From assembly GCA_030608565.1 (NCBI GenBank), contig JAUWDY010000003.1, positions 9,587-73,586 on the forward strand: 64,000 bases of DNA, in the 5' to 3' direction. Origin of the DNA: Candidatus Bathyarchaeota archaeon (GTDB lineage: Archaea > Thermoproteota > Bathyarchaeia > Bathyarchaeales > Bathyarchaeaceae). This document shows positions 1 to 64,000 of this stretch, one piece after another. How positions within the stretch are numbered: the first letter of the stretch is position 1; each line of letters opens with the position of its first letter. Under the pieces are notes generated by a model. That model was not told the DNA's origin and did not search any database. It saw nothing but the letters and a program-made list of their open reading frames with translations. Made by a program: the position numbers and the translations under genes.

Positions 1-537
1 CACAGTTATGCTTCCAGCTGAACCCATTATAAGATATTTGAATCCTGCTTCAATGGGCTCCCATTTCCCCTTTCTGAAGGCAACTAGTGCGTAAGAGCTT
101 ATACACATGATCTCCCAGAAGATGAATAACGTAAAGAAGTCGCCTGCAAATGAAACTCCTACCATTCCAGCAACCGTGATCAGTAGTAGAGTATAATATT
201 CAACGAGTCCTGTGTCATGTTCCATAAAACGGATGGAATAAATGCAGGTCATCAGTCCTATGAAGAGGAAAATCGCTGTCATGAATATGCTTAACATATC
301 TATTTCCAAGCAAACCGCTATCGGACGCATGAATAGTAACTCAGACGTAATCATGATAATGCCGCCGTTGTCTAAAACTTGATTGTACAATAATGGAAGG
401 AAAGCCAGAGAAACCATGAACCCGACTGTGGCAAATATCGGTGGAAATCTACGAAACCCAATCTTACGGCCTAACAAGCCCACTAATGGAGTTATGACAA
501 TGAAGAAGAACAGTGCGTCCAGTGCGAATGTGAACAT
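1..537 (-). CDS. Antiporter-like membrane subunit (NuoN/MrpD/MbhH family), N-terminal part; the gene runs off the window start
   Basis: Manual minus-strand translation from the ATG at 537 gives MFTFALDALFFFIVITPLVGLLGRK...GDFFTLFIFWEIMCISSYALVAFRKGKWEPIEAGFKYLIMGSAGS. The FWE..S.Y.LV and EA..KY motifs are typical of Nuo L/M/N and MrpA/D proteins. The start abuts the stop of the next gene at 538. Confidence 0.7.
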   Translation of the reverse strand, partial: MFTFALDALFFFIVITPLVGLLGRKIGFRRFPPIFATVGFMVSLAFLPLLYNQVLDNGGIIMITSELLFMRPIAVCLEIDMLSIFMTAIFLFIGLMTCIYSIRFMEHDTGLVEYYTLLLITVAGMVGVSFAGDFFTLFIFWEIMCISSYALVAFRKGKWEPIEAGFKYLIMGSAGSITV

Positions 538-852
538 TTACCATCTTATCCTTTTCAGTTTCTTTACATCCAGAGTTTTGAAATGTTTGTATGCATGAAG
601 TGTAATAGCTAACCCTATGGCGAGTATGCATCCTCCTATTGCTATAGATAGAATAACGAGCGCGTGAGCCAGAGGATGCATAAATCCAGAGACTGCATAG
701 GTTGAGAAGGCTATGAAATTTATGTTTGCTGCGCTTATCATTATTTCGAGGCTTATCAGAAGTCTTACCATGTTGCGCTTGGCTATGAGGCAGTATAATC
801 CGATGATGAACAAGGCCGCTGAGCATGCGAGGTAGTAGGTTAATGGGATCAA
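538..852 (-). CDS. NuoK/MrpC/MbhG-like small membrane subunit
   Basis: 104 aa with three TM helices. YYLACSAALFIIGLYCLIAKRNMVRLLISLEIMISAANINF matches the NuoK/MnhC pattern. It overlaps the upstream gene by 4 nt. Confidence 0.75.
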   Translation of the reverse strand: MIPLTYYLACSAALFIIGLYCLIAKRNMVRLLISLEIMISAANINFIAFSTYAVSGFMHPLAHALVILSIAIGGCILAIGLAITLHAYKHFKTLDVKKLKRIRW

Positions 853-1127
853 GTGTCCTCCCTTTCCTCAACTCTGAACATAGCTCTGCAACAAGTTGCC
901 GTTGCAAACAAGACAAATGCTAAAACGATTAGGTCAAGTTGACGCTGTCCCCATAGGGTTGCACTAACTTCTTGGCCCACGTCTTCCTCAACAGAAACCA
1001 ATGTCATGTTTATTGGATACTGCAAGAAACCTTGTTGTGGAAACTGTTGCTGAATCACTATTAAGAAGATGAATATCAATGCAACCGTGGTGGCTAATCC
1101 AAAAACGCTTAACCATCCGACCTTCAT
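849..1127 (-). CDS. MnhB/MrpB-domain small membrane subunit (MbhE/F-like)
   Basis: 92 aa with two TM helices. The WGQRQLDLIVLAFVLFATA segment resembles the MnhB YRGFDTLGE..VL region. It is translationally coupled (ATGA overlaps) to both neighbours. Confidence 0.5.
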   Translation of the reverse strand: MKVGWLSVFGLATTVALIFIFLIVIQQQFPQQGFLQYPINMTLVSVEEDVGQEVSATLWGQRQLDLIVLAFVLFATATCCRAMFRVEEREDT

Positions 1128-1386
1128 TCCTCAGACCCCCTCTTTGTCACCATGACCACTGAGATAAATAGGGCGATAACTGCGCCTGCGTAGATTAGTA
1201 ACTGGAAGACAGCGACGTAGGGAGCATTCAGAATCGCAAACAATAGCCCAATTGTGGTACCCATTCCGCATAAACATACGATTGCGCGGAGCATGTCTTT
1301 GATTTCGATTGTGAGAATCGCCAGAACAATGGTAACTATGATGAGAAGTATCTGTATGATGTCGATGAACAGTTTATGACCTCCAT
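1124..1386 (-). CDS. NuoJ/MbhD-like small membrane subunit with an apparent frameshift or non-canonical start
   Basis: The open frame LFIDIIQILLIIVTIVLAILTIEIKDMLRAIVCLCGMGTTIGLLFAILNAPYVAVFQLLIYAGAVIALFISVVMV resembles NuoJ (..FlA..QvlvYaGAi.VLflFviM). Its only in-frame ATG is at 1294. An out-of-frame ATG at 1386 would join the frame if one base were added in the TTT run at 1373-1375. Confidence 0.5.
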
Positions 1387-1532
1387 TCTACTATATTTCG
1401 TGATCTTAACTACTTCTATCTTATCAATTTTAAGAATTGCCTTTGAGATATTCGCTGCATTCCAATTGATTGAAGTTTTATGTAAAGTTTTATTTGATGC
1501 AGAGTCTAACACTACGAGACGGAAGGAATCTT

Positions 1533-1898
1533 ATGGCAGGTGAACTCGGCTTTTCAATTCCCTCAATATTCGTCCTCTCCATATTATTAGGTGTTATATT
1601 GTACATTATTGGAAGCATAATCGCTCCTAGAGTTAAGAAAACAGCTGGGAAGCTTGCTCCATACGCTTGTGGTGAAGATCTTCCAGCAGAAAAGCTTCAA
1701 GTGAACGCTGAAGAATTCTTTATCTATGCTACTTATTTCTTGATCTTCGATGTTGTAGCCTTTATGCTGGCAACATCTTTAGGTAAACCAGGCTTCTTTC
1801 CCATACTGTTCATTGCCATAATTTTGGTTTCCTCACTCGTATTGTTTCCGGTTCGGGTTCGGCGGGTAGAGAAAGATGGGTTTGATAAAGTGGGCTAG
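1533..1898 (+). CDS. NuoA/MbhI-like membrane subunit
   Basis: PYACGEDLP matches the NuoA PYECG motif, with three TM segments. The internal ATG at 1533 (MAGELGF) is preferred over the TTG at 1470, because AT-rich TATA-like sequence lies at about 1484-1497. Confidence 0.6.
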   Translation: MAGELGFSIPSIFVLSILLGVILYIIGSIIAPRVKKTAGKLAPYACGEDLPAEKLQVNAEEFFIYATYFLIFDVVAFMLATSLGKPGFFPILFIAIILVSSLVLFPVRVRRVEKDGFDKVG

Positions 1899-2304
1899 AA
1901 CAAAGTCTCCATGGCTTCTCCATTTCAACAGTGGAGGATGCGCCGGCTGTGACATTGAGGTTGTTGCTGCTTTAAACCCAAAATTTGACATTGAAAGATT
2001 TGGCATGCTCCTCAAGGGAAGCCCGAGACATTCTGACATTCTGGTTTTAACTGGGCCGATTACATTTCAGATTAAGAATAGACTGAAAAGGATATACAAC
2101 CAGATGCCTGAACCAAAATTCGTCATAGCAATTGGATCATGCGCCATAAGCGGAGGCGTATACAGAGGATGTTACAACGTTCATGAGGGAGCCGATAAAG
2201 TCGTTCCCGTCGACGTCTATGTTCCTGGCTGTCCACCGAAGCCTGAAGCCATAATCGATGGAATCATAAAGGTCCTAAAGAATTATGAGAAGGCAACGCC
2301 ATGA
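1876..2304 (+). CDS. NuoB-like [4Fe-4S] small subunit of a group 4 [NiFe]-hydrogenase (MbhJ-like)
   Basis: 142 aa. The cysteine pattern GGCAGCDIE ... GSCA ... PGCPP is that of NuoB/HycG/MbhJ. Confidence 0.85.
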   Translation: MGLIKWARTKSPWLLHFNSGGCAGCDIEVVAALNPKFDIERFGMLLKGSPRHSDILVLTGPITFQIKNRLKRIYNQMPEPKFVIAIGSCAISGGVYRGCYNVHEGADKVVPVDVYVPGCPPKPEAIIDGIIKVLKNYEKATP

Positions 2305-2786
2305 ATTCTTTATCTAAAGATTATCAAGATATTATTGAGAGGCTCAAGAAAGAAATCGGCTCAGAAAATTTAATTGGATACGAGATACCTAGACCGCGGA
2401 GGATATGGTTCTCGGTTCGCAAAGAGAAACTCGTTGATGCAATCACCCATCTGGTTGGAAAGGGATTTGTCCACCTTTCAACCATAACAGGTTTAGAAGA
2501 CGAAAACGGACTTGAGGTTATCTATCATCTGAATAGAAAAGGCTTAGAGGCTTCATTAAAGGTTGAAGTTCCTGTCAAGCAACCGGTTCTTCCGACCATA
2601 ACCCCGATTATTCCCGGTGCAATTCTGTATGAACGCGAAGTCCATGAGCTGCTAGGTGTAGTCTTTTCTGGACACCCCAATCTATCTCTATTGATCCTAC
2701 CTGAAGATTGGCCAAAGGGAGTCTACCCGTTGAGAAAAAAGTGGACACATAAAGAGATTAAAAAGAAATTATCAAGGAGAACGTGA
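2301..2786 (+). CDS. NuoC-like subunit (MbhK-like)
   Basis: 161 aa. The ILYEREVHELLGVVFSGHP segment is typical of the NuoC/HycE N-terminal family. It sits between the NuoB- and NuoD-like genes with ATGA coupling. Confidence 0.8.
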   Translation: MNSLSKDYQDIIERLKKEIGSENLIGYEIPRPRRIWFSVRKEKLVDAITHLVGKGFVHLSTITGLEDENGLEVIYHLNRKGLEASLKVEVPVKQPVLPTITPIIPGAILYEREVHELLGVVFSGHPNLSLLILPEDWPKGVYPLRKKWTHKEIKKKLSRRT

Positions 2787-2787
2787 A

Positions 2788-3963
2788 ATGTCGTCAATTA
2801 TCAAAATACCGTTTGGTCCTCAACACCCCGCGTTGAAAGAGCCTGAAAATTTTATGTTCAAAGTCGACGGCGAATACGTGGTTGATGTTACTCCTAGAAT
2901 CGGATACGCTCACAGAGGAATCGAAAAAGCCCTTGAAGACAGAACATATATTCAGGACCTATACTTGATCGAGCGAATCTGTGGAATATGCTCTCACGCA
3001 CATACTACATGCTACACACAAGCTGTTGAAGAAGCTTTGAAAGTCGATGTTCCACCCAGAGCAAAATACATCAGAACTATTGTAACTGAACTTGAGAGAA
3101 TACATAACCACTACTTCTGGCTTGGAATAGTCGCCCATGAAATCGGATTTGAAACCCTCTTCATGTACACTTGGAGAGACCGTGAAATTGTCATGGACTT
3201 ACTTGAACTCCTCTCAGGAAACCGAGTACAATATGCCATGAACATGATTGGAGGGGTGAGACGCGACATCACGCCTGAAATTTCTTCTAAGATTATGAAA
3301 GGAGTGAAAGTTTTAGGAGAAAGAATGAAATACTATAAAAAAATATGCTCAGATGACAAGACAATACTTGCCAGATCCGTGAACGTTGGAATCTTGAAAA
3401 CTAAAGACGCCATATCACTCTGCGCTGTCGGTCCCACTTTACGTGCAAGCAATGTTAAACGTGACGTTAGAGCTGACGATCCTTACGCGGCATATGATGA
3501 AATTCCTTTTCATGTAGTGACTTACGATGGGTGCGATGTAGCAAGTAGAATTGCGACTAGATGCGACGAGGTTATAGAGAGCGTAGAAATAATTCGATAT
3601 GCCTTAGAACATCTGCCAACTGGGTCTATAGAAGTGATAGTTTCAAGAGTAGTCCCACCGGCTGAGATCATCAGTAGAGTAGAAGCTCCCAGAGGGGAAA
3701 ACCTTCACTATTTAAGGTCAAATGGAACAGACAAACCATCAAGATACAAAGTTAGATCCCCAACACTGGCCAACCTTACTGCATTATGCAAGATGCTGAT
3801 CGGCGGATACATCGCTGACATCCCGATTGTAATAGCGGGAATCGATCCATGTTTCTGTTGCATGGACAGACTCACCTTCGTTGATATAAACAACGATGAG
3901 ACCTGGGGTTGGGAAGGCGAAAAGCTTAGGAGATATGGAATTAAATGGTACAAGAAGCAATAA
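2788..3963 (+). CDS. Group 4 [NiFe]-hydrogenase large subunit (NuoD/HycE/MbhL family), metal ligands retained
   Basis: 391 aa. The N-terminal RICGICSHAH (CxxC...H) and C-terminal DPCFCCMDR (DPCxxCxxR) motifs are both intact. A 30 aa tail (LTFVDINNDETWGWEGEKLRRYGIKWYKKQ) follows the second motif. Confidence 0.85.
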   Translation: MSSIIKIPFGPQHPALKEPENFMFKVDGEYVVDVTPRIGYAHRGIEKALEDRTYIQDLYLIERICGICSHAHTTCYTQAVEEALKVDVPPRAKYIRTIVTELERIHNHYFWLGIVAHEIGFETLFMYTWRDREIVMDLLELLSGNRVQYAMNMIGGVRRDITPEISSKIMKGVKVLGERMKYYKKICSDDKTILARSVNVGILKTKDAISLCAVGPTLRASNVKRDVRADDPYAAYDEIPFHVVTYDGCDVASRIATRCDEVIESVEIIRYALEHLPTGSIEVIVSRVVPPAEIISRVEAPRGENLHYLRSNGTDKPSRYKVRSPTLANLTALCKMLIGGYIADIPIVIAGIDPCFCCMDRLTFVDINNDETWGWEGEKLRRYGIKWYKKQ

Positions 3964-4904
3964 TTTCTCTACTCCAAATAGTTATCTTCCCAGGATTCCT
4001 CTTCTTAATATTAGCCGCGTTTTTCTATGAATGGGTTGACAGAAAGTTTGTAGCGCGTCTTCAAAACAGGTATGGTCCACTGCACACGGGACCCAGGGGT
4101 TTACTTCAACCCTTCGCGGACTTTCTTAAGCTTCTCTCTAAGGAAGACATTATTCCATATGCTGCCGATAAACTTCTCTTTTCCGCTGTGCCGATATTTC
4201 TGCTGTCTCTTCCGTTAACAGCCCTTTTCTGCATTCCAATAATCAATTCTACGGCTCTTATCTCCTTCGAAGGAGACCTCATTCTCGTCATATTCATAAC
4301 AACCATTATCGTCATCTCAGTGTTCATAGGAGCCTGGTCCTCAACAAACAGGTTTAGCACAGTCGGCGGTATGAGAGCATGCCTTCAAATGCTTGGATAC
4401 GAGATTCCAATGACCATTGCCATGGCTGGACCAGCCATAGTCGCCAAAACTCTAAGCATAAGCAAAATCGTTCAATGGCAAACTACGGGATTATGGTTCA
4501 TCCTCACTCAACCGCTGGGTTTCATCATTGTGACCATATGTTTTTTGGCGGAGCTGCAAAAAATTCCATTTGACATTCCAAAAGCTGAAACCGAGGTGGT
4601 GGCTGGCTGGCTTACCGAGTTTAGCGGCAAGAAACTGGCGTTATTAAGGCTTGCAGAAGACCTTGAACTTGTCTTAGCAGGTTCGATAATGGCATCATTA
4701 TATCTTGGAGGACCAGCTGGATTCTCGTTTATGCCACCGTTTGTGTGGTTCATCATAAAACTGACAGTCTGTATATTGATACTCTCTAATCTGAGAGCTT
4801 TATTTGCCAGATTTAGAATTGACCAGTTAATGAGAGGGGTGTGGAAATATCTAACCCCACTTGCTCTCCTTCAAATAATCTTGGTTGAGCTAATTCCGTG
4901 GTGA
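3945..4904 (+). CDS. NuoH-like membrane subunit (MbhM/HycD-like)
   Basis: 319 aa and polytopic. VDRKFVARLQNRYGPLHTGPRGLLQPFADFLKL is the NuoH signature. Confidence 0.85.
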   Translation: MVQEAIISLLQIVIFPGFLFLILAAFFYEWVDRKFVARLQNRYGPLHTGPRGLLQPFADFLKLLSKEDIIPYAADKLLFSAVPIFLLSLPLTALFCIPIINSTALISFEGDLILVIFITTIIVISVFIGAWSSTNRFSTVGGMRACLQMLGYEIPMTIAMAGPAIVAKTLSISKIVQWQTTGLWFILTQPLGFIIVTICFLAELQKIPFDIPKAETEVVAGWLTEFSGKKLALLRLAEDLELVLAGSIMASLYLGGPAGFSFMPPFVWFIIKLTVCILILSNLRALFARFRIDQLMRGVWKYLTPLALLQIILVELIPW

Positions 4905-4908
4905 TCTT

Positions 4909-5256
4909 ATGAGCATGGAGAAGGAACTTATTAGACATCTACTAAAAAAGCCGGTAACCCTGCGTTACCCATTTGAAAAGCTTCCTCCAGTTAAGGGATT
5001 ACGCGGAAAACACGTTTGGGACTCTGAGAGATGCGTCGGATGCGGGTTATGCGCCAGAGATTGCCCATCTTCCGCCATCGAAATGATAGGTAAAGGCCTC
5101 ACAGCAGAACTCAAAATCTACCTTGGCAGATGCTTATTTTGTGGGCAATGCGAGGAAGGTTGTCCAAGAGACGCTATAAGACTCACTCAACTATATGAGC
5201 TGGCTGAATCCGACCGAAAAAACCTCATTTTGGAGTTCAAAAGAGAATCCACATGA
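4909..5256 (+). CDS. NuoI-like 2x[4Fe-4S] ferredoxin subunit (MbhN-like)
   Basis: 115 aa with two motifs, CVGCGLCARDCP and CLFCGQCEEGCP. Confidence 0.85.
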   Translation: MSMEKELIRHLLKKPVTLRYPFEKLPPVKGLRGKHVWDSERCVGCGLCARDCPSSAIEMIGKGLTAELKIYLGRCLFCGQCEEGCPRDAIRLTQLYELAESDRKNLILEFKREST

Positions 5257-5316
5257 AAACTTCACAAAAGTTAAATAACTAGAATACAGAACTTCAAAGT
5301 TGGAGGACCTTTGTAA

Positions 5317-5598
5317 GTGCAACAGGGCGTAAAGCGACTGGTCCTAGACGTCTTAAAGCCCCATGAACCCGACTTACCTGAACTTGCTACACGTTTAAGC
5401 TCCATAGACGGCGTAGACGGAGTCAACATATTCCTTGTCGAGATTGACCAAAGCACAGAAAGCGTGAGAATCACAATAGAAGGCAACAGTATCAACCTTA
5501 ACCATCTTAAAGACGCCATGAAAGATTGCGGAGCCGTGATTCACAGCATCGACGAAGTTTCAGTCGGAAAAAAGCTTATCAAAAAAACATCAACTTAA
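5317..5598 (+). CDS. DUF211-family small protein
   Basis: 93 aa. RLVLDVLKPHEPDLPELA is the hallmark N-terminus of archaeal DUF211 proteins. It is convergent with a VIT1 gene. Confidence 0.65.
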   Translation: MQQGVKRLVLDVLKPHEPDLPELATRLSSIDGVDGVNIFLVEIDQSTESVRITIEGNSINLNHLKDAMKDCGAVIHSIDEVSVGKKLIKKTST

Positions 5599-5701
5599 GA
5601 CGATTAGGCATATTCGTTTACGATACGCAAAATCTATATTTGTCTCAACATTTACAGGTCTAGATTTTAGTACCTCAAAGGCGATTTGCTTAGTAAAGAG
5701 G

Positions 5702-6301
5702 TTAAATGCCACCTAGAAGGGCGACTATCGCTATAGTTAGTAGTCCTGCGGCCACCGTCTGAGCGCCGTATAACAAAATGTTTTCCCTTGCAATTCTGCC
5801 AAGATAGAGGCCTAAAGAAAACAATGTGGCTAAGGTGAGAATGAGGGAGATAATGTAAGCGTCCCCGATGACAAGTGCTCCCGTTAACGTTAAAATGAAG
5901 GGAATAAGAGAAACAACTGCTGTCAACATGGGTGATACACCATCTATTAGTGCGGCATAGATGGAAACAAAGTTAGAAGCATCACTGTGTATAGAATCGC
6001 TGAGATCAGTGAGCATTGAATCCTCAAGCGTCTTAAGATGTCTCTTTCTCTCAGCTTTCTCAGCCATGTAAGCTCCGAAAATGCCGGACACGCCCATGGC
6101 CAAGCATGCCCCAAATCCCGCGGTAACAATTATCTTTGGATCCATGTTCCCCACAATCCATGAGCCTATAACAATGCCTAACATAGTCATTGAGCCGTCA
6201 AAACCATTCATGACGAAGTATCTTCTGGCGATACTACCTACATGCGTAATCCGCAGATATGATCTGATTCTTCGGAAGAAACTTCTAACTTGCTCTGTCA
6301 A
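5702..6301 (-). CDS. VIT1/CCC1-family Fe/Mn transporter
   Basis: 199 aa. The NGFDGSMTMLGIVIG start, the central EKAERKRHL helix and the C-terminal TM bundle match the VIT family. Confidence 0.7.
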   Translation of the reverse strand: MTEQVRSFFRRIRSYLRITHVGSIARRYFVMNGFDGSMTMLGIVIGSWIVGNMDPKIIVTAGFGACLAMGVSGIFGAYMAEKAERKRHLKTLEDSMLTDLSDSIHSDASNFVSIYAALIDGVSPMLTAVVSLIPFILTLTGALVIGDAYIISLILTLATLFSLGLYLGRIARENILLYGAQTVAAGLLTIAIVALLGGI

Positions 6302-6580
6302 ACGTTAACCACGCTGAGAAGACTAGGCTTCTCACCATCGCCACTCATTCACATCATTAATCTAGTATGCGATTAGGAAATATAAACCTTCAGATGCTCC
6401 TTAATTGTTGATTGGCACACGTGCATGTCGATCTCATAGTGTGGTACTTCATAACAGATAGACGCCCGCAACCATATGCCTTTGGAGGCAATTTTTTGTG
6501 TACACATTTAAAAATGAAGATGATAGAAAGGCTTATATCAATACATCAAGAAGGCTACTAAACACATTTGAGTTGGTTAT

Positions 6581-7153
6581 ATGACAGAAAAGAAACCCCC
6601 AGAAGAAAAAGCAGTTCCGTCAAAGGAATACTACGAGAAGGTACGCATAAAATCTAGAGAAGCACTTCTGAAGACCATTCCATCGATACTATTGTATGTT
6701 ATAACAGCTGTGCTTGTGACGCTCTTCGGTCGCCTCGTGTTCTTGCCAATAGCCGGGGGCATCAACTGGTACGGATATCCCCTTCCAGAGATTCTAAATT
6801 TCATCATACTGGTTACGCTATTAGCGCTGGTGGCAAGGATACTCGTGGATGTCCGTCGGGCAGTTGACGCCATAGCGGGCATCGCCGCCTGCGAAATAGG
6901 AGCACCCTACGATGTCTCACCAGAAGAGGTTGGGCACTACAAAACCGCATTTAGGGGTATAGTCTATGTGATAGTCGTGTCGCTGGCCTTCCTGCTGTTC
7001 GCAGACCACCTAACAAACATATCACCAGGACTATCAGCGGTAGCGTTGATAGGGATCGTCGTGTGGGCGATATACCAAATCTGGAGTGCCGTTCGAGCGG
7101 TCTCAAAAGAGATCAATCGCTACGCATCTGAATGGGCTAAGAAAGTACGTTGA
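6581..7153 (+). CDS. Uncharacterised 4-TM membrane protein (P1), paralogous to P3
   Basis: 190 aa with no family recognised. It shares LFG.LV.LP.A and R.IVYV...(26 aa)..P.LS...V..W motifs with the 7436-7930 product. The stretch is GC-rich. Confidence 0.6.
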   Translation: MTEKKPPEEKAVPSKEYYEKVRIKSREALLKTIPSILLYVITAVLVTLFGRLVFLPIAGGINWYGYPLPEILNFIILVTLLALVARILVDVRRAVDAIAGIAACEIGAPYDVSPEEVGHYKTAFRGIVYVIVVSLAFLLFADHLTNISPGLSAVALIGIVVWAIYQIWSAVRAVSKEINRYASEWAKKVR

Positions 7154-7431
7154 TGCAGCTGGAGCCTAAAGACGGTGGGGCGCCGGTGAGGCTTCTAACC
7201 AAAATTGCGCTGCTATGTGTAATACTAGCCGCTGACCTCCTCTTTTTTTTCGTTCTCCCGACATATTTCCCTGAAATTTTTGACACTATGTTTCAGATGA
7301 CGCCGTGGCCAGATGATGCTGAAAAAACGTTTGCGATATTTTCTGGTCTCGCAATTGCTGTTCTCTCATCAAGTGTGATAGTATATATCTTGGTGCAACG
7401 CTTCCGAAAAACCGTTACAATAAGGGGGTAA
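7153..7431 (+). CDS. Uncharacterised 2-TM membrane protein (P2)
   Basis: About 92 aa. Its ATG overlaps the P1 stop (TGATG). Two hydrophobic helices. No family recognised. Confidence 0.5.
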   Translation: MQLEPKDGGAPVRLLTKIALLCVILAADLLFFFVLPTYFPEIFDTMFQMTPWPDDAEKTFAIFSGLAIAVLSSSVIVYILVQRFRKTVTIRG

Positions 7432-7435
7432 GGAG

Positions 7436-7930
7436 ATGATGGAGAGGGGGGAATCTGAAGCCCGTGCACGGCTGGCTGATGTTGTGAAGGAGCACCTACC
7501 GAACACATTCACCAATTTCTCCACTGCGGTGCTCATATGGCTCTTCGGGGTCTTGGTCTACCTACCACTCGCCCACAGGATAGAGTCTATCGAGGTCCCG
7601 CTCATCTGCGGTCTAACGGTTCTTATAGGCTTCTCTGTCTTCGTCTTCAGAGGGTTTGACGGATTTAGGTGCTTGCTGGACGCTGGATCGGATGTTCTAG
7701 CATACGAGTACAGGCGTAGGAGAAAAAAGGTGAAGTTTTCTATAGATCAGTTAAAGACCGTGACTAGATGCATAGTTTACGTTGTGGCGGCTCTGATAGT
7801 ATATGGACTATACTCACCGTTGCTCGCAGCGATATACCCGTCGTTAAGCGGCTTAGTGTTCATACCAGTAATCTTGTGGATTTTTTGGATGATCTTCAAG
7901 TCAGTAACTACATTGACTACAGGTGAGTAA
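7436..7930 (+). CDS. Uncharacterised 4-TM membrane protein (P3), paralogous to P1
   Basis: 164 aa. AAGGAG lies 5 nt upstream of the ATG. It aligns with P1 (IWLFGVLVYLPLAH vs VTLFGRLVFLPIAG; TRCIVYVVAALIVYGLY vs FRGIVYVIVVSLAFLLF). Confidence 0.6.
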   Translation: MMERGESEARARLADVVKEHLPNTFTNFSTAVLIWLFGVLVYLPLAHRIESIEVPLICGLTVLIGFSVFVFRGFDGFRCLLDAGSDVLAYEYRRRRKKVKFSIDQLKTVTRCIVYVVAALIVYGLYSPLLAAIYPSLSGLVFIPVILWIFWMIFKSVTTLTTGE

Positions 7931-8045
7931 TACCGTAGAGTCTGCGGCACAGAGCCTATTCATGTAGAAAAGCTGAGCCTGAAGAGCAAAGCAAGTATAA
8001 CAGAAGTACCTCTACCCAAAGAAGTGTTGACATACATTACTAGAC

Positions 8046-9503
8046 TCATGTTATTAACCCTAGGAGTAAATCTGGCCAGATCCCCAATACGATAGTAGCT
8101 GCCGTCAACGCGACTATTGGAATGAGCAACAGCCACGAACCCTCTTTCACGTTTTCCAAGTTTTCAGGAGTTGCTCCGAAGAAGACTCTCCATACGAACC
8201 ATAAGTAGTACCCTGCCGTGATTACGGAGCTAATGACTGCTATGAGAGTGAACAAAACTTTTCCAGCGGCGAGTCCGCCTCCAAATATCATCCATTCACT
8301 CCAAAATCCGCTCAGAGGAGGAGTTCCAGCCAGAGACAAGGCGCCTATCAAGCATGAGATGGCGGTTATGGGCATTTTTCCAGCTAAGCCTCCTAGTTTT
8401 CTGATGTCTCTTGTTCCAGTTTGGTGGAGGATGACGCCGGCGCACATGAAGAGAAGACCCTTACCAATGGCGTGGTTCACTATGTGAAATAGTCCACCCG
8501 TGACCCCGAGTTCGGAGCTAACCCCAATGCCGAAGAAAATGTATCCCATCTGACTTATGCTAGAATAAGCCAACAATCGTTTGATGTCAGTTTGGGCGAG
8601 GGCCATCAATCCTCCATAAATTATCGTGACGATTCCGATAATGGCTAAATAATCTGAGGTTTGGAGCATTGTTGAGCTAAACATGGAGAGAAAAATCCTT
8701 ATCATGGCGTAGGCACCACATTTGATCATGGCTCCAGACAGCATGGCACTTATCGGTGCAGGGGCCTCAGTATGTGCGTCAGGGAGCCACGTATGCAGAG
8801 GAAATGTCGCCATCTTAACACAGAATCCAATCAGCAGTAAAGCGAAGATGAGCATTATCATGTTTGGCGGTATCTTGCCATATACTCCAGGAAGGGAGAG
8901 TGTAACGAGGTCAAAGGTGCCGGTGTACGTGTAGATCGATAAGATTCCTAGAAGCATACACACTGCGCCAACGTGCGTAAATATGAAGTACTTGAATCCG
9001 ATGGTCAATGCTCTTTTAGCGGTTCCCCAGAAAGCTATTAGGAAATAAGAAGGAATCAGCATTAACTCCCAGAAGAGGTAGAACTGGAGAAGGTTTGAGG
9101 AGAATATTACTCCGAGCATGCCAGACATGAAGAGTAGTAGATTTGCATAGTAGCCTGCTTGCCCAGGTTCATTTTCCATGTATTTGGTGGAGTAGAGACA
9201 TGAGAAAGCGCTGAGGACAGCGATAATTAAGCCTATGGAAAAGCTAATGTTGTCGATATAAAAGCCGAATGTAACCTCAATTGGAGATTTTATCCACTCA
9301 TACGTAACGTAAATCGGCTGTCCTCCGTTTTGGTAGTATCCAATAAGGTCTGGTAGCATAGAAAGAATCAAAAAAACAGAGAGAAAAGCGATTATAGTCG
9401 CTGGCCACCGGACTTTCTTTCCAACACCTCTTCCGACAAGATAGAGAATGATTCCTAGAACTGCGGGAAGAAGCGTTGCCAACAAGGGTATATGGTAGAA
9501 CAT
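8046..9503 (-). CDS. NuoM/MrpD-like antiporter-type membrane subunit
   Basis: 485 aa with about 14 TM helices. FYLFWELMLIPSYFLI, HTWLPDAHTEAPAPISAMLSG and LAYSSISQMGY are Nuo L/M/N-MrpA/D motifs. Confidence 0.85.
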   Translation of the reverse strand: MFYHIPLLATLLPAVLGIILYLVGRGVGKKVRWPATIIAFLSVFLILSMLPDLIGYYQNGGQPIYVTYEWIKSPIEVTFGFYIDNISFSIGLIIAVLSAFSCLYSTKYMENEPGQAGYYANLLLFMSGMLGVIFSSNLLQFYLFWELMLIPSYFLIAFWGTAKRALTIGFKYFIFTHVGAVCMLLGILSIYTYTGTFDLVTLSLPGVYGKIPPNMIMLIFALLLIGFCVKMATFPLHTWLPDAHTEAPAPISAMLSGAMIKCGAYAMIRIFLSMFSSTMLQTSDYLAIIGIVTIIYGGLMALAQTDIKRLLAYSSISQMGYIFFGIGVSSELGVTGGLFHIVNHAIGKGLLFMCAGVILHQTGTRDIRKLGGLAGKMPITAISCLIGALSLAGTPPLSGFWSEWMIFGGGLAAGKVLFTLIAVISSVITAGYYLWFVWRVFFGATPENLENVKEGSWLLLIPIVALTAATIVLGIWPDLLLGLIT

Positions 9504-9513
9504 TAGCTTTCAC

Positions 9514-11577
9514 CTAGGGAATGAACCCTCCAAATATAAATATTAAAACTATCAGCAACACAATTCCAACGGAAACCGCTAGCATATTGTAGGACAAAAT
9601 TCCTGAATGAGTCTTTCTGAAACGTCGACAAAAGGATGTCGTAACATTTGCTATTAAGTAGTTAAGTGCATCGATGCCTCCAAGCTCAAGTTTCTTATAC
9701 GCGGCCTTAGATATTCGCTTGAAGAAACCTGCAACGGCGTAGTTGAATGTGTCAATGCCTCCAAACTCTAATCTTTTATACAATCCTTTTGAAAGTGTGA
9801 TCGCTGGATAAGCGAAGATTTTGTAGTAAAGCGCATTGATGTAAAATCGATTCCAGAAAAACGTATGAATCTTCTTCAGAAACGGGTGTTCTTTAATTAA
9901 TTTGGCTGGATCAACTCGGCGCGCTATGTACAACTGGTATGCAGGATATCCTCCGACTGCTACTGCCACACACGTTAAAACTGTACTTATTGAGGGAACA
10001 ATGTATACCAGAACATCGACAATAGTAGGGAAAGTCAGTGTATGCAAAAGAGGTTGAAGAAACTTGTTAAAGCTCGGGATTAAAAGAAGTGCTAAAAAAT
10101 CCAGAAATGCAGTTACTCCAAGAGTAGCAGCAAGGGAAATGCGCATCAAAAATGGAACCTTTTTAAGAACCCTCTCTTCTGAACCGTGATTCCCCTTTCG
10201 GAAGATAAGCCCCATCATTCTAAGACCGTAAAAGGCAGTTATTCCCCCGCCTATTATTAAAAGAGCAAAAATTACGTAACCCGATATCATCAGCGTGGAT
10301 TGCCCTTTTACGCCAGCCTCTCTTGCAAAATCCAAGGCGACCGTTTGAATCCAGTTCGTGCACCAAAAGCCACTTAGTAGTGGTATACCTGCTATGGCGA
10401 GGGCTCCTACTTCCATGCTTCTATGCGCGATCCGACTCTTGAATCCACTCATATAGTGTAGATTGTCTGAGCCAACTGTATAGAAAATGTACGCCGCAGT
10501 GAGGAAAAGCAGCGCTGAGATGAAGGCGTCTATGGTTAAAAGGAAGGTGCCAGCTAAATATCCCCCGCTTATATCGGTCATTAATCCCGCTAAACCTAAA
10601 GCCGCTATCATGTACCCGATCACACTTGAGATAGAGTATGACAGAACTTTGAATACGTTAGTTTGAACAGTTGCTATAAGAGCACTAATCACTGCTGTAA
10701 GTGCACCTACAAATGCCATGACTAAAAAGAAGTTAACCATACCACTATATTCTATACCTCCATGAAAGATTGGGAGAACTCTAGCCATAATAAAAGGACC
10801 AGCCAAACATTCAGTTAAGGCGTTGAAACAAGAAGGCGAGGCAGCCAGTGCATCTGGAAGCCATTCTTGTAAAGGAAACTGAGCCGCCTTTCCTACAGCT
10901 CCACCAAAGAACATGAGAACTGTGATAAAAAGCAAACCAGACCTTGATAATTCTCCCATCCAGTTGCTACTTCCTGCGAGCTCCCTGATGTTTAAGGTGC
11001 CAGCATAAGTGTATATTAGTAAAATGGATGCAAGCAGCAATACGTCTGCAACACGAAGAAGAATGAAAGTTTTAAGGCCCATATGCGCCTTGCTAGGGTC
11101 TTTGTACCAAAAAGCTGCAAGACCTGTGCAGCATATCCCAACGATTTCCCAACCTATGAACATGAAGAGGAGGTTATTTGCCATCACTATCACTATGTAT
11201 CCACCGATGAAAAGTTGTATGAGAAACCAGAACCTAGCCAGACTTGGCTCTTCTTGCATGTAGGCGACGGAGAAAACTGTAACTAGAAATCCTATACAAG
11301 TAATCACACTTGCCATAAGCACGCTTAAGGGATCAATGTACACGCCAACTTGAATAAGGCTGTTAGAAATCCATGGAATCGTCAAATCGGGCTGAGCTGT
11401 TCCAACCGTTCCAAAATAGATGTCTGGAATCATCGAAAAAGAGAAGAGAGCACTCATTCCGATGGACAAAACGGCTAGATAACTGCTGAATTTTCGACGA
11501 ATTGCGCCAACTAATGGTGTAGCTATGGCTCCGAAGATTGGGATGAGCCAGCAAAGCCATGGCGCATATGGAAGCAA
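9514..11577 (-). CDS. NuoL/MrpA-like antiporter-type membrane subunit with a C-terminal lateral-helix extension
   Basis: 687 aa. FMFIGWEIVGICC and QEWLPDALAASPSCFNAL motifs are present. The C-terminal FYINALYYKIF...GGID..NY region and final TM resemble the NuoL helix HL plus TM16. Confidence 0.85.
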   Translation of the reverse strand: MLPYAPWLCWLIPIFGAIATPLVGAIRRKFSSYLAVLSIGMSALFSFSMIPDIYFGTVGTAQPDLTIPWISNSLIQVGVYIDPLSVLMASVITCIGFLVTVFSVAYMQEEPSLARFWFLIQLFIGGYIVIVMANNLLFMFIGWEIVGICCTGLAAFWYKDPSKAHMGLKTFILLRVADVLLLASILLIYTYAGTLNIRELAGSSNWMGELSRSGLLFITVLMFFGGAVGKAAQFPLQEWLPDALAASPSCFNALTECLAGPFIMARVLPIFHGGIEYSGMVNFFLVMAFVGALTAVISALIATVQTNVFKVLSYSISSVIGYMIAALGLAGLMTDISGGYLAGTFLLTIDAFISALLFLTAAYIFYTVGSDNLHYMSGFKSRIAHRSMEVGALAIAGIPLLSGFWCTNWIQTVALDFAREAGVKGQSTLMISGYVIFALLIIGGGITAFYGLRMMGLIFRKGNHGSEERVLKKVPFLMRISLAATLGVTAFLDFLALLLIPSFNKFLQPLLHTLTFPTIVDVLVYIVPSISTVLTCVAVAVGGYPAYQLYIARRVDPAKLIKEHPFLKKIHTFFWNRFYINALYYKIFAYPAITLSKGLYKRLEFGGIDTFNYAVAGFFKRISKAAYKKLELGGIDALNYLIANVTTSFCRRFRKTHSGILSYNMLAVSVGIVLLIVLIFIFGGFIP
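9619..9780 (-). repeat. Tandem 81-nt (27-aa) duplication inside the NuoL-like lateral-helix region
   Basis: YKRLEFGGIDTFNYAVAGFFKRISKAA is immediately followed by YKKLELGGIDALNYLIANVTTSFCRRF. The DNA arms are gcatcgatgcctccaagctcaagtttcttatac and gtgtcaatgcctccaaactctaatcttttatac. Confidence 0.7.
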
Positions 11578-11904
11578 TGAAGTGTTCTCCTTTAGAGGGA
11601 ATAATTAAGGAGATTATTAGAATAAAAGAACTGCGTCGAAAATTCGTACGACTCTGTAAAATAATCGTTTTATTCGTGCTTGTCTGTTTTGGTTGAACAT
11701 TTTTATTTTCTGTAGGAATCATCACTTTAAATTTTGAATTCATAAAAGGTTACGAAAAAAGAAATATATGAACTAAAGCTCTCTCTATTTATACAGAACT
11801 TTAACGGAGGAGACATAGAATACTTTTTATGTCCTACATAAATCCAAGAAATACGGGTGCTTGCCGATTTACGACAATGGAAATTTGATGTTGAGGACTG
11901 ATTA

Positions 11905-12999
11905 ATGAGATCAAAAAATAGGCTGCCGTTAGCATTTGATCGGTTAAAGAAAATGATTATCGATCAAGGCTTTTGTACCCTGTGTGGTGCATGTGAAGCT
12001 GCTTGTCCAGTCCGTGCAATTAAGATAGTCGAAGAGAAGCCTCAGTGTATCTATGATTGCGCAAAATATTTGGATCACTGTTCAATCTGTTACGATGTCT
12101 GCCCTCATACAGAAGCTCTTTTAATTGAGACCCCAAATTTGGGATGCTATAGGAAAATCCTACTCGCCCAAGCTGTAGAACGTGGTATGAAGGTTGGTCC
12201 TGGGGGTGGTGTCGTTACGGCCCTATTAACTCACGCCCTAGAGAAAGATATTATCGACAGCGCTGTGTTCTCAGAGGCAAAAGCTGGGGTTCCGATGGAA
12301 CTAAAGCCACTCGTCAGTTCCGTTCAAGACGATCTGCTTTCAGCGGTTGAAATTCATTTTTTTCCTTCCGCTGTTGCCAAAGCCTTCCGCAGTGCAGTAC
12401 TTGAGCATAGGAAGCAAAGAATAGCCTTCGTGGGTATTCCTTGTCATGTGCTTGCTCTTCGAAAGTTGGAGGTTTGGCAACATAAGTTAGCGGAAAATCT
12501 CAAGATTGTAATAGGACTCTTCTGTCTTTGGAGCTTTTCTTCAAGTAAACTTCTTCGATATCTCTCACGAAATTACGGCATTAAGCCTTCTGAAGTTCAG
12601 AGAATAGCCCTAACTACAGAATATCTCATTCACACAAAAAAAGGCATCACGAGCATACCGCTTCAAGAGATCAAGTCAAACGTTTTGAACAGATGTCGAA
12701 CCTGCATGGACTTCTCATCAGAACTTGCGGACATATCCGTTGGTGGCGCCAACCCATTGAAGAATTGGTCCACAGTCATAATTCGATCTAAAACAGGCGA
12801 GGATTTCTTTAACGACGCTGTGAAGCATAAGGCAATAAGGACCAAAAACATAGACGAAGAGCCAGACGTTTTCCTCCAAATCACCAAAATGGCTACAAAT
12901 AAAAAAAGAACCGCTTTAAGAGAAGCAAAAAAAAGGAAACGATTGAGTAAGCCGATTCCACCCGCGATAGAATCGTTTGTCGACGACCGCACTACGTAA
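11905..12999 (+). CDS. FrhB/FpoF/FdhB-family F420-binding iron-sulfur flavoprotein (paralogue 1)
   Basis: 364 aa. N-terminal ferredoxin motifs CTLCGACEAACP and CSICYDVCP are present. GGGVVTALLTHALEKDIIDSAV, FVGIPCHVLALRK and the C-terminal CRTCMDFSSELADISVGG are typical of the FrhB family. Confidence 0.8.
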   Translation: MRSKNRLPLAFDRLKKMIIDQGFCTLCGACEAACPVRAIKIVEEKPQCIYDCAKYLDHCSICYDVCPHTEALLIETPNLGCYRKILLAQAVERGMKVGPGGGVVTALLTHALEKDIIDSAVFSEAKAGVPMELKPLVSSVQDDLLSAVEIHFFPSAVAKAFRSAVLEHRKQRIAFVGIPCHVLALRKLEVWQHKLAENLKIVIGLFCLWSFSSSKLLRYLSRNYGIKPSEVQRIALTTEYLIHTKKGITSIPLQEIKSNVLNRCRTCMDFSSELADISVGGANPLKNWSTVIIRSKTGEDFFNDAVKHKAIRTKNIDEEPDVFLQITKMATNKKRTALREAKKRKRLSKPIPPAIESFVDDRTT

Positions 13000-13015
13000 A
13001 ATAATCATTCTCACT

Positions 13016-13192
13016 TCAATAAACCCTTTCTTGCTGTTTATTTACACGTTTTCTTACGGTCTTTATCAGAAGGAAACTCACAATTGTTGTGGCTAAGCAC
13101 GCGACTACGAGAGTAACGTAGACGTTTTGTGGAATAACACCTATTGTGAAACCATGCTGCCACAAGTAATCCAATATCACCGCGGCAATCAT
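13016..13192 (-). pseudogene. Short orphan ORF, possibly the C-terminal remnant of a cation antiporter or other membrane protein
   Basis: 58 aa: MIAAVILDYLWQHGFTIGVIPQNVYVTLVVACLATTIVSFLLIKTVRKRVNKQQERVY. It has one or two TM helices, is isolated and shows no obvious promoter. Confidence 0.25.
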
Positions 13193-13304
13193 TCCTGTTT
13201 TCTATTGGAGTGCTAAGAAGAGAAAATTTATAAGAAACTTTTTACGAGCTTGTGTTTTGTATAATTATAGAAAGGGACCTACTACGAAGACAAACTTAGA
13301 ATTA

Positions 13305-13568
13305 TTGACTCCCGCTATCAGAACCATCGCGACGATAACGGTCGAAATTTTCTACTGGTTGATTAAAGAAGAAGATGTCAGAACACCCAAAATAAAGGAA
13401 ATAGCAGTATATCAAAAGTGCGGTGATAAGTAAATGGATCTGGCACTAATTCCGCTCATCGTTGGATTTTCAGTATTATTCCTCATCGCCTACTTATTCT
13501 GGTCAATCAACAAGGAAAGTGCCGGAACACCCCGCATGAAAGAAATAGCTGGTTACATGCGTGCATAG
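13305..13568 (+). pseudogene. Two tandem N-terminal fragments of a membrane H+/Na+-pyrophosphatase (HppA-like)
   Basis: Fragment 1 is ..EIFYWLIKEEDVRTPKIKEIAVYQKCGDK*. Fragment 2 is MDLALIPLIVGFSVLFLIAYLFWSINKESAGTPRMKEIAGYMRA*. Both resemble the M-PPase N-terminus (..EGTERMKEIS.YIR.GA..) and stop about 40 codons in. Confidence 0.55.
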
Positions 13569-13577
13569 GAACATAAT

Positions 13578-14793
13578 TTGCACTACACTGGGGAGATAGT
13601 TATGGAAGATATATTGCTCCTAATCGTTATCACTTATGGTGTTTCGTTAGGTTTTGGCTTTTTGCTACAGAAATATCTCAGAATTCCTTGGATGTTCGCT
13701 TCTCTATTCTTCGGTCTCATTCTATCCACACTCAACTTATTCACGTCTACCATTGAAAGCGACCTTTTTAACCTGTTACAAACCTTTGGAATGTATTTTC
13801 TTCTATTTATAATAGGGTTTAGCCTCGACTTTAAAAAAATGGCTAGGTTAAAAAATTATGTTTTTTTAGGCACCATTACTATAATTGGTTTTGAAGGCTT
13901 TTTCGGAAGCTTGCTTCTCTATTTTGTTTTTCCAGCTGAAGTAAGCCACTCTTACTTGGTTGCTTTAGTTACAGCCCTTTCCTTTGCAACGGTTGGAGAA
14001 GCAGTTCTACTGCCTATTCTTAATGAATTTGGAGTTATCAAAACAACTTTTGGCCAACTCACGCTGGGAATAGGAACTTTAGACGACATCATAGAAGTTT
14101 TAATGCTTGCAGTTGTTGCTATGTTACCTGCATTTTTACCAGTGACGCAAACACAAAGTTTTCCAGACCCATTCTCAATCCTTTTAGGTTTAGGTTGTCT
14201 GCTTCTCCTCACTTTTGCAATGATAAAGCTTGGGGGTAAAATCAAAAGGATTTTGGAGGAGAACCATCCTCCACCTTATGTTCCTTCCCTCCTTACTTTG
14301 CTAATATTCTTTTCTTTTGCTGCTCTTGGAGGATATGTCTTCGAAAGTTTGGCAACGGTTGGCGCAATTTTTGGCGGGATAGTCCTTAGAGGATTATTAC
14401 CTAAGGAAAGGCTACGTGAAAACGAGAAGAATGTAGAATTTTTGGGTTACATTTTTCTCTCTCCCCTCTTCTTTCTAAGCGTAGGAGCCTCGGTTTCCGT
14501 AACCTCTCTTCTCATTTATCCATCAATGATTGTACTCATTTGGGCTGTTGCGAAAGGCTCAAAACTTTTCTCTTCTGCTTTTCCGCAAATTGCTTGGAAA
14601 TAAATACTCTTTGTTGTTAGGTTTAGGGCTTAGTGTAAGATTCAGCACAAGCCTGATTGTTCAGTTAATGTTGTTAAATTCAGGACTTATTTCCCTAGTC
14701 CTATATTCAACGCTCATTGCAACCGCCATGCTCATGAAGCCAGTAATAATAGGCTTTTACTCTTGGGGCTTATCTAAAAGGAAGCCTCCGTAA
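13578..14793 (+). pseudogene. CPA2-type cation:proton antiporter (Kef/NapA-like) split by one frameshift
   Basis: The 341-aa ORF (13578-14603) and the 87-aa ORF (14530-14793) join as ..AVAKGSKLFS/LLLFRKLLGNKYSLLLGLGLSVRFSTSLIV, a typical CPA2 core. The shift lies at the AAAA/TTTT runs at 14561-14569. It may be an assembly error. Confidence 0.65.
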
Positions 14794-14909
14794 GTCTTGA
14801 TTTTTTCTTTGACGCGTAAAATTTATGCCTTTATTTAAATGGACTATTGACAAACACAAAAATTGAACTCGGAAAAGCAAGAAATGCTCATATTATCGAA
14901 CTATTGACT

Positions 14910-15878
14910 TCATGTTACGCGGAGCAATGCATAGGAAAGTAGGTACACCAAGATGAATAACGCTCCTGCCTTCTTATCGACTTTCTCTCTTAGTGCAAGC
15001 GTTAATACGACCACGATGGAACCAAATATCGCATACAAGCCCGTGATCAAGGCGAGTTCGCCAGATACTGCTTGTGGGAAAAATAACTGCCCAATTCCAA
15101 CGGAAACCGAAGCATCAACCATACAGCTTCCAATAGCGTCACCTATGGCAAGCCCGTATTGTTTCTTGCGGAGGGCCATTACCTCAACCACTAATTCTGG
15201 GAGAGACGTCCCGATCGCCATCACGAAGAAGCTAATGAAATACTCGGAAACATGAAAAACCGCCGATAGTGTGATTACTGACTGGATCACAGCATATGCT
15301 CCGATCGCAATGCCCACGAAGCCGAGAATGGCTATCACCCAGTGACGAAGGTGATGAAAATTGCTTTCATTGTTACGTGCTACCAGATGCTTTTTTTCCT
15401 TAGCATTATTTGCCGTGGCACTTCTAGCTAACAGTATGAAGACTGGCCAGCTAGCCACCAAAAAGAGTGCGTTAATCCTCGTGAAATACCCCTTTTCAGC
15501 TATTGACACTGCAAGTATGAGTGCTAAGACCTCGAATGCCCCGATGATCAGCACCTCTTTCCTCTTCACTTTGAACTTTCCGACTAGGAAGGGAAGAAGC
15601 CCTATCACCAAAGTCATTTGGGTCAAGACAGATCCGAGGGAGTCCCCTAACTCTATGTCTGCGTGACCTATCGCGCACGAGATGATTGAGTTAACGATCT
15701 CTGGCAAATCCGTGCCTATGGACACTAGTACAAGACCGATTAGAAGCGGAGAAATCCTCAATGCTGAAGCAATTTTTACCGAGTGTTCAACTGCCTTGTC
15801 GCTGGAATAAGTCATAAGCACAATTCCTAGAATGAGAGCTACGATTGCAATTATTATCTCAATGGCCAACGAGAACAC
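14910..15878 (-). CDS. CaCA-family Na+/Ca2+ exchanger (YrbG/MaX1-like)
   Basis: 322 aa with two alpha-repeat motifs, GTDLPEIVNSI...GDSLGS and GTSLPELVVEV...GDAIGS. Confidence 0.8.
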   Translation of the reverse strand: MFSLAIEIIIAIVALILGIVLMTYSSDKAVEHSVKIASALRISPLLIGLVLVSIGTDLPEIVNSIISCAIGHADIELGDSLGSVLTQMTLVIGLLPFLVGKFKVKRKEVLIIGAFEVLALILAVSIAEKGYFTRINALFLVASWPVFILLARSATANNAKEKKHLVARNNESNFHHLRHWVIAILGFVGIAIGAYAVIQSVITLSAVFHVSEYFISFFVMAIGTSLPELVVEVMALRKKQYGLAIGDAIGSCMVDASVSVGIGQLFFPQAVSGELALITGLYAIFGSIVVVLTLALREKVDKKAGALFILVYLLSYALLRVT

Positions 15879-15917
15879 ACCCTACAAATGCAACTGGTTA
15901 TCTGATCTTAATGATTT

Positions 15918-15934
15918 AAACGTTATTAACGTTT
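15918..15934. promoter_or_regulatory. Perfect inverted repeat AAACGTT-ATT-AACGTTT, a candidate ArsR-type operator
   Basis: It lies in the 130-nt divergent spacer between the CaCA gene (start 15878) and the ArsR-family gene (start 16009). Confidence 0.35.
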
Positions 15935-16008
15935 TAATTACTTATACCGATTTAATCTTATAAGTAGCTTATGACAACTAAATATCATAATGTTAACTAA
16001 GTCCTGCA

Positions 16009-16599
16009 GTGCACAGAGGAGGAGTACAAGGTACGTCTGAGCTCAGAAAAGCCGTCTATATCGTAGATGACCTTGGCAGCATCCGCTTGCTCGCCGACTT
16101 TACGCGATCAGAAATCCTGCGCTTGTTAAGCAAATATCCGATGACGGAAACTCATCTCTCTGAACAGCTAGGTTTGACAAAGGCCGCCGTCGGCTATCAC
16201 CTACACCTACTCCTAGATGCAGGTCTCATAAGCATAGACAAGGTTGAGGCTGAGAAACACGGCATCCTGCAAAAATTTTACACTCCTATAGCAGATTTAC
16301 TCATCATTGATCCCGCCCATATACCAGAGGACGTTAAAAGATACTTCATACGGATACAAATAGAACATCTACGGGGGATGTTCAGCGTCTTCCAACTATA
16401 CCATCACGTTTCCGAGTTTTCATCAAGAACCTTCGAAAAATTAGCAATAGCGATGCTAAAACAACTCCAAATCGTCGGGCAAAAGCACATGAAAGACATG
16501 ACACGCGGAGATGCTGAATCCTTAAGGGTAAAAATCTATGCTGAAGCCCTCGCCAACCTCACCAAACAAAGGGAATGGCGCAGCCTATTTCAAGAATGA
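16009..16599 (+). CDS. ArsR-family winged-helix transcription regulator
   Basis: 196 aa. RSEILRLLSKYPMTETHLSEQLGLTKAAVGYHLHLLLDAGLI is a canonical ArsR HTH. GTG start. Confidence 0.75.
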   Translation: MHRGGVQGTSELRKAVYIVDDLGSIRLLADFTRSEILRLLSKYPMTETHLSEQLGLTKAAVGYHLHLLLDAGLISIDKVEAEKHGILQKFYTPIADLLIIDPAHIPEDVKRYFIRIQIEHLRGMFSVFQLYHHVSEFSSRTFEKLAIAMLKQLQIVGQKHMKDMTRGDAESLRVKIYAEALANLTKQREWRSLFQE

Positions 16600-16920
16600 G
16601 AGGAAAATCAAGCTACGATTGCACACATTTCATTTGATGCATGCATATCGACAAAGAAGCAAAAACCGGAAACTGTTAGAAGTTGAGTTTCATAAATTGA
16701 GAAACATAAGAACCCTAACCGCAGGGTAGAAAATGACTTTATCAACACCTATATCTACTTCGATCAATTTATGGGCACCTCCATGAGAAACTACGTTAGC
16801 ATTTGAAAGCGTATTCTATCAACGTGACGCGCTGGGCTAAGATAGTAGCAAGTCACCAATATGGACAGCAGGAAGTTCCTCCGTCAGTGAAAATGCCCAC
16901 ACTATTTGTCAGAAGAAACG

Positions 16921-17988
16921 CTAGAACATGTCTAAATCTCCGGTGGCAACGCAACACACTTTGTCAGCCGCGCCGTAATAGACGAAGAGTCTGTTGTTAA
17001 GCTCTACTGCCCCTTCAGGAAATACGACGTTTGGAACGTCGCCAATTTTTTCATAATCTTCCTCTGGTTCCAGAATTGGCTGTGGCAAACGACCAATAAC
17101 CTTCGAAGGATCTTGCAGGTTCAACAATGCAGCGCCCGCTCTGTACTTGTGGTCAGCACTAACCCCGTGGTAGATCAAGAGCCACCCTTTCTCAGTCTTT
17201 ATCGGCGGCGGCCCGGTGCCTATCTTCTCTGCTTCCCATTCTCTTTCCGGCCTCATCACAATTTTGTGGTCATACCAATCTTTGAGATTTTCAGAATAGG
17301 CAATCCAAATGCTTGGAAGGTCTGTACCGTACTTGGGGCCTACCCAATCGCGAGGCCTATGGAGCATCACATACTTACCATTAATTCTCTCAGGAAAAAG
17401 CACCGTATCTCTTTCATAAACTCCAGAAGGAGTGATGCAGCCATGTCTTCTAAAATGACGAGGAAGACTCTGTAGATTGTCCAAAGAGGACAAGTCATCC
17501 AACGAAGTCAGAGCTATGCGAGGTGTACCTCTTTCAGAGAGAATAACACGGGCTTTTTCGCCTGATATGCCTAGCCTAGGGAAAAGAGCTCTCGGAGGAC
17601 CACTTCGCCCAGAGTGAGCAACATACGTCATGTAGAGCTTGTTCTCAAGTATTACTGTTCTAGGATCCTCAACACCCCACTTTTCAAATTCTTCTGCAGG
17701 CTCAAATATGGGACTAACTAATCGTTCGAAATTGACGCCGTCTCGACTGACCGCACAGCCAATTCTGGAAATATATCTCTCATATTCTCCAACGGCTCGA
17801 TAGAGCAGATAGACTACGTTATTCCAATAGAAGGCGGCGGGGTTGAAAACCGCTATAGATTCCCACTTGTTCTTGCCCGGTTCTAAAACGGGGTTATTCT
17901 CATAACGTTTCAATTTCACCTTGCGTAACCTCAGTAGGTTTATAATGCACAGCTCTTTATGAGCGTATTTGTGATAAACATCAAGCAT
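16921..17988 (-). CDS. GH130-family glycoside hydrolase/phosphorylase (beta-mannoside phosphorylase-like, DUF377 fold)
   Basis: 355 aa. RYENNPVLEPGKNKWESIAVFNPAAFYWNNVVYLLYRA and the C-terminal VFPEGAVELNNRLFVYYGAADKVCCVA are typical of GH130. Confidence 0.7.
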   Translation of the reverse strand: MLDVYHKYAHKELCIINLLRLRKVKLKRYENNPVLEPGKNKWESIAVFNPAAFYWNNVVYLLYRAVGEYERYISRIGCAVSRDGVNFERLVSPIFEPAEEFEKWGVEDPRTVILENKLYMTYVAHSGRSGPPRALFPRLGISGEKARVILSERGTPRIALTSLDDLSSLDNLQSLPRHFRRHGCITPSGVYERDTVLFPERINGKYVMLHRPRDWVGPKYGTDLPSIWIAYSENLKDWYDHKIVMRPEREWEAEKIGTGPPPIKTEKGWLLIYHGVSADHKYRAGAALLNLQDPSKVIGRLPQPILEPEEDYEKIGDVPNVVFPEGAVELNNRLFVYYGAADKVCCVATGDLDMF

Positions 17989-17995
17989 TGAGAAG

Positions 17996-19090
17996 ATGTA
18001 TATGAAAATAGCAATTATGTCTCCTTGGAACGATTGTTGCGGCGTGTCGGCTCATGCAGAGCTCATCGGCAAGGAGTGGATGAATCAAGACCATGAAATT
18101 GTGATCTTCGCCCCAACTGACGAGAGGGTTGGAGGCAGGATACCCGTTGAAACCGAGGATGAACAATTCGTTTACAGAAACTGGGAGATGTACAGATATG
18201 GAGCCAAGGTTGAGGACGAAAGCATTTTAGACTTGCACTTTGATCCAAACCCAATAATCAACGAAGATTATGACTTATTCGTCATCGAGAAGCCCTGCTT
18301 AACTCCTCTTGGGAAGTTACTCAAAATCTTCGATGTGATAAAGAGAAAGGCGACCACGATAGCGATTATGCATGAGGGAAGAGTTCCGAAGAACATAAAC
18401 TTCTACAAATTCGATTGGGACATAATCACGTTGTTCGATGAACGTTACAAGAAGCTTCTAGCCGACGCGCTGCCCACAGATAAGACATATATTGTACCCT
18501 ACCCATGCCACCCAATTGTTGAAGGAAACATGTTGGAAGCCAGATCAAAGTTAGACCTCCCACAGAATGAGAACACAAAAATCATTTTAGCCTACGGAAT
18601 ACGCCTCAAAAACCTACGCGAAGTTCTTCCAATCTTCAAGGAGCTACGCAAGACGTATGATGTCCTTTTATTGATGTTAGCCAGCTATGAAGAAAGTGTT
18701 GGAGCTGCTAAGGATATAGCTCGCGAATACAAATTTACAATATTCAGGAAAGAAGCTCCACCGATAAGTAGGCTTTACACATACTTCCACGCGTCAAACG
18801 CCATCCTCATACATAAAGGCCATGCGGATTACCTACCAACATCAAGCACCGTCCACCTATGCTTGGGTTCAATGCGCCCAGTCCTCTGCCCAGATAACAA
18901 CTTCGTTGAAGTATTCAACGGCGAGATAATGAAGTACTCAAACTTAGACGACTTGAGAGAGAATCTTGTCGATGTTTTCGAGGGGAGAAACACCCAATCC
19001 ATCGTAAGCAACGCGAGAAAATACGTAATAAAGAACTCAGCTAGGAACGTAGCGAACACCCTGATGAGGCTAGCCCAATCAGCTAAATGA
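17996..19090 (+). CDS. Putative GT-B fold glycosyltransferase (GT4-like)
   Basis: 364 aa. The start MKIAIMSPWNDCCGVSAHAELIG and the C-terminal half (..ASNAILIHKG...PVLCPDNNFVEVF..) resemble GT4/GT1 enzymes. The call is weak. Confidence 0.45.
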   Translation: MYMKIAIMSPWNDCCGVSAHAELIGKEWMNQDHEIVIFAPTDERVGGRIPVETEDEQFVYRNWEMYRYGAKVEDESILDLHFDPNPIINEDYDLFVIEKPCLTPLGKLLKIFDVIKRKATTIAIMHEGRVPKNINFYKFDWDIITLFDERYKKLLADALPTDKTYIVPYPCHPIVEGNMLEARSKLDLPQNENTKIILAYGIRLKNLREVLPIFKELRKTYDVLLLMLASYEESVGAAKDIAREYKFTIFRKEAPPISRLYTYFHASNAILIHKGHADYLPTSSTVHLCLGSMRPVLCPDNNFVEVFNGEIMKYSNLDDLRENLVDVFEGRNTQSIVSNARKYVIKNSARNVANTLMRLAQSAK

Positions 19091-19144
19091 AAGTGAAAAA
19101 GAAATTTTTAGACTTCAAGACACAAAAGAAACGGTGCTGAATGG

Positions 19145-20539
19145 CTAAGACAGACTATGCCCTAGCGTCTTTGTTTCTAACATGCTTGACTGGTCTTTTT
19201 TGTCAATGGCGTGCATGTGTATGGCTGCTCTAGAGACATATGCTACAGCGGTTAGGGCGGAGTGAAATAGGATTCCGATTAATGAGTAAAGTGGCGTTCC
19301 CAAGAGAACGCCTATCAGAATGTAAATGTTGTATATGTTTCTCCTGCCAGCGACTCTCCTGAAAACGCGTTCAAACCGCCCGTACACGTCTAAACTAACG
19401 CCCGTCGTTCTGCTGAATTGATCGTAGCAGAACCTATAGAACGCAATAAATGTGATGGAGGATGTAACGACTACGAGTGGTAACGAGCCTCCGCTTTGGC
19501 TTAAGAATACGGCAAGGGCTATCAGCCATGAAAACTCGAACAACAAATCAAATAAATGTTCCATGCGCCCAAGTTTTGTTGTGCGTCCACGTATCCTCGC
19601 CAATTTGCCATCCAACCCGTCTATGACGCCTACAATAAACATTAAGATTGCCCCGATTAACAGATGACCAAAAAGGAACAGAGCCGTTACGAGATACGCT
19701 AACACATTTGTTAATATTGTAATCTGGTTTGGGGTTATCCTAGAATCCGATATGCGACAGACGATTGCGTTTTCTATCGGTCTGTTAACGTAGTGGGCCA
19801 CAAAATCGGATGCTCCACGCTTCTTCTGCGAGTGTTCAGCCAGTAATCTTTTTGCACGTTTGAGGTCTTTTTTGGTGTCTATGTCTACCCAGTAGTGCCC
19901 ACTTACGTCAAGCACTTGTGCATCTCCGTTTTGGGCAGCGAGTCGAATACAGTCGGCAAGTTCTGATGCTCCTTGTTTTACAACCATTTCTGCATATGAG
20001 AATATTTTAGGCGAACAGAAGAAAAATCCAGTATCCACGCAGTTTGAAGGATTTATGTGCTTGCCAATCTCGAGGATCATGCCATCCTGCTCTCGCACTT
20101 TAGTGTCATCCAATGCGTAACTAGCTCTATCAACAGCCAAAGCAATAGCACCATTGAGATTCACGTTGATGAGGTTTTTCACGATTTGGCTGTCAAAAAT
20201 GTGATCGCCCATACAAAGAATAAAATTCGTTTTAAAAACATCCTTTGCCGCCAGAAAAGAGTGCAGGTTTCCTTTTTCCCAATTTTGGGCCGTTATATAT
20301 GTGATGTTAAGCCCTGCGTAATTCTCGCCAATCTCTCGCTGTATCTCGTCTCCTTCATACCCAATGACTATGCAGACGCGGTTTATTCCAGCTTCCTTAA
20401 GACGTCGAAGAATTCTTCCCAGTAATGGCACACCCGCAATATGCTGAAGGGTTTTTTGCTTTGCGTATTTTCTCAGTCGGCTTCCTTCTCCAGCTGCCAA
20501 GACAAGGGCTTTAATAGCTTCGCTATTCACTCCATCCAT
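19145..20539 (-). CDS. Bifunctional nucleotidyltransferase / CDP-alcohol phosphatidyltransferase (IPCT/DIPPS-like architecture)
   Basis: 464 aa. The N-terminal ALVLAAGEGSRLRKY belongs to an NTP-transferase fold. The C-terminal part has ITPNQITILTN plus VIDGLDGKLARIRGRTTKLGRMEHLFD, a CDP-OH-P-transferase motif, in a TM domain. Confidence 0.7.
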   Translation of the reverse strand: MDGVNSEAIKALVLAAGEGSRLRKYAKQKTLQHIAGVPLLGRILRRLKEAGINRVCIVIGYEGDEIQREIGENYAGLNITYITAQNWEKGNLHSFLAAKDVFKTNFILCMGDHIFDSQIVKNLINVNLNGAIALAVDRASYALDDTKVREQDGMILEIGKHINPSNCVDTGFFFCSPKIFSYAEMVVKQGASELADCIRLAAQNGDAQVLDVSGHYWVDIDTKKDLKRAKRLLAEHSQKKRGASDFVAHYVNRPIENAIVCRISDSRITPNQITILTNVLAYLVTALFLFGHLLIGAILMFIVGVIDGLDGKLARIRGRTTKLGRMEHLFDLLFEFSWLIALAVFLSQSGGSLPLVVVTSSITFIAFYRFCYDQFSRTTGVSLDVYGRFERVFRRVAGRRNIYNIYILIGVLLGTPLYSLIGILFHSALTAVAYVSRAAIHMHAIDKKDQSSMLETKTLGHSLS

Positions 20540-20935
20540 TTCAAAACACTAGACTTGTAGTATGAAGGATTGCTTTTAAATGTTCTTTTTAGAAGAAAAC
20601 CGATAAATTTAGGATTTGTGAAACTCAAAGTCGCCTCTTTACCAGAAGATACAGTACGTCTCTTCACTTTTAGCACATCCTGGGCATGAGATCCCCTATT
20701 GGTAGTGCGAGAATCCTTTTCTGCCTACTAGGGTTTTGAGAACCACTTGATCAAAATCTCCAGTTGCTTCATGCATGCATTTGAAAAAGAAGTCGCACAC
20801 AGAGTACGATGCTGCTTCATTTAGCCAACGTATTTAAGTTATGCCACTGTTTAGGAGAGGGAAGTCAGAGGTAGAGTAAAAAATGCTGAGTTTCGACCAA
20901 GTTCTAGCGGGCCCCAATTTTTGGGTGTGGTAAAG

Positions 20936-21154
20936 ATGACTAAAAAAGGTGACCATGTTAGGTGTCCACAATGCGGTGGAACAGCCCGTGTCGTTTGGGT
21001 TTCACAAGACGGAAAAACTGAGGCAATAAAATGCACCAGATATCATAGCCAATTAAGTCCCCCGCCCACAAGGTTCAGTTCACGTGCCCAGAGTAAGACA
21101 AAGAAAGGAATGGTGTTCCTTGTAGAAATGGATGCGCACGCGCAAACGAGGTAA
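20936..21154 (+). CDS. Small zinc-ribbon protein
   Basis: 72 aa from the ATG at 20936. CPQCGG...(19 aa)...C.RYH could bind metal. The C-terminal half is basic and Pro/Ser-rich. Confidence 0.4.
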   Translation: MTKKGDHVRCPQCGGTARVVWVSQDGKTEAIKCTRYHSQLSPPPTRFSSRAQSKTKKGMVFLVEMDAHAQTR

Positions 21155-21174
21155 CAACCAAATGAAAACTAGGA

Positions 21175-21900
21175 ATGAATTGGATGCTAAATAGAAGATG
21201 GGCAATGCGAGGACGACCTCGAGGCGTGAGTCATTCAAACCGTGATACGAAGCTTCTCGGGTATCTCGTAACAATTTCGCTAAAACACCGAATTGACCCA
21301 AACAAGCTCTTCAACAAGATTGTGCATGCTTGGAAGAACGGAAGATCTAAGTGCAAGCAATTAACAATTCAGTGCCGCGAAAAAATAGGAGACCATGCCA
21401 TTTTTCTTATAACTGCAAATCATGAAGTAGTTGCGCAATTTCCGATGTCAGGGCACCTTCTTAAGGAAACAGCTCCGCTGAAGCGGTTTGCATACGCAAT
21501 TGAACGTGAGAAAGAAGCTTTAATGAAGAAGAGAAATGCTAGGGCAGTGGGGTATTATAAAATTGGGGATTTGAAGGCTGGAATGAAGCGGATTAACTTG
21601 AAAGCTCGTGTTCTCGCAATTTCAAGACCACGACAAGCTCTGACAAAATACAACGATTATGTTATGTTTGCCAATGCAACTTTGACAGACGAAACTGGCA
21701 CTGTGAAACTAACTCTATGGAACAGTCGAATAAACTCCCTTTCCATCAATGACATAGTTGAAATTGAAAACGCATGGGTCACCGTTTATAGAGGTGAAAC
21801 TCAACTGCGAATCAGGAGACAAGGAAAATTAAGAGTTATCGAGAATCATAAGGGAGTCCTTACAAGAGAACTAGAACATACGCCAAGCACGCATGCATAA
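21175..21900 (+). CDS. Protein with a C-terminal RPA/SSB-type OB-fold and an unknown N-terminal domain
   Basis: 241 aa. INLKARVLAISRPRQ...ATLTDETGTVKLTLWNSRINSLSINDIVEIENAWVTVYRGETQLRI follows the archaeal RPA/SSB OB pattern (..DeTG.i..tlW......l..GD.v.i.na.v). Confidence 0.5.
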   Translation: MNWMLNRRWAMRGRPRGVSHSNRDTKLLGYLVTISLKHRIDPNKLFNKIVHAWKNGRSKCKQLTIQCREKIGDHAIFLITANHEVVAQFPMSGHLLKETAPLKRFAYAIEREKEALMKKRNARAVGYYKIGDLKAGMKRINLKARVLAISRPRQALTKYNDYVMFANATLTDETGTVKLTLWNSRINSLSINDIVEIENAWVTVYRGETQLRIRRQGKLRVIENHKGVLTRELEHTPSTHA

Positions 21901-22055
21901 GATGTTCACATCGCTCACTACCATGCGTGCATGCTCAGAATAGCCATTCAAAGATAACCCTCTGAAAATCCTCAACGCCCGTAGAGTGGCTTAGAGGAAA
22001 CTGATGAAACGAAACTTGAAGAGGTGAGACACTGTTAGGTAGAGGTATTCTCTGT

Positions 22056-22409
22056 GTGCGACATAAATGTGTAGAGTGTTGCTTAGAGACGAGGATGCCT
22101 CTTTCCAATTTTGATTTAAAGAGGATTCTGAAGCTTGGCTATAAACTTGAATGCTTTGCAGTGAAAACAGATGGAAAATGGCGTTTAAAGAATAACTCTG
22201 GACAATGTGTTTTTCTCATAGAAGAAGGCTGTGGAATATATCCACATCGACCTGAAGGATGCAGGCTATACCCACTAGTCTATGATGAAAACCTAGAAAA
22301 AGCGGTGATCGATCCCCTCTGTTCCTACGGTCACCTATTTAAGGTTCAAAAGAACGATGTCAAAAGATTAAAAACCCTCTTAGAAAAACTCACTGAAATA
22401 AGGTTCTAA
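22056..22409 (+). CDS. YkgJ/UPF0153-family cysteine-cluster (CxxCxxCC-type) protein
   Basis: 117 aa. It has CVECCLE near the N-terminus, CVFLIEEGCGIYPHRPEGCRLYP and a later C. This is typical of the putative Fe/Zn-binding YkgJ family. Confidence 0.55.
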   Translation: MRHKCVECCLETRMPLSNFDLKRILKLGYKLECFAVKTDGKWRLKNNSGQCVFLIEEGCGIYPHRPEGCRLYPLVYDENLEKAVIDPLCSYGHLFKVQKNDVKRLKTLLEKLTEIRF

Positions 22410-22482
22410 AAACATCAATTTGCATGCATAAAGATCGCCCAGCTCATAACCGCCACAGCATCTTTGACGGAGTTATGCATGC

Positions 22483-23060
22483 ATAGCCTTTGTTGGTGTT
22501 CCTTGTCATGTGCTTGCTCTTCGAAAGTTGGAGGCTTGGCAACATAAGTTAGCGGAAAATCTCAAGATTGTAATAGGACTCTTCTGTCTTTGGAGCTTTT
22601 CTTCAAGTAAACTTCTTCGATATCTTTCACGAAATTACGACATCAAGGCCTCTGAAGCCCAGAAAATAGCCCTAACTGACGAATAGCTCATTCACACAAA
22701 AAAAGGCATCACGAGCATACCGCTTCAAGAGATCAAGCAAAATGTTTTGCGCAGATGTCGAACCTGTATTGACTTCCCATCAGAACTCGTGGACATATCA
22801 GTCGGCGGCGCCAACCCATTGAAAGATTGGTCCACCGTCATAATTCGACCAAAAGAGGCGAGGATTTCTTTAACGATGCCGTGAAGCATAAAGCAATAAA
22901 GACCAAAAACATAGATGAAAAACCAGATGTGTTCCCTCAAATTATCGAAATGGCTACAAACAAAAGAAAAACTGCTTTAAGAGAAGTAAGAAAAAGGAAA
23001 CGATTGAGCAAGCCCATCCAACCTGCAATGGAATCGTTTGTCGAGGACAGTACCACATGA
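22483..23060 (+). pseudogene. Decayed 3' copy (about 578 nt) of the FrhB-family gene at 11905-12999
   Basis: It aligns with 12421-12999, with 5 mismatches in the first ~157 nt and clearly lower identity after that. It carries an in-frame TAG (gaaTAGctc vs gaatatctc) and a 1-nt deletion (cgaccaaaagagg vs cgatctaaaacagg). The 5' two-thirds of the gene are missing. Confidence 0.85.
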
Positions 23061-23131
23061 AATGACGTTCTCCATCTAAAGTTGAATTCGTTAGCTATCA
23101 CGATATCGAATGGACCTACATGTGCAGATTT

Positions 23132-24046
23132 CTACTCCAGTCCCGTGTGTTCTATTATTTTCGGAACAATCCACTCAAAGCCTACCGCCATCATATGAAT
23201 CCCTGTGGCGTTAGTCGTTTTTCTTATTTCTCGTATCATTTGGCTAAAAATCTCAATATTCTCTGCGAAAATCGCTTCTTTGCCACCTCTTTCTTTTGCC
23301 TTGCGGATTCGATCTTGCACTTCTTCTGGAACTTTTATGCCTGGAACAAATTCCACCATCCATTTCATCATTCCTACCGATTTGAACGGTGCTATTCCAA
23401 GGAGAATTGGAGTGTTAAGGTAGGACGCTGCATCGAGAAAGTTCTTTGCTTGTTCGACACTGTAGACGCACTGGGTCTGGATGAAGTCGACTCCTATCTT
23501 CACTTTCCTTTCGATTTTCAAAATTTCTGGCTCTAGCGGATCAGCGTTTGGTGCGGCCGCTATACCGATGCTGAATTTAGGTGGGTCATCAATCTTGTTA
23601 TTGTTCAAGTCGACTCCTTCATCTATCATTTTCCTTAGCATATAGACGAAGGTTGCGGAGTCAAGGTCAAAAACTGGTTTAGCTTGAGGCGTATCGCCTA
23701 CTGTGGTGTGATCTCCAGTTAAAGCTAATATATTTTTTATTCCTAGCGCGCCAGCAGCCAACACGTCGGAGATCAAAGCCAAGCGGTTGCGATCACGGGT
23801 TGTCATCTGATAGACGGCTTCAACACCAGCTTCTTTCTGAATCAAATAGGACGGAACAAGCGCATTCATATAACCGAAAGCCGTTGGATTATCTGTAATG
23901 TTTACAGCCACTACGTGCCCCTTCAGGGTTTTTGCTCCTTCAATAACCTCCTGAAGATTGGTTGACTTTACCGGTTCAAGCTCCCCCGTGAAAACGAATT
24001 TTCCCGCTTTGATTTGTTTCATCAGCTCGCTGTAAGCCTCGCCCAT
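23132..24046 (-). CDS. metF: MetF-like methylene-tetrahydrofolate/-H4MPT reductase, paralogue 1
   Basis: 304 aa. FVFTGELEPVKS...NITDNP...LALTGDHTTVGD...PVFDLDS...FIQTQCVY is the acetogen/archaeal MetF pattern. Confidence 0.85.
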   Translation of the reverse strand: MGEAYSELMKQIKAGKFVFTGELEPVKSTNLQEVIEGAKTLKGHVVAVNITDNPTAFGYMNALVPSYLIQKEAGVEAVYQMTTRDRNRLALISDVLAAGALGIKNILALTGDHTTVGDTPQAKPVFDLDSATFVYMLRKMIDEGVDLNNNKIDDPPKFSIGIAAAPNADPLEPEILKIERKVKIGVDFIQTQCVYSVEQAKNFLDAASYLNTPILLGIAPFKSVGMMKWMVEFVPGIKVPEEVQDRIRKAKERGGKEAIFAENIEIFSQMIREIRKTTNATGIHMMAVGFEWIVPKIIEHTGLE

Positions 24047-24732
24047 TACGCTTTCTCCTCCTTCTCTTCTGGTTCGCCACCTAGTTCTCGCGGATGCTCT
24101 GAAACTCGGTAATCTCTAGGAAGCCTAAATTTGGTGAATAGGTCAAGTCTGTTTCTTTCTTTAAGACGATTGTAGATGAGAACCCATGCACAGTCGTTTT
24201 TCCCGCCGCCGACTTCACATTTACCTTTCGTTTGTCCTCCACACGGCCCATTAAGCAGACTCTTCGCACAACGCGTTATTGGACATATACCACCTGTTTC
24301 GAAGAGTATACAGTCGCCACATGCTCTACACATTTCATAAAACTTGCCAACTTTTGTATCATGCATCCCTATGAATTTTGTGTCATTCGCGGGTATGATA
24401 ATCTTGTCAGGAAACAGTTCCGCGAGGGTTTGAACTCCAGCTCCGCATGACAAAGAGATAACAGCGTCATAATCGTCAACCAGTGAGTGAAGCGAAGTTG
24501 TAACAATTTGACGATCACATTGTCGCAGAATGGACATGGCTTTTGTACTAAGCTCTTGTTTGCCCTTCAATCTTCTTTCCATTTCCAACAGAGCCTTCAA
24601 AACTTTAGCCTGCTTCTCACCACCAACTTGAATAATTGATGCGCATCCATCGCAACCAACAATTAAGAGACGTTGGAAGCTTCTTGCCATATCAAAAATC
24701 TCGTGGAGAGGCTTTTGCTGAACTATAATCAC
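24046..24732 (-). CDS. metV: MetV-like Fe-S/zinc-ribbon subunit of methylene-THF reductase, paralogue 1
   Basis: 228 aa. It has LIVGCDGCAS, SCGAGVQTLAE and MCRACGDCILFETGGICPITRCAKSLLNGPCGGQTKGKCEV...DCAW. Its stop overlaps the metF start. Confidence 0.8.
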   Translation of the reverse strand: MIIVQQKPLHEIFDMARSFQRLLIVGCDGCASIIQVGGEKQAKVLKALLEMERRLKGKQELSTKAMSILRQCDRQIVTTSLHSLVDDYDAVISLSCGAGVQTLAELFPDKIIIPANDTKFIGMHDTKVGKFYEMCRACGDCILFETGGICPITRCAKSLLNGPCGGQTKGKCEVGGGKNDCAWVLIYNRLKERNRLDLFTKFRLPRDYRVSEHPRELGGEPEEKEEKA

Positions 24733-24809
24733 AGTATGAGCACTCCTCAGAAACTCATGTGAAAGCGAATTAGTGATATAAGAATTGCCATACGCATGCG
24801 TGCAAGGGT

Positions 24810-25340
24810 TTACCTTTTAACCTTCATGATTCTCAAATAAATCAGATATGCTGGAATAATGTTGATTAAAGCTTGCGTCACGTTGAACAACGCTATTGGA
24901 GCAAGCAAACCTACAACAACAGACGCTGTAATCGGATAAAATAGCTGGAGTAGATAGTAGTTTGCTATGGTCATTACACCCACTCGCGATGTGACAGCAG
25001 CAATTGATTTCGAAACAACATCTTTCCTCAACAGTGCAAAGCCAAATAAAGTCGCCAACTCAGCAATCAACTTCAAAGTTCCTCCCGGAACGTTTCCTCT
25101 AAGAAAAATAATCGAACATCCAATTAGGCAAGTGTACACTGCGCACAAGGGTCCGTAAAGCATTAAGCTAATCATGATAGGTATCCCTGTAAGGTCCCAA
25201 GAGATCCTAGGGTAAAGCGGAAACGGAATGTCGAAAGGAGGTCCACGTATGACTTCCGACAATGCTGCAAGGGCCCCTAAAATGCTGGCTGCCGCAATCT
25301 CTTTAGTTCCCATTTTTCCCAAAACACACACCACTTTCAT
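24810..25340 (-). CDS. Small polytopic membrane protein, ECF-transporter S-component-like
   Basis: 176 aa with 5-6 TM helices. ISWDLTGIPIMISLMLYGPLCAVYTCLIG resembles ECF S components. It sits between frhB paralogue 2 and metV on the same strand. Confidence 0.4.
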   Translation of the reverse strand: MKVVCVLGKMGTKEIAAASILGALAALSEVIRGPPFDIPFPLYPRISWDLTGIPIMISLMLYGPLCAVYTCLIGCSIIFLRGNVPGGTLKLIAELATLFGFALLRKDVVSKSIAAVTSRVGVMTIANYYLLQLFYPITASVVVGLLAPIALFNVTQALINIIPAYLIYLRIMKVKR

Positions 25341-25371
25341 AGAGAATTAACAATACTTGTTCTGCAATCTA

Positions 25372-26415
25372 TCAGCAAACTTCACGTGTCTTTCTCTTCT
25401 TCTTTGAGAGTTTAACCAACAAATTCAAGGCATATGTCTCCTCATCTACAGGTTTAACATTCAGGTATCCGGCTTTTTCAGCACTTGAGAACAAATTTTC
25501 CCCTCTTTCTGTCCGGATAATTATGAATGTCCATCCATCTAAACCTAGACCCCCCGTTGAGATATCTGCGAGTTCAGAGCTGAAATCATCACAGAATCCA
25601 CAGCTTTCTCGACCATATTGCTTCGCTGTCACAAGAGGAACGGTTCTGATTTCAGTTTTTGTTTTAACCAGTAATTTTCCCTTAATGTTTATTTTTATCA
25701 CGTCATTCAGGTTAAGACCTAATGTATCACGGATGTGTTTCTCGGCAAGTCCTTCGTAGGTGAAACATTCTGAGCACATAAGTCCTATTAGAAACATTAG
25801 AGGTTTAGTATGCTTTTTCAAGCCACACATCTGCATTTTTCTGATTGCGCGGATTTGGCATGGCGTACCTACAAATGCTGTGCTTGTCTTTTTCTGTTTG
25901 ATTCCCTCTGTCAAGGCTAAGATATTAGGTGAATAGAAGTATCTTGTTCCGGCGCATTCCAAAATTTCTTCAAAGGTTGTGGCTAATCTTGGAGCTGGAT
26001 ATAGAGGTTTTTCTGGGCTGATTCCCGAAACGACTGCGCTGTCAATAAGCCCATTCTCTAGAGCGAATGACAGAAGTGCAGTAACGACGCCTCCATCCTG
26101 ACAAAGCTTCACGATTCTGTCATCCACTGCTCGAGCCACAACGAGTCGACGATAAACTCCGGACTCTTCCTCAGCTTTCCTTTCTCTGCCAAACACAAAA
26201 TCTTCCATCTTGGGCCACGACCACTCGTATTGGGGACAAACTTGTGCACAGATGCCACAGACTTGACATTCTTTCACCAAGTTAGGTCCTTCCTTCATGT
26301 ACTCTAAACAACTGAAAGGGCAGACAACCACACATGCACCACAACCAACGCATTTCCCAGATGCAACAACACTTGTTCCCAGGGTTTCTTCAAAACTTAC
26401 TTTATCAAAACTCAT
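25372..26415 (-). CDS. FrhB/FpoF-family F420-binding iron-sulfur flavoprotein (paralogue 2)
   Basis: The probable start is MSFDKV at 26415; the ORF is open to 26511. Motifs CVGCGACVVVCP, CQVCGICAQVCP, GGVVTALLSFALENGLIDSAVV, FVGTPCQIRAIRK and CGFCDDFSSELADISTGG are present. Confidence 0.8.
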   Translation of the reverse strand: MSFDKVSFEETLGTSVVASGKCVGCGACVVVCPFSCLEYMKEGPNLVKECQVCGICAQVCPQYEWSWPKMEDFVFGRERKAEEESGVYRRLVVARAVDDRIVKLCQDGGVVTALLSFALENGLIDSAVVSGISPEKPLYPAPRLATTFEEILECAGTRYFYSPNILALTEGIKQKKTSTAFVGTPCQIRAIRKMQMCGLKKHTKPLMFLIGLMCSECFTYEGLAEKHIRDTLGLNLNDVIKINIKGKLLVKTKTEIRTVPLVTAKQYGRESCGFCDDFSSELADISTGGLGLDGWTFIIIRTERGENLFSSAEKAGYLNVKPVDEETYALNLLVKLSKKKRKTREVC

Positions 26416-26549
26416 AGCTAATCTCTCATAGAAAAAATAACTTGAAACCCTAGAGTTTAAAACCTTTTGGAATAATCTAGCGTACATGAGAAATTGACCT
26501 TGAAAGAACAACCTATACCAATTTCAGGTAGCCCCCACAGGCACTAATT

Positions 26550-26557
26550 TTTTATAA
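26550..26557 (+). promoter_or_regulatory. TATA-box candidate (TTTTATAA) for mtd
   Basis: AT-rich box ending 37 nt upstream of the mtd ATG, in the divergent spacer shared with the frhB2 operon. Confidence 0.35.
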
Positions 26558-26593
26558 TCCCGGACAACCAATGTTCAAGCTAGGTGTCTTGAT

Positions 26594-27463
26594 ATGGACC
26601 AGGTTAAGATTGTGGTTTTCAAATGTGGCAATATCGCAACATCACCTTTATTTGAACTTCTCCTCGACGAACTTGCAGACCGTCAAGATATCAGAATCCG
26701 AACGGTGACCACGGGATCAAAGATGAGCGTTGAAGATGTTGAAGAAGCTCTGCCAAAAATCTTCGAATTCAACCCCAATCTTATAGTTTCTATATCTCCC
26801 AATCCGTCGATATCTGGACCAGCAAAGGTGAGAGAGAAGTTATCAAGCAGTGACATACCTAGTGTGGTTATTTCGGATGCCCCGGGAAAGCGCATTAAGA
26901 CCAAACTTGAAGAGCAAGGCTTAGGCTACATAATCATCACAGGCGATCCACTCATCGGAGCGAGAAGAGAGTTTCTAGACCCGATAGAAATGGCAATTTT
27001 CAACTCAAACATTATAAAAGTGCTTGCGATTACTGGCGCCTACAGGATAGCTCACCAAGAAATCGATAAATTGATACACGCGATCAAAAAGGGAGCAAGC
27101 CTATCTTTGCCCAAACTAATAATTGATGCCAACGCAATTCGAGACCGATCTGATTTTAAAAATCCCTACGCAAAAGCCAAAGCATTAGCTGCATACGAGT
27201 TAGCTGAAAAAATCGCCGAGATTAATCTCCAAGCATGCTTCGTAGAGAAAGAAAGCGAGAAATACATTCCCCTCGTCGCTTCAGCACACGAAATAGCTCA
27301 GACAGCTGCCAAACTAGCCGAAGAAGCTAGAGAAATCGAAAAGTACAATGATACATTGGTACGGAAACCCCACTCGAAAAAGGGGAACCTCAAAATCAAA
27401 ACAAAATTAATGCTTCCCCCAACTTCAGATGAAGAGTTCCACCGAAAATCGCCCAAGAAATAA
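26594..27463 (+). CDS. mtd: F420-dependent methylene-H4MPT dehydrogenase
   Basis: 289 aa. VKIVVFKCGNIATSPLFELLLDELADRQDI matches the Mtd N-terminus (..IKCGNIGTSP..DLLLDERADR..). Confidence 0.85.
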   Translation: MDQVKIVVFKCGNIATSPLFELLLDELADRQDIRIRTVTTGSKMSVEDVEEALPKIFEFNPNLIVSISPNPSISGPAKVREKLSSSDIPSVVISDAPGKRIKTKLEEQGLGYIIITGDPLIGARREFLDPIEMAIFNSNIIKVLAITGAYRIAHQEIDKLIHAIKKGASLSLPKLIIDANAIRDRSDFKNPYAKAKALAAYELAEKIAEINLQACFVEKESEKYIPLVASAHEIAQTAAKLAEEAREIEKYNDTLVRKPHSKKGNLKIKTKLMLPPTSDEEFHRKSPKK

Positions 27464-27550
27464 CTCTTTTTACTCGAAAGTGATTTAGCGAACGCGTACA
27501 CGACACTTAATAGGCATAGTTATTTCTTTGCAAAAGGGAAGTGACTTTTC

Positions 27551-28309
27551 ATGGACGTCATTCAAATAATCGGGATTGAACGCTTACCGATTGTGAAAAC
27601 AGGAGACGATTTAGCTGAACTCATCTGTAATGCCGCGGAGAGCCAAGGAGCTCGCATCCAAAACGGGGATATACTTGTAATCACACATGTTATTGTTTCT
27701 CGTGCTGAAGGAAGAATTGTGAACCTTGACGAAGTTGTGCCTTCTGAGTTTGCAAAAAGCATAGCAGAGCAGTATGGAAAGGACCCAACCTTGGTTGAGG
27801 CTGTTCTTCGAGAATCGAAAAGCATCAGACGCATGGGTGATGGAAAACTCATAACAGAAACCAAACACGGATTTATTTGCGCAAATTCCGGCATTGACAA
27901 ATCCAATGTACCCGGAGAAAGAAACGTGGCCTTGCTGCCAGAGGACCCTGACCGTTCTGCCGAGGAAATTCGAGAAAAAATAAGAAAGTTAACTGGTTGT
28001 AATGTTGCAGTTATTATTTCTGATACACACGGGCGCCCACTGCGAAAGGGTGAAATAAATGTGGCTATTGGGGTTGCCGGCATAAAGGCACTTAGAGACA
28101 GAAGAGGAGAAAGCGACTTATTTGGATACGTTTTAAGTGTGAAACAAACAGCAATCATCGATGAGCTTGCTTCGGCTGCTGAACTGGCAATAGGGCAGGC
28201 AAATGAAGGAATCCCAGCAGCTATAATCAGAGGATATGATTATCTGAAATCTGAAAATGCAAAGGCAACTGATTTGATCAGACCAAAGGAAGAAGATCTG
28301 TTCCTATAA
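27551..28309 (+). CDS. cofE: Coenzyme F420-0:L-glutamate ligase
   Basis: 252 aa. LPIVKTGDDLAELI...GDILVITHVIVSRAEGR...ITETKHGFICANSGIDKSNV...ISDTHGRPLRKG is the CofE pattern. Confidence 0.85.
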   Translation: MDVIQIIGIERLPIVKTGDDLAELICNAAESQGARIQNGDILVITHVIVSRAEGRIVNLDEVVPSEFAKSIAEQYGKDPTLVEAVLRESKSIRRMGDGKLITETKHGFICANSGIDKSNVPGERNVALLPEDPDRSAEEIREKIRKLTGCNVAVIISDTHGRPLRKGEINVAIGVAGIKALRDRRGESDLFGYVLSVKQTAIIDELASAAELAIGQANEGIPAAIIRGYDYLKSENAKATDLIRPKEEDLFL

Positions 28310-28475
28310 GATTACGTGCGTGAACATACCAGAAATGAAATGCATTTGTCTTTTGACGGTTTATCTTTAGCCAAAACGGTTGTGGAATAAGGCAGATAAC
28401 CTATCACGGTATGGCTAGAGCTTATGGAGCCAGCGAAGAGAAAATAGGAGCCGCATGATGCGTGCAGTTACTCTA

Positions 28476-28966
28476 CTATTTTTCGTACAGTTCTGCTATG
28501 TATTTTAGAGAGAATGGTTTCACTATGAGTTCAGGTCTGCTCGCGCTAATTATGAAGGTTGGCATCTCTTTTAGGTCAGGCTGCCAATCTAATCTAAGTC
28601 TGTCCATTAATCTTGAGAAGCAAGCGTAGTTTTTGTGCACTGATATCATAATAGCATCCATTCCTGAACCTTCACCATCTCCCGCAAAAATTATATTTGG
28701 CTGCTTCTTAGCCCATTCTCTTCCTTTTCTAATAATTCTGGAGTTCTTGCTGAAAATTTGAGCAAAGTGAACGCAATAATTTCGCAACCCATTTTTGTCA
28801 AGTCGGGTATTATGGTAAACTGTTGTATGACCCCATCCTTCACAAGCTTGTTTCGTGTTCTGCTTACAGTTGGTTGTGACGCTCCAAGAATCTTTCCTAA
28901 TTTCCTGTCACTCCTGCTGGAATCCTTCAGCAACTCAAAAAGAAGCTTCATCTTTATCTTCTTCAT
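28476..28966 (-). pseudogene. Lrp/AsnC-type HTH regulator split by one frameshift
   Basis: The N-terminal ORF (28691-28966) carries FELLKDSSRSDRKLGKILGASQPTVSRTRNKLVKDGVI. The C-terminal half continues in another frame (28476-28787). The junction lies at the AAAATTT run at 28753-28759. It may be an assembly error. Confidence 0.6.
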
Positions 28967-29393
28967 TCACAACACCCACTCAAACAGTTTATCCTGGGTT
29001 TGTCTTTGGTTTAAATTAATCTTGTGGTTTTGACACAATCTACTAATGGAAGAACCCTAAGAATGCCCTTCATGTTTTGCGAGAGTGAGAGAAAGGAGAG
29101 AGGCATTCAAAAGGGTCCTCTCATAGTATCATCATGCATATGGGTGCATCAAGAATTTAAGACTTATGCAAGAGTGTTCTAGAATGTACTCATTGCTTCA
29201 TTTTCTCATTTCCAATTGCAACAATTATTTAGGAAGGACAGTTCTGTTGTTGCATACAAATTTTCGTTATAGACGAGGGTACTCTGGTATTACTGCGACT
29301 TTAGATTTGGCGGAAAAAATTTGGTGTGTATTTATCTGAAAAAGAGAGTTTGATCGGAGGCAGAATGGCGCGATTGGATGGGGCACCCCTAAA

Positions 29394-30386
29394 CTAGGAT
29401 GAAGGAGATGATGCAACCGCTAAAGGTGAGATTTTCTGAGCAGCTTTCTTGATTTTGGCTTCTGCAAGCAGTTTGGGAATTATTTCTACATAGTGAACCG
29501 ACATTATATGGCACCCTGCGCACAAGCCAGATTTTTTGAGTTCCTTGATGAAGGGAGCAAAGAACTTGATATTGATCCGATCGTATTTTTCCCGTTTTTC
29601 TGCCTTGGATATTGATTGTTGTTTCACCTGTTTGAATTTGTCCAAAAGTTCCTTCGGGACCTTAACGCCGGGAACAAACTTGTCGAATTCAGCTGCGACG
29701 CCATAACTTCTCATTGGAAAGATGCCAACTAACACGGGGACACTGAACATTCTGAACATTTTCAGGAACTCAATTGTCTTATCGATATCATAGCAAACTT
29801 GCGTTTGGACAAAATCTGCCCCGTTCTCCACTTTTCGAACAACCTTAAGTATCTCCGGCTCTATGGGATCAGCATTAGGATTAGCTGCTACACCAATGTT
29901 AAATTGAGGGCGCGGGCCTTCAATATCATTACCGTTAAGGTCCTTTCCCTCGTCAACCATTCTACGAACCATGCCGGTCAAGAGGGTAGCATCCAAGTCA
30001 AAAACCGGCTTAGCATTAGGCATATCACCTAGAAGGGTATGGTCTCCAGTCAATGTCAACACGTTCTTTATCCCTAGAACTGCAGCTCCCAATAAATCGC
30101 TTGTAAGTGCTATTCGGTTCCTGTCTGCACACCTTATCTGATATATGGTTTCCATTCCAGCTTCTTTCTGGACAACATGTGCAGAGACTAAACTAGCTAC
30201 TGCGGCGTAAGAGGAGGGGTTATCAGTAACATTGCATGCCGTAACATATCCTCTCAGAGACTTGGCTTCTGCTATTACACTGGATAAATCTGTTGTTTTT
30301 ACGGGTTCGAGTTCTCCAGTAAGAACGAATTTTCCTGATTGGATTTTTTTCATTAAATTCGAAAAGGCTTTCCTCAACTTTGTCAC
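29394..30386 (-). CDS. metF: MetF-like methylene-tetrahydrofolate/-H4MPT reductase, paralogue 2
   Basis: 330 aa. By eye it is roughly 55-60% identical to paralogue 1 (FVLTGELEPVKT...NVTDNP...LTLTGDHTLLGD...FVQTQVCY), with a longer C-terminus. Confidence 0.85.
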   Translation of the reverse strand: MTKLRKAFSNLMKKIQSGKFVLTGELEPVKTTDLSSVIAEAKSLRGYVTACNVTDNPSSYAAVASLVSAHVVQKEAGMETIYQIRCADRNRIALTSDLLGAAVLGIKNVLTLTGDHTLLGDMPNAKPVFDLDATLLTGMVRRMVDEGKDLNGNDIEGPRPQFNIGVAANPNADPIEPEILKVVRKVENGADFVQTQVCYDIDKTIEFLKMFRMFSVPVLVGIFPMRSYGVAAEFDKFVPGVKVPKELLDKFKQVKQQSISKAEKREKYDRINIKFFAPFIKELKKSGLCAGCHIMSVHYVEIIPKLLAEAKIKKAAQKISPLAVASSPSS

Positions 30387-30393
30387 CTAATAC

Positions 30394-31182
30394 TCATTTC
30401 ACCACGGGTGCATCTTGGGATTTGGCATTTTTCACTTGTTTTGCCTTTTCTTTTATCGCTTTAACTATATATTTTTCAGTTTCTTCTGGCCCCATCACAG
30501 TTGTTTCTCTTCCTATTCTGTGGCTAGGAATGGCATCTATCCCTCTTGGATACGCCTCCAATCCAAATTCACGTGGAGGCCTTACCTTTCTAAAGAGATC
30601 CATTCTTCCGAATTTCTTTAAACGCTGCCATATTAAGAACCACGCGCAATCGCGTACATAGCCTCCAACCTCGCATTTGCCATCGATCATGCCTCCGCAA
30701 GGCCCGTTCATCAGACCCTTTGCGCATCTGGTCACGGGGCAGATGCCAGCGGTTTCTCCAAGGTGACAATTTCCACATGCCCGGCATCGCTCATAGTAAA
30801 GACCTATGCGTTCAACTTTACCCAAAAAATGAGTGTTAAGTCCTGGGATGCAAGGTAATTCGGCTATCTCAGCTAGGGTTTGGACGCCTGCACCACACAT
30901 GAGACACAAAAAAGCATCTATATTTTTCCCTCTTCCTTGCCTCTGAATTTCCCGCCAATCCTTTCGAGCAATGCGTTCATCACAAGGAGCCTCTACCACA
31001 ACTGTGTCAACGAACCATTTTCCCCGAAGCTTGTCAGCCATTTCTCTAACTTGTGGTTCGCCTCCAGTTTGGACAGCAGTCGCGCATGTTCCACAACCAA
31101 CGATCATAATGTTGCTATAGGATTGAAGCGTTCTCATGATTTCTTCCAAAGGTTTCTGGGTTGTTATAATCATTCTTTCCAC
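30394..31182 (-). CDS. metV: MetV-like subunit, paralogue 2
   Basis: 262 aa. It has MIVGCGTCAT, MCGAGVQTLAE, RCRACGNCHLGETAGICPVTRCAKGLMNGPCGGMIDGKCEV..DCAW and a 35-aa acidic/lysine tail. Confidence 0.8.
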   Translation of the reverse strand: MERMIITTQKPLEEIMRTLQSYSNIMIVGCGTCATAVQTGGEPQVREMADKLRGKWFVDTVVVEAPCDERIARKDWREIQRQGRGKNIDAFLCLMCGAGVQTLAEIAELPCIPGLNTHFLGKVERIGLYYERCRACGNCHLGETAGICPVTRCAKGLMNGPCGGMIDGKCEVGGYVRDCAWFLIWQRLKKFGRMDLFRKVRPPREFGLEAYPRGIDAIPSHRIGRETTVMGPEETEKYIVKAIKEKAKQVKNAKSQDAPVVK

Positions 31183-31332
31183 GCCGTTTTGTTTTTCTCT
31201 AATTCACCTTCTCGGTGCCCTCCATACTCATGGAGAGAAGATACTGTGAAGGAAGTGAAAAAAACTCGTTGTGCGATATTAAGCTTTTGCATTATCAATC
31301 TACACCCCAAATTCTGGAGCCTAGTCTTTATA

Positions 31333-31342
31333 CTTTTATAAA
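31333..31342 (+). promoter_or_regulatory. TATA-box candidate (CTTTTATAAA) for the hdrA-like operon
   Basis: It ends about 55 nt upstream of the in-frame GTG at 31398, in the metV2/hdrA divergent spacer. Confidence 0.35.
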
Positions 31343-31397
31343 CTACGATATCATTACTACAATTCCACGCCATGGACCTACAGGAGAAAAAGCAGCT

Positions 31398-34300
31398 GTG
31401 ACAAACGACATTCTAGTCATAGGCGGAGGAATAGCAGGCATAACAGCTGCTCTAAACCTTGCAGAACAAGGTCATCAAGTCTATCTCATTGAAAAAGAAC
31501 CTTCCATCGGAGGACGAATGGCTCAACTTGACAAAACTTTTCCAACACTCGATTGCTCTATATGCATTCTAGCACCAAAGATGGTTGAGGTTTCTCGTCA
31601 TCCAAATATTCATCTTTTCACATGCTCAGAAGTCGAGAAAGTTGACCCGATAGACAAAGGAAAAACGTTTCGAGTAAAAGTAAAGAAGAGACCACGTTTC
31701 GTCAACGAAGAAAAATGTACTGGATGCAGGCTCTGCACAGAGAAATGTCCAGTTAAGATACCTAACGAATTCGAAGAAAAGCTGGGCAAGCGGAAAGCCA
31801 TCTATATGCCATTTCCGCAAGCGGTGCCTGCCACAGCTGTTATAGACGAGGAAAATTGCCTCTACTTCACTAAGGGTGTATGCAAAGTCTGCCAGAAATT
31901 CTGCCCAGCAGACGCCATAGATTTTGAACAGAAGGTTGAGGAAATTAAACTGGAAGTAGCAGCTATTGTTGTTGCCACGGGTTTTGATCTCCTTGATCCT
32001 TCCGTTTTGCCTCAGTATGGATACGGTAGATTCCCGAATGTATTAACTTCTCTTGAATATGAAAGGCTAATGAACGCAGCTGGCCCAACTAGTGGAAAAA
32101 TCCTCAAGGTATCAGACAAAAAGGAGCCGGAAAAACTTGCCTTTATTCAATGTATAGGCTCTAGAAATGAGAATGTAAAACCATACTGCTCCCAGATCTG
32201 TTGCACATATGCCACAAAAGAGGCAATCGTCACCAAGGAACATAATCCAAAGATAGACATAACAATCTTCTACAACGACCTTCGGGCATCAGGGAAAGGA
32301 CACCAAGAGTTTGTGAGAAGAGCAACAGACGAATTCGGCATAAAATATGTCAAAGGTCTACCCAGCGAAGTTCAACTTGACCTCAAAACAAACCGCCTCA
32401 AAATCAGATATGCTGACCTTCTGAAAGGTGAAGTAGAACCTACCCTGGTCGACATGGTTGTTTTATGTCCAGCTGTTGTCCCGAAGAGAGACAGTCAAGA
32501 ACTAGCAAAAACTTTAGGGATAGGCACAACAGAATACGGGTTTCTAAAGGCTGTGGGGACGTCAGCTCCAGTTGACACAGTCATCCCGGGAATCTATGTG
32601 TGCGGCGCTTGTGAAGGCCCAAAAGACATATCTCACACGGTGGCCCAAGCAAGTGCTGCTTCGACAACCGCTACATCTCGAACAGAACTAGTTCATGCCG
32701 AAACCAAGCGAATCAATGTTGAAGAAAAACCTGTGGGGAAAGAATCGCGTATTGGGGTTTTTGTCTGCAACTGTGGCATCAACATCGGCACCGTTGTAGA
32801 CGTGCCAAAGGTTGTTGAGTCTGCCAAAACCTTAGATGACGTAGTTCATGCCGAGGAACTCCTGTTTGCTTGCTCTAAGGATGCTCTTGAAAAGATCAAA
32901 GATGCCATTAGAGAGTATGAGTTAAACCGTGTTATCGTCGCCTCATGCACCCCAAGAACTCATGAACCCCTCTTTCGTGACACTTGCGAAGAGTCTGGCC
33001 TCAACCCATATCTCTTTGAGATGGTTAACATTCGAGAGCACGACTCATGGGTGCATCACAAACAGCCTAAAGAAGCCACAGAAAAAGCCAAAGACCTTGT
33101 TCGAATGGCAGTGGCCAAAGCAAAACTTCTGCGTCCCCTAAAACGACTAGAAGCTGATGTAACCCCATCCGTACTAATCATCGGTGGCGGAGTTTCCGGA
33201 TTAGTGGCAGCCAAGGCTGTTGCGGACAAGGGATTCAAGACATACATCGTTGAGAGAGAAAGCAAGCTTGGAGGAAGACGCATTGAAAGTTACGCCATTC
33301 CCTTCGAAGACCTCGATGCTAAGGTTCTGCTTGACCCCATCATCAACATGGTGGAAAACCACGAAAACATAGAAGTCTTCCTTTCCGCCCGACTGAAAGA
33401 GGTTAAGGGATCCATAGGCAATTTTGACGTGGCACTGCTTCAGAACGGCAAACCTGAAACATTAAGGGTTGGAGCGATAATCGTTGCCGTAGGAACAGAA
33501 GAACTGAGACCCAAAGGACTTTACGGCTACGGAAAAAATGACAACATCGTGACACTCTCAGAGCTTAGGCAACTGGCTAGACAGAAAAAGTTGACTGGCA
33601 AAGAAAAAATTGTCATGATTCTCTGTGTAGGCGTCCGAGAAAAAGAAGGACGAACTTACTGCAGCGCCACTTGCTGCGCTGAAGCTCTAGACTGTAGCCT
33701 AGAAATTAAGGAAAAATATCCCGAAATGCAGGTTTATGTTCTCTATCGAGATATACAGTTGCCATTAGAAGGCAGGAAATATTATCGCAAGGCTCATGAA
33801 AAGGGCATAAACTTCATACGATATGTTCCTGAAAAGCAACCTGAGGTAGCTTTTCAAGGAGAGAAGTCTATTGTTGAAGTTGACGATGTAGTGGCCGGAA
33901 TCAAGCTGAAAATTACAGCAGACAAAGTTGCTTTGGCGACACCTTTAATCCCCAGAGAAACCAATCAGGATCTCGCTCCTAAACTGAAAGTTCCGCTTAA
34001 CACGCAAGGCTTCTTCCTAGAAGCTCATCCAAAGCTGAGACCCTTAGATTTTGCTACTGACGGAATCTATCTTTGCGGAACCTGTCACAGTCCTCAAAAT
34101 CTTTCTGAATGCATATATCAAGCACTTGGAGCGGCATCAAGGGCTCTTATCCCCCTTATGAAAGGCAAAGTAATGAACGAACCCATGATTGCCGAAGTAA
34201 ATGCAGACCTCTGCGTAGCTTGTGCAAACTGCGAAGTAGTATGCGAATACGGAGCCATAAAAGTTGAAGGTTATGCAAAAGTTAACCCTCTTTTATGCAA

Positions 34301-34835
34301 AGGTTGTGGAACATGCTCTGTCGAATGCCCCGCTGCTGCTATAACAATGCACTATTTCCGTGACGATCAGATTTCATCTATGATAGAGGCAGCCTTGAGC
34401 ACTAGGCCTCTAACGGACAAGCCTAGAGCCTTAGCGTTTTTCTGCAACTGGTGCGCCTATGCTGGTGCCGATATGGCAGGAGTAAGTAGGTTCGATTATC
34501 CACCAACAGCCGAAATCATTCGAGTCATGTGCTCAGGCAGAGTCAATGAAACCCATCTGCTTCAAGCCTTCTTGCAAGGGGCGGATGGAGTCCTTGTTGG
34601 TGGATGTCACCCGGGCACATGCCACTACATTTCCGGAAACTTGAAGGCTGAAGAACGAATAAGAAATGTGAAAAAATGGCTTGAAGAAGCAGGCTTGGAA
34701 CCTCAAAGACTTAGGTTAGAATGGGTGTCAGCTGGAGAGGGAAAGAAAATGGCAGAAGTTATGGAGGACTTTACAGCACAACTGGAAAAGCTGGGTCCAA
34801 GTCCCCTTAGGAAATTGCTGGAGGACAAACAATGA
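31398..34835 (+). CDS. hdrA: Giant HdrA-like flavo-iron-sulfur protein: truncated HdrA module + full HdrA module + MvhD/FlpD domain
   Basis: About 1145 aa from the GTG at 31398, with GGAG at 31383-31386; the ORF is open from 31215. Two dinucleotide folds (DILVIGGGIAG, SVLIIGGGVSG), one TFPTLDCSIC motif, four CxxCxxCxxxCP motifs, an HdrA N-domain (IGVFVCNCGINIG...VASCTPRTHE) in the middle, and a C-terminal FFCNWCAYAGAD...GGCHPGTCHY. Confidence 0.85.
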   Translation: MTNDILVIGGGIAGITAALNLAEQGHQVYLIEKEPSIGGRMAQLDKTFPTLDCSICILAPKMVEVSRHPNIHLFTCSEVEKVDPIDKGKTFRVKVKKRPRFVNEEKCTGCRLCTEKCPVKIPNEFEEKLGKRKAIYMPFPQAVPATAVIDEENCLYFTKGVCKVCQKFCPADAIDFEQKVEEIKLEVAAIVVATGFDLLDPSVLPQYGYGRFPNVLTSLEYERLMNAAGPTSGKILKVSDKKEPEKLAFIQCIGSRNENVKPYCSQICCTYATKEAIVTKEHNPKIDITIFYNDLRASGKGHQEFVRRATDEFGIKYVKGLPSEVQLDLKTNRLKIRYADLLKGEVEPTLVDMVVLCPAVVPKRDSQELAKTLGIGTTEYGFLKAVGTSAPVDTVIPGIYVCGACEGPKDISHTVAQASAASTTATSRTELVHAETKRINVEEKPVGKESRIGVFVCNCGINIGTVVDVPKVVESAKTLDDVVHAEELLFACSKDALEKIKDAIREYELNRVIVASCTPRTHEPLFRDTCEESGLNPYLFEMVNIREHDSWVHHKQPKEATEKAKDLVRMAVAKAKLLRPLKRLEADVTPSVLIIGGGVSGLVAAKAVADKGFKTYIVERESKLGGRRIESYAIPFEDLDAKVLLDPIINMVENHENIEVFLSARLKEVKGSIGNFDVALLQNGKPETLRVGAIIVAVGTEELRPKGLYGYGKNDNIVTLSELRQLARQKKLTGKEKIVMILCVGVREKEGRTYCSATCCAEALDCSLEIKEKYPEMQVYVLYRDIQLPLEGRKYYRKAHEKGINFIRYVPEKQPEVAFQGEKSIVEVDDVVAGIKLKITADKVALATPLIPRETNQDLAPKLKVPLNTQGFFLEAHPKLRPLDFATDGIYLCGTCHSPQNLSECIYQALGAASRALIPLMKGKVMNEPMIAEVNADLCVACANCEVVCEYGAIKVEGYAKVNPLLCKGCGTCSVECPAAAITMHYFRDDQISSMIEAALSTRPLTDKPRALAFFCNWCAYAGADMAGVSRFDYPPTAEIIRVMCSGRVNETHLLQAFLQGADGVLVGGCHPGTCHYISGNLKAEERIRNVKKWLEEAGLEPQRLRLEWVSAGEGKKMAEVMEDFTAQLEKLGPSPLRKLLEDKQ

Positions 34836-35350
34836 CAAAGGAGACTGTCCGAGCTTCAGAGCTTGATTCTGACTTCAAGTTTGAGGTCGCCAAGACCTAT
34901 GAGGGAAAAACAGTTCTTTGGTGTGTTCAGTGTGGCATGTGCACCTCCAACTGTCCTTATTCTGATGTCTTGGATGTGAAGCCACATCAAGTGATTAAAA
35001 TGGTTCTGTTGGGAATGAGAGAACAAGCCATTAGCTGCAAGTCGATCTGGTTATGCTCTACTTGTTTCATGTGTGCCGAAAGGTGTCCTCAGGGCGTGGA
35101 GCTTGGGAGAGTTATGTTTGCCCTAAAAAATATCGCTGCAAGAGAGAAAGGTGTTCCGGAAGGATTTAGGCTAGTTGGGCAACAAGTATTTCAAACTGGG
35201 CGTGCAATGGAAATTACCGCATTTCGTGAGAAAGAACGAGAGCGCTTGGAGCTACCAAAAACTCAGACCGATTCCGAAGACATAAAGAAACTGCTTAAAA
35301 AACTGAAGTTCGACAAACTTCTGAAAGATAAAGGAGACCAACAGTGGTGA
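34832..35350 (+). CDS. hdrC: Heterodisulfide reductase subunit C-like (2x[4Fe-4S])
   Basis: 172 aa with CVQCGMCTSNCP and CSTCFMCAERCP. It is coupled to hdrA by an ATGA overlap. Confidence 0.85.
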   Translation: MTKETVRASELDSDFKFEVAKTYEGKTVLWCVQCGMCTSNCPYSDVLDVKPHQVIKMVLLGMREQAISCKSIWLCSTCFMCAERCPQGVELGRVMFALKNIAAREKGVPEGFRLVGQQVFQTGRAMEITAFREKERERLELPKTQTDSEDIKKLLKKLKFDKLLKDKGDQQW

Positions 35351-36240
35351 AGTACTCTTATTTTCTAGGCTGCCAAGTTCCGGCTAGAGTAAACTACTGC
35401 GACCTAGCCACAAGAAGGGTTACCGAAGCTTTAGGAATAGAGTTGATTGATCTTCAAGGCGCTGGTTGTTGTGGCTGTTACCTCCGTTCCGTAGATTCCA
35501 GAGTTGCGCTTGCTCTAGCTTCAAGGATTCTAGCATTGTCTGACAAAACGGGTCTCGATTTGGTTGTGTTATGCAATAGCTGCTACTCCACCCTTGTTGA
35601 AACTAATGAATTTCTGAGAGAAAATCCGGAGTTGCGGACGGAGATTAATGAGTTGCTTGCTCCTCAAGATTTAGAATATAAAGGCAAAACCAAAGTGAAG
35701 GACATCATTCAAGTCTTCTATCATGATTACGGTCTCCACAAAATCAGCTCGAAAGTCACTAAATCTTTTGAGGGATTGAAAGTCGCTGTTCAGTACGGCT
35801 GTCACCTTCTCCGTCCTTCGAAGAGCACAAAGTTTGACAACCCGGAGGCACCACGTATTCTCGACGACCTAGTGGAGGTTACTAGGGCAAAAAGCATCTA
35901 CTGGCCCCTTAAACTTTGGTGCTGCGGCTTCCCAACACTCCCTATGAACAGAGAGATGGGCACAAGCCTAGCAAGAAACAAGCTTAGAGATGCAAAGGAT
36001 GCAGGAGCAGATTGCATGGTGACCACATGCCCTTCGTGCCAAATATCCTTCGATGTACTACAACCCAGCACTGCAAAACATTATGGAGAGGAATACAACC
36101 TTCCAGTATTGTACTATCCTCAACTCTTGGGGTTAGCCATGAACATGAGTTTCAAAGAAGTGGGCTTGCATCTGAATCGTGTTTCAACCAAACCCATCCT
36201 GCGCTTCATTGAAGAGAAACGAATTGAAGCCACTGCCTAA
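35344..36240 (+). CDS. hdrB: Heterodisulfide reductase subunit B-like (two CCG domains)
   Basis: 298 aa. The cysteine patterns LGCQ...GCCGC...CNSC and YGCH...WCCGFP...CPSC indicate two complete CCG motifs. Confidence 0.85.
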   Translation: MVKYSYFLGCQVPARVNYCDLATRRVTEALGIELIDLQGAGCCGCYLRSVDSRVALALASRILALSDKTGLDLVVLCNSCYSTLVETNEFLRENPELRTEINELLAPQDLEYKGKTKVKDIIQVFYHDYGLHKISSKVTKSFEGLKVAVQYGCHLLRPSKSTKFDNPEAPRILDDLVEVTRAKSIYWPLKLWCCGFPTLPMNREMGTSLARNKLRDAKDAGADCMVTTCPSCQISFDVLQPSTAKHYGEEYNLPVLYYPQLLGLAMNMSFKEVGLHLNRVSTKPILRFIEEKRIEATA

Positions 36241-36372
36241 GTTAGAGCTATCATTCTTTTGACCCGTGCGAACAATAAAACTGGCACAGGGAAAAAGGTT
36301 GACAAATTTTCTGAAAAGTATCTGGTAGCTCTATCTGCCAAACGGACCCGAAGACATGAAATTTCTGAGTTG

Positions 36373-37146
36373 TTAGACAGATTGACGGTATCCTGCTCTC
36401 TCCATGATTTTTTTCAACGAACCATATGCCTGGGATGTAGAGGGCAATTCAAGTAGAGATTTTCCAGACAATGAGTAGTTTTCAACTTCCTTGTCGTAGG
36501 TGATTCTGCCCAAAAATTCTAACGAGGTTCTTTTTCTAGCTTCTGTGTCCAGGGTTTCTGGAAATCGATAGCCCCCGACGACATAGAAGTTCTGGAAGTT
36601 TATCTCTATCTCTCTTGCAATTTTGTGTGCTCTTTCTATATGGGCAAAGGATTTTTTGGATGGGTCTATTATGTCAAATATATCGTTTATTTCAGCGGCG
36701 ATTCTTCTGTTGAGATGCTCCAGTCCAGCTGGCGAATCAATGAGAATATAACGGTATGTCTTGGCCAAACCTTCCAGAGCTTTTTTTAACGCCGCGTCAG
36801 GAAGACAATAACAACCTGCGATGAACTTCGTTCCAACTGCGATCAAATCAAAGGAATCTCCTTCGTATAATCCTTTGTCCCAAATTTTGCTTTCTATCCT
36901 TTCTGATGGAGGTATTCCAACAGTGGTCCCTCCCTCCTTCAGAAAAGTTGTAATCAACAATTCAGATATTGTCTTCTTCCCTTCTTCTTTAAGATCTACC
37001 CCGACCATTTCTCCCAGATTTTGGTCAGGATCTACATCCACGAGAAGCAAGGGGGTATGGCCAATTTCAATGAAATATTTTGTCATAAGCGCGACAAAAC
37101 TTGTTTTGCCGCTGCCGCCCCTACCCATAACGACAATCTTTTTCAT
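36373..37146 (-). CDS. CooC/AcsF-family Ni-insertion ATPase (divergent paralogue)
   Basis: 257 aa. It has the P-loop MGRGGSGKTS, VDVDPDQNLG, the CxC motif AGCYCLP and DSPAGLEHLNRR. Confidence 0.7.
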   Translation of the reverse strand: MKKIVVMGRGGSGKTSFVALMTKYFIEIGHTPLLLVDVDPDQNLGEMVGVDLKEEGKKTISELLITTFLKEGGTTVGIPPSERIESKIWDKGLYEGDSFDLIAVGTKFIAGCYCLPDAALKKALEGLAKTYRYILIDSPAGLEHLNRRIAAEINDIFDIIDPSKKSFAHIERAHKIAREIEINFQNFYVVGGYRFPETLDTEARKRTSLEFLGRITYDKEVENYSLSGKSLLELPSTSQAYGSLKKIMERAGYRQSV

Positions 37147-37274
37147 GTATTGCCCCCTCCAAAAATTATCAGCTTCCTATATATATTTAGCACGTTTTCT
37201 TGTCATAATGTTAAATAACAGGGGATTGGAGTCTAACATCTGAGTGGGATCTAAACAATAGCGAGGTTGCGGGG

Positions 37275-39134
37275 TTGCAGGAGATGACAGACCTCATAAA
37301 AATTTTTTTTGACCCGATGAATAAGGAGGTTGAAGTGAAGCGAGGCACAATGCTGCTCGATGCGATAAGAGAGGCGGGTATAAGAATCGAGAGCATATGT
37401 GGTGGAAAAGGCGAATGTGGAAAATGCAGGGTAATTCTCGTTAAAGGTGAAGTCTCCCGTTTATCGACCAAATGTGAAAATTTTCTCTCTCCTCAGGAGA
37501 TATCAGAGGGTCACCGTCTCGCCTGTCAGATTCGCGTCCTGAATGACAGCGAGTTTATAATCCCTGTGGAAAGCCTAGTGGTCAACCCTAAGATACTTAC
37601 TAGTACGGAAATGGGTATTGAAAGACTTGATCCCGCATCGAAAAAATATCTTGTGACTCTGCTACCACCCACTCGACATGACGAACCCCACGCGATCAAG
37701 CTTAAGGGCTACTCTGGTCCAATGCCAAAGGTAAGCGACGATATCTATAACAGCCTTCTTTCAATGGACCCTGAACAGCTTATAACCGCAACCTTGAGCA
37801 GGACAAATACCCCTCCAGAAGTCATCAACATCGAGTCAGGCGATAGAACCAGTTCAAACTATGGTCTTGCCATCGATGTTGGAACAACCACAATCGTTGC
37901 ACTCCTTTCTGACCTGACGAGCGGGCAGGTTTTAGGCGAAGCCTCTACGTTGAACAAGCAGATCACGTACGGAGAAACGCTTCTCGCAAGGATTGCTTTT
38001 TCACGCAAAGCTCATGGCGGATTGCAAAAGCTTCAACAGGCAGTTGCCCAAAGCATAAATGACCTCTTAAACAGGCTTACATCAAACGCCGGAATCAAGA
38101 ATGACGAAATAACAAGCATTTCCGCGGGTGGAAATACTGTTATGAACCATCTTTTAGCGGGGATAGACGTAGACTATCTTTGGTTTGTGGATGCGAATGA
38201 TAAGGTCTCTAGGGGCCCTATTATTAAAAAAGCGAAGGACATTGGACTCCACACAAACCCGGAGGCTAATGTCTATTGTCTTCCCAACGTAAGTCGATTC
38301 TTGGGAGGAGATGCCACCGGTGACGTAATAGCCTCTGAAATGTACAATTCTGATGAAATATCTCTTCTGGTTGATATGGGAACAAACGGGGAGATTATCC
38401 TCGGCAACAAGAATTGGCTAGTATCATGTTCCGTCGCATCTGGTCCCGCTTTCGAAGGAGCGGGCGTCAGATTTGGGATGCGCGGGATGCAAGGTGGAAT
38501 AGAACATGTTAAAATCAACCCGGAATCCTTTGAGGCGGAGTACACGGTTATCGGGAACACACTTCCGAAGGGCATCTGCGGCTCAGGCATTATCGACGCT
38601 GCGGCGGAAATGTTTTCTGTCGGCATTCTCGATTTCGGGGGAAAAATTGTTGAGGGCAGAACGCCTCTCGTTAGAAAGGGAAGAGACGGGTTGGAGTACG
38701 TCATGGTTCCTGCGGAGAAAACGGCGATCAGTCGAGACATAGTAATAACGCAGCGTGACATGGATTACATCATGGACTCGAAGGGAGCCACCTGCGGTGG
38801 GATAATGGTTTTAATGAGGAAATTCAAACTCTCCATCTACGATGTCAAGAACTTCTATCTTGCAGGAGCCTTCGGTGCATACACTGATCTGAAAAACGCG
38901 ACAAAGCTTGGAATATTCCCTGAATTTCCGAACGCGAAGACTCGCCCAATTGGAAACGGTTCGCTTTCAGGTGCATACGTGACGCTGCTATCGATGACGA
39001 AGCGAGATGAAGCGAACGCCATAGCACGGAATATGTTGTACGTCGACCTTCTTGTGGATGTCATGTTCGCGGAAACGTACTCTGAGGCAATCTACATTCC
39101 GGGCCCTAAGGAACTCTTCCCAAGCTATGCGTAA
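37275..39134 (+). CDS. RACo-type reductive activator of corrinoid Fe-S protein ([2Fe-2S] ferredoxin + ASKHA ATPase, DUF4445)
   Basis: 619 aa. It has an N-terminal plant-type ferredoxin (ICGGKGECGKCRV...LACQ), LAIDVGTTTIV and VDMGTNGEI actin-fold phosphate motifs, and CGSGIIDA. The likely ATG is at 37284. Confidence 0.8.
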   Translation: MQEMTDLIKIFFDPMNKEVEVKRGTMLLDAIREAGIRIESICGGKGECGKCRVILVKGEVSRLSTKCENFLSPQEISEGHRLACQIRVLNDSEFIIPVESLVVNPKILTSTEMGIERLDPASKKYLVTLLPPTRHDEPHAIKLKGYSGPMPKVSDDIYNSLLSMDPEQLITATLSRTNTPPEVINIESGDRTSSNYGLAIDVGTTTIVALLSDLTSGQVLGEASTLNKQITYGETLLARIAFSRKAHGGLQKLQQAVAQSINDLLNRLTSNAGIKNDEITSISAGGNTVMNHLLAGIDVDYLWFVDANDKVSRGPIIKKAKDIGLHTNPEANVYCLPNVSRFLGGDATGDVIASEMYNSDEISLLVDMGTNGEIILGNKNWLVSCSVASGPAFEGAGVRFGMRGMQGGIEHVKINPESFEAEYTVIGNTLPKGICGSGIIDAAAEMFSVGILDFGGKIVEGRTPLVRKGRDGLEYVMVPAEKTAISRDIVITQRDMDYIMDSKGATCGGIMVLMRKFKLSIYDVKNFYLAGAFGAYTDLKNATKLGIFPEFPNAKTRPIGNGSLSGAYVTLLSMTKRDEANAIARNMLYVDLLVDVMFAETYSEAIYIPGPKELFPSYA

Positions 39135-39300
39135 TATAAAGAGTTGGTTCCCAGAAAATGCAATGTAGAGAAAAAACTCAAAACTCGTTCAAATGACTCG
39201 TGGTTGGCCGATCTTAGTCAATACGGCTTCATTGCAGCGAGAAATTTTGACGCTCAAACTCTGATCTGTGCAATTCGTGAGGAAACACTTCTTTTTATTA

Positions 39301-40809
39301 TTACTCCTTCGCTTCCTCTTTCGGGGGCCATGTCTCGTCCAAGAATTTTGCTATTCCTGATGAATCCATCGGACCTACCACAATGCGCCAACCAGGCATG
39401 CCAACGTTCTTAAGCTCGTCCTCTATCGCCCCGCTTAACCTAGCCGCCCTACCCGGTATTATTAGGTGCTTATGCTTGATCTTCTCTGCTACTCCTGACT
39501 TCTTAACAGTCTCTGCGATCAATTCTGCTGTCAGATACCTTCCGGCTACGGCACTTTCAACGCTGATCCCTTCAGTATCAGCTACAACTAGGTAATAGTC
39601 CCCGCCAAATTTCTTCAGATCAGACTCGACTGTAAAGTACGTTAGGGCGTAGTTGGTGGTTAACATCAATGGAGACATCTCATCGGGCTTCCCAAATGTG
39701 AACAGTCCAGAATCAACTGCAACCGGCTTCCTAGGGTCCGTGTAGATGTTGAACCTCCATATAACAGTTGGCAGTTGAACCCATCCGTCCAAGCTATGCA
39801 TTATTAATACGTCAGCATATCTAGACATGAGAATGCCAGCAATGTACGCTTCCTTCCACGCCAGCGTCTCCTTTGAATCTTTCCCGCCGAGCCAAGCTGT
39901 GATAGGCGTCCCAATAAGCGGAAAGCCGCATAGATCATCCCCGCCTTTACACGCATTTCTTCTAATCATAGTGAAATTGTTGACGGTGTCCGATAGTCCT
40001 TCATCAGCGAATGTTCCCGGATCGAGTACTAGATCCTCAACTCCATACTCGATCAAGGTTTTTACTAGAGACCTTAGAAGATCGAGGTCGTTTGGAGCAA
40101 GGACGCTTAAGGGGCAGTTGTACATCAGCGCTAGCTCAGCCATGCTTTTCCAGTTGTCCTTCGTTGCCGCGTAAAGTAGTGGCCTCCTGTCCTGAACCAC
40201 GACTAGCCCAGCTTCCATAACGTTTGGGTCTAACGTACATAGAATGAGCGGGAATTTCGTGACCTTGGCAACGTTCTCTACGGCAGATTTGAAGATTGTT
40301 GGGTCATTCGATGTCGACCTGATGGCTGTCATATCGAGAGTGAGGTCCCTCCCAATGTAGTTATACAAGAAATTCTCTACTCGCTTTACCCTATCGATGA
40401 GAGCTTCCTCTCCGGAGAATCTTGCGTGTAGCGGCATTTCATCGGTTACATCAAAGGCTAGTGCCACTGGGTTGTGGTAGGTGAACTCGTGGCGGTACAT
40501 AACCAGCTTACCGCCTATTTTGATCGAGTGGTCTCCCGTACCGATGGTGATCTTTCTAATCACCGGCGCCAGCGTCTCTTGGAGTTTCTTGTACGCCTTT
40601 TCGTGCTCTTTTTTCAGAATCGGGGGACACCTTTCTAAAGTGACCTCTCTATTGACCAGCTTGGCCGCGAAGGCCATGCAATTTGGTTCTCCGCACTCCT
40701 CACAATTCGTCCTAGGAAGTAGCATATATACGTCGATGGGACTAAGTTTTGTTACGCCCTTCTTGACTTCCCTCTCAGTCATGCTCATCCTCCCCTTTGA
40801 TTCTTGCAT
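39301..40809 (-). CDS. cdhE: CODH/ACS gamma subunit (corrinoid Fe-S protein large subunit)
   Basis: 502 aa with the N-terminal [4Fe-4S] motif LLPRTNCEECGEPNCMAFAAKL. It is last in the cdh operon. Alternative starts lie at 40788 and 40782. Confidence 0.9.
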   Translation of the reverse strand: MQESKGRMSMTEREVKKGVTKLSPIDVYMLLPRTNCEECGEPNCMAFAAKLVNREVTLERCPPILKKEHEKAYKKLQETLAPVIRKITIGTGDHSIKIGGKLVMYRHEFTYHNPVALAFDVTDEMPLHARFSGEEALIDRVKRVENFLYNYIGRDLTLDMTAIRSTSNDPTIFKSAVENVAKVTKFPLILCTLDPNVMEAGLVVVQDRRPLLYAATKDNWKSMAELALMYNCPLSVLAPNDLDLLRSLVKTLIEYGVEDLVLDPGTFADEGLSDTVNNFTMIRRNACKGGDDLCGFPLIGTPITAWLGGKDSKETLAWKEAYIAGILMSRYADVLIMHSLDGWVQLPTVIWRFNIYTDPRKPVAVDSGLFTFGKPDEMSPLMLTTNYALTYFTVESDLKKFGGDYYLVVADTEGISVESAVAGRYLTAELIAETVKKSGVAEKIKHKHLIIPGRAARLSGAIEDELKNVGMPGWRIVVGPMDSSGIAKFLDETWPPKEEAKE

Positions 40810-42043
40810 TCACCCAATTAACTATCTTATGGGGGTCAGCCTTACCTCTACTCGTTAACTGCTGTATGACTTTTCTCATAGTCCTAATGGCGTCTGGGTG
40901 CATCATCATGAACACGTCAACTCCAGCCAAGAGTAGAGTCAGCGCAGTTGTCGTCTCCCATAGTGGGCCCCTAAGCCTTCTCGGCTCCCACTCTGGACCA
41001 AGCTTCATCCAAGTTTCTCTTGCGGCCCAAGCGTTCGTGGTCCCGGCTAGTACCGGGTGCTGAAGCTCCGAGTCTCCCATCAACGCCGCCATTCTAGCTC
41101 GCTCGTGAATGGTAAATGAATACTCAAGTCCATAGCCTAGGGCAGCCGTCGTCAAGTCCATTAATATCCTATCCTCGGGCACATAATCGTAGAGTTTCCT
41201 GTTCAGCTCCTTAGCCCGATTCAAATCCAAGGCTGTGAATGCCAGCACTAAATGTCCATATTTCCCAGCTGCTTTTGCCACGCCTTCGAGGACGCCAGCA
41301 TCACCCATGTCCAATGTAACAGAGCTAAACAAAACTCTCTCACCCTCAGCCACCTCAGCAACTTTCATAAAAACCTCAGCATCCTTCCTCGGATCCCCAC
41401 AACCTCCAATGATAAGAGGAACATCCACTGCCTGCAGCACCTCCTCCACAGTTTTTGCCGCCTTCGCCGGTGGTGTATCCTCAATAAGCGGGTCCGTGCT
41501 CAGTAAATGCACTGTGATCAAGTCGGCCCCCCACTTGTCAACTGCTATCTTAGCCCACGCAGCAGGGTCACCCCAAAACTCCTCGACATACATTCTTATA
41601 GCCTTTGGAAGCCGTACTTTCATATCAAACGTATCAATAGCAATTACAGGTGGATGTGGAGGAGCTTTCTCGAACAGGTAGAACGCCGGAGTGATTGCAC
41701 CTCCGATCACGACCGTTTTGCCGCGACTACCTCCCTCACTCTTAGTAGCCCCAAGCTTTACTTCTCCAATCTGCCCAGGATATTCTTGGACAAAAGGAGT
41801 GAACGGAGCTTCCAAAATTGTTGTAGGCTTTACCTTTGGCGGCGCAAGCACTGCAGGCGGTGTAATAACTCTTGGAGTAGCAACAGTTGCAGCTGACGGC
41901 TGTAAGATAAGTTCCCCAATACTCAGTTCCACGTCTTCGAGTTCAATTTCTCTTTTACCTTCTATGCCTAAAAGTCTCAGTAGCCCGGCGAGTTCGATTG
42001 CAGCCGCTTTATCCTTCTCTCCTTTTTCTCCCAAGGTTTTCAC
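40775..42043 (-). CDS. cdhD: CODH/ACS delta subunit (corrinoid Fe-S protein small subunit)
   Basis: 422 aa. The GTG start overlaps the cdhC stop (GTGA). It has a TIM-barrel-like pterin-binding region (ITVHLLSTDP...PLIIGGCGDP). Confidence 0.85.
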   Translation of the reverse strand: MKTLGEKGEKDKAAAIELAGLLRLLGIEGKREIELEDVELSIGELILQPSAATVATPRVITPPAVLAPPKVKPTTILEAPFTPFVQEYPGQIGEVKLGATKSEGGSRGKTVVIGGAITPAFYLFEKAPPHPPVIAIDTFDMKVRLPKAIRMYVEEFWGDPAAWAKIAVDKWGADLITVHLLSTDPLIEDTPPAKAAKTVEEVLQAVDVPLIIGGCGDPRKDAEVFMKVAEVAEGERVLFSSVTLDMGDAGVLEGVAKAAGKYGHLVLAFTALDLNRAKELNRKLYDYVPEDRILMDLTTAALGYGLEYSFTIHERARMAALMGDSELQHPVLAGTTNAWAARETWMKLGPEWEPRRLRGPLWETTTALTLLLAGVDVFMMMHPDAIRTMRKVIQQLTSRGKADPHKIVNWVNARIKGEDEHD

Positions 42044-43425
42044 TTCTCCACTCTTCGGATAATAACTTTCTTAGCATAGATTTTCGCGTCTTTGAGGATT
42101 ACCTTGAACCCTCCGGCAACGATGGGTACTCCAGAAATCGGGACCTCTAATGGCGGTGCCGCTACTTCTGCTTCCTCCACTTCGGGCGCAACTTCAACAG
42201 GTATAGCCTTCCATCTTTCAACAACCGGATGCTCCATCTCCTCCAGAAGGGCTTTCAACTCATCAATAGTCTTGACCTCGTTTTCTGTAGCTATTTTGTC
42301 AACCACATCCTTTGGTATAAAGCCCTTGACGCGCTCCTTAACAGTGGCCGGCATCCAAACTATTCGGTTCCAACCGCCGTCAACCTGAAGAAACTTCGGA
42401 GATCTCATATATTCAATGGATAATCCATGGAAGCCGTCTACCTGTCTCCCTCCAGCTGTCGAGTCCGCCATAGTTGAGAAGGGCAACCCATTCACAGTCC
42501 TTTCGCCGAAACCTCTGTGAACGATACCCATACCATCCACTTCAGGGATGTAGAAGGCTATGGCTTCGAAGCAGCCACAGGATGTATGGGGAAAACCAAA
42601 GGCTGTGTAAAGTTGGACTCGTGTAATTTCTCCCATCGTATTTTCTTTTATTGTTTTATTAGCCCCTGACCATTCACCTGTCCGAGCGTCAAGGCACTCG
42701 CCTCTTTCGACCTTAAAAATTGGGCCCTTCGGGTCTACCCGCGCTGCAGCTCTGCCGTCGAACCAGCTGATGGCTCCGCAGTTGGCATACCTTTGTGGTG
42801 TGATCACGCAACAGTGTGTTGGAGCAAAGGATTGGCATAAAGTGCACCCATAGAATTCCTCGACGTCCTCATCCTTTAAACCTCTAGCTTTAGCATCTCT
42901 AGCATCATAGATCTCCATAGCCTCCTTCCTCATTTCCTTCACTTTTTCGGGGTCCGTAACAAAAGTAGTCTGTATCTTCTCGATGAATGGCAGATCGCTT
43001 TTGAACAGCTTATGCAAGACCTTTCCTATCAATTTGAAGCTGTTCAATCCCTTTTCGAAGGATTTTTTACTCAGCCTCAGCCATATGTCGTATCTCTGAT
43101 TCAAGTGCATGAAGCCCTCAATGTAATTGCAGAATTCGTGGACTCTTCTTTCTATAACACCTTCAAGTTCCTCTTCAACTCCCTTTCCTGCAACATCGAT
43201 CCAGACTCCATAGGGGTACCTTCCTCCAGGCTCTAAGTCCTTGAGGTCTGGTCCGATCACCGTAATTTTTTCATCTTCGATTTCATCCATCGACCTGTTT
43301 TTCACAACCTCAAACTTCGATTCTACTTTTGGACCTCCAAGTTCAACGTGCATTTGGTTTCTTCGAATTCTTTCGCCCTCGTAGATTACTCCAACGTCTA
43401 CTGGGATGTCTTCAAACATGGACAC
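42040..43425 (-). CDS. cdhC: CODH/ACS beta subunit (acetyl-CoA synthase, A-cluster)
   Basis: 461 aa. FYGCTLCQSFAPTHCCVITPQR and FPHTSCGCFE are A-cluster ligand regions. Confidence 0.9.
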   Translation of the reverse strand: MSMFEDIPVDVGVIYEGERIRRNQMHVELGGPKVESKFEVVKNRSMDEIEDEKITVIGPDLKDLEPGGRYPYGVWIDVAGKGVEEELEGVIERRVHEFCNYIEGFMHLNQRYDIWLRLSKKSFEKGLNSFKLIGKVLHKLFKSDLPFIEKIQTTFVTDPEKVKEMRKEAMEIYDARDAKARGLKDEDVEEFYGCTLCQSFAPTHCCVITPQRYANCGAISWFDGRAAARVDPKGPIFKVERGECLDARTGEWSGANKTIKENTMGEITRVQLYTAFGFPHTSCGCFEAIAFYIPEVDGMGIVHRGFGERTVNGLPFSTMADSTAGGRQVDGFHGLSIEYMRSPKFLQVDGGWNRIVWMPATVKERVKGFIPKDVVDKIATENEVKTIDELKALLEEMEHPVVERWKAIPVEVAPEVEEAEVAAPPLEVPISGVPIVAGGFKVILKDAKIYAKKVIIRRVEK

Positions 43426-43427
43426 TG

Positions 43428-43982
43428 TTACTTCTCTCCTAACTTACTTAGTATTATTTTAAAACCTTCATTCCAATCCTTAACCGAAAGGTTTGGAAAT
43501 GACCAAGATGCGTGGGGATCATAGTATCTGTCGAGGCTTATGGTCTTAAGACCTTTGGAAAAATGTTTCAGCCCGGCCAATATTACGAATTCCATGTAGT
43601 AGGGGAGTCCCATGAACATCGCGAGGTCATACGGCCCCGTTCCATCGAGCCCTTTCCATTCTGGGTCCTTGAGTCTGTTACCAATGTCCATTGCGGGCAT
43701 CCAACCAGCGGGTTGAAAACCTCTCTTAATAAATTCGGTTGTCATGTGTGCTGTAGCAACCACAGGGATTGTCGCAGTCCTACTCATACGGATTGCGTAA
43801 TCAATCATTTTAACATCATCTGAATAATCCTCAGCGGCTAGGTGCCCAACGATGAGGATGGGACGCTTCGCCCTCTTCACCATTGCGACAACTACCTCTG
43901 GCTTCAAGATGAGGAGGGCCTTCTTGGGACCCGCAATCTCAGCTGTTTGCCACGGTTCTGCCTTCACACCCATGTCAATCAC
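43428..43982 (-). CDS. cdhB: CODH/ACS epsilon subunit
   Basis: 184 aa. It sits between cdhA and cdhC, with a typical archaeal CdhB size and an 8-nt overlap with cdhA. Confidence 0.8.
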   Translation of the reverse strand: MIDMGVKAEPWQTAEIAGPKKALLILKPEVVVAMVKRAKRPILIVGHLAAEDYSDDVKMIDYAIRMSRTATIPVVATAHMTTEFIKRGFQPAGWMPAMDIGNRLKDPEWKGLDGTGPYDLAMFMGLPYYMEFVILAGLKHFSKGLKTISLDRYYDPHASWSFPNLSVKDWNEGFKIILSKLGEK

Positions 43983-46341
43983 CCTTCTTCTTTCTGATGA
44001 GTCTAGGTAGGAGCGTTGGATCCGGGATTCGTCTCTCCTTCCATCCTTTTTCTTCCAGAATCTTGAGGATTTCCTCTTTCATGGTGAGGGGTACGTCGGC
44101 CTTGTTTCGGACAAAGAGGTGTACATCATCGGGCATGACACTGTAGAGGCGCTTGTGCAGGTCAACGTAGTGGGTTAACTTTATGGCGCGACCCTTAGTG
44201 GTGTCGTTGGGTCTCATACAAAGTTTTGCTATCAATACCATAGCCTCCTCTTTGGTCTCAACCGCTGTGAAGAGATGTTCAGGAGCTGGGCCTCCATAAA
44301 CTTTGTCGCCGGTTCTGGCGTCATATACATACCAATCCTCCTTCTTGTCCTTTCTTCCAAGGAGCATGCGCCGATACTTGGATCCATGGGGGCCAACGAT
44401 CACGGGCACTCCAAGCCTCCAGAAGCCAGAGGCTATTGAGGCAGCTTTCTGCGACATGGCGCCCCAAGCGACACCCACCGCCCCCACCCGGTTGAGAACA
44501 TAATCAGCAATCTCCTCATAGTTAGCCCGCAGATTTCTCTTTGCGAAGATGCTTGCGATTTTAATGGCTGCTCCGGCTATATGAGGGTTGGAAACACATG
44601 AACCCACATTTAGGATGCCACCAGCCTCAAAGCCACCCGGATATTTCTCGTAGAGAGTCTTCCCCTCCTCATCCTTCACCATGGCTATAGACATAGCCGC
44701 GCATCCTGAGGTGACAACGATAAACCTACGCTTAGCGAACTCCTCAGCAATCTCCGCAACCTCCTTTCCACCACGGGGATAATTGGCGCATCCTACTAGA
44801 GCCACCACTCCAGGAATCTCACCGAGAACTATAGGTCCGCCAACCTCCCTTATCTCTACGTCTTGGATCGCACCCCGTCCAACCCGTATCTTAAACTTCT
44901 CCGCGATCAAATTCTTTTCTCCAGCTTTTATTGCAAAGCTGTGCAGAGGAAAGTCGTTGGGACAGGCACTATCGCAACGGGCGCAACCGACACAATTCTC
45001 AAGAATTTCAGCAAACGGGTTAAGGTCACCCTTTGCCGCCGCTTTCATGGCATCAGGGATGGGCAGATTGTTTGGGCAGGCTCGTATACATTCGTTGCAT
45101 TGTGTGCATTCTTGGGCAGCCTTAATGATTTCTTTGACTTCTGGGATAACATTAAACTTCTTTCGTTTTGGGGCAACAGCCATCACGGTCTCAACTGCAA
45201 CCTCTCCAACTTTCTCTGGGTCTAAAATGAGCACTCCAGGAACCTTTTTCTCCACCAGATCAGATATTATCTCCTTCGCTGGGCTTTTGGTTCTGTTCTC
45301 AAGTCCCAGACAGTTTTCCGGGCTAGAGGCAATTACTGGTGCCTTGATTTTTTGGGCCTCGATCAATGCGTCTGCCCGGATACACTGTTCGTCCACTACT
45401 ACTAAATCGGGTATTCCACTTCTAATAAAACGTAATTGCCAAGATATGGGCCCCACTATTTTAGCCAGAGAAGAACTGTACCTAGTGATATCAATGGCGG
45501 TGCAACATATGCCCACAACCTCAACTTTGTTGTATATCCCCTTATCTGTTAAGTAGTCGATTATCCCCACTGAGGACGGCACGTTATGACCGATAACCAA
45601 GATCACGGGTTTAGAGACATCTGCCACACCGAAGCCTATTTCAGTTAGAGGCGCTTCTGGATCCGCCTTTGGAAAGCCATAGGCCGAAATTTGGACCATA
45701 TCCGCAACCTCCATTCCAACTTGGTCTATCATCCCTGCATGAAGTACTTTAGACTCGAAATCGATGTTACTTCCCTCCTGACCCGTATGAGTGGCCGCAA
45801 GCAAGTGGGTGACCTCGGTTTCGCAGTAGTCCAATACTTCTTCTAGGTCGCCAAGAGTCTTAGGTCTTATTCCAGTAACCAGTCGAGTTACCGGGGCTTC
45901 AACATCAACGCTTATCCCACCTACGTCGATGGGATACCTTCGCCCAAACTTTTCTATCAAGTGTTCAAGCAGGTGTCTGGCGTGGCCGGTGTGGGTGGCG
46001 GCTCCGATGCAGCAGGCAAGGAGGACTATACGAGACTGCTGAGCTGCCATATTCAACCCACACGCTCCCCGCTTGTCTCCTGTCAAGTCGCATTTTCCGA
46101 AGGTGCAGAGGCAGCAGACATCACAAAATGGAAGGTAAAAAGGCTTGTATCGTTGTAGGAGCTTGAAGTCCCACTCTCTCAAGTCAGTTATAGACGGAAA
46201 CGGGGTTGGACCAATAGGCTCAGCCCATGTCTCTTCAGAAATTCTACCGATAGATACCTCAAGATCCTTTACAACCGCAACGTCCGTCTTCAACTCCTTT
46301 ACTTTCACAACCAAACCTTTCTTGGCCAATTGCATACACAA
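43975..46341 (-). CDS. cdhA: CODH/ACS alpha subunit (Ni-CO dehydrogenase, C-cluster)
   Basis: 788 aa. It has an N-terminal Cys cluster (FCDVCCLCTFGKCDL...GACG), an inserted 2x[4Fe-4S] region (CTQCNECIRACP, CVGCARCDSACP) and GSCVSNPH. Confidence 0.9.
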   Translation of the reverse strand: MCMQLAKKGLVVKVKELKTDVAVVKDLEVSIGRISEETWAEPIGPTPFPSITDLREWDFKLLQRYKPFYLPFCDVCCLCTFGKCDLTGDKRGACGLNMAAQQSRIVLLACCIGAATHTGHARHLLEHLIEKFGRRYPIDVGGISVDVEAPVTRLVTGIRPKTLGDLEEVLDYCETEVTHLLAATHTGQEGSNIDFESKVLHAGMIDQVGMEVADMVQISAYGFPKADPEAPLTEIGFGVADVSKPVILVIGHNVPSSVGIIDYLTDKGIYNKVEVVGICCTAIDITRYSSSLAKIVGPISWQLRFIRSGIPDLVVVDEQCIRADALIEAQKIKAPVIASSPENCLGLENRTKSPAKEIISDLVEKKVPGVLILDPEKVGEVAVETVMAVAPKRKKFNVIPEVKEIIKAAQECTQCNECIRACPNNLPIPDAMKAAAKGDLNPFAEILENCVGCARCDSACPNDFPLHSFAIKAGEKNLIAEKFKIRVGRGAIQDVEIREVGGPIVLGEIPGVVALVGCANYPRGGKEVAEIAEEFAKRRFIVVTSGCAAMSIAMVKDEEGKTLYEKYPGGFEAGGILNVGSCVSNPHIAGAAIKIASIFAKRNLRANYEEIADYVLNRVGAVGVAWGAMSQKAASIASGFWRLGVPVIVGPHGSKYRRMLLGRKDKKEDWYVYDARTGDKVYGGPAPEHLFTAVETKEEAMVLIAKLCMRPNDTTKGRAIKLTHYVDLHKRLYSVMPDDVHLFVRNKADVPLTMKEEILKILEEKGWKERRIPDPTLLPRLIRKKKGD

Positions 46342-46496
46342 CCTGGGAATCTTGAAGTTGTAAGAGTAGGTTCAATGTTATTTTAAGTTTTCTAAAATCT
46401 AAAAAAAGGAACTCGGAACATGAAAAGGAGTCAGTTGAAACGACGGATCATTGTACTAGAATGTTTTTAAAAGAATCCACTATTGACCAAAAGAGA

Positions 46497-47270
46497 CTAT
46501 TGCTGCATAAGTTTCTTACCCAGTTCCGCGATAGACCGAATTGCCTTAGACTGCTCATTTCTAAGCGGAGTTTCCCCCCGAGTTTCTGCCCTCAAAACTT
46601 GCTCGTCGAAGGGTATAAGATGAAACAGAAGCATGTCATTATTTTCAGCAAATTTTCTGATAGAATCGCCTTCAACTTCGTTGGCTATTTTATTTCCAAC
46701 AAGAAAAATCTGTTTGATGCCAGCGTCTTCAGCCAATTCATAAATTCTTTTTGCGATTTCTAGCGATTTTACGACAGAATCTGCTACAACCAACATCGTA
46801 TCTACATGTTTTGCGGTCCCTCTACCTAAATGCTCAATGCCCGCCTCCATGTCTACAACAACAGCTTCGTCACGTTCTACGATTAGATGGCGAAGTAGAG
46901 CACGAATAACAGCGTTTGCAGGACAAGTGCATCCAGAGCCCATCGACTTCACGGTGCCCATTACAATAAGGTTAACTCCATATGGTGTTTCAACTGAAAA
47001 ATCGCGAACAACATCATCAACTGTGAAAGAAAGCTGATAGACGCCAGAAAACTTTGTTCCAGTCTTCAGCTCAATCAGCGGTTTATTTTCGGATATTGGC
47101 ACTATTTCGCGTACTTGTTCTAAGGGAACGCCTAGCGTCAAAGCTAGATTTGGAGAAGGATCTGCGTCGATAGCAATTGTTTTGAATTTTTTTTTGGCGA
47201 AGAAATACGCTAGGGCTCCAGCAACTAAGGTTTTGCCTACTCCACCCTTCCCAGAGACAGCGATCTTCAT
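46497..47270 (-). CDS. cooC: CooC-type CODH Ni-insertion ATPase
   Basis: The start is taken at MKIAVSGKGGVGKT (47270; the ORF is open to 47291). DADPSPNL, GSGCTCPANA (CxC) and DMEAGIEHLGRG are present. Confidence 0.85.
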   Translation of the reverse strand: MKIAVSGKGGVGKTLVAGALAYFFAKKKFKTIAIDADPSPNLALTLGVPLEQVREIVPISENKPLIELKTGTKFSGVYQLSFTVDDVVRDFSVETPYGVNLIVMGTVKSMGSGCTCPANAVIRALLRHLIVERDEAVVVDMEAGIEHLGRGTAKHVDTMLVVADSVVKSLEIAKRIYELAEDAGIKQIFLVGNKIANEVEGDSIRKFAENNDMLLFHLIPFDEQVLRAETRGETPLRNEQSKAIRSIAELGKKLMQQ

Positions 47271-47320
47271 AGGTGTTCCTTCAAGCTTCAATATTCAGTT
47301 TGCTAGGCTATTTATTGTAG

Positions 47321-47503
47321 TTATTTTGTTGAAGCAATAGTTAGCCGTTCGGAACTCACGTCAATCTCGACGATTCTACAGTTTTCGAATGTTTTGGAAG
47401 CACCCAAGACATCTTTTACAAACACTTTGTCTGCTTCAACTTTTGCGTAGATCACGTCCCTGCAAACGATTTCTTTTCCGAGAAAAACGGTAAACTCGCA
47501 CAT
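47321..47503 (-). CDS. cooT: CooT-like small Ni-binding/CODH accessory protein
   Basis: 60 aa starting Met-Cys (MCEFTVFL...), with a beta-rich pattern ..VIYAKVEADKVFVKDVLG..CRIVEIDV. It lies directly upstream of cooC and cdhA-E. Confidence 0.55.
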   Translation of the reverse strand: MCEFTVFLGKEIVCRDVIYAKVEADKVFVKDVLGASKTFENCRIVEIDVSSERLTIASTK

Positions 47504-47735
47504 GTTGGATCAGTTCAAGCTAGGAGGAAGATTTGATATAAAGCTTATGGCAACGCTGTCAAATTGTTGCGGCCTGCTAGATCTAGGGGTAGAAGCTCGA
47601 AAACTGAACTGAATTGCTCAAATAGTGAAGCAAAGTTACCACTTTCGGGAGCTTGAAGTCGTGTGTATGCGCTCCACAAAAAGAAAAAAGATTTATATCT
47701 GAAAATTCCTTCGTAGCAAGTTCTCGATTAGATGG

Positions 47736-49703
47736 GTGTGGAGATTGTCAGAAAGTACGTCTATAGACGTTTTATTGAAGGAAAGAAGGGTTTTTGATCC
47801 ATCCGAGGAATTTGTTGAACAGACAAATGTCAAGAGATGGATGAACAAGCGAGGAATCAAGAGTTACGATGAGTTGCTGGAAAAAGCAAAGGATCTAAAG
47901 TGGTTTTGGGGTGAAGTATCAAAAGACGTAGTGGAATGGTACAAACCATATCAAAAAGTCTTTGAATGGAATGAACCATACGCGAAATGGTTCATAGGAG
48001 CAAAATATAACATTGTACATGATGCGTTGGATAAACATGTAAAAACCTACAGAAAAAACAAGGTCGCCTACATTTTTGAAGGAGAACCAGGTGACGTTAG
48101 AAAACTAACTTACCGCGATCTCTACGTTGAAGTCAACAAGCTTGCCAACGGTTTGAAAAGCATTGGGATCAAAAAAGGTGACCGTGTTGGAATCTATCTA
48201 CCTATGATTCCTGAACTGCCAATTTCGATGTTGGCATGTGCAAAGATTGGAGCAATTCACACTGTTGTTTTTTCAGGTTTCAGTGTAGGAGGTCTGCAGA
48301 AGAGAATATCGGACTCCGAAGCAAAAGCGTTGATTACTTGTGATGGTTTTTACAGACGCGGAAAGATTGTTCCATTGAAGAGCCAAGTAGATGAATGCCT
48401 TGGTGCATGCCATTCTGTTGAGCACGTGATCATCTACAGACGTTCTATGGAGGAAATCCAGTGGAAAGAAGAAAGGGACCATTGGTGGCATGCTTTGACT
48501 GAAGGGCAGCCAACCGAATGTCCAACTGAAAAGTTGGATGCTAACGATACATTGTATATTTTATACACTTCCGGTACAACGGGAGAACCGAAAGGAGTAA
48601 TAAGTGCTCACGGAGGGTACGCTGTTGGCACAGCGCTTACACTCAAATGGGTTTTTGACATGAAGGATGAAGATATTTGGTGGTGCGCCGCAGACATAGG
48701 ATGGGTCACTGGTCACAGTTACATCGTCTATGCTCCGTTGATTTTGGGAGCTACTTCAGTGATATACGAAGGTGCACCAGATTATCCGAATCCTAATCGA
48801 TGGTGGAAGATCGTCGAGAAATATGGCGTAAACATTCTTTACACATCTCCGACAGCGATTCGAATGCACATGAGATATGGAGAAAAATGGGCAAACAAAC
48901 ATGATTTGAGTTCTTTGAGATTGCTAGGGAGTGTTGGAGAAACGATCAACCCTGAAGCTTGGATGTGGTATTACAAGCATATAGGCAAAGAACGTTGCCA
49001 AATAATGGATACTTGGTGGCAAACGGAAACGGGTTCCTTCGTCATATCGCCGTTGCCGATTACTCCACTCAAGCCAGGGTCACCCACAAGGCCTTTGCCA
49101 GGTTTTACAGCTGAGGTATATGATGAAGGGGGCAAGCCAATTAAAGAGGGCGGAGGCGACTTGTACTTACTCCCATCATGGCCAGCGATGCTAGGAGGTC
49201 TCTACAAAGCTCCAGAAAGGTACGTAAAGACGTACTGGAGCAAGCTGCCTCACATGTACCTTACTGGTGACAAAGCAAGAAGGGATGAAGACGGCTACTT
49301 CTGGATTCAAGGAAGAGCAGACGACATTCTCAAAGTCGCTGGACACAGAATAGGAAACTATGAAATCGAATCAGCTTTGGTCAGTCACAAAAAAGTAGCG
49401 GAAGCAGTGGTAATTGGAAAACCCCATGAAATAAAGGGTGAATCAATAGTTGCTTTTGTCGTATTGAAAGAAGGAGAAAAACCTGATGATACGTTAAGGA
49501 AAGAGTTGAGAGAACATGTGGGTCGTGAAATGGGAAAATTGGCAAGACCCGACGAAGTGTGGTTCGTCAAAGATGTACCAAAGACCAGAAGCGGAAAAAT
49601 AATGAGGAGGGTCGTAAAAGCCAGAGTGCTGGGAGCACCTCTCGGGGATATTTCCACGCTTAGAAACCCAGAGGCAGTAGACGAAATAGCCTTTGCCACC
49701 TAG
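47736..49703 (+). CDS. acs: AMP-forming acetyl-CoA synthetase
   Basis: 655 aa with [19 protein letters not shown] and the C-terminal [11 protein letters not shown] motifs. Confidence 0.9.
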
Positions 49704-49855
49704 CGTAAAATCGATATGGAACCGTTCGACTTGAGATTGTTCTTCGCCTAGAGTGTTCTAATAGCTCTCTAATCGAAAATCAGAAGCAGGCCTATAGGTA
49801 AAGCATAAAAGACTAAAGTCAAAAGAAGTATTTTCTATAGCAGTCAGGTGATGGC

Positions 49856-51088
49856 ATGACACGCATCTTAACCATGGACGACCTAGATTTCAAAGACAAG
49901 GTAGCCTTAGTTAGAGTGGATTTTAACTCTCCGATAGATACTGACAAAAAGAATATTCTAGAAGATACAAGAATCCGAGTTCACGGCGAGACTACAATAA
50001 AAGAACTTTCTCAAAAAGGTGCTAAAGTTGTAATACTTGCTCATCAAGGGAGACCGGGCGAACCTGACTTTATTCCTCTCAAGCAGCATGCAAAAGCCCT
50101 TGGCAGAATCCTTGGCAAATCGGTAAAATACGTAAACGATCTGTTTGGAGAAAAAGCGCAAGATGCTATTAAAGCTTTGAAAAGCGGGGGAATTCTCGTT
50201 CTGGAAAATGTTCGAACATTCCCTAACGAACGGAAGAAAGGTTCTCCTGAAGAACATGCAAAATCAGAGTTTGTGAAGAAACTTGCGCCATTTGTAGACG
50301 TATTTGTCAGCGACGCCTTTGCCGCTGCCCACAGAGCACACGTGTCCATAGTAGGATTTACGGCAGTGCTTCCCAGCGTCGCTGGTCGCATCATGGAGAG
50401 AGAACTTAAGGCATTGGGCAAAGCGGTTGAGAAACCTGAAAAGCCTTGTATCTACATTCTTGGAGGAGCTAAAGCTGATGATGCCTTGAAAATATCTCAG
50501 TATGTCTTAAACAACGACATTGCAGATCACGTATTAACAGGAGGCGTTGTAGGTCACTTATTCTTAGCGGCAAAAGGCGTGGATTTGGGTAAACCAAACG
50601 TGGAGTTCTTAGAAAAGAATGAGCTTACGATTTTCGTATCCGGCATAAAGGATTTAATGGAAAAATACCCGGAGAGAATAAAGGTTCCTGTTGACCTTGC
50701 CGTAGAATTCGACAAGAAGCGAAAGAAAATCCCAGTTGAAGAACTCCCAACGAACCATCCTATATTTGACATAGGAGCAGAAACCGTAAAGAAATACATT
50801 AGAATCGTAGACGATGCAAAATCGATAGTTATCAGTGGACCCATGGGCGTTTTTGAGAACCCAGAATTTATGGCCGGTACTAAGGGAGTTCTAGAAGCAG
50901 TGGCCGCCTCAAAAGCCTTTTCGCTGGTTGGTGGAGGACACACCGTTGCCGCTGTAGAACAACTCGGGTTAAGAGAGAAAATGGGCTACGTGAGCACTGC
51001 AGGAGGTGCTCTAATAGAATTCCTTATGGGCGAAGAATTACCTGGAGTTGCAGCACTCAAAACAGCAGCCATGCACATGAAATGTTAG
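49856..51088 (+). CDS. pgk: Phosphoglycerate kinase
   Basis: 410 aa. VRVDFNSP, ILAHQGRPG and STAGGALIEFLMG are present. GGTGAT RBS. Confidence 0.9.
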   Translation: MTRILTMDDLDFKDKVALVRVDFNSPIDTDKKNILEDTRIRVHGETTIKELSQKGAKVVILAHQGRPGEPDFIPLKQHAKALGRILGKSVKYVNDLFGEKAQDAIKALKSGGILVLENVRTFPNERKKGSPEEHAKSEFVKKLAPFVDVFVSDAFAAAHRAHVSIVGFTAVLPSVAGRIMERELKALGKAVEKPEKPCIYILGGAKADDALKISQYVLNNDIADHVLTGGVVGHLFLAAKGVDLGKPNVEFLEKNELTIFVSGIKDLMEKYPERIKVPVDLAVEFDKKRKKIPVEELPTNHPIFDIGAETVKKYIRIVDDAKSIVISGPMGVFENPEFMAGTKGVLEAVAASKAFSLVGGGHTVAAVEQLGLREKMGYVSTAGGALIEFLMGEELPGVAALKTAAMHMKC

Positions 51089-51228
51089 AGCTGAAAGAGT
51101 TTCTTCGTGAAAAAAATGAGATAACATCTCTCTATTCGAGTCAAGGCGTGCCCCTGCATTGTACACTTAGTTAGGCATTCTCTAGGCTCATAATTGAAAA
51201 TTAACTCCATGTTACTTCTTGCTCAAGC

Positions 51229-52509
51229 CTAAGGATAGAATCTTCGGGTGGTACGTGGGAAGGGAATAGTGTCTATTATGTTTTCTAGGTCAAGTATCCA
51301 CGCGAGCAGTCGTTCAACGCCTAGTCCAAAACCGGTATGCGGAACCGTTCCATACTTTCTCAGGTCGATATACCACTCGTAGTCTTCTTGTCTCAAGCCA
51401 AACTCCTCAAGCCGTTTGAGCAATTCTTTTTTGTCATCCTCTCGGGCTCCGCCAGTGGAAAGTTCACCTATATTTGGGACGATCAAATCTACGGACATGA
51501 CCATTTCCGGATTTTCCCTATACGTCTTACAATAAAATGCCTTTATCTTCTTTGGATAAGCATACACAAAGAGAGGTCCAAGCTCTTCTGCCAGAGCCTT
51601 CTCTTCGTTAAACCCGAAGTCCTCTCCCCACTTGATCTTGAAGTTTTTTTTGCGAAGCTTTTCTACAGCTTCATCATATGTAATCCTGTTGAACGGCGCC
51701 TTTACCTTCGCCAATTTTCCCGCATCCACTTCTAGGGCCTTAAGCTCTTTTCTACACTGTTTTGCAACATTCTGGCACACATGACTCACGAGATCCTCCT
51801 CTAGGCACATCAAATCGTCCATCGTTGAGAAAGCCTCTTCCGCTTCCACGTGCCAATACTCTGCGAGATGCCTTATCGTTCGACTCTTCTCCGCCCTGAA
51901 CGATGGTGCAACACAGTAGACTTTCTCCAACGACTGGATCAGCGCCTCAAGATGCAGTTGCGCACTCTGGGTGAGGTATAGGTCTTTGTCAAAATACTTC
52001 AACCCAAAAAGTGTGGCGCCGCCCTCGCATGCACTTGATATGAACATTGGTGGCGAAACTTCGATGAAACTTTTTTTTCTGAAGAACTCATGTACAAACC
52101 TCAGCGTCTCGCTCCTCACCTTCATGATAGTGTTCATCCTTCGACTCCGCAGCCATAAATGCCGAACGTTGCGCCGAAATTCTTCGCTTTGATCTTTCGT
52201 TATCGGGAATGTTTCAGCCAACCCAACTATCTTCAATTGATCTACAGGAACCTCGAAACCTCCAGGGGCCCGCTCATCCTTTTTCACAGTTCCACTCAAC
52301 GTGACAGAAGATTCGATCGTAACCCTTTTCGCGTCAGCCCATGCTGAACTGTCTTTCCTAACGGTGCATTGAACGATACCTGTGGCGTCGCGTATGATGA
52401 AGAAAACAATGTCTTTGCTTTCGCGTTTTCGATAAACCCATCCCCTAACGCTGATGTGTTTGCCTTCGCAACGGCCATCCAAGATATCTTCAATACGCGT
52501 AAAAGACAT
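51229..52509 (-). CDS. asnS: Class IIb aminoacyl-tRNA synthetase, most likely asparaginyl-tRNA synthetase
   Basis: About 426 aa from the ATG at 52509. VRGWVYRKRESKDIVFFIIRDATG is an OB domain. FRAEKSRTIRHLAEYWHVEAEEAF and GFGLGVERLL look more like AsnRS than AspRS. Confidence 0.7.
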   Translation of the reverse strand: MSFTRIEDILDGRCEGKHISVRGWVYRKRESKDIVFFIIRDATGIVQCTVRKDSSAWADAKRVTIESSVTLSGTVKKDERAPGGFEVPVDQLKIVGLAETFPITKDQSEEFRRNVRHLWLRSRRMNTIMKVRSETLRFVHEFFRKKSFIEVSPPMFISSACEGGATLFGLKYFDKDLYLTQSAQLHLEALIQSLEKVYCVAPSFRAEKSRTIRHLAEYWHVEAEEAFSTMDDLMCLEEDLVSHVCQNVAKQCRKELKALEVDAGKLAKVKAPFNRITYDEAVEKLRKKNFKIKWGEDFGFNEEKALAEELGPLFVYAYPKKIKAFYCKTYRENPEMVMSVDLIVPNIGELSTGGAREDDKKELLKRLEEFGLRQEDYEWYIDLRKYGTVPHTGFGLGVERLLAWILDLENIIDTIPFPRTTRRFYP

Positions 52510-52560
52510 CACGCACCATCTTTCACTCTTATTTTCCACTATCCCAACCTAAATATTTAC

Positions 52561-52701
52561 TTATGATTTTCCGCCTTGAAACTTGCATCCGCGCAAAACA
52601 TATGGTGATCCGCGTCTTGTTTCAAAATATTTCCACTCGTAATCAGCGGTTTTGGCAAACCAGTCTTTGACCAGCTTTTCCACTTTCTCTTTTCGCCCCA
52701 T
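52561..52701 (-). CDS. Small ORF of unknown function (46 aa)
   Basis: MGRKEKVEKLVKDWFAKTADYEWKYFETRRGSPYVLRGCKFQGGKS fills the gap between mpg and asnS on the same strand. No family recognised. Confidence 0.25.
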   Translation of the reverse strand: MGRKEKVEKLVKDWFAKTADYEWKYFETRRGSPYVLRGCKFQGGKS

Positions 52702-52726
52702 TTATAAACGCCTCTGCAAGGATTTT

Positions 52727-53308
52727 TCATTTTCTTGAAACGGACTTATTGTTCTTTATGTAAAACCTCCATGGTTTGTCCGCACCACCCTTTATCCCGA
52801 TTCTTTTTGTGGACACAACCTCAAATTTCTCCTTCACCTTTGGTTCACAGATGAACAGTTCTTTGCTTCTCGTTAGGTCTAAACCGTTCTGCTTTTTTGT
52901 TATGTTCATGGCTTCCGTCAGTTTAGCTGGACCATTTGTCAGATTGAGCAGGTTTTTGTTTCCTCTATTTTTCCGCATGGTTTCTATTCCATTTAGTGGT
53001 TCTAAGGCTCTGATCAAAACCGCGCCTGGAGCATTTTGTCTCTCGGTTACCACGTTGAAGCAGTAATGCATTCCGTATGTGAAATAAACGTAGGCAAACC
53101 CGCCCTTTCCAAACATCAATCGGTTTCTCGGTGTCATCCCCCTGTATGCGTGACTACCTGGATCATCGCTGCCTCGGTAGGCTTCGACCTCAACAATCTT
53201 TCCCACGAGTCTAGTGTTATCGGTGTGTCTTACAAGCTTTTTTCCCAGCAACTCTTCTGCAACTGTAAGCGTTTCACGTATGTAGAATCTCCTAGGCAGA
53301 GGTTTCAT
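52727..53308 (-). CDS. mpg: 3-methyladenine DNA glycosylase (AAG/Mpg family)
   Basis: 193 aa. LLGKKLVR...IVEVEAYRGSDDPGSHAYRGMTPRNRLMFGKGGFAYVYFTYGMHYCFNVV is the Mpg signature. Confidence 0.85.
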   Translation of the reverse strand: MKPLPRRFYIRETLTVAEELLGKKLVRHTDNTRLVGKIVEVEAYRGSDDPGSHAYRGMTPRNRLMFGKGGFAYVYFTYGMHYCFNVVTERQNAPGAVLIRALEPLNGIETMRKNRGNKNLLNLTNGPAKLTEAMNITKKQNGLDLTRSKELFICEPKVKEKFEVVSTKRIGIKGGADKPWRFYIKNNKSVSRK

Positions 53309-53368
53309 CTCGTTTCACCAACAGATGAAAAGGTTAACATCTGGTGAGTCTGCGTATCGTTTTTGTTC

Positions 53369-54814
53369 CTATGTTTTCCGAGTTTTGATTCTCCATTTAA
53401 CTCCTTCAGGTGTGTCTTCAAATGTTACGTCTAGTTCGCGCAACTTTCTTCTGATTTCATCTGAAGTTTCATAATCTTCTTTGTCTCTGATTTTCTGTCT
53501 TAACTCGATGATGAAGCTCATCAGATCTCCAACTATTTTTTCATCGATTTTTTCTTTCTTTTCAGGAATAATCTGGAAGAAGTTGCCAAGCTTAACTATG
53601 GTTTCTTTTGCAGTTTCCAAATCTTCTTTTGAGTAAATATCCTCATCTATCTTTTTATTAACCAAAGAAATCAGTTGCCAGAAAGTAGCGAAAACATGAG
53701 GAGTGTTAATGTCGTCTTCCATGTGCTCTATGAATTGTTTCTCCAGTTCTAGAATATCTTTCACAAAAGTAGGTTTTTTCTTCGGTGGTCTCATCGATTT
53801 TTCTTCGATCAACTCTAGGACGTTTGAAATCTTTTCCACATTTTTTTCAGCATCTTCTATGTCCTTTTTGCTGTAGTCCAGAGGCTTCCGATAGTTTGCG
53901 GACGCCATCCACAGCCTCAAGGCCTCTGCTGAATGCTCTTCTAGCGCGTCTAAGAGTTTGATGTAGTTGCCTCTAGATTTACTCATCGGCTCTCCATTTA
54001 TTGTCAGTAGGCCGGTATGAACCCAGTATCGGACATACGGTTTTATTCCGGTAGTTCCTTCAGCTTGAGCAATCTCTGCTTCATGATGCGGGAAAGCGAG
54101 TTCAATAGCAGCTCCATGAATATCATATTGGGGACCAAAGTATTTGATTGCAATCGCTGTATCCTCAATGTGCCAGCCTGGATAGCCTAAGCCCCAAGGT
54201 GAAGGCCATTTGAGCGCATGTTCTTTGGGAGCTTTAATCCAGAGTGCGAAGTCTCTTGGGTTTTTCTTGTCGGGATTGATTTCAACTCTGGCTCCTGTCC
54301 TCAACTCTTTTGGGACTCTCTTGGAGAGTTTGCCGTAGTCTTTGAATTTGGAAACGTCGAAGTAGACCGAGCCGTTGGCTTCGTAGGCGTAACCATTCTT
54401 CAACAGAGCCTTAACTTGTTCTATTATCTCTATCAGGTGGCCTGTTGCTCGGGCTAGTATGTTTGGCCGTTCTAACTTCAGTTTGTCCGCTGCCTCCAAG
54501 TGCTTCCTCATATAGAAGTCAACAACTTCCATCGGGTCTTTTTTTTCTTCAGTGGCTTTCTTGATTACTCTATCTTCTCCAGTATCCTCTCTTAGATGAC
54601 CGACATCTGTGATGTTTTGAATATAGTAGACTTTGTATCCGAGGGATTTCAGGAATCTTATCAATACGTCATAGAATGCGTAGGTTCTTCCATGGCCTAG
54701 GTGCATGTAATCGTAGTCTGTCATTCCGCAGACAAAAATCTTCACTCTACCTTTTTCTAAAGGCTTGAAAACTTCTTTCTTGCCGCTCATTGTATTAGTA
54801 AGTTTTAGCACCAT
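53369..54814 (-). CDS. cysS: Cysteinyl-tRNA synthetase
   Basis: 481 aa with the HIGH-type HLGHGRTY and the KMSKS-type PMSKSRGN. Confidence 0.9.
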   Translation of the reverse strand: MVLKLTNTMSGKKEVFKPLEKGRVKIFVCGMTDYDYMHLGHGRTYAFYDVLIRFLKSLGYKVYYIQNITDVGHLREDTGEDRVIKKATEEKKDPMEVVDFYMRKHLEAADKLKLERPNILARATGHLIEIIEQVKALLKNGYAYEANGSVYFDVSKFKDYGKLSKRVPKELRTGARVEINPDKKNPRDFALWIKAPKEHALKWPSPWGLGYPGWHIEDTAIAIKYFGPQYDIHGAAIELAFPHHEAEIAQAEGTTGIKPYVRYWVHTGLLTINGEPMSKSRGNYIKLLDALEEHSAEALRLWMASANYRKPLDYSKKDIEDAEKNVEKISNVLELIEEKSMRPPKKKPTFVKDILELEKQFIEHMEDDINTPHVFATFWQLISLVNKKIDEDIYSKEDLETAKETIVKLGNFFQIIPEKKEKIDEKIVGDLMSFIIELRQKIRDKEDYETSDEIRRKLRELDVTFEDTPEGVKWRIKTRKT

Positions 54815-54932
54815 TGATGTTTCACACTTCTGTTAGAGAATTGAGGGAGCATAATCCTTCTGGGTCAAACCCCGCCTCTACTCTCTTCATTTTTGCACAG
54901 CAAAGTATAGACATTCCCATACCTGCGCATGT

Positions 54933-56753
54933 CTAAATCAATTTCGTAGCCCTTTTTAGATCGTCTATCATTCCCTTAATAATGTTAAATCCACCCTGCC
55001 AAAACTTCTCTGAACGTATGTCTACACCTACTTCAGTGAGTACCTTTTCTGGACTTTCAGAACCACCGTATGAAAGTAGTTTTATGTATTTTGGTTTGAA
55101 CGATTCTCCCTCTTCCTTGAACTTATTATAGAGCCCTAGTGTAACCAAATTCCCAAAACTGTACGTCCAACAATAGAAGGGGTACCGGTAGATATGGGGA
55201 ATAGTTATCCATTCCCACTTGAATTCCTTTGGCACATGAACAGCATTACCAAATTGCTTTTTCAAACCTGAAAAGTATAAATCCGCTAATTTGTCCACTG
55301 TGGCACCTTTATCAACAGCGCCGTGAGCATCCTTCTCAAACATCGTAAAGTAGGCCTGCCGTGGTATGGTCGCGTATAGGTCACTCAGGATCAACACAAG
55401 CAAATCTTGTTTAACTTGAGGGTCCTTCTCTTCCTCCATCAGCTTCTCTGAAAGAATCAGTTCTCCGAAAATGGATGCTATCTCTGCAAGAGGTGTGTGC
55501 GAATGGTATGTTAGTTGGGAGTGGTGTGATGCCAACATTGTGTGGAGAGAATGTCCTACTTCGTGTCCAATCGACATAACATGGCTTATACTGCCAGCAT
55601 AATTTATGAGGACATATGGTATAATTTTTGGTGTAATGCTCATGCAGTAAGCTCCAGACATTTTTCCTTTTCGTATCTCGGAATCTATATGGTCTTGTTC
55701 AAATACTCTTCTTGCTAATTCTCCAAGCCGTGGATGAAAGGAATTGTAAGCGTCAAGAACCATGTTAACAGCATCTGAATATTGAATCTTTTTTTCGGAT
55801 TTTTTTAGTGGGGCGTAAATGTGATATCTACTCATCTGTTTCATTTTTAGAAGTCTTGCTTTTAAGGAAAAGAACTTCTGAAAAATTTCGGAATTTTCTT
55901 TACACACTGATAAAAGTGTATCAACCGCTTCATCTGGTACATCGTTTGCCAAATTGAATACGGATATAGGAGACGAATAATGTCGTGTCTTAATGTATTC
56001 ATTTCTCCAGTCTCTTACTAGTGCTTGGTAAATTTCTCCTAAAACATCTTTACGGGGAATGAATTCCTTGTAAAGCGCCTTGTATGCAGCTTCTCTTCGC
56101 TTTGCATCCGGCCCAAATACCAGTCTCACAAGTTCACCATATGCGAATTTCTGGGTTTTTCCTCTTTCATCTTTAAGTGTTTTACCATCAACCCATATTG
56201 TAAACTCAAAAGCATTTGCGATCTGTTCGTATAGCTGGATCATTGCCAAACGACCAGTAGTGTTTTTAGTATTGATCGCCTGCTCTACTGCTTCGTCCAA
56301 AACGTGAGGCTTCAGTTTTCTCAATTTCTTTACGTAATAAACATAATCCTCGTTGATATTTGCCGTCAAACGATTAGCTGTTTTATCATCAAGTTTTGTC
56401 AACCAAAGGTTAAAGAAAACGGTTCTGTTTGATACATCTGCATCGAGTTCATCCATTCTACTTTTGAAGGCCCTCGCCTCCTGAGAGGCCGTGTCTTGTG
56501 AAAAATACATGTATGCATAGCACTCAAAACGAGCATCGTTCTTTCTGATTTTTTCGTACAATTTTAAAGCCTTGAGTAGATCGTTTGTAGAAATTTTGGG
56601 AGAAAGCTTTTGTTTTAGGTGTTCAAACCGTTTCAAGTCGCTTTTGAGTTTTTCTAATTCAGTATCAAACTCGGGTCCAGAATGTGATGGAAGTACGTCC
56701 TTTAGATTCCAAGTTTGTTGTTGGAATTTCATCTTATCCGCCTCGTTGAACAT
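54933..56753 (-). CDS. pepF: M3B oligoendopeptidase F-like metallopeptidase
   Basis: 606 aa with the HEVGHSLH zinc motif. The overall PepF length is right. Confidence 0.8.
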   Translation of the reverse strand: MFNEADKMKFQQQTWNLKDVLPSHSGPEFDTELEKLKSDLKRFEHLKQKLSPKISTNDLLKALKLYEKIRKNDARFECYAYMYFSQDTASQEARAFKSRMDELDADVSNRTVFFNLWLTKLDDKTANRLTANINEDYVYYVKKLRKLKPHVLDEAVEQAINTKNTTGRLAMIQLYEQIANAFEFTIWVDGKTLKDERGKTQKFAYGELVRLVFGPDAKRREAAYKALYKEFIPRKDVLGEIYQALVRDWRNEYIKTRHYSSPISVFNLANDVPDEAVDTLLSVCKENSEIFQKFFSLKARLLKMKQMSRYHIYAPLKKSEKKIQYSDAVNMVLDAYNSFHPRLGELARRVFEQDHIDSEIRKGKMSGAYCMSITPKIIPYVLINYAGSISHVMSIGHEVGHSLHTMLASHHSQLTYHSHTPLAEIASIFGELILSEKLMEEEKDPQVKQDLLVLILSDLYATIPRQAYFTMFEKDAHGAVDKGATVDKLADLYFSGLKKQFGNAVHVPKEFKWEWITIPHIYRYPFYCWTYSFGNLVTLGLYNKFKEEGESFKPKYIKLLSYGGSESPEKVLTEVGVDIRSEKFWQGGFNIIKGMIDDLKRATKLI

Positions 56754-56816
56754 TGAGGAATACAGATATTATTTGTTGTTTCTATATAAACATAGAAGTA
56801 ACTTTTATTACGTGTG

Positions 56817-56893
56817 TGGAGCCGAGGAGGGGATTTGAACCCCTATTAAATGGCTCTGCAGGCCATCACATTACCGGACTCTGTCACCTCGGC
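56817..56893 (-). tRNA. tRNA-Cys (anticodon GCA), CCA encoded
   Basis: Minus-strand GCCGAGG-TG-ACAGAGTCCGGTAATGTG-A-TGGCC/CTGCAGA/GCCAT-TTAAT-AGGGG/TTCAAAT/CCCCT-CCTCGGC-T-CCA. It has a 7-bp acceptor stem, a 5-bp anticodon stem, U33, anticodon GCA, a T-arm GGGG/CCCC and discriminator U73. Confidence 0.85.
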
Positions 56894-56990
56894 TTACAAG
56901 CCGCGTAATAGTGTAAAATCTCTTTGAGATAAACAATTCTCTTAATCACACAAATATGAAAGTTAACAAACTGTCACAATGATTATTGAC

Positions 56991-57548
56991 TTATGCTTTG
57001 AACCACTTGAAGATTAAGTATCGTATATGCTCTATTTCCAAATCAGGTATAGCCATAATAAAACGTTTCCTCACGGTTGTAGCAAGTCTTCCAGCTTTCA
57101 CAATATCGGTTGCCGTAACCTCATCTTTTGCTTTCTTCACCGAAATCATGTAAGGCGCATGATCGACACCTGGCCCTTGCTTGTATACGGCGAAGTCGCA
57201 CCCGTACTTGATGCCTGGCGTGACGAAGAGTCCTCGGTCGCGCATGTCTCGATACACCGCGTACTTCAGGTCGAACTCTTCATAGAGTGTTTTGGCCCTC
57301 GCCCGCAGTTTCTTGAAGCTGACTTTGACTCCTTTCGGTCCTTCAGAAACGGTGATCATCCCCTTTTCCATTAGATAGACTCCTTCCATAAGGTCGAGAA
57401 TCAGAGGAACATCAAAGTCCATATTTTTGGGCTTGGGGATACCTATGGGCTTGCCGTAAAAGCCACGACGGTAGAGTTCAGAGCCCTTCTCCGGGGTCCA
57501 CACCACCAGAAAGTTTTCAACAAACTCCGTTTCGATTTTCTCAGACAT
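56991..57548 (-). CDS. endA: tRNA-splicing endonuclease (short, homotetramer-type length)
   Basis: About 185 aa from MSEKIE (57548; the ORF is open to 57602). YRDMRDRGLFVTPGIKYGCDFAVYKQGPGVDHAPYMISV is the EndA catalytic domain. Confidence 0.85.
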   Translation of the reverse strand: MSEKIETEFVENFLVVWTPEKGSELYRRGFYGKPIGIPKPKNMDFDVPLILDLMEGVYLMEKGMITVSEGPKGVKVSFKKLRARAKTLYEEFDLKYAVYRDMRDRGLFVTPGIKYGCDFAVYKQGPGVDHAPYMISVKKAKDEVTATDIVKAGRLATTVRKRFIMAIPDLEIEHIRYLIFKWFKA

Positions 57549-57570
57549 TCCAATTCCGTTCCAGTTTCTT

Positions 57571-58230
57571 TTAGATGGTGAAGGACAAAATGCGAGCAAC
57601 ATCAGAAGCGTCTTCAGCCTTGTCCGCTGCGTCTTCTAGAAGTTGAGTTACGTCTCTTAAAAGAATTAGCACAGGAAATTCAGTTTGGCTGGTGATGATT
57701 TCTAACTCAAGCGCTCGATAGAGATCGTCGACGACGTGTTCAGCAGTCTCAACTTCCCTAGCTTTCTCAAGAGTCTTCGTTGAACCGTAGCTCAGTGTCA
57801 TGGCGGTTTCCCGAAGCTTTGAGACGGTTTCAAACACTCCATCCGAAAGCTTCATCAACCCCTTTTTAACCTTTGGAGGCACCTTCCACCCTCTCTCCAT
57901 GATCTCCAGCAGTCGAAACCCAATGCCCTCAGAAAAGTCTGCGATCTCACTTGTAAGGTTGGTGAAGCGGAGAAAGTCTTCTCGACTCATCAGAATGGCC
58001 CCTATCTCGGCAAGTTCTCGTGAAACCATACGCCTTGCTCCGTCTACCTCCTCTCTCGACTTTTTGATCTCTGTGAACAAGATTCGAGCCGACTTTTTGT
58101 CTTCCTTTACAAAGCAATCAACCATCTGTGAAACCTTACGAGAGACTTCCGTCACTTTTCTTAAATGATCTCGGCAAACGTTGAGAGCTCTTCGTTTCAC
58201 TCGTTCTTCTGTTTCCACCGGGAAAACCAC
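57571..58230 (-). CDS. DUF47/PhoU-like helical protein
   Basis: 219 aa, all-helical, with two repeats. The C-terminal LLRDVTQLLEDAADKAEDASDVARIL resembles TIGR00153/DUF47. Confidence 0.55.
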   Translation of the reverse strand: MVFPVETEERVKRRALNVCRDHLRKVTEVSRKVSQMVDCFVKEDKKSARILFTEIKKSREEVDGARRMVSRELAEIGAILMSREDFLRFTNLTSEIADFSEGIGFRLLEIMERGWKVPPKVKKGLMKLSDGVFETVSKLRETAMTLSYGSTKTLEKAREVETAEHVVDDLYRALELEIITSQTEFPVLILLRDVTQLLEDAADKAEDASDVARILSFTI

Positions 58231-58315
58231 TGCTTCCGCCTCTCAAAAGTCTTCATCGACACTCGACATATGATATGCGAAAGCCTTAAAAAATGTAGCG
58301 AAAGAAATGAAGAAA

Positions 58316-60088
58316 TTAACTTTTGATCAGTTGCCCCAAGTCTCTAAATTCTACTTTATAACGGAAAAAAGCATGAAGCAGCCTAGGAAGCCCCTTAATC
58401 TTACTTCTAACCTGTTTCCATGTGTCGCGGTCACGAATAGTCACCGTATCGTCCTTCAACGTCTGATAATCAATAGTTATTCCCAGAGGGGTACCTACCT
58501 CATCGGCTCTTGCATATCGTCTTCCAATGGAACCTGATTCATCATAATCCACGTTAAAACCTTCATCGATCAGCATCTCATACACTTGCTTTGTCTTTTC
58601 AGGCAAGCCGTCCTTGCTCACCAATGGAAAAACACCCATCTCTATGGGCGCGAGTTCTCGTGGAAAACTTAACACCACTCGATCTTCCTTCATTTTGTAA
58701 GCGTATTCCAAAGCGATGTAGACCATTCGATCCGATCCAAAGCTTGGCTCAATCACGTGAGGAATAAAATGCTTGCCCCTTTCCTCAACCTCTTTACGGA
58801 TAATTTCAACATGTTCTGGCAAAACTTTGAAACGCCCTGCCATGTAGAAACCTTGTTTCTTGAACCTTGTCTTAACTACCTTCGGATTTGCGTTAGAAAT
58901 CAATCTGACAACTTCTGAAGCTGTGTCTTTGAAGGCTGGACCAATCTTAGACAGGATAGGGCTTACAACTGCCTCTTCTCTCTCAACCAGCTTTTCGTGT
59001 TCCTTAAAGGCTCTCATGTCGACGCCGCTGAATTCCATGTGCTGCTTCAAGTCATAGTTTGTTCGATAATTGTGGCCTGAGACCTCTACCCAACCCCATC
59101 GTTCCAGAAATATTTCCTGATCGAACCCTTGCACAGAATAATGTGCTCTCTCCCAGTCCAGTTTTTCGATGAAGCGTTGCTTGTCCTCAGGAACGCCTAG
59201 TTTCATCAAGAAGTGTTTAGACAAGGCCATGAAAAACGCCTGCCACTCTGCCTTTATAAGTCCCTTATTCAAAGCTTCCTTAACTGTGACTTCGACTGGC
59301 TCTTTTATGCCTTTCAGCTTATTTTCCGCCAGTATCAACCGTAAAGATTCGTTTTCCACATCTTTTAACAACGGGCAACGTGGGTCTTCGGGGTCAAAAA
59401 AGAATTCGATGTCTATGATGGTGAACTCCCGCAGTCTTATTGGGCCCTGCCTCGGCGAAATCTCATTTCTCAGCGCGTGACCAATCTGAACAACCCCGAA
59501 TGGAAGCTTTCCTCGAGCACACTCATAAAGACGCTTAAATTCAACGAAAATGCCCTGAGCAGCCTCAGGACGACCGTAACCAACTGCCCCAGAATAAGGC
59601 CCAATGGTGGTGGTGAACATCGTTAAGAACTGCTTTGATTCACCGAAGTCGCCGCCACACTCGGGACACTTAATGTTGCGCTTGTTAATTTCATTTGCCA
59701 ACTCTTGAAGACTAAGTTTTTCCGTTTCCGTGTCGCTCATCCCTGCAAACTCTTGCAGTACGTGATCAACTCGAAACCTTCGTTTGCACTTGCTACACTC
59801 AATCATAGGCTCCTTGAAATGATTCACATGGCCAGACGCTTCAAACACCTTACCAGGCATAATCACCGACGATTCGATTTCGTAAAGGCCAAAGGGACGA
59901 ATGAAGAAACCACGAAACTTGTCTTCGATCTTTCTTTTTAGTACGGAGCCCAGCGGACCAAACGTCATGAAGCCGCTTACCCCACCGTAGATTTCGCAGG
60001 AAGGCCAGAAAAAGCCTCGACGCTTTGCCAGTTCACTGATCTTTTCAAACTTGTCTTGGGCTTGCATACGCTGTTCACTTCTATTCAT
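58316..60088 (-). CDS. glyS: Glycyl-tRNA synthetase (archaeal/eukaryotic alpha2 type)
   Basis: 590 aa. GFFWPSCEIYGGVSGFMTFGPLG, FRNEISPRQGPIRLREF and SFGSDRMVY are class II GlyRS motifs. Confidence 0.9.
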   Translation of the reverse strand: MNRSEQRMQAQDKFEKISELAKRRGFFWPSCEIYGGVSGFMTFGPLGSVLKRKIEDKFRGFFIRPFGLYEIESSVIMPGKVFEASGHVNHFKEPMIECSKCKRRFRVDHVLQEFAGMSDTETEKLSLQELANEINKRNIKCPECGGDFGESKQFLTMFTTTIGPYSGAVGYGRPEAAQGIFVEFKRLYECARGKLPFGVVQIGHALRNEISPRQGPIRLREFTIIDIEFFFDPEDPRCPLLKDVENESLRLILAENKLKGIKEPVEVTVKEALNKGLIKAEWQAFFMALSKHFLMKLGVPEDKQRFIEKLDWERAHYSVQGFDQEIFLERWGWVEVSGHNYRTNYDLKQHMEFSGVDMRAFKEHEKLVEREEAVVSPILSKIGPAFKDTASEVVRLISNANPKVVKTRFKKQGFYMAGRFKVLPEHVEIIRKEVEERGKHFIPHVIEPSFGSDRMVYIALEYAYKMKEDRVVLSFPRELAPIEMGVFPLVSKDGLPEKTKQVYEMLIDEGFNVDYDESGSIGRRYARADEVGTPLGITIDYQTLKDDTVTIRDRDTWKQVRSKIKGLPRLLHAFFRYKVEFRDLGQLIKS

Positions 60089-60231
60089 GTACCTTTTTAT
60101 GAACCACTAGTGTGCTAGTTAATAATAAAGCAAACGTTTTCACTACACGCTGAGACAATTATCTACACACATAAGAGAAGAAGACAACAGCGTTATGCCT
60201 TTCTGCGTTTATAGTCACAGTTACGTTTCTG

Positions 60232-61122
60232 TTACATGGTGCCAGCATTCTTCAGAGCGTCCAAGACCAAAAACGTTCCAGTCTCCTGCTCTTTTCTGCC
60301 CCAGCTTCCATTCTTATTCTGTCTCTTAACAACTGATGAAAACGCCTTTTTAAACTGCTTCTTTGCTAAAGCACGATTGGCTCTGGATAAAGCGTGAAAA
60401 GTATGGTAGAAAGGAAAACCCTTCCACGCTCCCGTTTTGGTCTGTCGCTTATCTAAATATTTCAAACCGCTCTCAACCTGTTTGGATTCTGTGCTTAACG
60501 GATGCTCAATTAGCATACGTAACACATTGATTGTGCACCATGCACCACACCAGTCGGGTCTCCAAAACTGAAGATATGATTTTACAGTTGTTTGAACTCG
60601 CTTGGTGTCGCCAAAACCGAAAATGTGGAATAAATGAATTGCATAGGTTGTTTGATAAAAAATCGTACAGCCTGGCCCAAATTCTCCATAAAATGTTGAG
60701 CGCATCACACGCGGGTCTTTTCTGTTGCTTGAATAGAAAAAACCCGGATAACCTCTATATTGGTGTCTCTGAATTGATAGAAGCCATTCTAACCCCTTCT
60801 TGACTCTTCCATCTTCCGCGTCATAGCCTAGAAGAGCAAGGTTCCAAAGATTGTTAGCGGTTCGAACAAATAGCTGGTCCCAACTTCCATCCGCAGACTG
60901 GTCGGCAACTGTTTTCGCATACAATTTTTTCTTTAAGGTTGTATCAGCTTTAGTTTCCTTTTCGAATATTTCTCTTCTAAGGTAAACGCCAATAGGTGAC
61001 TCTAGATTTGCAACGTAATTAAGCGGGTTGACCTTCAACTCATTTAACACGTTCATTTTTATAAAACCACGAACGGTAATTTTAGCCCCAAAAAACATAA
61101 AAGCCTTTCTAACACAAGACAA
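60232..61122 (-). CDS. Prenyltransferase/squalene-oxidase-repeat (alpha/alpha-toroid) protein
   Basis: It carries repeats of the Q..DGSW type (DQSADGSWDQ, RQTKTGAWKG, RQNKNGSWGR). The probable true start is MNVLNEL at 61056. Confidence 0.4.
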   Translation of the reverse strand: MSCVRKAFMFFGAKITVRGFIKMNVLNELKVNPLNYVANLESPIGVYLRREIFEKETKADTTLKKKLYAKTVADQSADGSWDQLFVRTANNLWNLALLGYDAEDGRVKKGLEWLLSIQRHQYRGYPGFFYSSNRKDPRVMRSTFYGEFGPGCTIFYQTTYAIHLFHIFGFGDTKRVQTTVKSYLQFWRPDWCGAWCTINVLRMLIEHPLSTESKQVESGLKYLDKRQTKTGAWKGFPFYHTFHALSRANRALAKKQFKKAFSSVVKRQNKNGSWGRKEQETGTFLVLDALKNAGTM

Positions 61123-61125
61123 AAA

Positions 61126-62255
61126 ATGTCAAAAAGAAAAAACTGCCTGCCAAAACATGTTCTTACGACTAAACAAGAGCGTGATCTCTTGAAAAAGCTA
61201 AGTCACCAAGATTTGATAAACCTAGTGGATGGCGCCGCCACATTTTCAGCTGGCGGTGGAGGAGACCCTGAAACGGGGTATACCATCGTAGATGGGCTTG
61301 CCGAAGGTGGCTATGAAGCAAATCTTATTGACCCCTCAGAAGTCCCCGACGACACAATCGTAATAAACTTTGCATGTGTCGTAGCGACCACCACAGTTGC
61401 ATATGATAGCAACGCTACAGCAAAGACGTTACAGTTATTGGAAGAGTATCTGGGGCGCAAAGCCTACGCGGTTATCCCGATAGAGCTTGGGGGCGCTAAC
61501 ACATTGATCGCCGTGGATGTGGCAGCAAGGCTGGGAATACCCATTGTAGATGCAGACGGAGCAGGAAGAGCAATTCCCGAGGTTCATCTGAAAGTTTACA
61601 CAATTGATGATATCCCTATAGCCCCCATGGCAGTGGCAGACGTCCACGCCCATAACCTAGTTTTGGTGAAGGAAACGTTAGATTTCAAGTCCGCGGAGAG
61701 AATCGCCCGGACACTCGCTACAGAGTGGGGGCAAATTGCTTACACCGCCCGAAGAGCACTGGTGGGAAAATGTGTGAAGACCTCTCCAATCTCACACACG
61801 CTCTCCAGATCGATGAGAATCGGAATGCTGCTGAGAAAGGCGGTGGACCCCATAAGGGCGGTTCTCAAGGAAACTAACGGTTTCAGACTCTTTGAGGGCG
61901 TTGTGGATAAAATTGAGAGAGACAAAGGCTGGCTTTACATGGACAAACATTGTGCTTAAAGGAAATCGAGAAAACAAGGGGTCAAAGTTTGAGTTTGAAG
62001 CAAAAACGAAGTTCTCGTTGCTTACAAGAACAATAAGCCAGTCGCCGTGGCGCCAGACATCATAACGCCCGTTCATCCTGAAACGGACAAATGCATCACC
62101 GCCGAGAAAATCAAAAGGCAGATAAGTTGGTTGTGCTGGGCATTCCTGCGCCGAAAAAATGGAGAACTGCTAAGGGATTAGAACTGTGGAGGGACACTCT
62201 GCAACGATCAGGTATACGGGAAACATATGTTTCAATTGAGCGACTTAATTGCTAA
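61126..62255 (+). pseudogene. DUF917-family protein with about 3 frameshifts in the C-terminal third
   Basis: The N-terminal 277 aa are intact (FSAGGGGDPETGY, IPIELGGANTLIAVDVAARLGIPIVDADGAGRAIPE). The rest is readable only by frame-hopping: GFTWTNIVLKGNRENKGSKFEFEAK / NEVLVAYKNNKPVAVAPDIITPVHPETDKCITAEKIK / ADKLVVLGIPAPKKWRTAKGLELW. Two of the shifts are at A runs. Confidence 0.7.
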
Positions 62256-62263
62256 TGATTGGT

Positions 62264-62842
62264 CTATTGCTTCTTGGCTACGCATATTAGCTTGTATTGT
62301 AAAGGTTGCAGAAGTTTCATTTTACCAAACGTTTTTTCGATGAGCCCCTTCAGTTCGCTTGGCGCGTAGTAGCACTTGTATACTTTGTACTCCTTCCTCT
62401 AGTTTCTCTGATCGGGGGTTACTTTTTTCCACCTTGTTGTCCCCTCCAGCAGCTATCAGAAATGAACAGCCAACCGTCTGGTTTCACAACCCTGCTAACC
62501 TCTTCATTAATCGGATATCTCTGAAAACAGGGATGTGGCGAGCATCCAGTTCAAAGTAGCGCCGTCAAAAACCTCATTTCTGAATGGGCGACTGAAATCA
62601 TCAGATGATTCTGGGGAAATTTTGGATTCGAGCCCAAATTTTTTGGTTCTCACAGCGAATCTTTGAAGCATGCTCAATAAATTGTCTACGCTAGCTACAC
62701 ATGCGCCTTTTTCCACCAGCAAGGCTGACCATGCTCTAACTTCACAACCAACGTCGATAACCTCTTCTCTGTGTGGCTAATTCTCGTAGAGCTTTGCATA
62801 ATTCCTAGAGAACTCATCGTAATATTCCCTAGTTGATTTCAC
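62264..62842 (-). pseudogene. Decayed class I SAM-dependent methyltransferase
   Basis: KSTREYYDEFSRNYAKLYEN is followed by an in-frame TAG, then EEVIDVGCEVRAWSALLVEKGACVASVD, in which the GxGxG loop is lost. Frameshifts follow, before INEEVSRVVKPDGWLFISD and YKCYYAPSELKGLIEKTF. Confidence 0.6.
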
Positions 62843-63022
62843 GAAACCAAGATACGCCGACAAGCCGATACAGGAAAAAAGGGTTGACTTCGGCTGTGGG
62901 CAGAGGACCGCTGGAAGATCCAGACTGGGCGATTAAAGCCATCAAGTGCGTGCGCAGTCGGTAATATTAATGTTGATGTCACTAAACCTTACGATTCAAT
63001 ACATTATATTGGAAATCGGTCT

Positions 63023-64000
63023 TTACCACTTTAGCTTGTTGGAGAAAAGGGAGCGGAAGCGCGATTGTCCATGTCGTCGGAGGAAGGCGCTTTCCACTCC
63101 CGTGAGGACAACCATGACGCTGGCGGTTCCCTTCAACGCCTTGTCCACCCTCGCCCCCCAGATAACCTTTGCCTTCGGCGGGATCGACCGCTTCACCAGC
63201 TCCCCTGCGTGATGGACATCTTGAAGAGTCATGCCTTCTCCGCCTGCTACGTGGATCAGTACCCCGCGAGCCTTAGTGATGTCCTCTATGTCGAGCAGTC
63301 GTCCGTCTAACGCTCTCTCCACGGCTTGCTCTACTCTGCCGTCTCCATTCCCTTGTCCGACTCCTATCGAGGCGAGGCCGGCCCCCTTCATGATGGCGCG
63401 AAGGTCTGCGTAGTCCAAGTTGATGAGACTTGCGGTGGCGATGGTTTCGGTTATGCCTTTGATGAATTTTCCTATGGTTGTGTTGGCTACGCCTAGAGCC
63501 TTCCTGAAGGGTAGGTTTCCAGCGATCTTGATGAGCCTGTTGTTGTCGATGACTACCACAGTGTCGCAAGATTTTTGGAGTCGTTTTATGCCTTGTCTCG
63601 CTATCTTCATCCTTGCGGTTTCGATTTCGAAGGGGAGGGTAACTACCCCTACAATTAGGTTATGGATTTCTGGGGAGATTCGTCGGCGTAGCTCATCTGC
63701 TAAGGCGCAGGTGCCCCCGGTTCCTGTTCCTCCGCCCAATCCAGCTACTAGAAATATAATGTTTGCCCCAATGACTTCCTTGATGACTTCGTCCATGGTT
63801 TCGTACATTGCCTGTTCCCCTAGTTCGGGATAGCCCCCGCATCCCAGTCCCTTTGTTATCTTTTCGCCTACCAGTATCTTCTTGTGGGCGACGCTCACAG
63901 CCAAATGGCTTGCGTCAGTGTTTACTGAGATGAGCTTTCCTCCAGCTACTTTTCTCTTCTTTACCCACGATATGACGTTGCTTCCGGCTCCTCCGATGCC
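63023..64000 (-). CDS. ftsZ: Cell-division GTPase FtsZ (N-terminus beyond the window end)
   Basis: Manual extension to 64000 gives GIGGAGSNVISW...SVNTDASHL...GLGCGGYPELG. The ORF also contains AGLGGGTGTGGTCALA (tubulin signature) and NRLI. Confidence 0.9.
   Translation of the reverse strand, partial: GIGGAGSNVISWVKKRKVAGGKLISVNTDASHLAVSVAHKKILVGEKITKGLGCGGYPELGEQAMYETMDEVIKEVIGANIIFLVAGLGGGTGTGGTCALADELRRRISPEIHNLIVGVVTLPFEIETARMKIARQGIKRLQKSCDTVVVIDNNRLIKIAGNLPFRKALGVANTTIGKFIKGITETIATASLINLDYADLRAIMKGAGLASIGVGQGNGDGRVEQAVERALDGRLLDIEDITKARGVLIHVAGGEGMTLQDVHHAGELVKRSIPPKAKVIWGARVDKALKGTASVMVVLTGVESAFLRRHGQSRFRSLFSNKLKW

What the first reader, a model, noticed from the sequence alone, without database searches (positions are those of the whole stretch)
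23132..26415. Four-gene operon frhB2 - membrane protein - metV1 - metF1: candidate F420H2-dependent, possibly membrane-anchored methylene-H4MPT reductase (Mer substitute)
On the minus strand an FrhB-family F420-oxidising flavo-FeS protein, a 176-aa polytopic membrane protein, MetV and MetF follow each other with short gaps of 31 nt and 77 nt and one 1-nt overlap. They are divergent from mtd-cofE, both of which are F420-dependent. MetF/MetV by themselves have no known F420 site, and FrhB homologues are the standard F420 entry module in FrhABG, FpoF, Fsr and FdhAB. The arrangement therefore suggests electron flow F420H2 -> FrhB2 (FAD/FeS) -> MetV (FeS) -> MetF. This would functionally replace Mer in the H4MPT branch; no mer gene is in the window. 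The interposed ECF-S-like membrane protein could anchor the complex or import a cofactor.
Basis: inference. Interest (0 to 1): 0.65.

Follow-up and report, generated by a model that had tools for sequence, protein, structure and literature searches.

The report
F420 module beside MetVF reductase genes
In this bathyarchaeal genome an F420-reactive iron-sulfur flavoprotein gene and a riboflavin-transporter-like gene sit directly upstream of a MetV-MetF methylene-pterin reductase pair. This hints at, but does not establish, an F420-driven replacement for the classical Mer enzyme.

Summary
The four genes are real and lie at the stated coordinates. The organism is a member of the Bathyarchaeia.

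The "four-gene operon" looks more like two units. The first is frhB2 plus a RibU-like ECF S-component. The second is metV1-metF1, which keeps a conserved promoter-like box of its own.

Among 86 loci holding an FrhB2 orthologue, the exact gene order occurs only in two close relatives, and a 94%-identical relative lacks metVF at that site. MetVF still recurs near FrhB2 in at least five other arrangements (6 of 20 loci with 4 kb on each side). It usually lies beside an MvhD-containing flavoprotein whose gene is operonic with frhB2.

FrhB2 clusters as often or more often with F420 biosynthesis genes, Mtd, Ftr and Mch. It also clusters with canonical Mer, and Mer co-occurs with the MetVF-FrhB2 cluster in three lineages.

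The closest solved structure is the plug-in F420-reductase ζ subunit of an F420-reducing CO dehydrogenase. The membrane protein is RibU-like, so it is probably a (deaza)flavin importer and not an anchor.

F420-to-MetVF coupling is plausible. The "Mer substitute" claim is untested for this genome, and membrane anchoring is unlikely.

The parts
25372..26415 (-). frhB2. An FpoF/ζ-type F420-reactive Fe-S flavoprotein, with an N-terminal 2x[4Fe-4S] ferredoxin domain (residues ~1-83) and an FrhB core.
   Evidence: PF04422 and PF04432 plus Fer4. It scores below the NCBIfam equivalog cut-offs for both FrhB and FpoF. Cys motifs lie at 22/25/28/32 and 50/53/56/60, with invariant core Cys at 186/214/272/275. 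The best PDB match is 8riu_B, by sequence (E 1e-56) and by fold (TMq 0.82).
26455..26472 (-). Conserved promoter-like block TTCCAAAAGGTTTTAAAC, about 40-57 nt upstream of the frhB2 ATG.
   Evidence: It is conserved upstream of frhB2 in the window, L001, L003, L006-L009 and L011. It supports the ATG at 26415 as the start rather than the upstream TTG.
24810..25340 (-). RibU/FmnP-like ECF S-component, probably co-transcribed with frhB2.
   Evidence: PF12822. A profile of 14 homologues hits only RibU in the PDB (E 6e-9). IMG names the family 'riboflavin transporter FmnP'. The AF2 model (pLDDT 81.8) best matches RibU entries 5kbw, 5kc4 and 3p5n, with TM 0.71-0.82. It lies directly downstream of frhB2 in 14 of 62 loci, in three subtypes.
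24776..24789 (-). BRE/TATA-like block GGCAATTCTTATAT, upstream of metV1 and inside the 77-nt gap.
   Evidence: The block G-AATT-TTATAT and an AGGAG Shine-Dalgarno sequence are invariant upstream of metV in 10 loci. In five of them (L015, L046, L062, L087, L090) metV heads a divergently transcribed unit; in L021 it likewise heads a unit divergent from NfnB-MvhD. It is the only match in the window.
24046..24732 (-). metV1, the Fe-S/zinc-ribbon subunit of a MetVF-type reductase.
   Evidence: PF12225, E 1e-33. The C-terminal Cys cluster at 135-181 is shared with MetV2. No solved homologue was found.
23132..24046 (-). metF1, the catalytic subunit of a methylene-tetrahydropterin reductase. It is translationally coupled to metV1.
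   Evidence: PF02219. Orthologues at 64-96% identity are widespread in Bathyarchaeia. Natural MetV-MetF fusions exist (P0160 and others).
22483..23060 (+). Degraded copy of the 3' half of frhB1, convergent with metF1. It is a scar of rearrangement at the metVF1 boundary.
   Evidence: It is 88% identical in nucleotides to 12421-13012 and carries an internal stop and a frameshift. In L001, L007 and L074 sequence matching the frhB1 3' end lies just beyond this point.
26594..27463 (+). mtd, the F420-dependent methylene-H4MPT dehydrogenase, divergent from frhB2.
   Evidence: PF01993, E 2e-119. NF002162 scores 392 bits against a cut-off of 297.
27551..28309 (+). cofE, the F420-0:γ-glutamyl ligase.
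   Evidence: TIGR01916 scores 301 bits against a cut-off of 181.
29394..31182 (-). metV2-metF2, the second MetVF pair.
   Evidence: PF12225 and PF02219. It is 45% and 49% identical to MetV1 and MetF1.
31215..36240 (+). hdrA-hdrA-mvhD fusion (1206 aa), hdrC and hdrB, divergent from metV2. This is a Moorella/Sporomusa-like Hdr-type partner set.
   Evidence: Pfam FlpD, Pyr_redox_2 and Fer4, plus CCG domains. The orthologue in L101 (67% identity) lies directly upstream of a MetV1/MetF1-type fusion.

Best explanation
The locus is two adjacent, co-directional transcription units inside a bathyarchaeal F420/H4MPT C1 gene neighbourhood.

Unit 1 is frhB2 plus a RibU-like S-component. FrhB2 is a soluble FpoF/ζ-type module. 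F420/F420H2 reacts at its FAD. Electrons pass through its own [4Fe-4S] cluster and the two clusters of its N-terminal ferredoxin domain to ferredoxin-level Fe-S partners. It acts as the cell's general link between the F420 pool (used by Mtd and, where present, Mer) and Fe-S carriers. The RibU-like protein imports a flavin or deazaflavin.

Unit 2 is metV1-metF1, a MetVF-type methylene-tetrahydropterin reductase fed through MetV's Fe-S clusters.

The adjacency reflects pathway-level clustering and possibly electron exchange between the two units. It does not demonstrate a dedicated four-subunit, membrane-bound enzyme.

Shown: gene identities, folds, synteny statistics and the promoter-like element. 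Inferred: the redox partners and the direction of electron flow.
For: - Architecture. The closest structure is the plug-in ζ subunit, and its N-terminal ferredoxin domain is what docks it onto a ferredoxin-type enzyme.
- Orthologue group. FrhB2 forms one well-conserved group (50-94% identity across the 86 loci) across Bathyarchaeia, and the gene is often solitary.
- Unbiased neighbourhood counts. Among 20 loci with 4 kb on each side: F420 biosynthesis genes in 9, H4MPT C1 genes in 8, MetVF in 6, an MvhD flavoprotein in 4, the ECF S-component in 3, none of these in 5.
- Canonical Mer. It lies about 1.7 kb from frhB2 in L003, L010 and L100, with no MetVF nearby.
- Open problem in the literature. 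Bathyarchaeia carry a stand-alone FrhB without the hydrogenase subunits, and the source of F420H2 is unexplained (PMC7886697; PMC8407382).
- metV1 promoter. A promoter-like block is conserved even in loci where metV heads its own unit.
- Polymorphism. metVF1 is absent at this site in a 94%-identical relative, and a frhB1 pseudogene scar flanks it.
- Membrane protein. RibU-like by sequence profile, by fold and by IMG's name. It is linked to frhB2 and cofE, not to metVF.
Against: - MetVF is one of the most frequent single neighbours of FrhB2 (top at ±4 kb; Mtd leads at ±5.9 kb), and the linked loci are scattered over at least four clades of the FrhB2 tree.
- In L046, L062, L087, L090 and L096, frhB2 is operonic (26-102 nt gaps) with an NfnB/HdrA-like MvhD fusion that is divergent from metVF. 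This suggests a specific complex, not loose clustering.
- No terminator-like T-run separates the S-component gene from metV1, so read-through transcription is possible.
- F420H2-to-ferredoxin transfer is thermodynamically uphill, so a free ferredoxin shuttle cannot carry F420H2 electrons to MetVF. This rests on established midpoint potentials.
- No biochemical data exist for any of these proteins.
Confidence: 0.45

Rival explanations
1. FrhB2, MetV1 and MetF1 form a dedicated F420H2-dependent methylene-H4MPT reductase, with electron flow F420H2 -> FAD/FeS of FrhB2 -> MetV FeS -> MetF flavin. FrhB2 plays the role that RnfC2 plays in the NADH-dependent MetVF enzyme of Acetobacterium woodii, and the enzyme replaces Mer in this lineage.
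For: - The genes are co-directional and tightly spaced in the window, L001 and L074.
- MetVF lies within 4 kb of FrhB2 in 6 of 20 unbiased loci, in at least five arrangements.
- MetVF alone cannot use NAD(P)H and takes electrons through Fe-S clusters (PMC9430772).
- FrhB-like modules are known to convert ferredoxin-type enzymes to F420 (PMC11493965).
- In this genus, mtd occupies the slot beside frhB2 that holds mer in L003, L010 and L100. No mer was found in about 77 kb examined.
- Some Bathyarchaeia families lack mer, and an unknown substitute has been postulated (PMC8407382).
Against: - The order is restricted to one genus and is polymorphic there: L007 lacks metVF1.
- metV1 has its own conserved promoter-like box.
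- Orthologous MetVF1-FrhB2 clusters co-occur with bona fide Mer, which scores 410 bits on TIGR03555 against a cut-off of 349.
- Elsewhere MetVF nearly always has an MvhD-containing flavoprotein as its immediate neighbour. That protein is missing from the window's metVF1 unit.
- No FrhB-MetV or FrhB-MetF fusion appeared among the 10 longest proteins checked out of the 150 best representatives.
- The membrane protein is a RibU-like transporter, not an anchor.
Confidence: 0.22
2. FrhB2 is the F420 port of a larger flavin-based electron-bifurcating or confurcating complex. The complex is built on an MvhD-containing flavoprotein, and MetVF is its high-potential end. In most lineages that flavoprotein is an NfnB/GltD-like MvhD fusion. 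In this genome it would be the HdrA-HdrA-MvhD/HdrCB set encoded 4.8 kb away. The complex would be analogous to the MetVF-HdrABC-MvhD type of Moorella and Sporomusa, but with F420 in place of, or in addition to, NAD(P)H.
For: - The operon NfnB/HdrA-like-MvhD -> FrhB2 lies divergent from metV-metF in L046, L062, L087, L090 and L096. Rearranged versions occur in L015 and L021, and L004/L005 have a polyferredoxin-MvhD -> metV -> metF unit divergent from frhB2.
- A natural FrhB + NfnB/GltD-like fusion exists (P0390).
- The window's HdrA-HdrA-MvhD orthologue sits directly upstream of a MetV1F1-type fusion in L101.
- MetVF physically interacts with HdrA and MvhD in Sporomusa ovata (PMC9430772).
Against: - In the window, the Hdr set is divergent from metVF2, not metVF1. 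It is separated from frhB2 by mtd, cofE, a regulator remnant and metVF2.
- Many FrhB2 orthologues have no such flavoprotein within 6 kb.
- With H4MPT as carrier, the methylene/methyl couple is too close to F420 for bifurcation to ferredoxin. This rests on established potentials.
Confidence: 0.23
3. The frhB2 + RibU-like unit serves F420 biosynthesis or salvage, not catabolism. The S-component imports FO or riboflavin. FrhB2 supplies reducing power to a step such as dehydro-F420 reduction by the FbiB-C-terminal-like nitroreductase.
For: - cofE, cofD, cofC and an FbiB-C-like nitroreductase are collectively the commonest neighbours of frhB2 at ±2 kb and ±4 kb (9 of 20 loci at ±4 kb). The nitroreductase is convergent immediately downstream in 6 loci.
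- S-component genes also flank cofE or the nitroreductase gene in L050, L063, L064, L071 and L082.
Against: - No known F420 biosynthetic step uses an FrhB-type protein (PMC8498797, and established pathway knowledge).
- The equally frequent linkage to Mtd, Mer, Ftr, Mch and MetVF fits a role in using F420 better.
Confidence: 0.08

Closest known systems
Type III MTHFR of Acetobacterium woodii (MetF-MetV-RnfC2). Classes as summarised in PMC9430772.
   Same: A MetVF core that cannot use NAD(P)H by itself, with a separately encoded flavin/Fe-S dehydrogenase module next to it that would confer donor specificity.
   Different: Here the candidate module is FrhB-type (F420), not RnfC-type (NADH). It has its own promoter and a transporter gene between it and metV. 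The association is not conserved across relatives, and nothing has been purified.
Hdr-type MTHFR (MetVF-HdrABC-MvhD) of Moorella thermoacetica and Sporomusa ovata
   Same: The window's metV2-metF2 pair is divergent from the hdrA-mvhD/hdrC/hdrB set. In other Bathyarchaeia, MetVF1 orthologues also sit beside MvhD-containing flavoproteins.
   Different: The metV1-metF1 pair in the finding has no adjacent MvhD or Hdr gene. In Bathyarchaeia an FrhB gene is often added to the MvhD-flavoprotein operon, which is not described for the bacterial systems.
ζ subunit of the F420-reducing CODH, and the FrhB-like subunit of the F420-reducing Fwd, of Ca. Ethanoperedens thermophilum (PDB 8RIU and 8RJA; PMC11493965)
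   Same: Same domain order, a 2x[4Fe-4S] ferredoxin domain followed by an FrhB F420-reductase domain. 8RIU_B is the best sequence and fold match (36% identity, TMq 0.82). It is the precedent for an FrhB-like module docking on an enzyme that normally uses ferredoxin.
   Different: FrhB2 lacks the C-terminal dimerisation extension (residues 350-370 of ζ). It is not encoded with cdhA/cdhE, and at 36% identity it is not an orthologue. Its partner is unknown.
Soluble FpoF acting as a ferredoxin:F420 oxidoreductase in Methanosarcina mazei (Welte & Deppenmeier 2011, cited in PMC8407382). From prior knowledge; the paper itself was not read here.
   Same: A stand-alone ferredoxin-domain + FrhB protein that could equilibrate ferredoxin with F420. 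This fits the frequent solitary position of frhB2.
   Different: FrhB2 scores far below the FpoF equivalog cut-offs (125 bits against 444-475). The window's other paralogue, FrhB1, is the one located beside Nuo/Fpo-like genes.
Mer (F420-dependent methylene-H4MPT reductase, luciferase-like TIM barrel)
   Different: The fold and mechanism are unrelated: Mer transfers a hydride directly, with no flavin or Fe-S cluster. Canonical Mer co-exists with the orthologous MetVF-FrhB2 cluster in at least three bathyarchaeal lineages.
RibU/FmnP riboflavin S-component of ECF transporters (PDB 5KBW, 3P5N)
   Same: Six-helix S-component fold. RibU entries give the best fold matches (TM 0.71-0.82) and the only PDB profile hit.
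   Different: About 20% identity. No EcfA/EcfT genes are nearby. Its genomic association with F420 genes suggests the substrate might be a deazaflavin (FO) and not riboflavin.

Membership tests
FrhB/FdhB/FpoF family (F420-reactive Fe-S flavoproteins) | FrhB_FdhB_N and FrhB_FdhB_C domains | tested here: met
   PF04422 E 3e-22 and PF04432 E 1e-39.
FrhB/FdhB/FpoF family (F420-reactive Fe-S flavoproteins) | Fold with FAD/F420 pocket and one [4Fe-4S] cluster in the core | tested here: met
   The AF2 core model matches FrhB (TMt 0.84-0.86, 38-39% identity) and 8riu_B. Four invariant core Cys lie at 186, 214, 272 and 275. Individual pocket residues were not checked.
FrhB/FdhB/FpoF family (F420-reactive Fe-S flavoproteins) | Orthology to hydrogenase FrhB or to FpoF (NCBIfam equivalog cut-offs) | tested here: not met
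   TIGR03289 scores 227 against 331.5. NF006807 scores 243 against 269. The FpoF models score 125-126 against 444-475. FrhB2 is a separate paralogue group.
FrhB/FdhB/FpoF family (F420-reactive Fe-S flavoproteins) | F420(H2) oxidoreductase activity | not testable with these tools
   Needs an enzyme assay.
Plug-in F420-reductase subunits (ζ of F420-reducing CODH; PMC11493965) | N-terminal 2x[4Fe-4S] ferredoxin domain fused to the FrhB domain | tested here: met
   Two CxxCxxCxxxCP motifs at 22-33 and 50-61, invariant in 45 orthologues. Full-length alignment to 8riu_B over residues 2-328.
Plug-in F420-reductase subunits (ζ of F420-reducing CODH; PMC11493965) | Physical docking on a partner Fe-S enzyme | not testable with these tools
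   No multimer modelling or biochemistry was available. Genomic partner candidates vary between loci.
Plug-in F420-reductase subunits (ζ of F420-reducing CODH; PMC11493965) | C-terminal extension forming the homodimer interface (ζ residues 350-370) | tested here: not met
   FrhB2 ends at residue 347. The alignment to ζ stops at residue 328 of 370.
MetVF-type methylene-tetrahydrofolate reductase | MetF (MTHFR TIM barrel) with an adjacent MetV (PF12225) | tested here: met
   PF02219 and PF12225, with a 1-nt overlap of the genes. Natural MetV-MetF fusions exist among orthologues.
MetVF-type methylene-tetrahydrofolate reductase | Conserved Cys ligands in MetV for the Fe-S/Zn sites | tested here: met
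   Cys at 135, 138, 141, 150, 155, 164, 172 and 181 are shared between MetV1 and MetV2.
MetVF-type methylene-tetrahydrofolate reductase | No NAD(P)H use; electrons enter through MetV | not testable with these tools
   Known for the bacterial enzymes (PMC9430772). Not assayable here.
MetVF-type methylene-tetrahydrofolate reductase | Pterin specificity (H4F versus H4MPT) | not tested
   Context alone argues for H4MPT: MetVF is embedded in fwd-mch clusters in L091/L092 and lies beside mtd here.
Four-gene operon (single transcription unit) | Co-transcription of frhB2, the S-component gene, metV1 and metF1 | tested here: inconclusive
   The short gaps and the absence of a T-run favour read-through. 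A conserved BRE/TATA-like box plus Shine-Dalgarno sequence upstream of metV1 favours an internal promoter. No transcript data.
Four-gene operon (single transcription unit) | Conservation of the gene order in related genomes | tested here: not met
   The order is present only in L001 and L074 among 86 loci. It is absent in L007, whose FrhB2 is 94% identical.
ECF transporter S-component, RibU type | S-component fold, closest to RibU | tested here: met
   PF12822. RibU is the only PDB profile hit, E 6e-9. Foldseek's top five matches are all RibU, TM 0.71-0.82, against 0.55-0.66 for ThiT, BioY and FolT.
ECF transporter S-component, RibU type | Presence of an EcfA/A'/T energising module | not tested
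   None was seen among the window ORFs scanned. The rest of the genome was not available.
Mer (canonical methylene-H4MPT reductase) | A luciferase-like F420-dependent protein passing TIGR03555 in this genome | tested here: inconclusive
   None in the window or its flanks. The rest of the genome could not be searched. Mer is present beside the orthologous clusters in L087, L090, L096 and L100.

The most novel reading that the evidence does not exclude
FrhB2-type modules make MetVF-type reductases F420-dependent. The coupling would be direct in this genus and would go through NfnB/HdrA-MvhD flavoproteins in other Bathyarchaeia. That would define a fifth class of methylene-tetrahydropterin reductase. 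It would also supply the missing electron carrier for the MetF step in archaea that run the H4MPT Wood-Ljungdahl pathway without Mer, or alongside it.
Probability: 0.3. Interest if true: 0.75.

Novelty: new variant of a known kind. Interest (0 to 1): 0.5.

Why it matters
Which electron carrier serves MetF in archaea that use it in the H4MPT pathway is an acknowledged open question. It applies to ANME-1, Syntropharchaeum, Bathyarchaeia and others (PMC9012536). So is the source of F420H2 in Bathyarchaeia, which lack the Frh hydrogenase subunits and FpoF (PMC7886697, PMC8407382).

The recurrent linkage between FrhB2, an MvhD flavoprotein and MetVF gives a concrete set of three or four proteins to co-express and assay. 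If F420 coupling were shown, it would change energy-yield calculations for acetogenesis or C1 oxidation in one of the most abundant sediment archaeal groups. It would also extend the "plug-in F420 reductase" principle recently shown for CODH and Fwd.

If FrhB2 instead proves to be a general ferredoxin:F420 oxidoreductase, that too would fill a gap in bathyarchaeal metabolic models.

Tried and rejected
- Membrane anchor. Rejected. The 176-aa protein is RibU-like by profile, by fold and by IMG's name. It travels with frhB2 and the cof genes, not with metVF.
- Rosetta-stone fusions of FrhB2 with MetV or MetF. None was found among the 10 longest proteins Pfam-checked out of the best 150 representatives in 1.84 billion proteins. 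Fusions found were FrhB + NfnB/GltD-like, FrhB + CBS pair and FrhB + polyferredoxin.
- FrhB2 as an orthologue of the CODH ζ subunit. Not supported. Identity is 36%, the C-terminal extension is missing, and there is no cdhA/cdhE linkage beyond general proximity.
- Looking for mer in this genome. Only the window plus about 13 kb of flank could be read, and none was found.
- Solved homologue of MetV. None. MetF1 hits only distant MTHFR structures.
- The bacterial σ70 promoter/terminator scanner was not used, because the organism is archaeal. Promoter inference rests on cross-locus conservation instead.
- Literature. No paper in the searchable library links FrhB with MetVF. The library is incomplete, so prior publication cannot be excluded.

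Full report
**Observation.** The four minus-strand ORFs are present exactly as described.
- FrhB-like protein, 25372-26415, 347 aa from the ATG. A longer TTG-initiated ORF exists, but a conserved promoter-like block lies inside it.
- A 176-aa membrane protein, 24810-25340.
- MetV, 24046-24732.
- MetF, 23132-24046.

The gaps are 31 nt and 77 nt, and metV/metF overlap by 1 nt (TAATG). Pfam gives strong hits for FrhB_FdhB_N/C plus an N-terminal 4Fe-4S dicluster region, for MetV (PF12225) and for MTHFR (PF02219). The ECF S-component hit (PF12822) is marginal but above threshold. The divergent neighbours pass NCBIfam equivalog cut-offs as F420-dependent Mtd and CofE.

The wider window also encodes:
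- a second metV2-metF2 pair (29394-31182), divergent from a 1206-aa HdrA-HdrA-MvhD fusion with HdrC and HdrB;
- RACo and the five-subunit archaeal CODH/ACS;
- Nuo/Fpo-like genes with a second FrhB paralogue, FrhB1.

Hit names and the titles of related loci place the organism in Bathyarchaeia.

**What FrhB2 is.** FrhB2 falls below the NCBIfam cut-offs for both hydrogenase FrhB and FpoF. It is only 32% identical to FrhB1. It forms its own well-conserved orthologue group: at least 67% identity in the 120 best clusters, and 50-94% across 86 loci.

It has two invariant CxxCxxCxxxCP motifs in the first 61 residues and four invariant Cys in the core. Its best PDB match, by sequence (E 1e-56, full length) and by fold (TMq 0.82, 36% identity), is chain B of 8RIU. 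That chain is the ζ subunit of the F420-reducing CO dehydrogenase of Ca. Ethanoperedens thermophilum. In ζ, an N-terminal two-cluster ferredoxin domain anchors an FrhB-like F420 reductase onto an enzyme that normally uses ferredoxin (PMC11493965). The next matches are hydrogenase FrhB (38-39% identity), the FrhB-like subunit of the F420-reducing Fwd complex (8RJA) and Fsr.

FrhB2 is therefore a plausible modular F420 port. At 36% identity, and without ζ's C-terminal dimerisation extension, it is not a ζ orthologue.

**What the membrane protein is.**
- A profile of 14 homologues hits only RibU in the PDB (E 6e-9).
- IMG names many family members "riboflavin transporter FmnP".
- An AF2 model (pLDDT 81.8) has RibU structures as its five best Foldseek matches (TM 0.71-0.82). 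ThiT, BioY and FolT score 0.55-0.66.

Three subtypes that are 27-31% identical to one another occupy the slot directly after frhB2 in 14 of 62 loci. L001 carries a different subtype from the window, although its FrhB2 is 90% identical and its MetV1 97%. Elsewhere these genes flank cofE or an FbiB-C-like nitroreductase gene. The protein is therefore tied to frhB2 and F420 biosynthesis, not to metVF. A (deaza)flavin importer is much more likely than a membrane anchor.

**Synteny from the FrhB2 side.** I collected 86 FrhB2-anchored loci and annotated them by tblastn.

The order frhB2 - S-component - metV - metF occurs only in L001 and L074, both close relatives. L007 has FrhB2 at 94% identity and the S-component at 92%. 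After the S-component it has about 600 nt of unrelated sequence and then the 3' end of frhB1, with no metVF.

In the window, a degraded copy of the frhB1 3' half (22483-23060) abuts metF1. It is 88% identical in nucleotides to the original and carries a stop and a frameshift. So metVF1 is a presence/absence polymorphism flanked by a rearrangement scar.

MetVF still recurs near FrhB2 in other geometries:
- L004/L005: polyferredoxin-MvhD -> metV -> metF, divergent from frhB2.
- L015: convergent, 2.3 kb downstream.
- L021: metV -> metF, upstream and co-directional.
- L046/L062: metVF divergent from an NfnB/GltD-like-MvhD fusion -> frhB2 operon.

Among unbiased loci with at least 4 kb on both sides (n = 20), the counts within 4 kb were: MetVF 6, F420 biosynthesis genes (cofC/D/E, FbiB-C-like) 9, H4MPT C1 genes (mtd, mer, ftr, mch) 8, an MvhD flavoprotein 4, the S-component 3, none of these 5. 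The MetVF-linked loci are scattered over at least four clades of the FrhB2 tree.

**Synteny from the MetF1 side**.
- L087 and L090 (two genomes of about 1.85 Mb) and L096/L097 (MetF1 85% identical) all show metV -> metF divergent from [NfnB/HdrA-like-MvhD -> FrhB2]. Mer, three small regulator/CBS genes, Mtd and an ADP-forming acetyl-CoA synthetase lie a few kb downstream.
- The luciferase-like protein there passes both Mer equivalog models (410 bits against 349; 417 against 276). Its L096 and L090 counterparts are 81% and 79% identical to it.
- L098 has the NfnB-MvhD partner but no FrhB.
- L101 has an orthologue of the window's HdrA-HdrA-MvhD (67% identity) directly upstream of a MetV-MetF fusion. 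On the same contig, FrhB2 (77%) -> S-component lies about 17.5 kb away, divergent from Mer-...-CofE.
- L091/L092 place MetVF after fwdDBAC-mch and a CoA-disulfide-reductase-like flavoprotein.
- L088/L089 and L099 show no obvious partner.

The most consistent neighbour of MetVF is therefore an MvhD-containing flavoprotein, as in bacterial Hdr-type enzymes. FrhB2 is often added to that operon. A natural FrhB + NfnB/GltD-like fusion exists (P0390), but no FrhB-MetV/F fusion was seen among the 10 longest proteins Pfam-checked out of the 150 best representatives.

**Transcription units.** Upstream of metV, two blocks are invariant across 10 loci: G-AATT-TTATAT, about 45-55 nt before the start codon, and an AGGAG Shine-Dalgarno sequence. 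In five of these loci metV is the first gene of a divergent unit, and in L021 it likewise heads a unit divergent from NfnB-MvhD, so a promoter must be present there. The window copy (24776-24789) lies inside the 77-nt gap and is the only match in the window. frhB2 has its own conserved block (26455-26472). The 31-nt gap before the S-component gene leaves no room for a promoter.

I therefore read the locus as two units, frhB2 + S-component and metV1 + metF1. Read-through is possible, because no T-run terminator separates them.

**Mechanism.** MetVF-type enzymes cannot oxidise NAD(P)H. They take electrons through MetV's Fe-S centres from reduced ferredoxin in vitro, from RnfC2, or from Hdr/MvhD partners (PMC9430772). 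An FrhB module with a ferredoxin-like docking domain could in principle play the RnfC2 role with F420H2. By established midpoint potentials, F420H2 (about -340 mV) can reduce methylene-H4MPT (about -310 mV) or methylene-H4F (about -200 mV).

Several facts point instead to FrhB2 as the general link between the F420 pool and Fe-S carriers. It is frequently solitary. It is linked to F420 biosynthesis genes and to the genuinely F420-dependent Mtd and Mer. Bathyarchaeia also have an unexplained source of F420H2 (PMC7886697; PMC8407382). On this reading MetVF would be one of several possible partners.

My probabilities:
- about 0.45 for the general-module reading, with pathway-level clustering;
- about 0.23 for a larger MvhD-flavoprotein complex with FrhB2 as its F420 port;
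- about 0.08 for a role in F420 biosynthesis or salvage.

**"Mer substitute".** MetF replacing Mer is an established proposal for ANME-1 and has been noted for Bathyarchaeia-type MetF (PMC9012536). Some bathyarchaeal families lack mer. In the window's genus, mtd occupies the slot beside frhB2 that holds mer in L003, L010 and L100, and no mer was found in about 77 kb. This is suggestive. However, the orthologous MetVF1-FrhB2 cluster coexists with canonical Mer in three other lineages. The system is therefore not inherently a Mer replacement, and the rest of this genome could not be searched.

**Novelty.** All the parts belong to known families. The recurrent linkage of FrhB2, an MvhD flavoprotein and MetVF in Bathyarchaeia was not found in the searchable literature. 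If it is functional, it would be a new variant of MetVF-type reductases. Interest is moderate. It bears directly on two open questions, but the specific claims of a four-gene operon, a membrane anchor and a Mer substitute are only partly borne out.

Noticed in passing
window 22483-23060 (+) versus 12421-13012 (+): A degraded duplicate of the 3' half of frhB1 lies convergent just after metF1. It is 88% identical in nucleotides and has an internal stop and a frameshift. The two copies flank about 9.5 kb holding cation exchangers, ArsR, GH130, an SSB-like gene and others. In relatives L001, L007 and L074, sequence matching the frhB1 3' end lies directly beyond this point, which suggests a recent insertion or rearrangement.
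   Followed up: partly
L007:7606-8374 versus window 23132-24809: A relative with FrhB2 at 94% identity and the S-component at 92% lacks metV1-metF1 at this site. It has about 600 nt of unrelated sequence and then the frhB1 3' end. The contig ends there, so an assembly effect cannot be fully excluded.
   Followed up: partly
window 24810-25340 (-); L001:7039-7605; L072:2688-3260: Three RibU-like S-component subtypes, only 27-31% identical to one another, occupy the same slot after frhB2. The close relative L001 has a different subtype from the window. Their linkage to cofE, cofD, cofC and the FbiB-C-like gene suggests import of FO (deazaflavin) or riboflavin.
   Followed up: partly
window 11905-12999 (+), with 1470-5256 (+) and 8046-11577 (-): A second FrhB paralogue, FrhB1, has a ferredoxin domain and is 32% identical to FrhB2. 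It lies beside Nuo/Fpo-like complex genes and is a candidate FpoF-like input module. Published analyses state that Bathyarchaeia lack fpoF.
   Followed up: no
window 28476-28966 (-): An Lrp/AsnC-type regulator appears split into two overlapping ORFs of 91 and 103 aa, compared with an intact 163-aa homologue in L034. This could be a frameshift or a pseudogene. The gene is absent in L001, where only 189 nt separate metF2 and cofE.
   Followed up: no
window 29394-36240: metV2-metF2 is divergent from a 1206-aa HdrA-HdrA-MvhD fusion with HdrC and HdrB, a Moorella/Sporomusa-like Hdr-type MTHFR gene set in an archaeon. In L101 the orthologous Hdr fusion precedes a MetV1F1-type fusion instead.
   Followed up: partly
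L004:7045-7725, and the equivalent genes in L005, L012, L016, L029, L030, L063, L064, L076, L077 and L083: A stand-alone homologue of the FbiB C-terminal domain (nitroreductase-like; TIGR03553 at 142 bits, below cut-off) lies next to cofD, and often cofC, beside frhB2. This hints that Bathyarchaeia use the dehydro-F420 (PEP) route of F420 biosynthesis.
   Followed up: no
P0390, P0365, P0388 (representatives related to FrhB2): Natural fusions of the ferredoxin-FrhB architecture exist with an NfnB/GltD-like flavoprotein (906 aa) and with CBS-domain pairs. CBS-domain genes also flank metV (L088, L089) and mer (L087, L090, L096, L100).
   Followed up: no
L001 (CAYTTK010000009.1): The contig is labelled as an uncultured Pirellulales bacterium MAG. 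It is about 94-96% identical in nucleotides to this bathyarchaeal window over the aligned ~8.6 kb, so it is probably a binning contaminant.
   Followed up: no
window 24790-24809 (-): A 10-nt perfect palindrome, ACGCATGCGT, lies immediately after the S-component stop codon and just upstream of the metV1 promoter-like box. It could be a regulator site. L074 has a diverged version.
   Followed up: no

Follow-up and report, generated by a model that had tools for sequence, protein, structure and literature searches.

The 64-kb window, the whole stretch of Bathyarchaeon DNA analysed here, carries a second metV-metF pair arranged divergently to genes for an HdrA-MvhD fusion, HdrC and HdrB, and we tentatively propose that their products form one redox complex (MetV2F2-MvhD::HdrA(A')-HdrC-HdrB) in which MetVF may sit at the MvhD port. 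All five genes were found by Pfam on the ORFs of the window at the coordinates of the sequence-only reading, with metF2-metV2 on the minus strand and hdrA-mvhD, hdrC and hdrB on the plus strand constituting two divergent units, not a single operon. Identical or near-identical proteins in the same gene order were present on independent metagenome contigs, and relatives with 72-98% MetF identity kept the same arrangement, so a chance arrangement could be excluded.

The catalytic subunit of a MetF-type methylene-H4MPT/H4F reductase was encoded by metF2 (29394..30386, minus strand, 330 aa, GTG start at 30386), which matched Pfam MTHFR (PF02219, E=1e-35), scored under all NCBIfam MTHFR equivalog cut-offs and was related only distantly to MTHFRs of solved structure (E about 1e-12). 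In all MetF2 orthologues (72-98% identity) an hdrA was adjoining. The Cys-rich Fe-S subunit MetV2 (30394..31173, minus strand, 259 aa, ATG start at 31173) contained 14 Cys and a clade-specific C-terminal tail of 30-40 aa; its ORF (30394-31182) matched Pfam DUF5981/MetV (PF12225, E=3e-32), its stop lay 7 nt ahead of the metF2 start, and no solved homologue was found in a structure search. Translation most likely starts at ATG 31173 rather than GTG 31182, since MIITTQKP resembles MIIVQQKP of MetV1 and gene callers give 259 aa.

The paralogous pair at 23-24.7 kb comprised metF1 (23132-24046) and metV1 (24046-24732), both detected by Pfam on the minus strand, with a small membrane protein gene (24810-25340, minus strand) between metV1 and frhB2 (25372-26511, minus strand; NCBIfam FrhB subfamily, 242 bits, under the 269-bit cut-off). 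This order, frhB2-membrane protein-metV1-metF1 (23132..26511), recurred in two other loci (L005 and L072), and the frhB2-metV1F1 operon is a candidate for a second route of this organism, linked to F420H2 and working without bifurcation. MetF2 and MetF1 shared 49% identity and MetV2 and MetV1 46%, values of ancient paralogues by sequence and not of the recent duplicates that the earlier reading had considered as an objection. The nearest homologues of MetF and MetV were all archaeal, and bacterial enzymes were only distantly related.

The spacer between metV2 and hdrA was 224 nt long (31174..31397), while the 215 nt given earlier hold only with the GTG 31182 start. The start of hdrA is GTG 31398 and not GTG 31215, the first of the ORF, because a GGAG Shine-Dalgarno (about 31383-31386) is conserved and coding is conserved from there in four related loci. 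An alignment of the spacers of the window, L005, L004, L006 and L001 revealed a conserved block, GCGATATTAAGCTTTTG (31273-31289, minus strand), as candidate metV2 promoter, and a TATA-like element, CTTTATACTTTTATAAAC (31326-31343), as candidate hdrA promoter, both putatively assigned from the archaeal TATA-box consensus. Such a shared divergent promoter region does not by itself demonstrate co-regulation.

The hdrA-mvhD gene (31398-34835, plus strand) encodes 1145 aa, and Pfam detected two FAD/Pyr_redox regions and FlpD/MvhD (PF02662) in its ORF (31215-34835). The fusion of MvhD described before was real, but alignments to 5ODC_A revealed that "HdrA" consists of two HdrA-like modules in tandem, which had been missed. 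Module 1 (31398..32720, plus strand, residues 1-441) aligned to 5ODC_A residues 143-562 (phmmer, E=5e-138), with neither N-terminal nor C-terminal domain in this alignment. Its TrxR-like FAD domain bore the Cys pair C53/C56 (Cys194/197 of 5ODC), and the module also contained an inserted ferredoxin domain of the 2x[4Fe-4S] type (C107-C169), the ligands C252, C264, C268 and C269 of the TrxR cluster, and the bifurcating-flavin signature E222/K274, equivalent to E356/K409; all these residues were invariant in 73 family members and 28 locus homologues. Module 2 (32721..34412, plus strand, residues 442-1005) aligned in phmmer to two stretches of 5ODC_A, 2-237 and 319-648, residues 238-318 being deleted, and possessed an N-terminal Fe-S domain (C457, C459, C492, C517) and a C-terminal 2x[4Fe-4S] ferredoxin domain (C939-C977). 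Its TrxR-like FAD domain had neither the inserted ferredoxin domain nor the Cys pair, which module 2 lacked in all 23 homologues as well, and the Glu/Lys signature was lost (E356 to R724, K409 to D765). The MvhD domain (34413..34835, plus strand, residues about 1006-1145) carried the [2Fe-2S] cysteines C1016, C1019, C1045, C1070 and C1075 and matched FlpD (Pfam, E=2e-52), 5ODC_D (E=3e-47) and 7BKB_F (E=1e-47), with a Foldseek TM of 0.94-0.96 to MvhD chains; in L004, mvhD was a separate 146-aa gene. The AlphaFold model of the whole chain (pLDDT 88.9, pTM 0.89) indicates a confidently packed multi-domain body, whose best Foldseek matches were HdrA and MvhD chains.

By sequence, HdrA was shown to be an intramolecular pseudo-dimer. 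The methanogen (HdrABC-MvhAGD)2 complex has two symmetric bifurcation paths, but here the domain and residue losses of the two modules are complementary and leave a single complete path. In Mvh-Hdr and Elp-Hdr, electrons cross between protomers from MvhD's [2Fe-2S] centre to Cys202'/205', FAD' of the partner, the shuttle cluster HA3 and HA5'/HA6' (PMC13580544; PMC9012536), and the elements kept in the tandem HdrA were exactly those of this path.

The product of hdrC (34832..35350, plus strand, 172 aa) was a 2x[4Fe-4S] HdrC-like protein with two CxxCxxCxxxCP motifs (Pfam Fer4_8/17). HdrB (35344..36240, plus strand, 298 aa) matched Pfam CCG in two stretches (E=2e-26), and both CCG domains were intact as had been noted, the first with C10, C42C43G and C77xxC80 and the second with C153, C193C194G and C229xxC232. 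Against the CoB-CoM equivalog models, HdrC reached 103 bits (TIGR03290, under the 160-bit cut-off) and HdrB 281 bits (TIGR03288, under the 345-bit cut-off). The hdrA stop overlaps hdrC by 4 nt and hdrC overlaps hdrB by 7 nt, a layout predicting translational coupling of hdrA-hdrC-hdrB. With its E356/K409 signature, its inserted ferredoxin domain and intact CCG motifs in HdrB, the Hdr core has the full set of sequence features of bifurcating enzymes, which bears out its earlier description as potentially bifurcating.

The immediate context (36373..47291), assigned by Pfam, consisted of a cooC-like gene (36373-37146, minus strand), a RACo corrinoid activator (37275-39134, plus strand), the cdh operon for CODH/ACS (39301-46341, minus strand) and a second cooC (46497-47291, minus strand), and the hdr-cooC-RACo-cdh neighbourhood was also present in L004 and L005. 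Mtd, CofE and Cdh were encoded nearby, so the H4MPT/F420 context reported before is real; the assignment of the C1 carrier, H4MPT or H4F, would come solely from the neighbouring Mtd. Domain searches agreed that mcr was absent from the 64-kb window. The hydrogenase at 1-5 kb, formerly called Mbh-type, was indeed of the [NiFe] kind, but its genes belong to a Nuo/Fpo-like cluster. In the hdr operon, Pfam and NCBIfam showed neither a hydrogenase, Fdh or FrhB nor an NAD(P)H domain.

The metVF-hdr pairing was not confined to this locus. A tandem hdrA lay within 5 kb of metVF for 23 of 85 sampled archaeal metF genes, and for 12 of the 37 with full flanks, in Bathyarchaeia, Heimdall-, Loki/Promethearchaeota, Syntrophoarchaeum and Halobacteriota. 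Adjacency was kept in five or more clades of MetF and in several phyla, although order and orientation varied between divergent and co-directional, including single co-directional operons. This recurrence strongly backs the MetVF-Hdr partnership suggested earlier and supports a functional complex. All members of the MetF2 clade with readable flanks were Hdr-linked. The Hdr-linked share of archaeal metVF loci was 27-32%, and about 70% had no nearby hdrA, so MetVF clearly works with other partners too. In addition, MetF1-type pairs adjoined hdrA-mvhD in L044 and L083, and both metVF pairs stood in tandem beside hdr in L001, which contradicts the idea of an F420 route for pair 1 and an Hdr route for pair 2 as fixed properties of the paralogues.

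Several loci bear on the docking site. The mvhD gene or the MvhD end of hdrA adjoined metV in L008, L043, L047, L049, L050, L060 and L083, and small stand-alone MvhD-like genes were directly upstream of metV in L018, L021, L025 and L076. In L088 and L089, a MetV-MetF fusion came directly after HdrA-MvhD and hdrCB was not found within +/-7 kb, and in L090 and L091 the same HdrA-MvhD core was accompanied by hdrCB-frhB-GltB-like genes without metVF. MetVF and HdrCB would thus be independent modules, since each occurs with the HdrA-MvhD core without the other nearby.

In the proposed complex, MetVF would dock at MvhD, the site where the exchangeable donor modules Mvh (H2), Fdh (formate) and Elp (F420H2) are attached in methanogens, and the Fe-S clusters of MetV may bridge the flavin of MetF and the [2Fe-2S] cluster of MvhD. 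Module 2, with its N-terminal Fe-S domain, C-terminal ferredoxin domain and fused MvhD, would act as the mobile arm, and module 1 as its target in the role of the partner protomer, offering the bifurcating FAD, the Cys pair and, as the exit of low-potential electrons to ferredoxin, the inserted ferredoxin domain. The high-potential branch would be formed by HdrC and HdrB, whose non-cubane-cluster motifs are intact. The complex may thereby reversibly couple methyl-/methylene-H4MPT to ferredoxin and a putative HdrB disulfide: in the oxidative direction, methyl-H4MPT oxidation would supply CODH/ACS and the membrane [NiFe] hydrogenase with reduced ferredoxin, and in the reductive (acetogenic) direction, reduced ferredoxin and dithiol would confurcate onto methylene-H4MPT. 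The potentials are about -310 mV for methyl-/methylene-H4MPT, about -500 mV for ferredoxin and, if it resembles CoM-S-S-CoB, about -140 mV for the HdrB disulfide. On energetic grounds it speaks for MetVF as donor that F420H2, whose potential lies only about 30-70 mV below that of methyl-H4MPT, has been proven to donate electrons to Hdr (PMC5296606; also Elp, PMC13580544). MetVF would also be the only candidate donor, since the operon encodes no other donor module.

In bacterial models MetVF is instead placed behind HdrCB, as in the Moorella/Sporomusa MetVF-HdrCBA-MvhD precedent (PMC9430772; PMC6085437), and the earlier reading had likewise taken MetVF as the high-potential acceptor. The acceptor would be reached via HdrC/HdrB or straight from HdrA. 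A separate donor would either be oxidised at HdrA or dock on MvhD; it could be F420H2, as for HdrA2B2C2, or NAD(P)H, or H2 through an Mvh whose genes lie elsewhere. The bifurcating FAD would split electrons between methylene-H4MPT/H4F and ferredoxin. We regard this as less likely here, yet several observations speak for it: F420H2 can be oxidised directly by HdrA-MvhD fusions (PMC5296606) and the protein scored above the NCBIfam HdrA2 cut-off, module 1 of relatives at 67% identity contains a GltD/NfnB-like NAD(P)H domain, and an HdrB bait retrieved MetF in S. ovata (PMC9430772). In the same pull-downs MetF was recovered with MvhD as bait, and MetV as bait brought down HdrA but no HdrB (PMC9430772); together with mvhD adjoining metV and HdrA-MvhD/MetVF occurring without hdrCB, these baits favour docking at the MvhD port. 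An NAD(P)H/GltD domain is missing from the HdrA of the window, as is a donor module from the operon, and the disulfide-reducing CCG motifs, though fully conserved, would be left without a role. With H4MPT as carrier (Mtd adjacent), an acceptor at about -310 mV would leave little or no driving force for F420H2 or NADH to reduce this acceptor along with ferredoxin. The bacterial-style model is also weakened by the relatives pairing HdrA-MvhD and MetVF without nearby hdrCB, and because each partner pairs with the core alone, HdrCB would not be a dedicated wire to MetVF. Other observations count against the proposed complex: HdrB and HdrC fell under the CoB-CoM cut-offs in a Bathyarchaeon without known CoM/CoB, the units in the window are divergent, and a chimeric-query search found no MvhD-MetV fusion protein.

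It is improbable that there is no dedicated complex, with neighbours in a Wood-Ljungdahl/redox island only, MetV2F2 using free ferredoxin (as proposed for clostridial MetVF) or another carrier, and the Hdr core serving other partners. Stand-alone MetVF was active with reduced ferredoxin in vitro (PMC8760232; PMC8515935), S. ovata Hdr proteins did not tightly co-purify with MetVF (PMC9430772), and the many metVF loci lacking hdrA, the promiscuous core (L090, L091) and the divergent transcription in the window fit this view. Against it stand the adjacency held across clades and phyla despite rearrangement, the wholly Hdr-linked MetF2 clade and the immediate succession of fused HdrA-MvhD and fused MetVF in L088 and L089; by our own estimate, from few hdrA per genome, chance would place hdrA within 5 kb of a given gene in roughly 1-2% of cases, against 27-32% observed. 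Still less probable is a non-bifurcating wire, where HdrA-MvhD channels electrons one way between ferredoxin (inserted domain) and MetVF as a ferredoxin-dependent methylene reductase, with HdrCB a side reaction or vestigial. HdrA homologues without bifurcation exist (work cited in PMC9430772), module 2 lost the Glu/Lys signature, and hdrCB is not neighbouring in L088 and L089; however, E222/K274 and the Cys pair are invariant in module 1, and HdrC and HdrB retain all cluster ligands and overlap with the hdrA unit. Passing electrons from about -500 to -310 mV would presumably waste about 190 mV with no energy conservation.

The tentatively preferred complex belongs to a kind already known from Moorella and Sporomusa and noted for Syntrophoarchaeum, of which the archaeal tandem form is a variant. 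The same six protein functions are clustered in Moorella thermoacetica and Sporomusa ovata, and the acetogen HdrA also has two TrxR-like flavin modules, with the extra one N-terminal and the one bearing the N-domain and C-terminal ferredoxin C-terminal; in S. ovata, as here, only the first carries the Glu/Lys signature (PMC9430772). In contrast to S. ovata and Moorella, where the C-terminal parts are reported without it (PMC9430772), module 1 of the window keeps the inserted ferredoxin domain. The window also differs from Moorella in lacking the GltD/NAD(P)H domain, and from acetogens in its fused MvhD, two divergent units and archaeal H4MPT/F420 context (Mtd, CofE, Cdh) instead of THF.

Every HdrA domain and cluster ligand of methanogen Mvh-Hdr (5ODC), Fdh-Hdr (7BKB) and Elp-Hdr (8RVU) has a counterpart here, as have the Cys pair, E356/K409, MvhD, HdrC and the CCG motifs of HdrB; the folds match (Foldseek TM up to 0.96), and so does the principle that a module docks by way of an MvhD homologue. 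Where methanogens have a symmetric homodimer of HdrA, the window has one polypeptide whose complementary losses leave a single path; the window has no mcr, HdrB and HdrC are under the CoB-CoM equivalog cut-offs, and no hydrogenase, Fdh or Elp is nearby, with MetVF the sole candidate module. The best NCBIfam match of HdrA-MvhD was NF040770 (HdrA2; 1207 bits against a cut-off of 1100, over three stretches), and the F420H2- and ferredoxin-dependent HdrA2B2C2 of Methanosarcina acetivorans shares the C-terminal MvhD fusion, whereas HdrA2 has one HdrA module (777-aa model) and free F420H2 as partner, instead of two modules and, probably, MetVF. The ANME fused or tandem HdrA3/4, 5/6 and 12/13 are kindred paralogues (Chadwick et al. 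2022, PMC9012536), but in HdrA3/4 the N-domain module comes first and here the Cys-pair module. In Ca. Syntrophoarchaeum, whose metFV-hdrA-mvhD clusters are the L013 and L033 of our sample, the MetFV link was reported for two genomes only (PMC9012536); it now extends to Bathyarchaeia and several Asgard lineages, with hdrCB. The pairing is a good candidate for how, in carbon fixation, archaea with MetF in place of Mer link the methylene/methyl step to ferredoxin. Mer probably serves the same step of the archaeal Wood-Ljungdahl methyl branch, judging from the Mtd/Cdh context, with an unrelated fold and cofactor logic and free F420H2, whereas MetF (PF02219) works with the Fe-S partner MetV and an Hdr- or FrhB-linked electron source.

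Five genes were borne out by the ORF map and Pfam scan where the sequence-only reading had placed them, and metVF, hdrA, hdrB, hdrC and mvhD all lie inside 6.9 kb of the window. On the minus strand are metF2 (29394-30386; PF02219, E=1e-35) and the adjacent metV2 (30394-31182 as ORF; PF12225, E=3e-32), with 7 nt from the end of metV2 to the start of metF2. On the plus strand, a long hdrA-mvhD ORF (31215-34835), in which two FAD/Pyr_redox regions precede an MvhD/FlpD domain at the C-terminus (E=2e-52), is followed by hdrC (34832-35350) and hdrB (35344-36240), with overlaps of 4 nt (hdrA/hdrC) and 7 nt (hdrC/hdrB). HdrB, with two CCG stretches in Pfam, has both CCG motifs intact in the Cys motif map, as had been claimed, and HdrC has both CxxCxxCxxxCP motifs, i.e. 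two [4Fe-4S] motifs; their scores (TIGR03288 and TIGR03290) were below the equivalog cut-offs. The stated paralogy with the metV1-metF1 pair (23132-24732) was also found (MetF 49%, MetV 46% identity).

In a spacer alignment with four related loci, coding conservation of hdrA began at GTG 31398, with GGAG upstream. Since metV2 starts at ATG 31173, the spacer is 224 nt; the divergent arrangement that had been described stands, while its length of 215 nt would only be obtained with an alternative GTG at 31182. The window thus holds two divergent units 224 nt apart, and not the single transcription unit of Moorella (hdrCBA-mvhD-metVF). Most of the spacer has diverged between the window and its relatives, with two conserved blocks left: GCGATATTAAGCTTTTG at 31273-31289, whose reverse complement reads TTAATAT, and the TATA-like CTTTATACTTTTATAAAC at 31326-31343, 55-72 nt upstream of the hdrA start. 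They look like back-to-back archaeal promoters, which is an inference and no proof of co-regulation. A 9-nt direct repeat, TTCCACGCC (31177-31185 and 31363-31371, near both start codons), was rejected as a regulatory site: about 0.14 chance matches were estimated in 271 nt, its second copy was not conserved in the related locus L005, and it is probably due to chance.

The MetV2 clade carries a C-terminal tail of 30-40 aa (IDAIPSHRIGRETTVMGPEETEKYIVKAIKEKAK...; window 30394-30520, MetV2 residues ~218-259), which was kept in L001, L005 and L008 and missing in MetV1 and other MetV clades; it could serve as a docking element. A PDB search with MetV gave no match, hence there was no structural template for docking arguments. 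In the cofE-metF2 interval, a segment of about 0.9 kb (28334-29250) with small ORFs, one of which encodes a winged-helix HTH_24 protein (28691-28966, minus strand), is an indel since it is missing from the 96%-identical L005. AsnC/Lrp-type regulators flank hdrA in loci L088 and L090.

The HdrA-MvhD protein, numbered from GTG 31398, has 1145 aa and two TrxR-like flavin modules (GxGxxG at residues 9 and 596). Module 1 (residues 1-441) aligned with residues 143-562 of 5ODC_A, the HdrA chain of the methanogen Mvh-Hdr structure (E=5e-138), and contains the TrxR-like FAD domain with an inserted ferredoxin domain (2x[4Fe-4S], C107-C169; its second motif is an unusual CX7CX2CX3CP). It keeps the Cys194/197 pair (C53/C56), the TrxR cluster and Glu356/Lys409 (E222/K274), whose equivalents are a signature for recognising bifurcating flavins. 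Module 2 (residues 442-1005) aligned with 5ODC_A 2-237 and 319-648 and has a C-terminal ferredoxin domain (2x[4Fe-4S], C939-C977); the bifurcation signature is gone, with R724 and D765 at the Glu356/Lys409 positions. MvhD occupies residues ~1006-1145 (E=3e-47 to the MvhD chain 5ODC_D). AlphaFold modelled the whole chain with pLDDT 88.9 and pTM 0.89, and Foldseek matched it to HdrA chains (TM up to 0.96) and MvhD chains (0.94-0.96). The HdrA2 subclass family NF040770 scored 1207 bits against a cut-off of 1100, and the match falls into three stretches, as the HdrA part is present twice. The GltD/PF14691 NAD(P)H domain was not matched in the window HdrA by Pfam or NCBIfam.

In methanogen Hdr, the exit route of the low-potential electron runs by way of the shuttle cluster HA3 to HA5'/HA6', which belong to the inserted ferredoxin domain of the partner (PMC13580544, PMC9012536). 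By alignment and Cys map, the N-terminal domain is in module 2 only, as is the mobile arm, and the Cys pair, the bifurcating FAD and the inserted ferredoxin domain are in module 1 only, so exactly one complete cross-protomer path is left. Instead of a symmetric homodimeric HdrA with two paths, one fused chain with complementary losses was found, and its residues show what is predicted to be a single bifurcation path. In the methanogen type, Cys197 of the partner protomer completes the N-terminal-domain cluster; the parts required for this appear to be present here, split between the modules. All cluster ligands, C53/C56 and E222/K274 were invariant across 73 family members, and the Cys pair was always missing from module 2 in 23 homologues from the fetched loci. 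Residue 1074 (window 34617-34619) is Thr, at a position where at least 90% of the family have Asp; its counterpart in M. marburgensis MvhD, Asp71, was reported to help bind a ligand near the Cys pair (PMC13580544).

The distribution of this arrangement was surveyed with an archaeal MetF profile against one genome per species (GTDB), with 79 loci kept and neighbourhoods (flanks up to 10 kb) mapped by tblastn of window proteins. A tandem hdrA was within 5 kb of 23 of the 85 metF genes, and of 12 of the 37 having at least 5 kb on both sides; an MvhD-like gene alone was near nine further metF genes. The chance of an hdrA within 5 kb was estimated at about 1-2%, with few hdrA genes per genome. Linked loci belong to Bathyarchaeia (L001, L004-L008, L044, L083), Heimdallarchaeota (L010), Promethearchaeota (L047, L049, L052, L054, L060, L066, L069, L073, L081), Syntrophoarchaeum (L013, L033), and Halobacteriota and relatives (L051, L056, L065). 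Synteny was upheld when hdrA, hdrB, hdrC and mvhD were sought together with metVF: all were kept in L001, L004, L005, L010 and nine Promethearchaeota loci. The orders were divergent, hdrA-mvhD-metV-metF, hdrA-mvhD-hdrC-hdrB-metV-metF and metV-metF-hdrA-mvhD-hdrC-hdrB, with co-directional single clusters in L008, L010, L052 and others. Functional coupling of metVF and hdrA is argued because adjacency outlasts rearrangement across phyla, and this synteny suggests that MetVF and Hdr could be physical partners in the window organism. In a rough NJ distance tree without support values, used for clade membership and not for rooting or transfer, every MetF2 clade member with readable flanks was Hdr-linked, and at least four further clades of MetF showed the link as well. 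MetF2, HdrA and MetV2 all had their nearest homologues in Bathyarchaeia metagenome-assembled genomes.

The contig L005 (33 kb) has 93-96% DNA identity and a common gene order with the window. It was deposited as 'uncultured Pirellulales bacterium' (CAYTTK010000009.1) and is probably mis-binned, since its genes (Cdh, Mtd, HdrA-MvhD) are archaeal; L039 (Patescibacteria) and L067 (Nitrosotalea) may have been misassigned likewise. In L006, a 'complete' relative, the region from hdrA module 2 to RACo seemed to be lost, but this was a 100-N scaffold gap and no deletion. Three Promethearchaeota loci (L047, L049, L060) have two successive tandem hdrA-mvhD genes before metV-metF, with hdrC-hdrB upstream, and module 2 in these copies keeps the Glu/Lys signature, unlike in Bathyarchaeia.

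The contigs of four HdrA-MvhD homologues were inspected further. L088 (7001-13561) encodes a 1617-aa variant followed by a fused MetV-MetF, with no hdrCB within 7 kb; a GltD/NfnB-like insert separates C154 from C162 in the inserted ferredoxin domain. L089 has a 1149-aa HdrA-MvhD, then a fused MetV-MetF and a small ferredoxin, beside a cdh operon, and no hdrCB nearby. L090 (7001-15179) and L091 (4398-11925) show hdrA-mvhD-hdrC-hdrB-frhB-(GXGXG)-GltB-like genes and no metVF. These arrangements make the tandem HdrA-MvhD a general core to which MetVF and HdrCB attach independently. In many loci the immediate neighbour of metV was mvhD or the MvhD end of hdrA; small stand-alone MvhD-like genes were directly upstream of metV in L018, L021, L025 and L076, and frhB was nearby in L021, L064 and L082. 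When a chimera of MvhD and MetV2 was searched against 5.8 billion proteins, none of the best 120 matches combined PF02662 with PF12225, which neither supports nor counts against docking of MetVF at MvhD.

In the relatives P0129, P0133 and P0145 (67-69% identical), a GltD/NfnB-like NAD(P)H domain, about 470 aa long, interrupts the inserted ferredoxin domain of module 1, exactly where the first Cys of its second cluster motif would be followed by the second; such relatives have a fused MetV-MetF next and no hdrCB nearby. Fused MetV-MetF, one polypeptide of about 540 aa, was seen in L062, L076, L083, L088 and L089 (several Bathyarchaeia) and also in P0323. The hosts of L090 and L091 are one Baldrarchaeota and one Bathyarchaeota genome, and their glutamate-synthase-like genes (GXGXG, GltB/FMN) appear to mark another kind of Hdr-linked module, in which F420 and a GltB-like enzyme may take part.

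Besides archaeal housekeeping genes, tRNA intron endonuclease included, the window contains cooC, RACo, a complete cdh operon, a second cooC and an AMP-forming acetyl-CoA synthetase. A hydrogenase of Mbh type had been read at 1-5 kb. In its 49-kDa-type large subunit (2788-3963) neither of the [NiFe] motifs (RICGICSHAH and DPCFCCMDR) has been lost, so it is a true group-4-like hydrogenase, but the surrounding cluster is a Nuo/Fpo-like membrane complex (1470-5256, 8046-11577 and 11905-12999); it resembles the 'Hfo' proposed for termite-gut Bathyarchaeia (PMC7886697). Its FpoF/FrhB-like gene (11905-12999) adjoins antiporter-like subunits, and is one of two FrhB homologues in the window. As had been noted, mcr is absent from the window; nor were mer, mvhAG, fdh (fdhAB) or elp-like genes found there, by the cluster or elsewhere, and the combination of a CoM-S-S-CoB substrate with an Mvh, Fdh or Elp donor was not seen within the window. 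Mtd of the H4MPT type (PF01993, E=2e-119) and CofE are encoded near metV2F2, which suggests H4MPT as the C1 carrier, and MetF2 was below all MTHFR equivalog cut-offs.

The other pair forms an operon of frhB2, a membrane protein gene, metV1 and metF1, and frhB2 (N-terminal 2x[4Fe-4S] region, FrhB N and C domains) is upstream of metV1F1 also in L005 and L072. The proposal that this pair serves an F420 route fits the window, where frhB2-metV1F1 would be an F420H2-linked reductase, while a fixed division, with MetF2 as Hdr partner and MetF1 as FrhB partner in every clade, was rejected: MetF1-type pairs stand beside hdrA-mvhD in L044 and L083, and both pairs lie in tandem by hdr in L001 (metV2-metF2-metV1-metF1). 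In L001 (9201-12661; 76% MetF identity) the paralogous pairs are head-to-tail and divergent from hdrA-mvhD-hdrC-hdrB, which raises the possibility of mixed MetVF assemblies. The small membrane protein between frhB2 and metV1 (24810-25340, minus strand) has a weak ECF S-component match (E=1e-7). The stretch 24792-25474 has no nucleotide match in L005 or L072, with flanks 93-96% identical, and the slot is filled there by another protein of about 176 aa (30% identity), which looks like a cassette-like replacement within the operon.

Four readings of the mechanism were weighed. The best of them, held at a little under even confidence, has MetVF docked at MvhD, and filling three ports with encoded parts is the most economical model: MetVF would sit at the MvhD port, HdrCB and a disulfide would form the high-potential branch, and ferredoxin would be served at the inserted ferredoxin domain. 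Couples for such a reaction are CH2=H4MPT/CH3-H4MPT at about -310 to -330 mV, ferredoxin at about -500 mV and a disulfide at -140 mV. F420, a proven Hdr donor as F420H2 (PMC5296606), lies close to the methyl-H4MPT couple at -340 to -380 mV. Because of this nearness to F420, two methyl-H4MPT oxidations could reduce ferredoxin and the disulfide near equilibrium, and the coupled reaction would be reversible. Methanogens exchange Mvh, Fdh and Elp at the MvhD port (PMC13580544). Pull-downs in S. ovata, where MvhD as bait recovered MetF and MetV as bait recovered HdrA and not HdrB (PMC9430772), also fit MetVF at this port. It is tentatively proposed that MetVF is a fourth such module, with methyl-H4MPT itself as the bifurcation donor; the enzyme would then be a previously undescribed methyl-H4MPT:ferredoxin/disulfide oxidoreductase, and in reverse a confurcating methylene reductase.

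The bacterial-type model, to which the sequence-only reading was assigned, takes methylene-H4MPT as the high-potential acceptor, with a separate donor feeding HdrA/MvhD. It is rather unlikely here: the donor would have to lie near -400 mV, and the genes found encode no such donor; the model would be reasonable only with an H4F-like carrier (-200 mV, PMC9430772) or in the GltD-bearing relatives. That no dedicated MetVF-Hdr complex is formed at all is judged improbable, and a non-bifurcating wire is given the smallest chance of the four.

The electron partner of MetF, which stands in for Mer in many uncultured archaea, among them Bathyarchaeia, Asgard archaea, Syntrophoarchaeum and ANME-1, is a stated open question (PMC9012536), to which conserved metVF with a single-path Hdr core would be a concrete answer. 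Such a link would alter the energy yields estimated for acetogenesis in archaea and for their oxidation of methyl groups and alkanes. MetVF as a fourth MvhD-docked module, if true, would explain how the methyl branch is joined to low-potential ferredoxin in archaea that lack Mer (Bathyarchaeia, Asgard archaea, Syntrophoarchaeum, and possibly lineages like ANME-1), and would imply a thiol/disulfide cofactor cycle in non-methanogenic archaea. The intact HdrB, in a window without sign of methanogenesis, raises the question of which disulfide cycles. With its single path, the asymmetric tandem HdrA-MvhD is a natural 'half-machine' that lends itself to structural work on flavin-based bifurcation.

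In bacteria, the Hdr-type MetVF reductase is already known (PMC6085437, PMC9430772), and Chadwick et al. pointed out metFV-hdrA-mvhD clusters in two genomes of Syntrophoarchaeum and suggested that MetF and HdrA might form a complex (PMC9012536). For Bathyarchaeia or Asgard archaea, no description of a MetVF-Hdr cluster or of the single-path anatomy was found in the openly available literature, and the Bathyarchaeia genome papers available there made no mention of the cluster. The window shares with the Moorella/Sporomusa type the adjacent metV and metF, the clustered hdrA, hdrB, hdrC and mvhD and the two-module HdrA, and with methanogen HdrABC-MvhD the bifurcating site, both ferredoxin domains and the HdrB/HdrC motifs. 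The NADH-oxidising GltD-like domain of Moorella HdrA is absent from the window HdrA and present in P0129, P0133 and P0145. The principle of complementary loss is the same in ANME HdrA3/4 and Moorella HdrA (PMC9012536), though the modules of the window protein come in the opposite order to those of ANME HdrA3/4; in S. ovata HdrA the order agrees with the window, but the inserted ferredoxin domain is reportedly missing (PMC9430772). The cluster in the window stands apart from the bacterial type in that it keeps the inserted ferredoxin domain, has MvhD fused to HdrA and no NAD(P)H domain, lies in an H4MPT/F420 context and belongs to an arrangement that is widespread among archaea.

Follow-up and report, generated by a model that had tools for sequence, protein, structure and literature searches.

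An unusually long hdrA gene in a Candidatus Bathyarchaeota genome raises the question of how two HdrA-like units and an MvhD domain may work together in a single polypeptide, and which acceptor such a protein might serve beside the methylene reductase genes metV and metF. The original prediction, made from the letters of the window (the whole 64,000-nucleotide stretch of DNA analyzed here), described a single open reading frame of about 1,145 amino acids that encodes a double HdrA fused to MvhD; it would fall if a frameshift or missed stop split this frame or if the second half proved to be a non-HdrA flavoprotein. The frame is intact, given that it translates into 1,145 amino acids from its GTG to its TGA without an internal stop. 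All five segments lie in one frame in two independent assemblies (L001, 97% identical, and L002, 87%), and the protein aligns end to end with 92 homologs of 1,139 to 1,175 amino acids at 50 to 83% identity. Furthermore, neither half corresponds to a complete HdrA in a three-way alignment with methanogen HdrA. These observations contradict an assembly or annotation artifact in which two ordinary hdrA genes and mvhD were merged through a missed stop or frameshift; nothing but the unusual length suggested this reading, and its probability is practically negligible. The GTG start is supported by an AGGAG about 10 nucleotides upstream and by L001, where the upstream frame is stopped three codons before the same GTG, which also shows that the 1,201-amino-acid database gene call (P0002) is overextended.

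The predicted domain order (TrxR1 with an inserted ferredoxin, N-domain, TrxR2, C-terminal ferredoxin, MvhD) was recovered, with every quoted motif present in the same sequence along the chain (Table 1). Domain-resolved searches with Pfam, NCBIfam, and phmmer, as the original prediction had proposed, support the same parse, and the HdrA stretches found by phmmer against PDB chains (aa 4 to 383, 442 to 619, and 869 to 1001) agree with the three-way alignment. TrxR1 contains DILVIGGGIAG (aa 4 to 14), TFPTLDCSICILAPK (aa 47 to 61), and YCSQICC (aa 263 to 269), and its inserted ferredoxin carries C107/110/113/117 and C154/162/165/169. A linker of low pLDDT (aa 428 to 441, positions 32679 to 32720) precedes the N-domain, whose motif IGVFVCNCGINIG starts at aa 452. 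TrxR2 contains SVLIIGGGVSG (aa 591 to 601) and YCSATCC (aa 754 to 760), and the C-terminal ferredoxin has C939/942/945/949 and C967/970/973/977. The fused MvhD/FlpD domain matches Pfam PF02662 over aa 1012 to 1133 (E = 1.9e-52) and the PDB chains 5odc_D and 7bkb_F (phmmer, E of ∼1e-45).

Table 1. Features of the hdrA locus, in positions of the window
Feature	Position	Strand	Evidence
Type II hdrA (double HdrA fused to MvhD), 1,145 aa	31398..34835	+	Intact ORF; NCBIfam and PDB HdrA matches in three stretches; AF2 model
TrxR1, FAD domain with bifurcation signature, aa 1-427	31398..32678	+	8rvu_a match; residues invariant in 93/93
Inserted 2x[4Fe-4S] ferredoxin in TrxR1, aa ~100-180	31695..31937	+	Pfam Fer4/Fer4_7 at aa 102-173; eight invariant Cys; aligns to inserted ferredoxin of canonical HdrA
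HdrA N-terminal (MvhD-like) FeS domain, aa 442-585; C457, C459, C492, C517	32721..33152	+	8rvu_a residues 4-152; four Cys invariant
TrxR2, second FAD-type domain, aa 586-925	33153..34172	+	Three-way alignment; column counts; own clade
C-terminal 2x[4Fe-4S] ferredoxin domain, aa 926-1003	34173..34406	+	8rvu_a residues 570-654; Pfam Fer4_21/Fer4_6; eight conserved Cys
Fused MvhD/FlpD domain, aa 1008-1140; C1016, C1019, C1045, C1070, C1075	34419..34817	+	PF02662 E 1.9e-52; 5odc_D, 7bkb_F
hdrC-like, 172 aa; ATG overlaps hdrA stop (ATGA)	34832..35350	+	TIGR03290 103 bits (cutoff 160); Fer4_8/Fer4_17
hdrB-like, 298 aa, two CCG motifs; 7-nt overlap with hdrC	35344..36240	+	TIGR03288 280.7 bits (cutoff 345); PF02754 in two stretches
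metV (MTHFR C-terminal-like, DUF5981), divergent from hdrA	30394..31182	-	PF12225 E 2.6e-32
metF (methylene-tetrahydropterin reductase family)	29394..30386	-	PF02219 E 1.1e-35
Divergent intergenic region, 215 nt; TTTATA-like boxes near 31327-31345, AGGAG at 31382-31386	31183..31397	.	Read from sequence

The fold agrees with this parse. An AlphaFold2 model of the whole protein reached a pLDDT of 89.6 and a pTM of 0.91, the latter indicating confident packing of the domains. In Foldseek comparisons, the first half superimposed on the TrxR and inserted-ferredoxin part of 8rvu_a with 49% identity, a TM score of 0.96, and a root mean square deviation of 1.1 Å; TM scores were ∼0.77 for whole HdrA chains and 0.91 for MvhD. 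Both TrxR units are modeled as HdrA TrxR domains, and both halves match solved HdrA chains.

The two TrxR domains differ in the residues associated with flavin-based bifurcation. TrxR1 carries the GxGxxG motif, the stretch DKTFPTLDC53SIC56, the [4Fe-4S] ligands C252, C264, C268, and C269, and both K274 and E222, all of which are invariant in 93 of 93 homologs. C53 and C56 are equivalent to Cys194 and Cys197 of the methanogen enzyme, and K274 and E222 to its K409 and E356. In TrxR2, the Rossmann motif (G596/G601, E619) is still present, as are its cluster ligands (C743/C755/C759/C760), and from these motifs both TrxR domains would be expected to hold their cofactors. In the three-way alignment, D765 and R724 replace K409 and E356 in TrxR2, which lacks both the DCSxC pair and an inserted ferredoxin, as originally described; lysine and glutamate are retained together in the TrxR2 of only 12 of the 93 homologs. 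By these residues, the bifurcation signature is confined to TrxR1. The units are also complementary: the half with the Cys197 equivalent (C56) has no N-domain, the half with the N-domain cysteines (C457/459/492/517) has no Cys197 equivalent, and these cysteines are invariant in the 93 sequences. Together with the model and the literature, this residue pattern supports the initial view of a single canonical bifurcation-type FAD module in a chain that mimics an HdrA dimer.

To place this architecture, we compared it with described HdrA proteins. Type II HdrA is a fusion of the A6 and A12 types, and its class A3+MVH comprises eight domains in up to 1,182 amino acids (Lyu, Yu & Lu 2025, PMC12054007); this class equals the fused HdrA3/HdrA4 of ANME archaea (Chadwick et al. 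2022, PMC9012536). For ANME HdrA3/4 and Moorella HdrA, a complementary loss of Cys197 and the N-domain has been described and self-pairing proposed (PMC9012536). The protein studied here shares with this class two TrxR domains, an A6-like N-terminal unit (TrxR and inserted ferredoxin, with neither N-domain nor C-terminal ferredoxin), an A12-like C-terminal unit (N-domain, TrxR without the insert, and C-terminal ferredoxin), the complementary Cys197 and N-domain, separate clades for the two TrxR domains, and a fused MvhD, which is optional in the class. It is a type II HdrA of class A3+MVH, whose architecture is real, widespread, and already described. The original prediction mentioned tandem or elongated HdrA paralogs in ANME archaea but understated how thoroughly they have been cataloged (PMC12054007). 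The order of the units agrees with Lyu et al. and is opposite to that in the text of Chadwick et al., where the unit with the N-domain comes first. Both surveys dealt with archaea that carry mcr and whose gene clusters center on HdrBC, FdhB, and a molybdopterin protein, whereas the present gene lies beside metVF in an Mcr-less member of the Bathyarchaeia.

A survey for the same fusion and its neighbors, which the original prediction had called for, retrieved 105 fused genes, distributed over 97 archaeal and bacterial loci; of these genes, 84 have a fused MvhD and 63 have HdrC nearby. A phylogeny of the two halves had likewise been suggested at the outset; in it, the TrxR1 and TrxR2 domains from fused genes of both Archaea and Bacteria formed two distinct, well-supported clades (SH-aLRT of 99 for TrxR1 and 96 to 99 for TrxR2). 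The two domains are ∼30% identical to each other in tblastn cross-hits, and their separate clades fit a single old fusion. An exception is L049, whose two TrxR domains are sisters in the tree. The genome of interest encodes three further type II HdrA paralogs, none of them near metF.

A close analog is BamE of the class II benzoyl-CoA reductase from Geobacter metallireducens, which a cryo-electron microscopy preprint describes as a permuted fused HdrA dimer with a bifurcating FAD, whose N5 lies near Lys280, and the Cys59-Cys62 pair in its N-terminal TrxR, a nonbifurcating FAD with Gln768 that is not at the branching point, seven [4Fe-4S] sites, and electron entry via an adaptor of the MvhD type together with the C-terminal ferredoxin (10.64898/2026.04.10.717634). 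Compared by residue numbers alone, K274, C53/C56, and D765 differ from these BamE positions by 6, 6, and 3, respectively. At the sequence level, both proteins have a first TrxR with the lysine and a Cys-x2-Cys pair and a second TrxR without them. BamF, the MvhD-like protein of that system, is longer, contains selenocysteine, and is a separate subunit, unlike the fused MvhD here. By analogy, the fused HdrA appears to work like BamE but is not its ortholog, given that the partner genes bamBCD and bamGHI (tungsten AOR, HdrD-like, and HydABC-like) are absent from the neighborhood.

The gene neighborhood points to another relative, the Hdr-type methylene-tetrahydrofolate reductase, in which each HdrA has two FADs and the gene is linked to metV, metF, hdrB, hdrC, and mvhD (Mock 2014; Kremp 2022, PMC9430772). 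The same linkage is found here: all six functions lie within 29394 to 36240 (6.8 kb), with metVF divergent and mvhD fused. The genes are ordered hdrA-hdrC-hdrB, and their ATGA and 7-nucleotide overlaps suggest that hdrA is translationally coupled to hdrC-hdrB; the region between metV and hdrA may contain a promoter. In the HdrA proteins of Sporomusa ovata and Moorella thermoacetica, as in our protein, an additional TrxR-like domain at the N terminus is followed by a core of N-domain, TrxR without inserted ferredoxin, and C-terminal ferredoxin (PMC9430772), while their MvhD is separate. In addition, the first unit of the Moorella protein (1,487 amino acids) contains an inserted GltD NAD(P)H domain, whereas Pfam found no GltD domain (PF14691) in the 1,145-amino-acid protein; relatives of 1,605 to 1,617 amino acids (P0010, P0014, and P0026) do contain the insert. 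The S. ovata protein (942 amino acids) lacks the inserted ferredoxin of the first unit, which is intact here. Other neighbors in the window are cooC-like, RACo, cdhDE, mtd, and cofE genes, and no module for a mid-potential donor, whether hydrogenase, FrhB/FdhB, or GltD, lies next to hdrA. The genome has only two MetF genes, both within the window; no McrA was found at 98.5% completeness, and no true Mer (best match, 99 bits versus a cutoff of 349). With mtd in the window, the C1 carrier is probably H4MPT.

Whereas the domain layout, its residues and fold, the phylogeny, and the linkage of the genes come straight from the analysis, we infer the cofactor occupancy, the electron path, the substrate, and the reaction direction. 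We consider it probable that the protein is an anciently fused type II HdrA of class A3+MVH whose two units self-pair and bifurcate at TrxR1, with MetVF as the likely acceptor. Two different units would pair inside one chain and replace the methanogen HdrA homodimer. Unit 1 would hold the bifurcating FAD at K274/E222 and C53-C56, and C56 would complete the N-domain [4Fe-4S] cluster of unit 2, as the partner's Cys197 does in canonical HdrA; TrxR2 would then be a nonbifurcating, largely structural FAD domain. Electrons would enter from a donor module through the MvhD [2Fe-2S] cluster and the C-terminal ferredoxin clusters to the TrxR1 FAD. The high-potential branch would run from the TrxR1 cluster (C252/264/268/269) through HdrC to HdrB, and the low-potential branch from the C53/C56 pair and the N-domain cluster through the inserted ferredoxin, which in canonical HdrA forms the low-potential exit facing ferredoxin, to ferredoxin. 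Because hdrA is coupled to hdrCB and divergent from metVF, and because both Mcr and a true Mer are missing, the high-potential branch would most likely end at MetVF-bound methylene-H4MPT (or methylene-H4F). A putative bifurcating methylene-pterin reductase at this locus is plausible; it would be an archaeal counterpart of the Moorella and Sporomusa enzyme minus the NADH (GltD) domain.

Several observations could be read differently. Lyu et al. proposed for type II HdrA generally that both FADs may bifurcate, which would mean two events per chain; they report K409 and E356 conserved in 75% of type II sequences (PMC12054007). The Rossmann motif and cluster ligands kept by TrxR2 are compatible with this idea, as is the TrxR2 of one relative (L017) that retains the inserted ferredoxin and the lysine. 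The residues found here do not support it, however: the substitutions and losses in TrxR2, the scarcity of the lysine-glutamate combination among close homologs, and the second FAD of BamE (10.64898/2026.04.10.717634) make a second bifurcating site quite improbable. Even less probable is a genuine CoB-CoM heterodisulfide reductase of the HdrA2 type, as named by the best-scoring NCBIfam model (NF040770, 1,208 bits versus a cutoff of 1,100) and compatible with both CCG motifs of hdrB. That score adds up three stretches, which together span the model two times, and it clears the cutoff only through this duplication, whereas two other HdrA models remain below theirs (NF041778, 775 versus 1,400 bits; NF041891, 816 versus 1,300), as do the HdrB and HdrC equivalog models, and the genome has no detectable McrA. 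HdrA2 of Methanosarcina acetivorans (type Ia; Yan 2017, PMC5296606) also has a C-terminal MvhD and hdrC-hdrB-type neighbors, but it is an 86.9-kDa protein with a single TrxR in canonical order (N-domain, TrxR and ferredoxin, C-terminal ferredoxin, MvhD; about 790 amino acids). This architecture is not found here, where an A6-like unit is added in front and the second TrxR is degenerate.

The Hdr module might also serve another redox partner, for example a disulfide or a different compound that accepts electrons from HdrB, or a donor that docks on MvhD, with metVF merely sharing the same C1/Wood-Ljungdahl gene island. MetF and MetV lie within 4 kb of only 10 of the 105 fused genes (about 10%, in 10 loci), far fewer than have HdrC nearby, and here they are divergent, so that the module may be generic, and MetVF may not be its partner. 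The three paralogs away from metF and a Desulfobacterales locus (L008) with a ferredoxin-like gene and a molybdopterin oxidoreductase gene downstream of the same fused gene point in this direction, and S. ovata HdrABC-MvhD was not copurified with MetVF (PMC9430772). On the other hand, linkage to metVF recurs in distant lineages and in codirectional operons (L003, L013, L009, and several Thermodesulfobacteriota). The loci with MetF and MetV within 4 kb include L003 and L013 of the Bathyarchaeia, where hdrA-metV-metF run in one direction, and the bacterial loci L009, L100, L104, L120, L121, and L129. Homologous proteins were physically linked by S. ovata pull-downs and the Moorella purification, and without Mcr the genome should make no CoM-S-S-CoB. 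Overall, we regard a module unrelated to MetVF as unlikely, and the self-pairing type II HdrA with MetVF as its acceptor as the better account.

The methylene/methyl couple lies at about −320 mV for H4MPT versus −200 mV for H4F; if the carrier is H4MPT, this more negative couple would leave little driving force for ferredoxin reduction. [quoted passage not shown]

Since the architecture has already been cataloged, its presence here is no discovery, but the locus is a clean new example beside methylene reductase genes in a Bathyarchaeia genome. The residue census (lysine and glutamate in 93/93 TrxR1 versus 12/93 TrxR2 domains) supports a BamE-like picture with one bifurcating FAD for the archaeal branch, against the two-site proposal. 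Packing six functions into 6.8 kb and lacking an NADH domain, the locus is a compact, expressible example suited to testing ferredoxin coupling by bifurcation. It bears on the electron donor or acceptor of MetF-type methylene reductases in Mer-less archaea, namely Bathyarchaeia, Asgard lineages, ANME-1, and Syntrophoarchaeum.

The gene at window positions 31398 to 34835 (+) is one uninterrupted frame of 1,145 codons with a GTG start and an AGGAG box ~10 nt 5' of it. The original prediction was right to choose this GTG, since in L001, a 97% identical locus, stop codons close the frame just 5' of the same codon and the Rossmann motif begins 4 to 9 residues after the N terminus of the homologues. 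A longer N terminus (from an ATG at ~31230 or a GTG at 31215) was rejected, given that the extension is unconserved and L001 has stops upstream; the public gene call (P0002, 1,201 amino acids) is over-extended across window positions 31215 to 31397, starting ~56 codons too early. An artifact in which a missed stop or frameshift joins two hdrA genes and mvhD is ruled out by a frame that is intact in three assemblies and 92 homologues. The stop of the fused gene shares bases with the hdrC ATG (ATGA) and hdrC overlaps hdrB by 7 nt; hdrA-hdrC-hdrB is therefore an operon, from which metV-metF diverges across a spacer of 215 nt.

The protein had been described as a double HdrA fused to MvhD with a permuted domain order, which was confirmed by Pfam, by phmmer against PDB chains, where three HdrA stretches were found in permuted order, and by a three-way alignment of both halves with methanogen HdrA (sequence rebuilt from the phmmer output). 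In this alignment, unit 1 (aa 1 to 427) holds the complete set expected for a bifurcating core: the Cys pair DKTFPTLDC53SIC56, with C56 equivalent to Cys197 of the methanogen protein, an inserted ferredoxin with all eight Cys, the TrxR cluster ligands C252/C264/C268/C269, and K274 and E222 as equivalents of K409 and E356. [quoted passage not shown] Its TrxR2 has the ligands for a cluster of its own (C743/755/759/760) along with a Rossmann motif, the inserted ferredoxin is cleanly deleted, the Cys pair is missing, and D765 and R724 occupy the K409 and E356 positions, supporting the earlier reading that only one FAD module is of the canonical bifurcation type.

Positions of domains in the fused protein and of Hdr-related genes elsewhere in the same genome (C, contig)
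Feature	Position	Equivalent in HdrA	Source or remark
TrxR and inserted ferredoxin	aa 4-383	153-525	phmmer vs PDB
N-domain and start of Rossmann fold	aa 442-619	4-181	phmmer vs PDB
End of TrxR and C-terminal ferredoxin	aa 869-1001	521-654	phmmer vs PDB
MvhD	aa 1008-1140		phmmer vs PDB
FlpD/MvhD	aa 1012-1133		Pfam, E 1.9e-52
Two Rossmann/pyridine-nucleotide-disulfide-type regions			Pfam
Ferredoxin motifs	aa 102-173, aa 931-984		Pfam
HdrA paralogues outside the window	C5:1644-38692, C41:6876-9236, C2:4623-6984
Type II HdrA	C5:11819-15244		MvhD fused
Type II HdrA	C5:31519-34470		separate MvhD follows it
Type II HdrA	C5:35296-38289		separate MvhD follows it
Decayed fragment	C5:30502-31126		contains stops
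[NiFe] hydrogenase large subunit	immediately upstream of C5:22637

In a full-length alignment with 92 homologues (1,139 to 1,175 amino acids, 50 to 83% identity), no substitution is seen at any FeS ligand of unit 1, the N-domain, the C-terminal ferredoxin, or MvhD. All 93 of 93 sequences combine K274 with E222, against only 12 of 93 with Lys and Glu at the equivalent TrxR2 positions, and the TrxR2 cluster Cys are retained in 84 to 92 of the 93, indicating at the sequence level that the family has one conserved bifurcation-type flavin site and a second flavin domain that is degenerate but kept. An AlphaFold2 model built from the homologue alignment (mean pLDDT 89.6, pTM 0.91) has a sole weak internal segment, the linker at aa 428 to 450, and its high pTM suggests that the two halves are packed in a fixed arrangement. 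Foldseek against the PDB supplied the structural alignment to HdrA that had been proposed: the first half matches the TrxR and ferredoxin part of the solved HdrA chain 8rvu_a with a TM score of 0.96 (rmsd 1.1 Å, 49% identity), and the MvhD chains match at 0.91. That the second half belongs to a non-HdrA flavoprotein family, as the original prediction had considered, is ruled out by sequence, flanks, fold, and tree alike: TrxR2 is ~30% identical to TrxR1 and keeps YCSxxCC, an HdrA N-domain and C-terminal ferredoxin flank it, whole HdrA chains (5ODC, 8RVU, and 7BKB) align at a TM score of ~0.77, and the TrxR2 clade joins the HdrA tree.

To follow the suggested survey of related genomes, two scans of contigs, with one genome per species, yielded at least 136 loci, among which the order TrxR1/N-domain/TrxR2 was found in at least 105 genes in at least 97 loci. 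At least 36 fused genes are archaeal (Thermoplasmatota, Bathyarchaeia, Asgard lineages, Nitrososphaerota, Hydrothermarchaeota, and Methanobacteriota, an NCBI phylum label that here includes the Methanosarcina and Methanocellales loci) and at least 69 are bacterial, mainly from Thermodesulfobacteriota but also from Chloroflexota, Planctomycetota, Myxococcota, Thermotogota, and others; at least 84 of the at least 105 listed genes include a fused MvhD. When the phylogenies of the two halves were built, as had also been proposed, a maximum-likelihood tree of 67 TrxR domains placed all TrxR2 domains except one in a single clade (SH-aLRT 96 to 99) and the TrxR1 domains, except that of L049, in another (SH-aLRT 99), nested among single-domain HdrAs. 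Both clades contain archaeal and bacterial members and their internal branching is broadly similar by eye, a pattern that fits a single ancient fusion.

Several loci depart from the common form. The two TrxR domains of the Chloroflexota gene L049:3316-6044 are each other's closest relatives, which by sequence indicates an independent, more recent duplication that yielded the same overall layout. TrxR2 of two Bathyarchaeia loci (L017:7701-8915 and L038:1575-2789) lacks the DCSxC pair, retains an inserted 2x[4Fe-4S] ferredoxin and a Lys after YCSxxCC, and branches basally in its clade; it may be an intermediate form. Two Desulfobacterales genes carry an in-frame TGA, probably encoding selenocysteine, at the exact Cys197-equivalent position (TFPTNDC[SA]M-TGA-I; L008:6181-6183 and L015:736-738), which breaks the ORF in standard gene calls. 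L001 (CAYTTK010000009.1) is filed as “uncultured Pirellulales bacterium,” is syntenic with the window (metF, metV, hdrA, hdrC, and hdrB) at 96 to 100% protein identity, and is probably a mis-binned archaeal contig. In the Bathyarchaeota bin695 “chromosome” (CP070679.1; L007 and L010), the orthologous gene lies in two pieces, with metF-metV, TrxR1, and half of the N-domain at ~0.12 Mb and TrxR2, the C-terminal ferredoxin, MvhD, hdrC, and hdrB at ~1.11 Mb, reflecting either a rearrangement or a misassembly.

This design is already catalogued as type II HdrA and is structurally understood via BamE. Type II HdrA is a fusion of the type I classes A6 and A12, and class A3+MVH has eight domains and a length of up to 1,182 amino acids (PMC12054007). 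In class II benzoyl-CoA reductase, the BamE protein forms “a fused HdrA dimer” whose domains are permuted: TrxR1 holds the bifurcating FAD (Lys280, Cys59-Cys62) and TrxR2 a non-bifurcating FAD (Gln768) of mainly structural role (2026 cryo-EM preprint 10.64898/2026.04.10.717634). K274, C53/C56, and D765 are offset from these residues by 6, 6, and 3 positions, so that residue numbers, rather than an alignment, fit collinearity of the two proteins; orthology to BamE is ruled out by gene context, while the mechanism is alike. HdrA of Sporomusa ovata and Moorella thermoacetica has an extra N-terminal TrxR followed by a core without inserted ferredoxin, with an additional GltD insert in Moorella (Kremp et al., PMC9430772); Moorella, Sporomusa, and Geobacter are absent among the at least 136 listed loci, and these comparisons use the domain maps of the papers. 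Close relatives of our protein (P0010, P0014, and P0026, of 1,605 to 1,617 amino acids, L009, and L014; 67 to 69% identical) carry an extra NAD(P)H module, a ~460-aa GltD/NfnB-like insertion within the TrxR1 inserted-ferredoxin region, which is Moorella-type but with MvhD fused. In the Dehalococcoidales locus L009, metV-metF-hdrC also lies just upstream of the GltD-type fused gene.

The 1.76-Mb genome (98.5% complete) encodes about eight HdrA paralogues, seven besides the fused gene, of which three are type II and four are single-TrxR forms; contig C5 resembles an island of Hdr genes. No McrA was found in this genome and no Mer above the cut-off (best match, 99 bits versus 349); together with the window neighbors of the fused gene (mtd, cofE, cdhD/E, and RACo), this makes a role as CoM-S-S-CoB reductase unlikely. 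HdrA, HdrB, and HdrC all score under the equivalog cut-offs. The HdrA2 model cut-off is passed only as a sum over three stretches, which the duplication makes possible, and an HdrA2 assignment by this inflated NCBIfam score was discarded.

Both CCG motifs are kept in the hdrB product, and the only two MetF genes of the genome lie inside the window. At least 10 loci encode MetF and MetV no more than 4 kb from the fused gene, among them several bacterial loci and two co-directional hdrA(-mvhD)-metV-metF operons of Bathyarchaeia (L003:6016-11130 and L013:6022-11035). Neither has hdrB within 6 kb, and hdrC is absent in L003 and represented in L013 by only a weak upstream match (26% identical); some lineages may therefore have direct contact between MetV and HdrA. 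The favored interpretation is a bifurcating module serving MetVF and ferredoxin, in which the high-potential branch would run from the TrxR1 cluster through HdrC and HdrB to MetVF and the low-potential branch from the Cys pair and N-domain cluster through the inserted ferredoxin to ferredoxin. No hydrogenase, FrhB/FdhB, or GltD that could be the donor module docking on MvhD is adjacent to the fused hdrA; a Mvh-type hydrogenase is encoded beside another HdrA. A real objection to the MetVF reading is that the driving force is weak if the C1 carrier is H4MPT. The fused gene is a member of the type II HdrA kind, with fused MvhD and metVF linkage, in a Bathyarchaeia genome that lacks Mcr.
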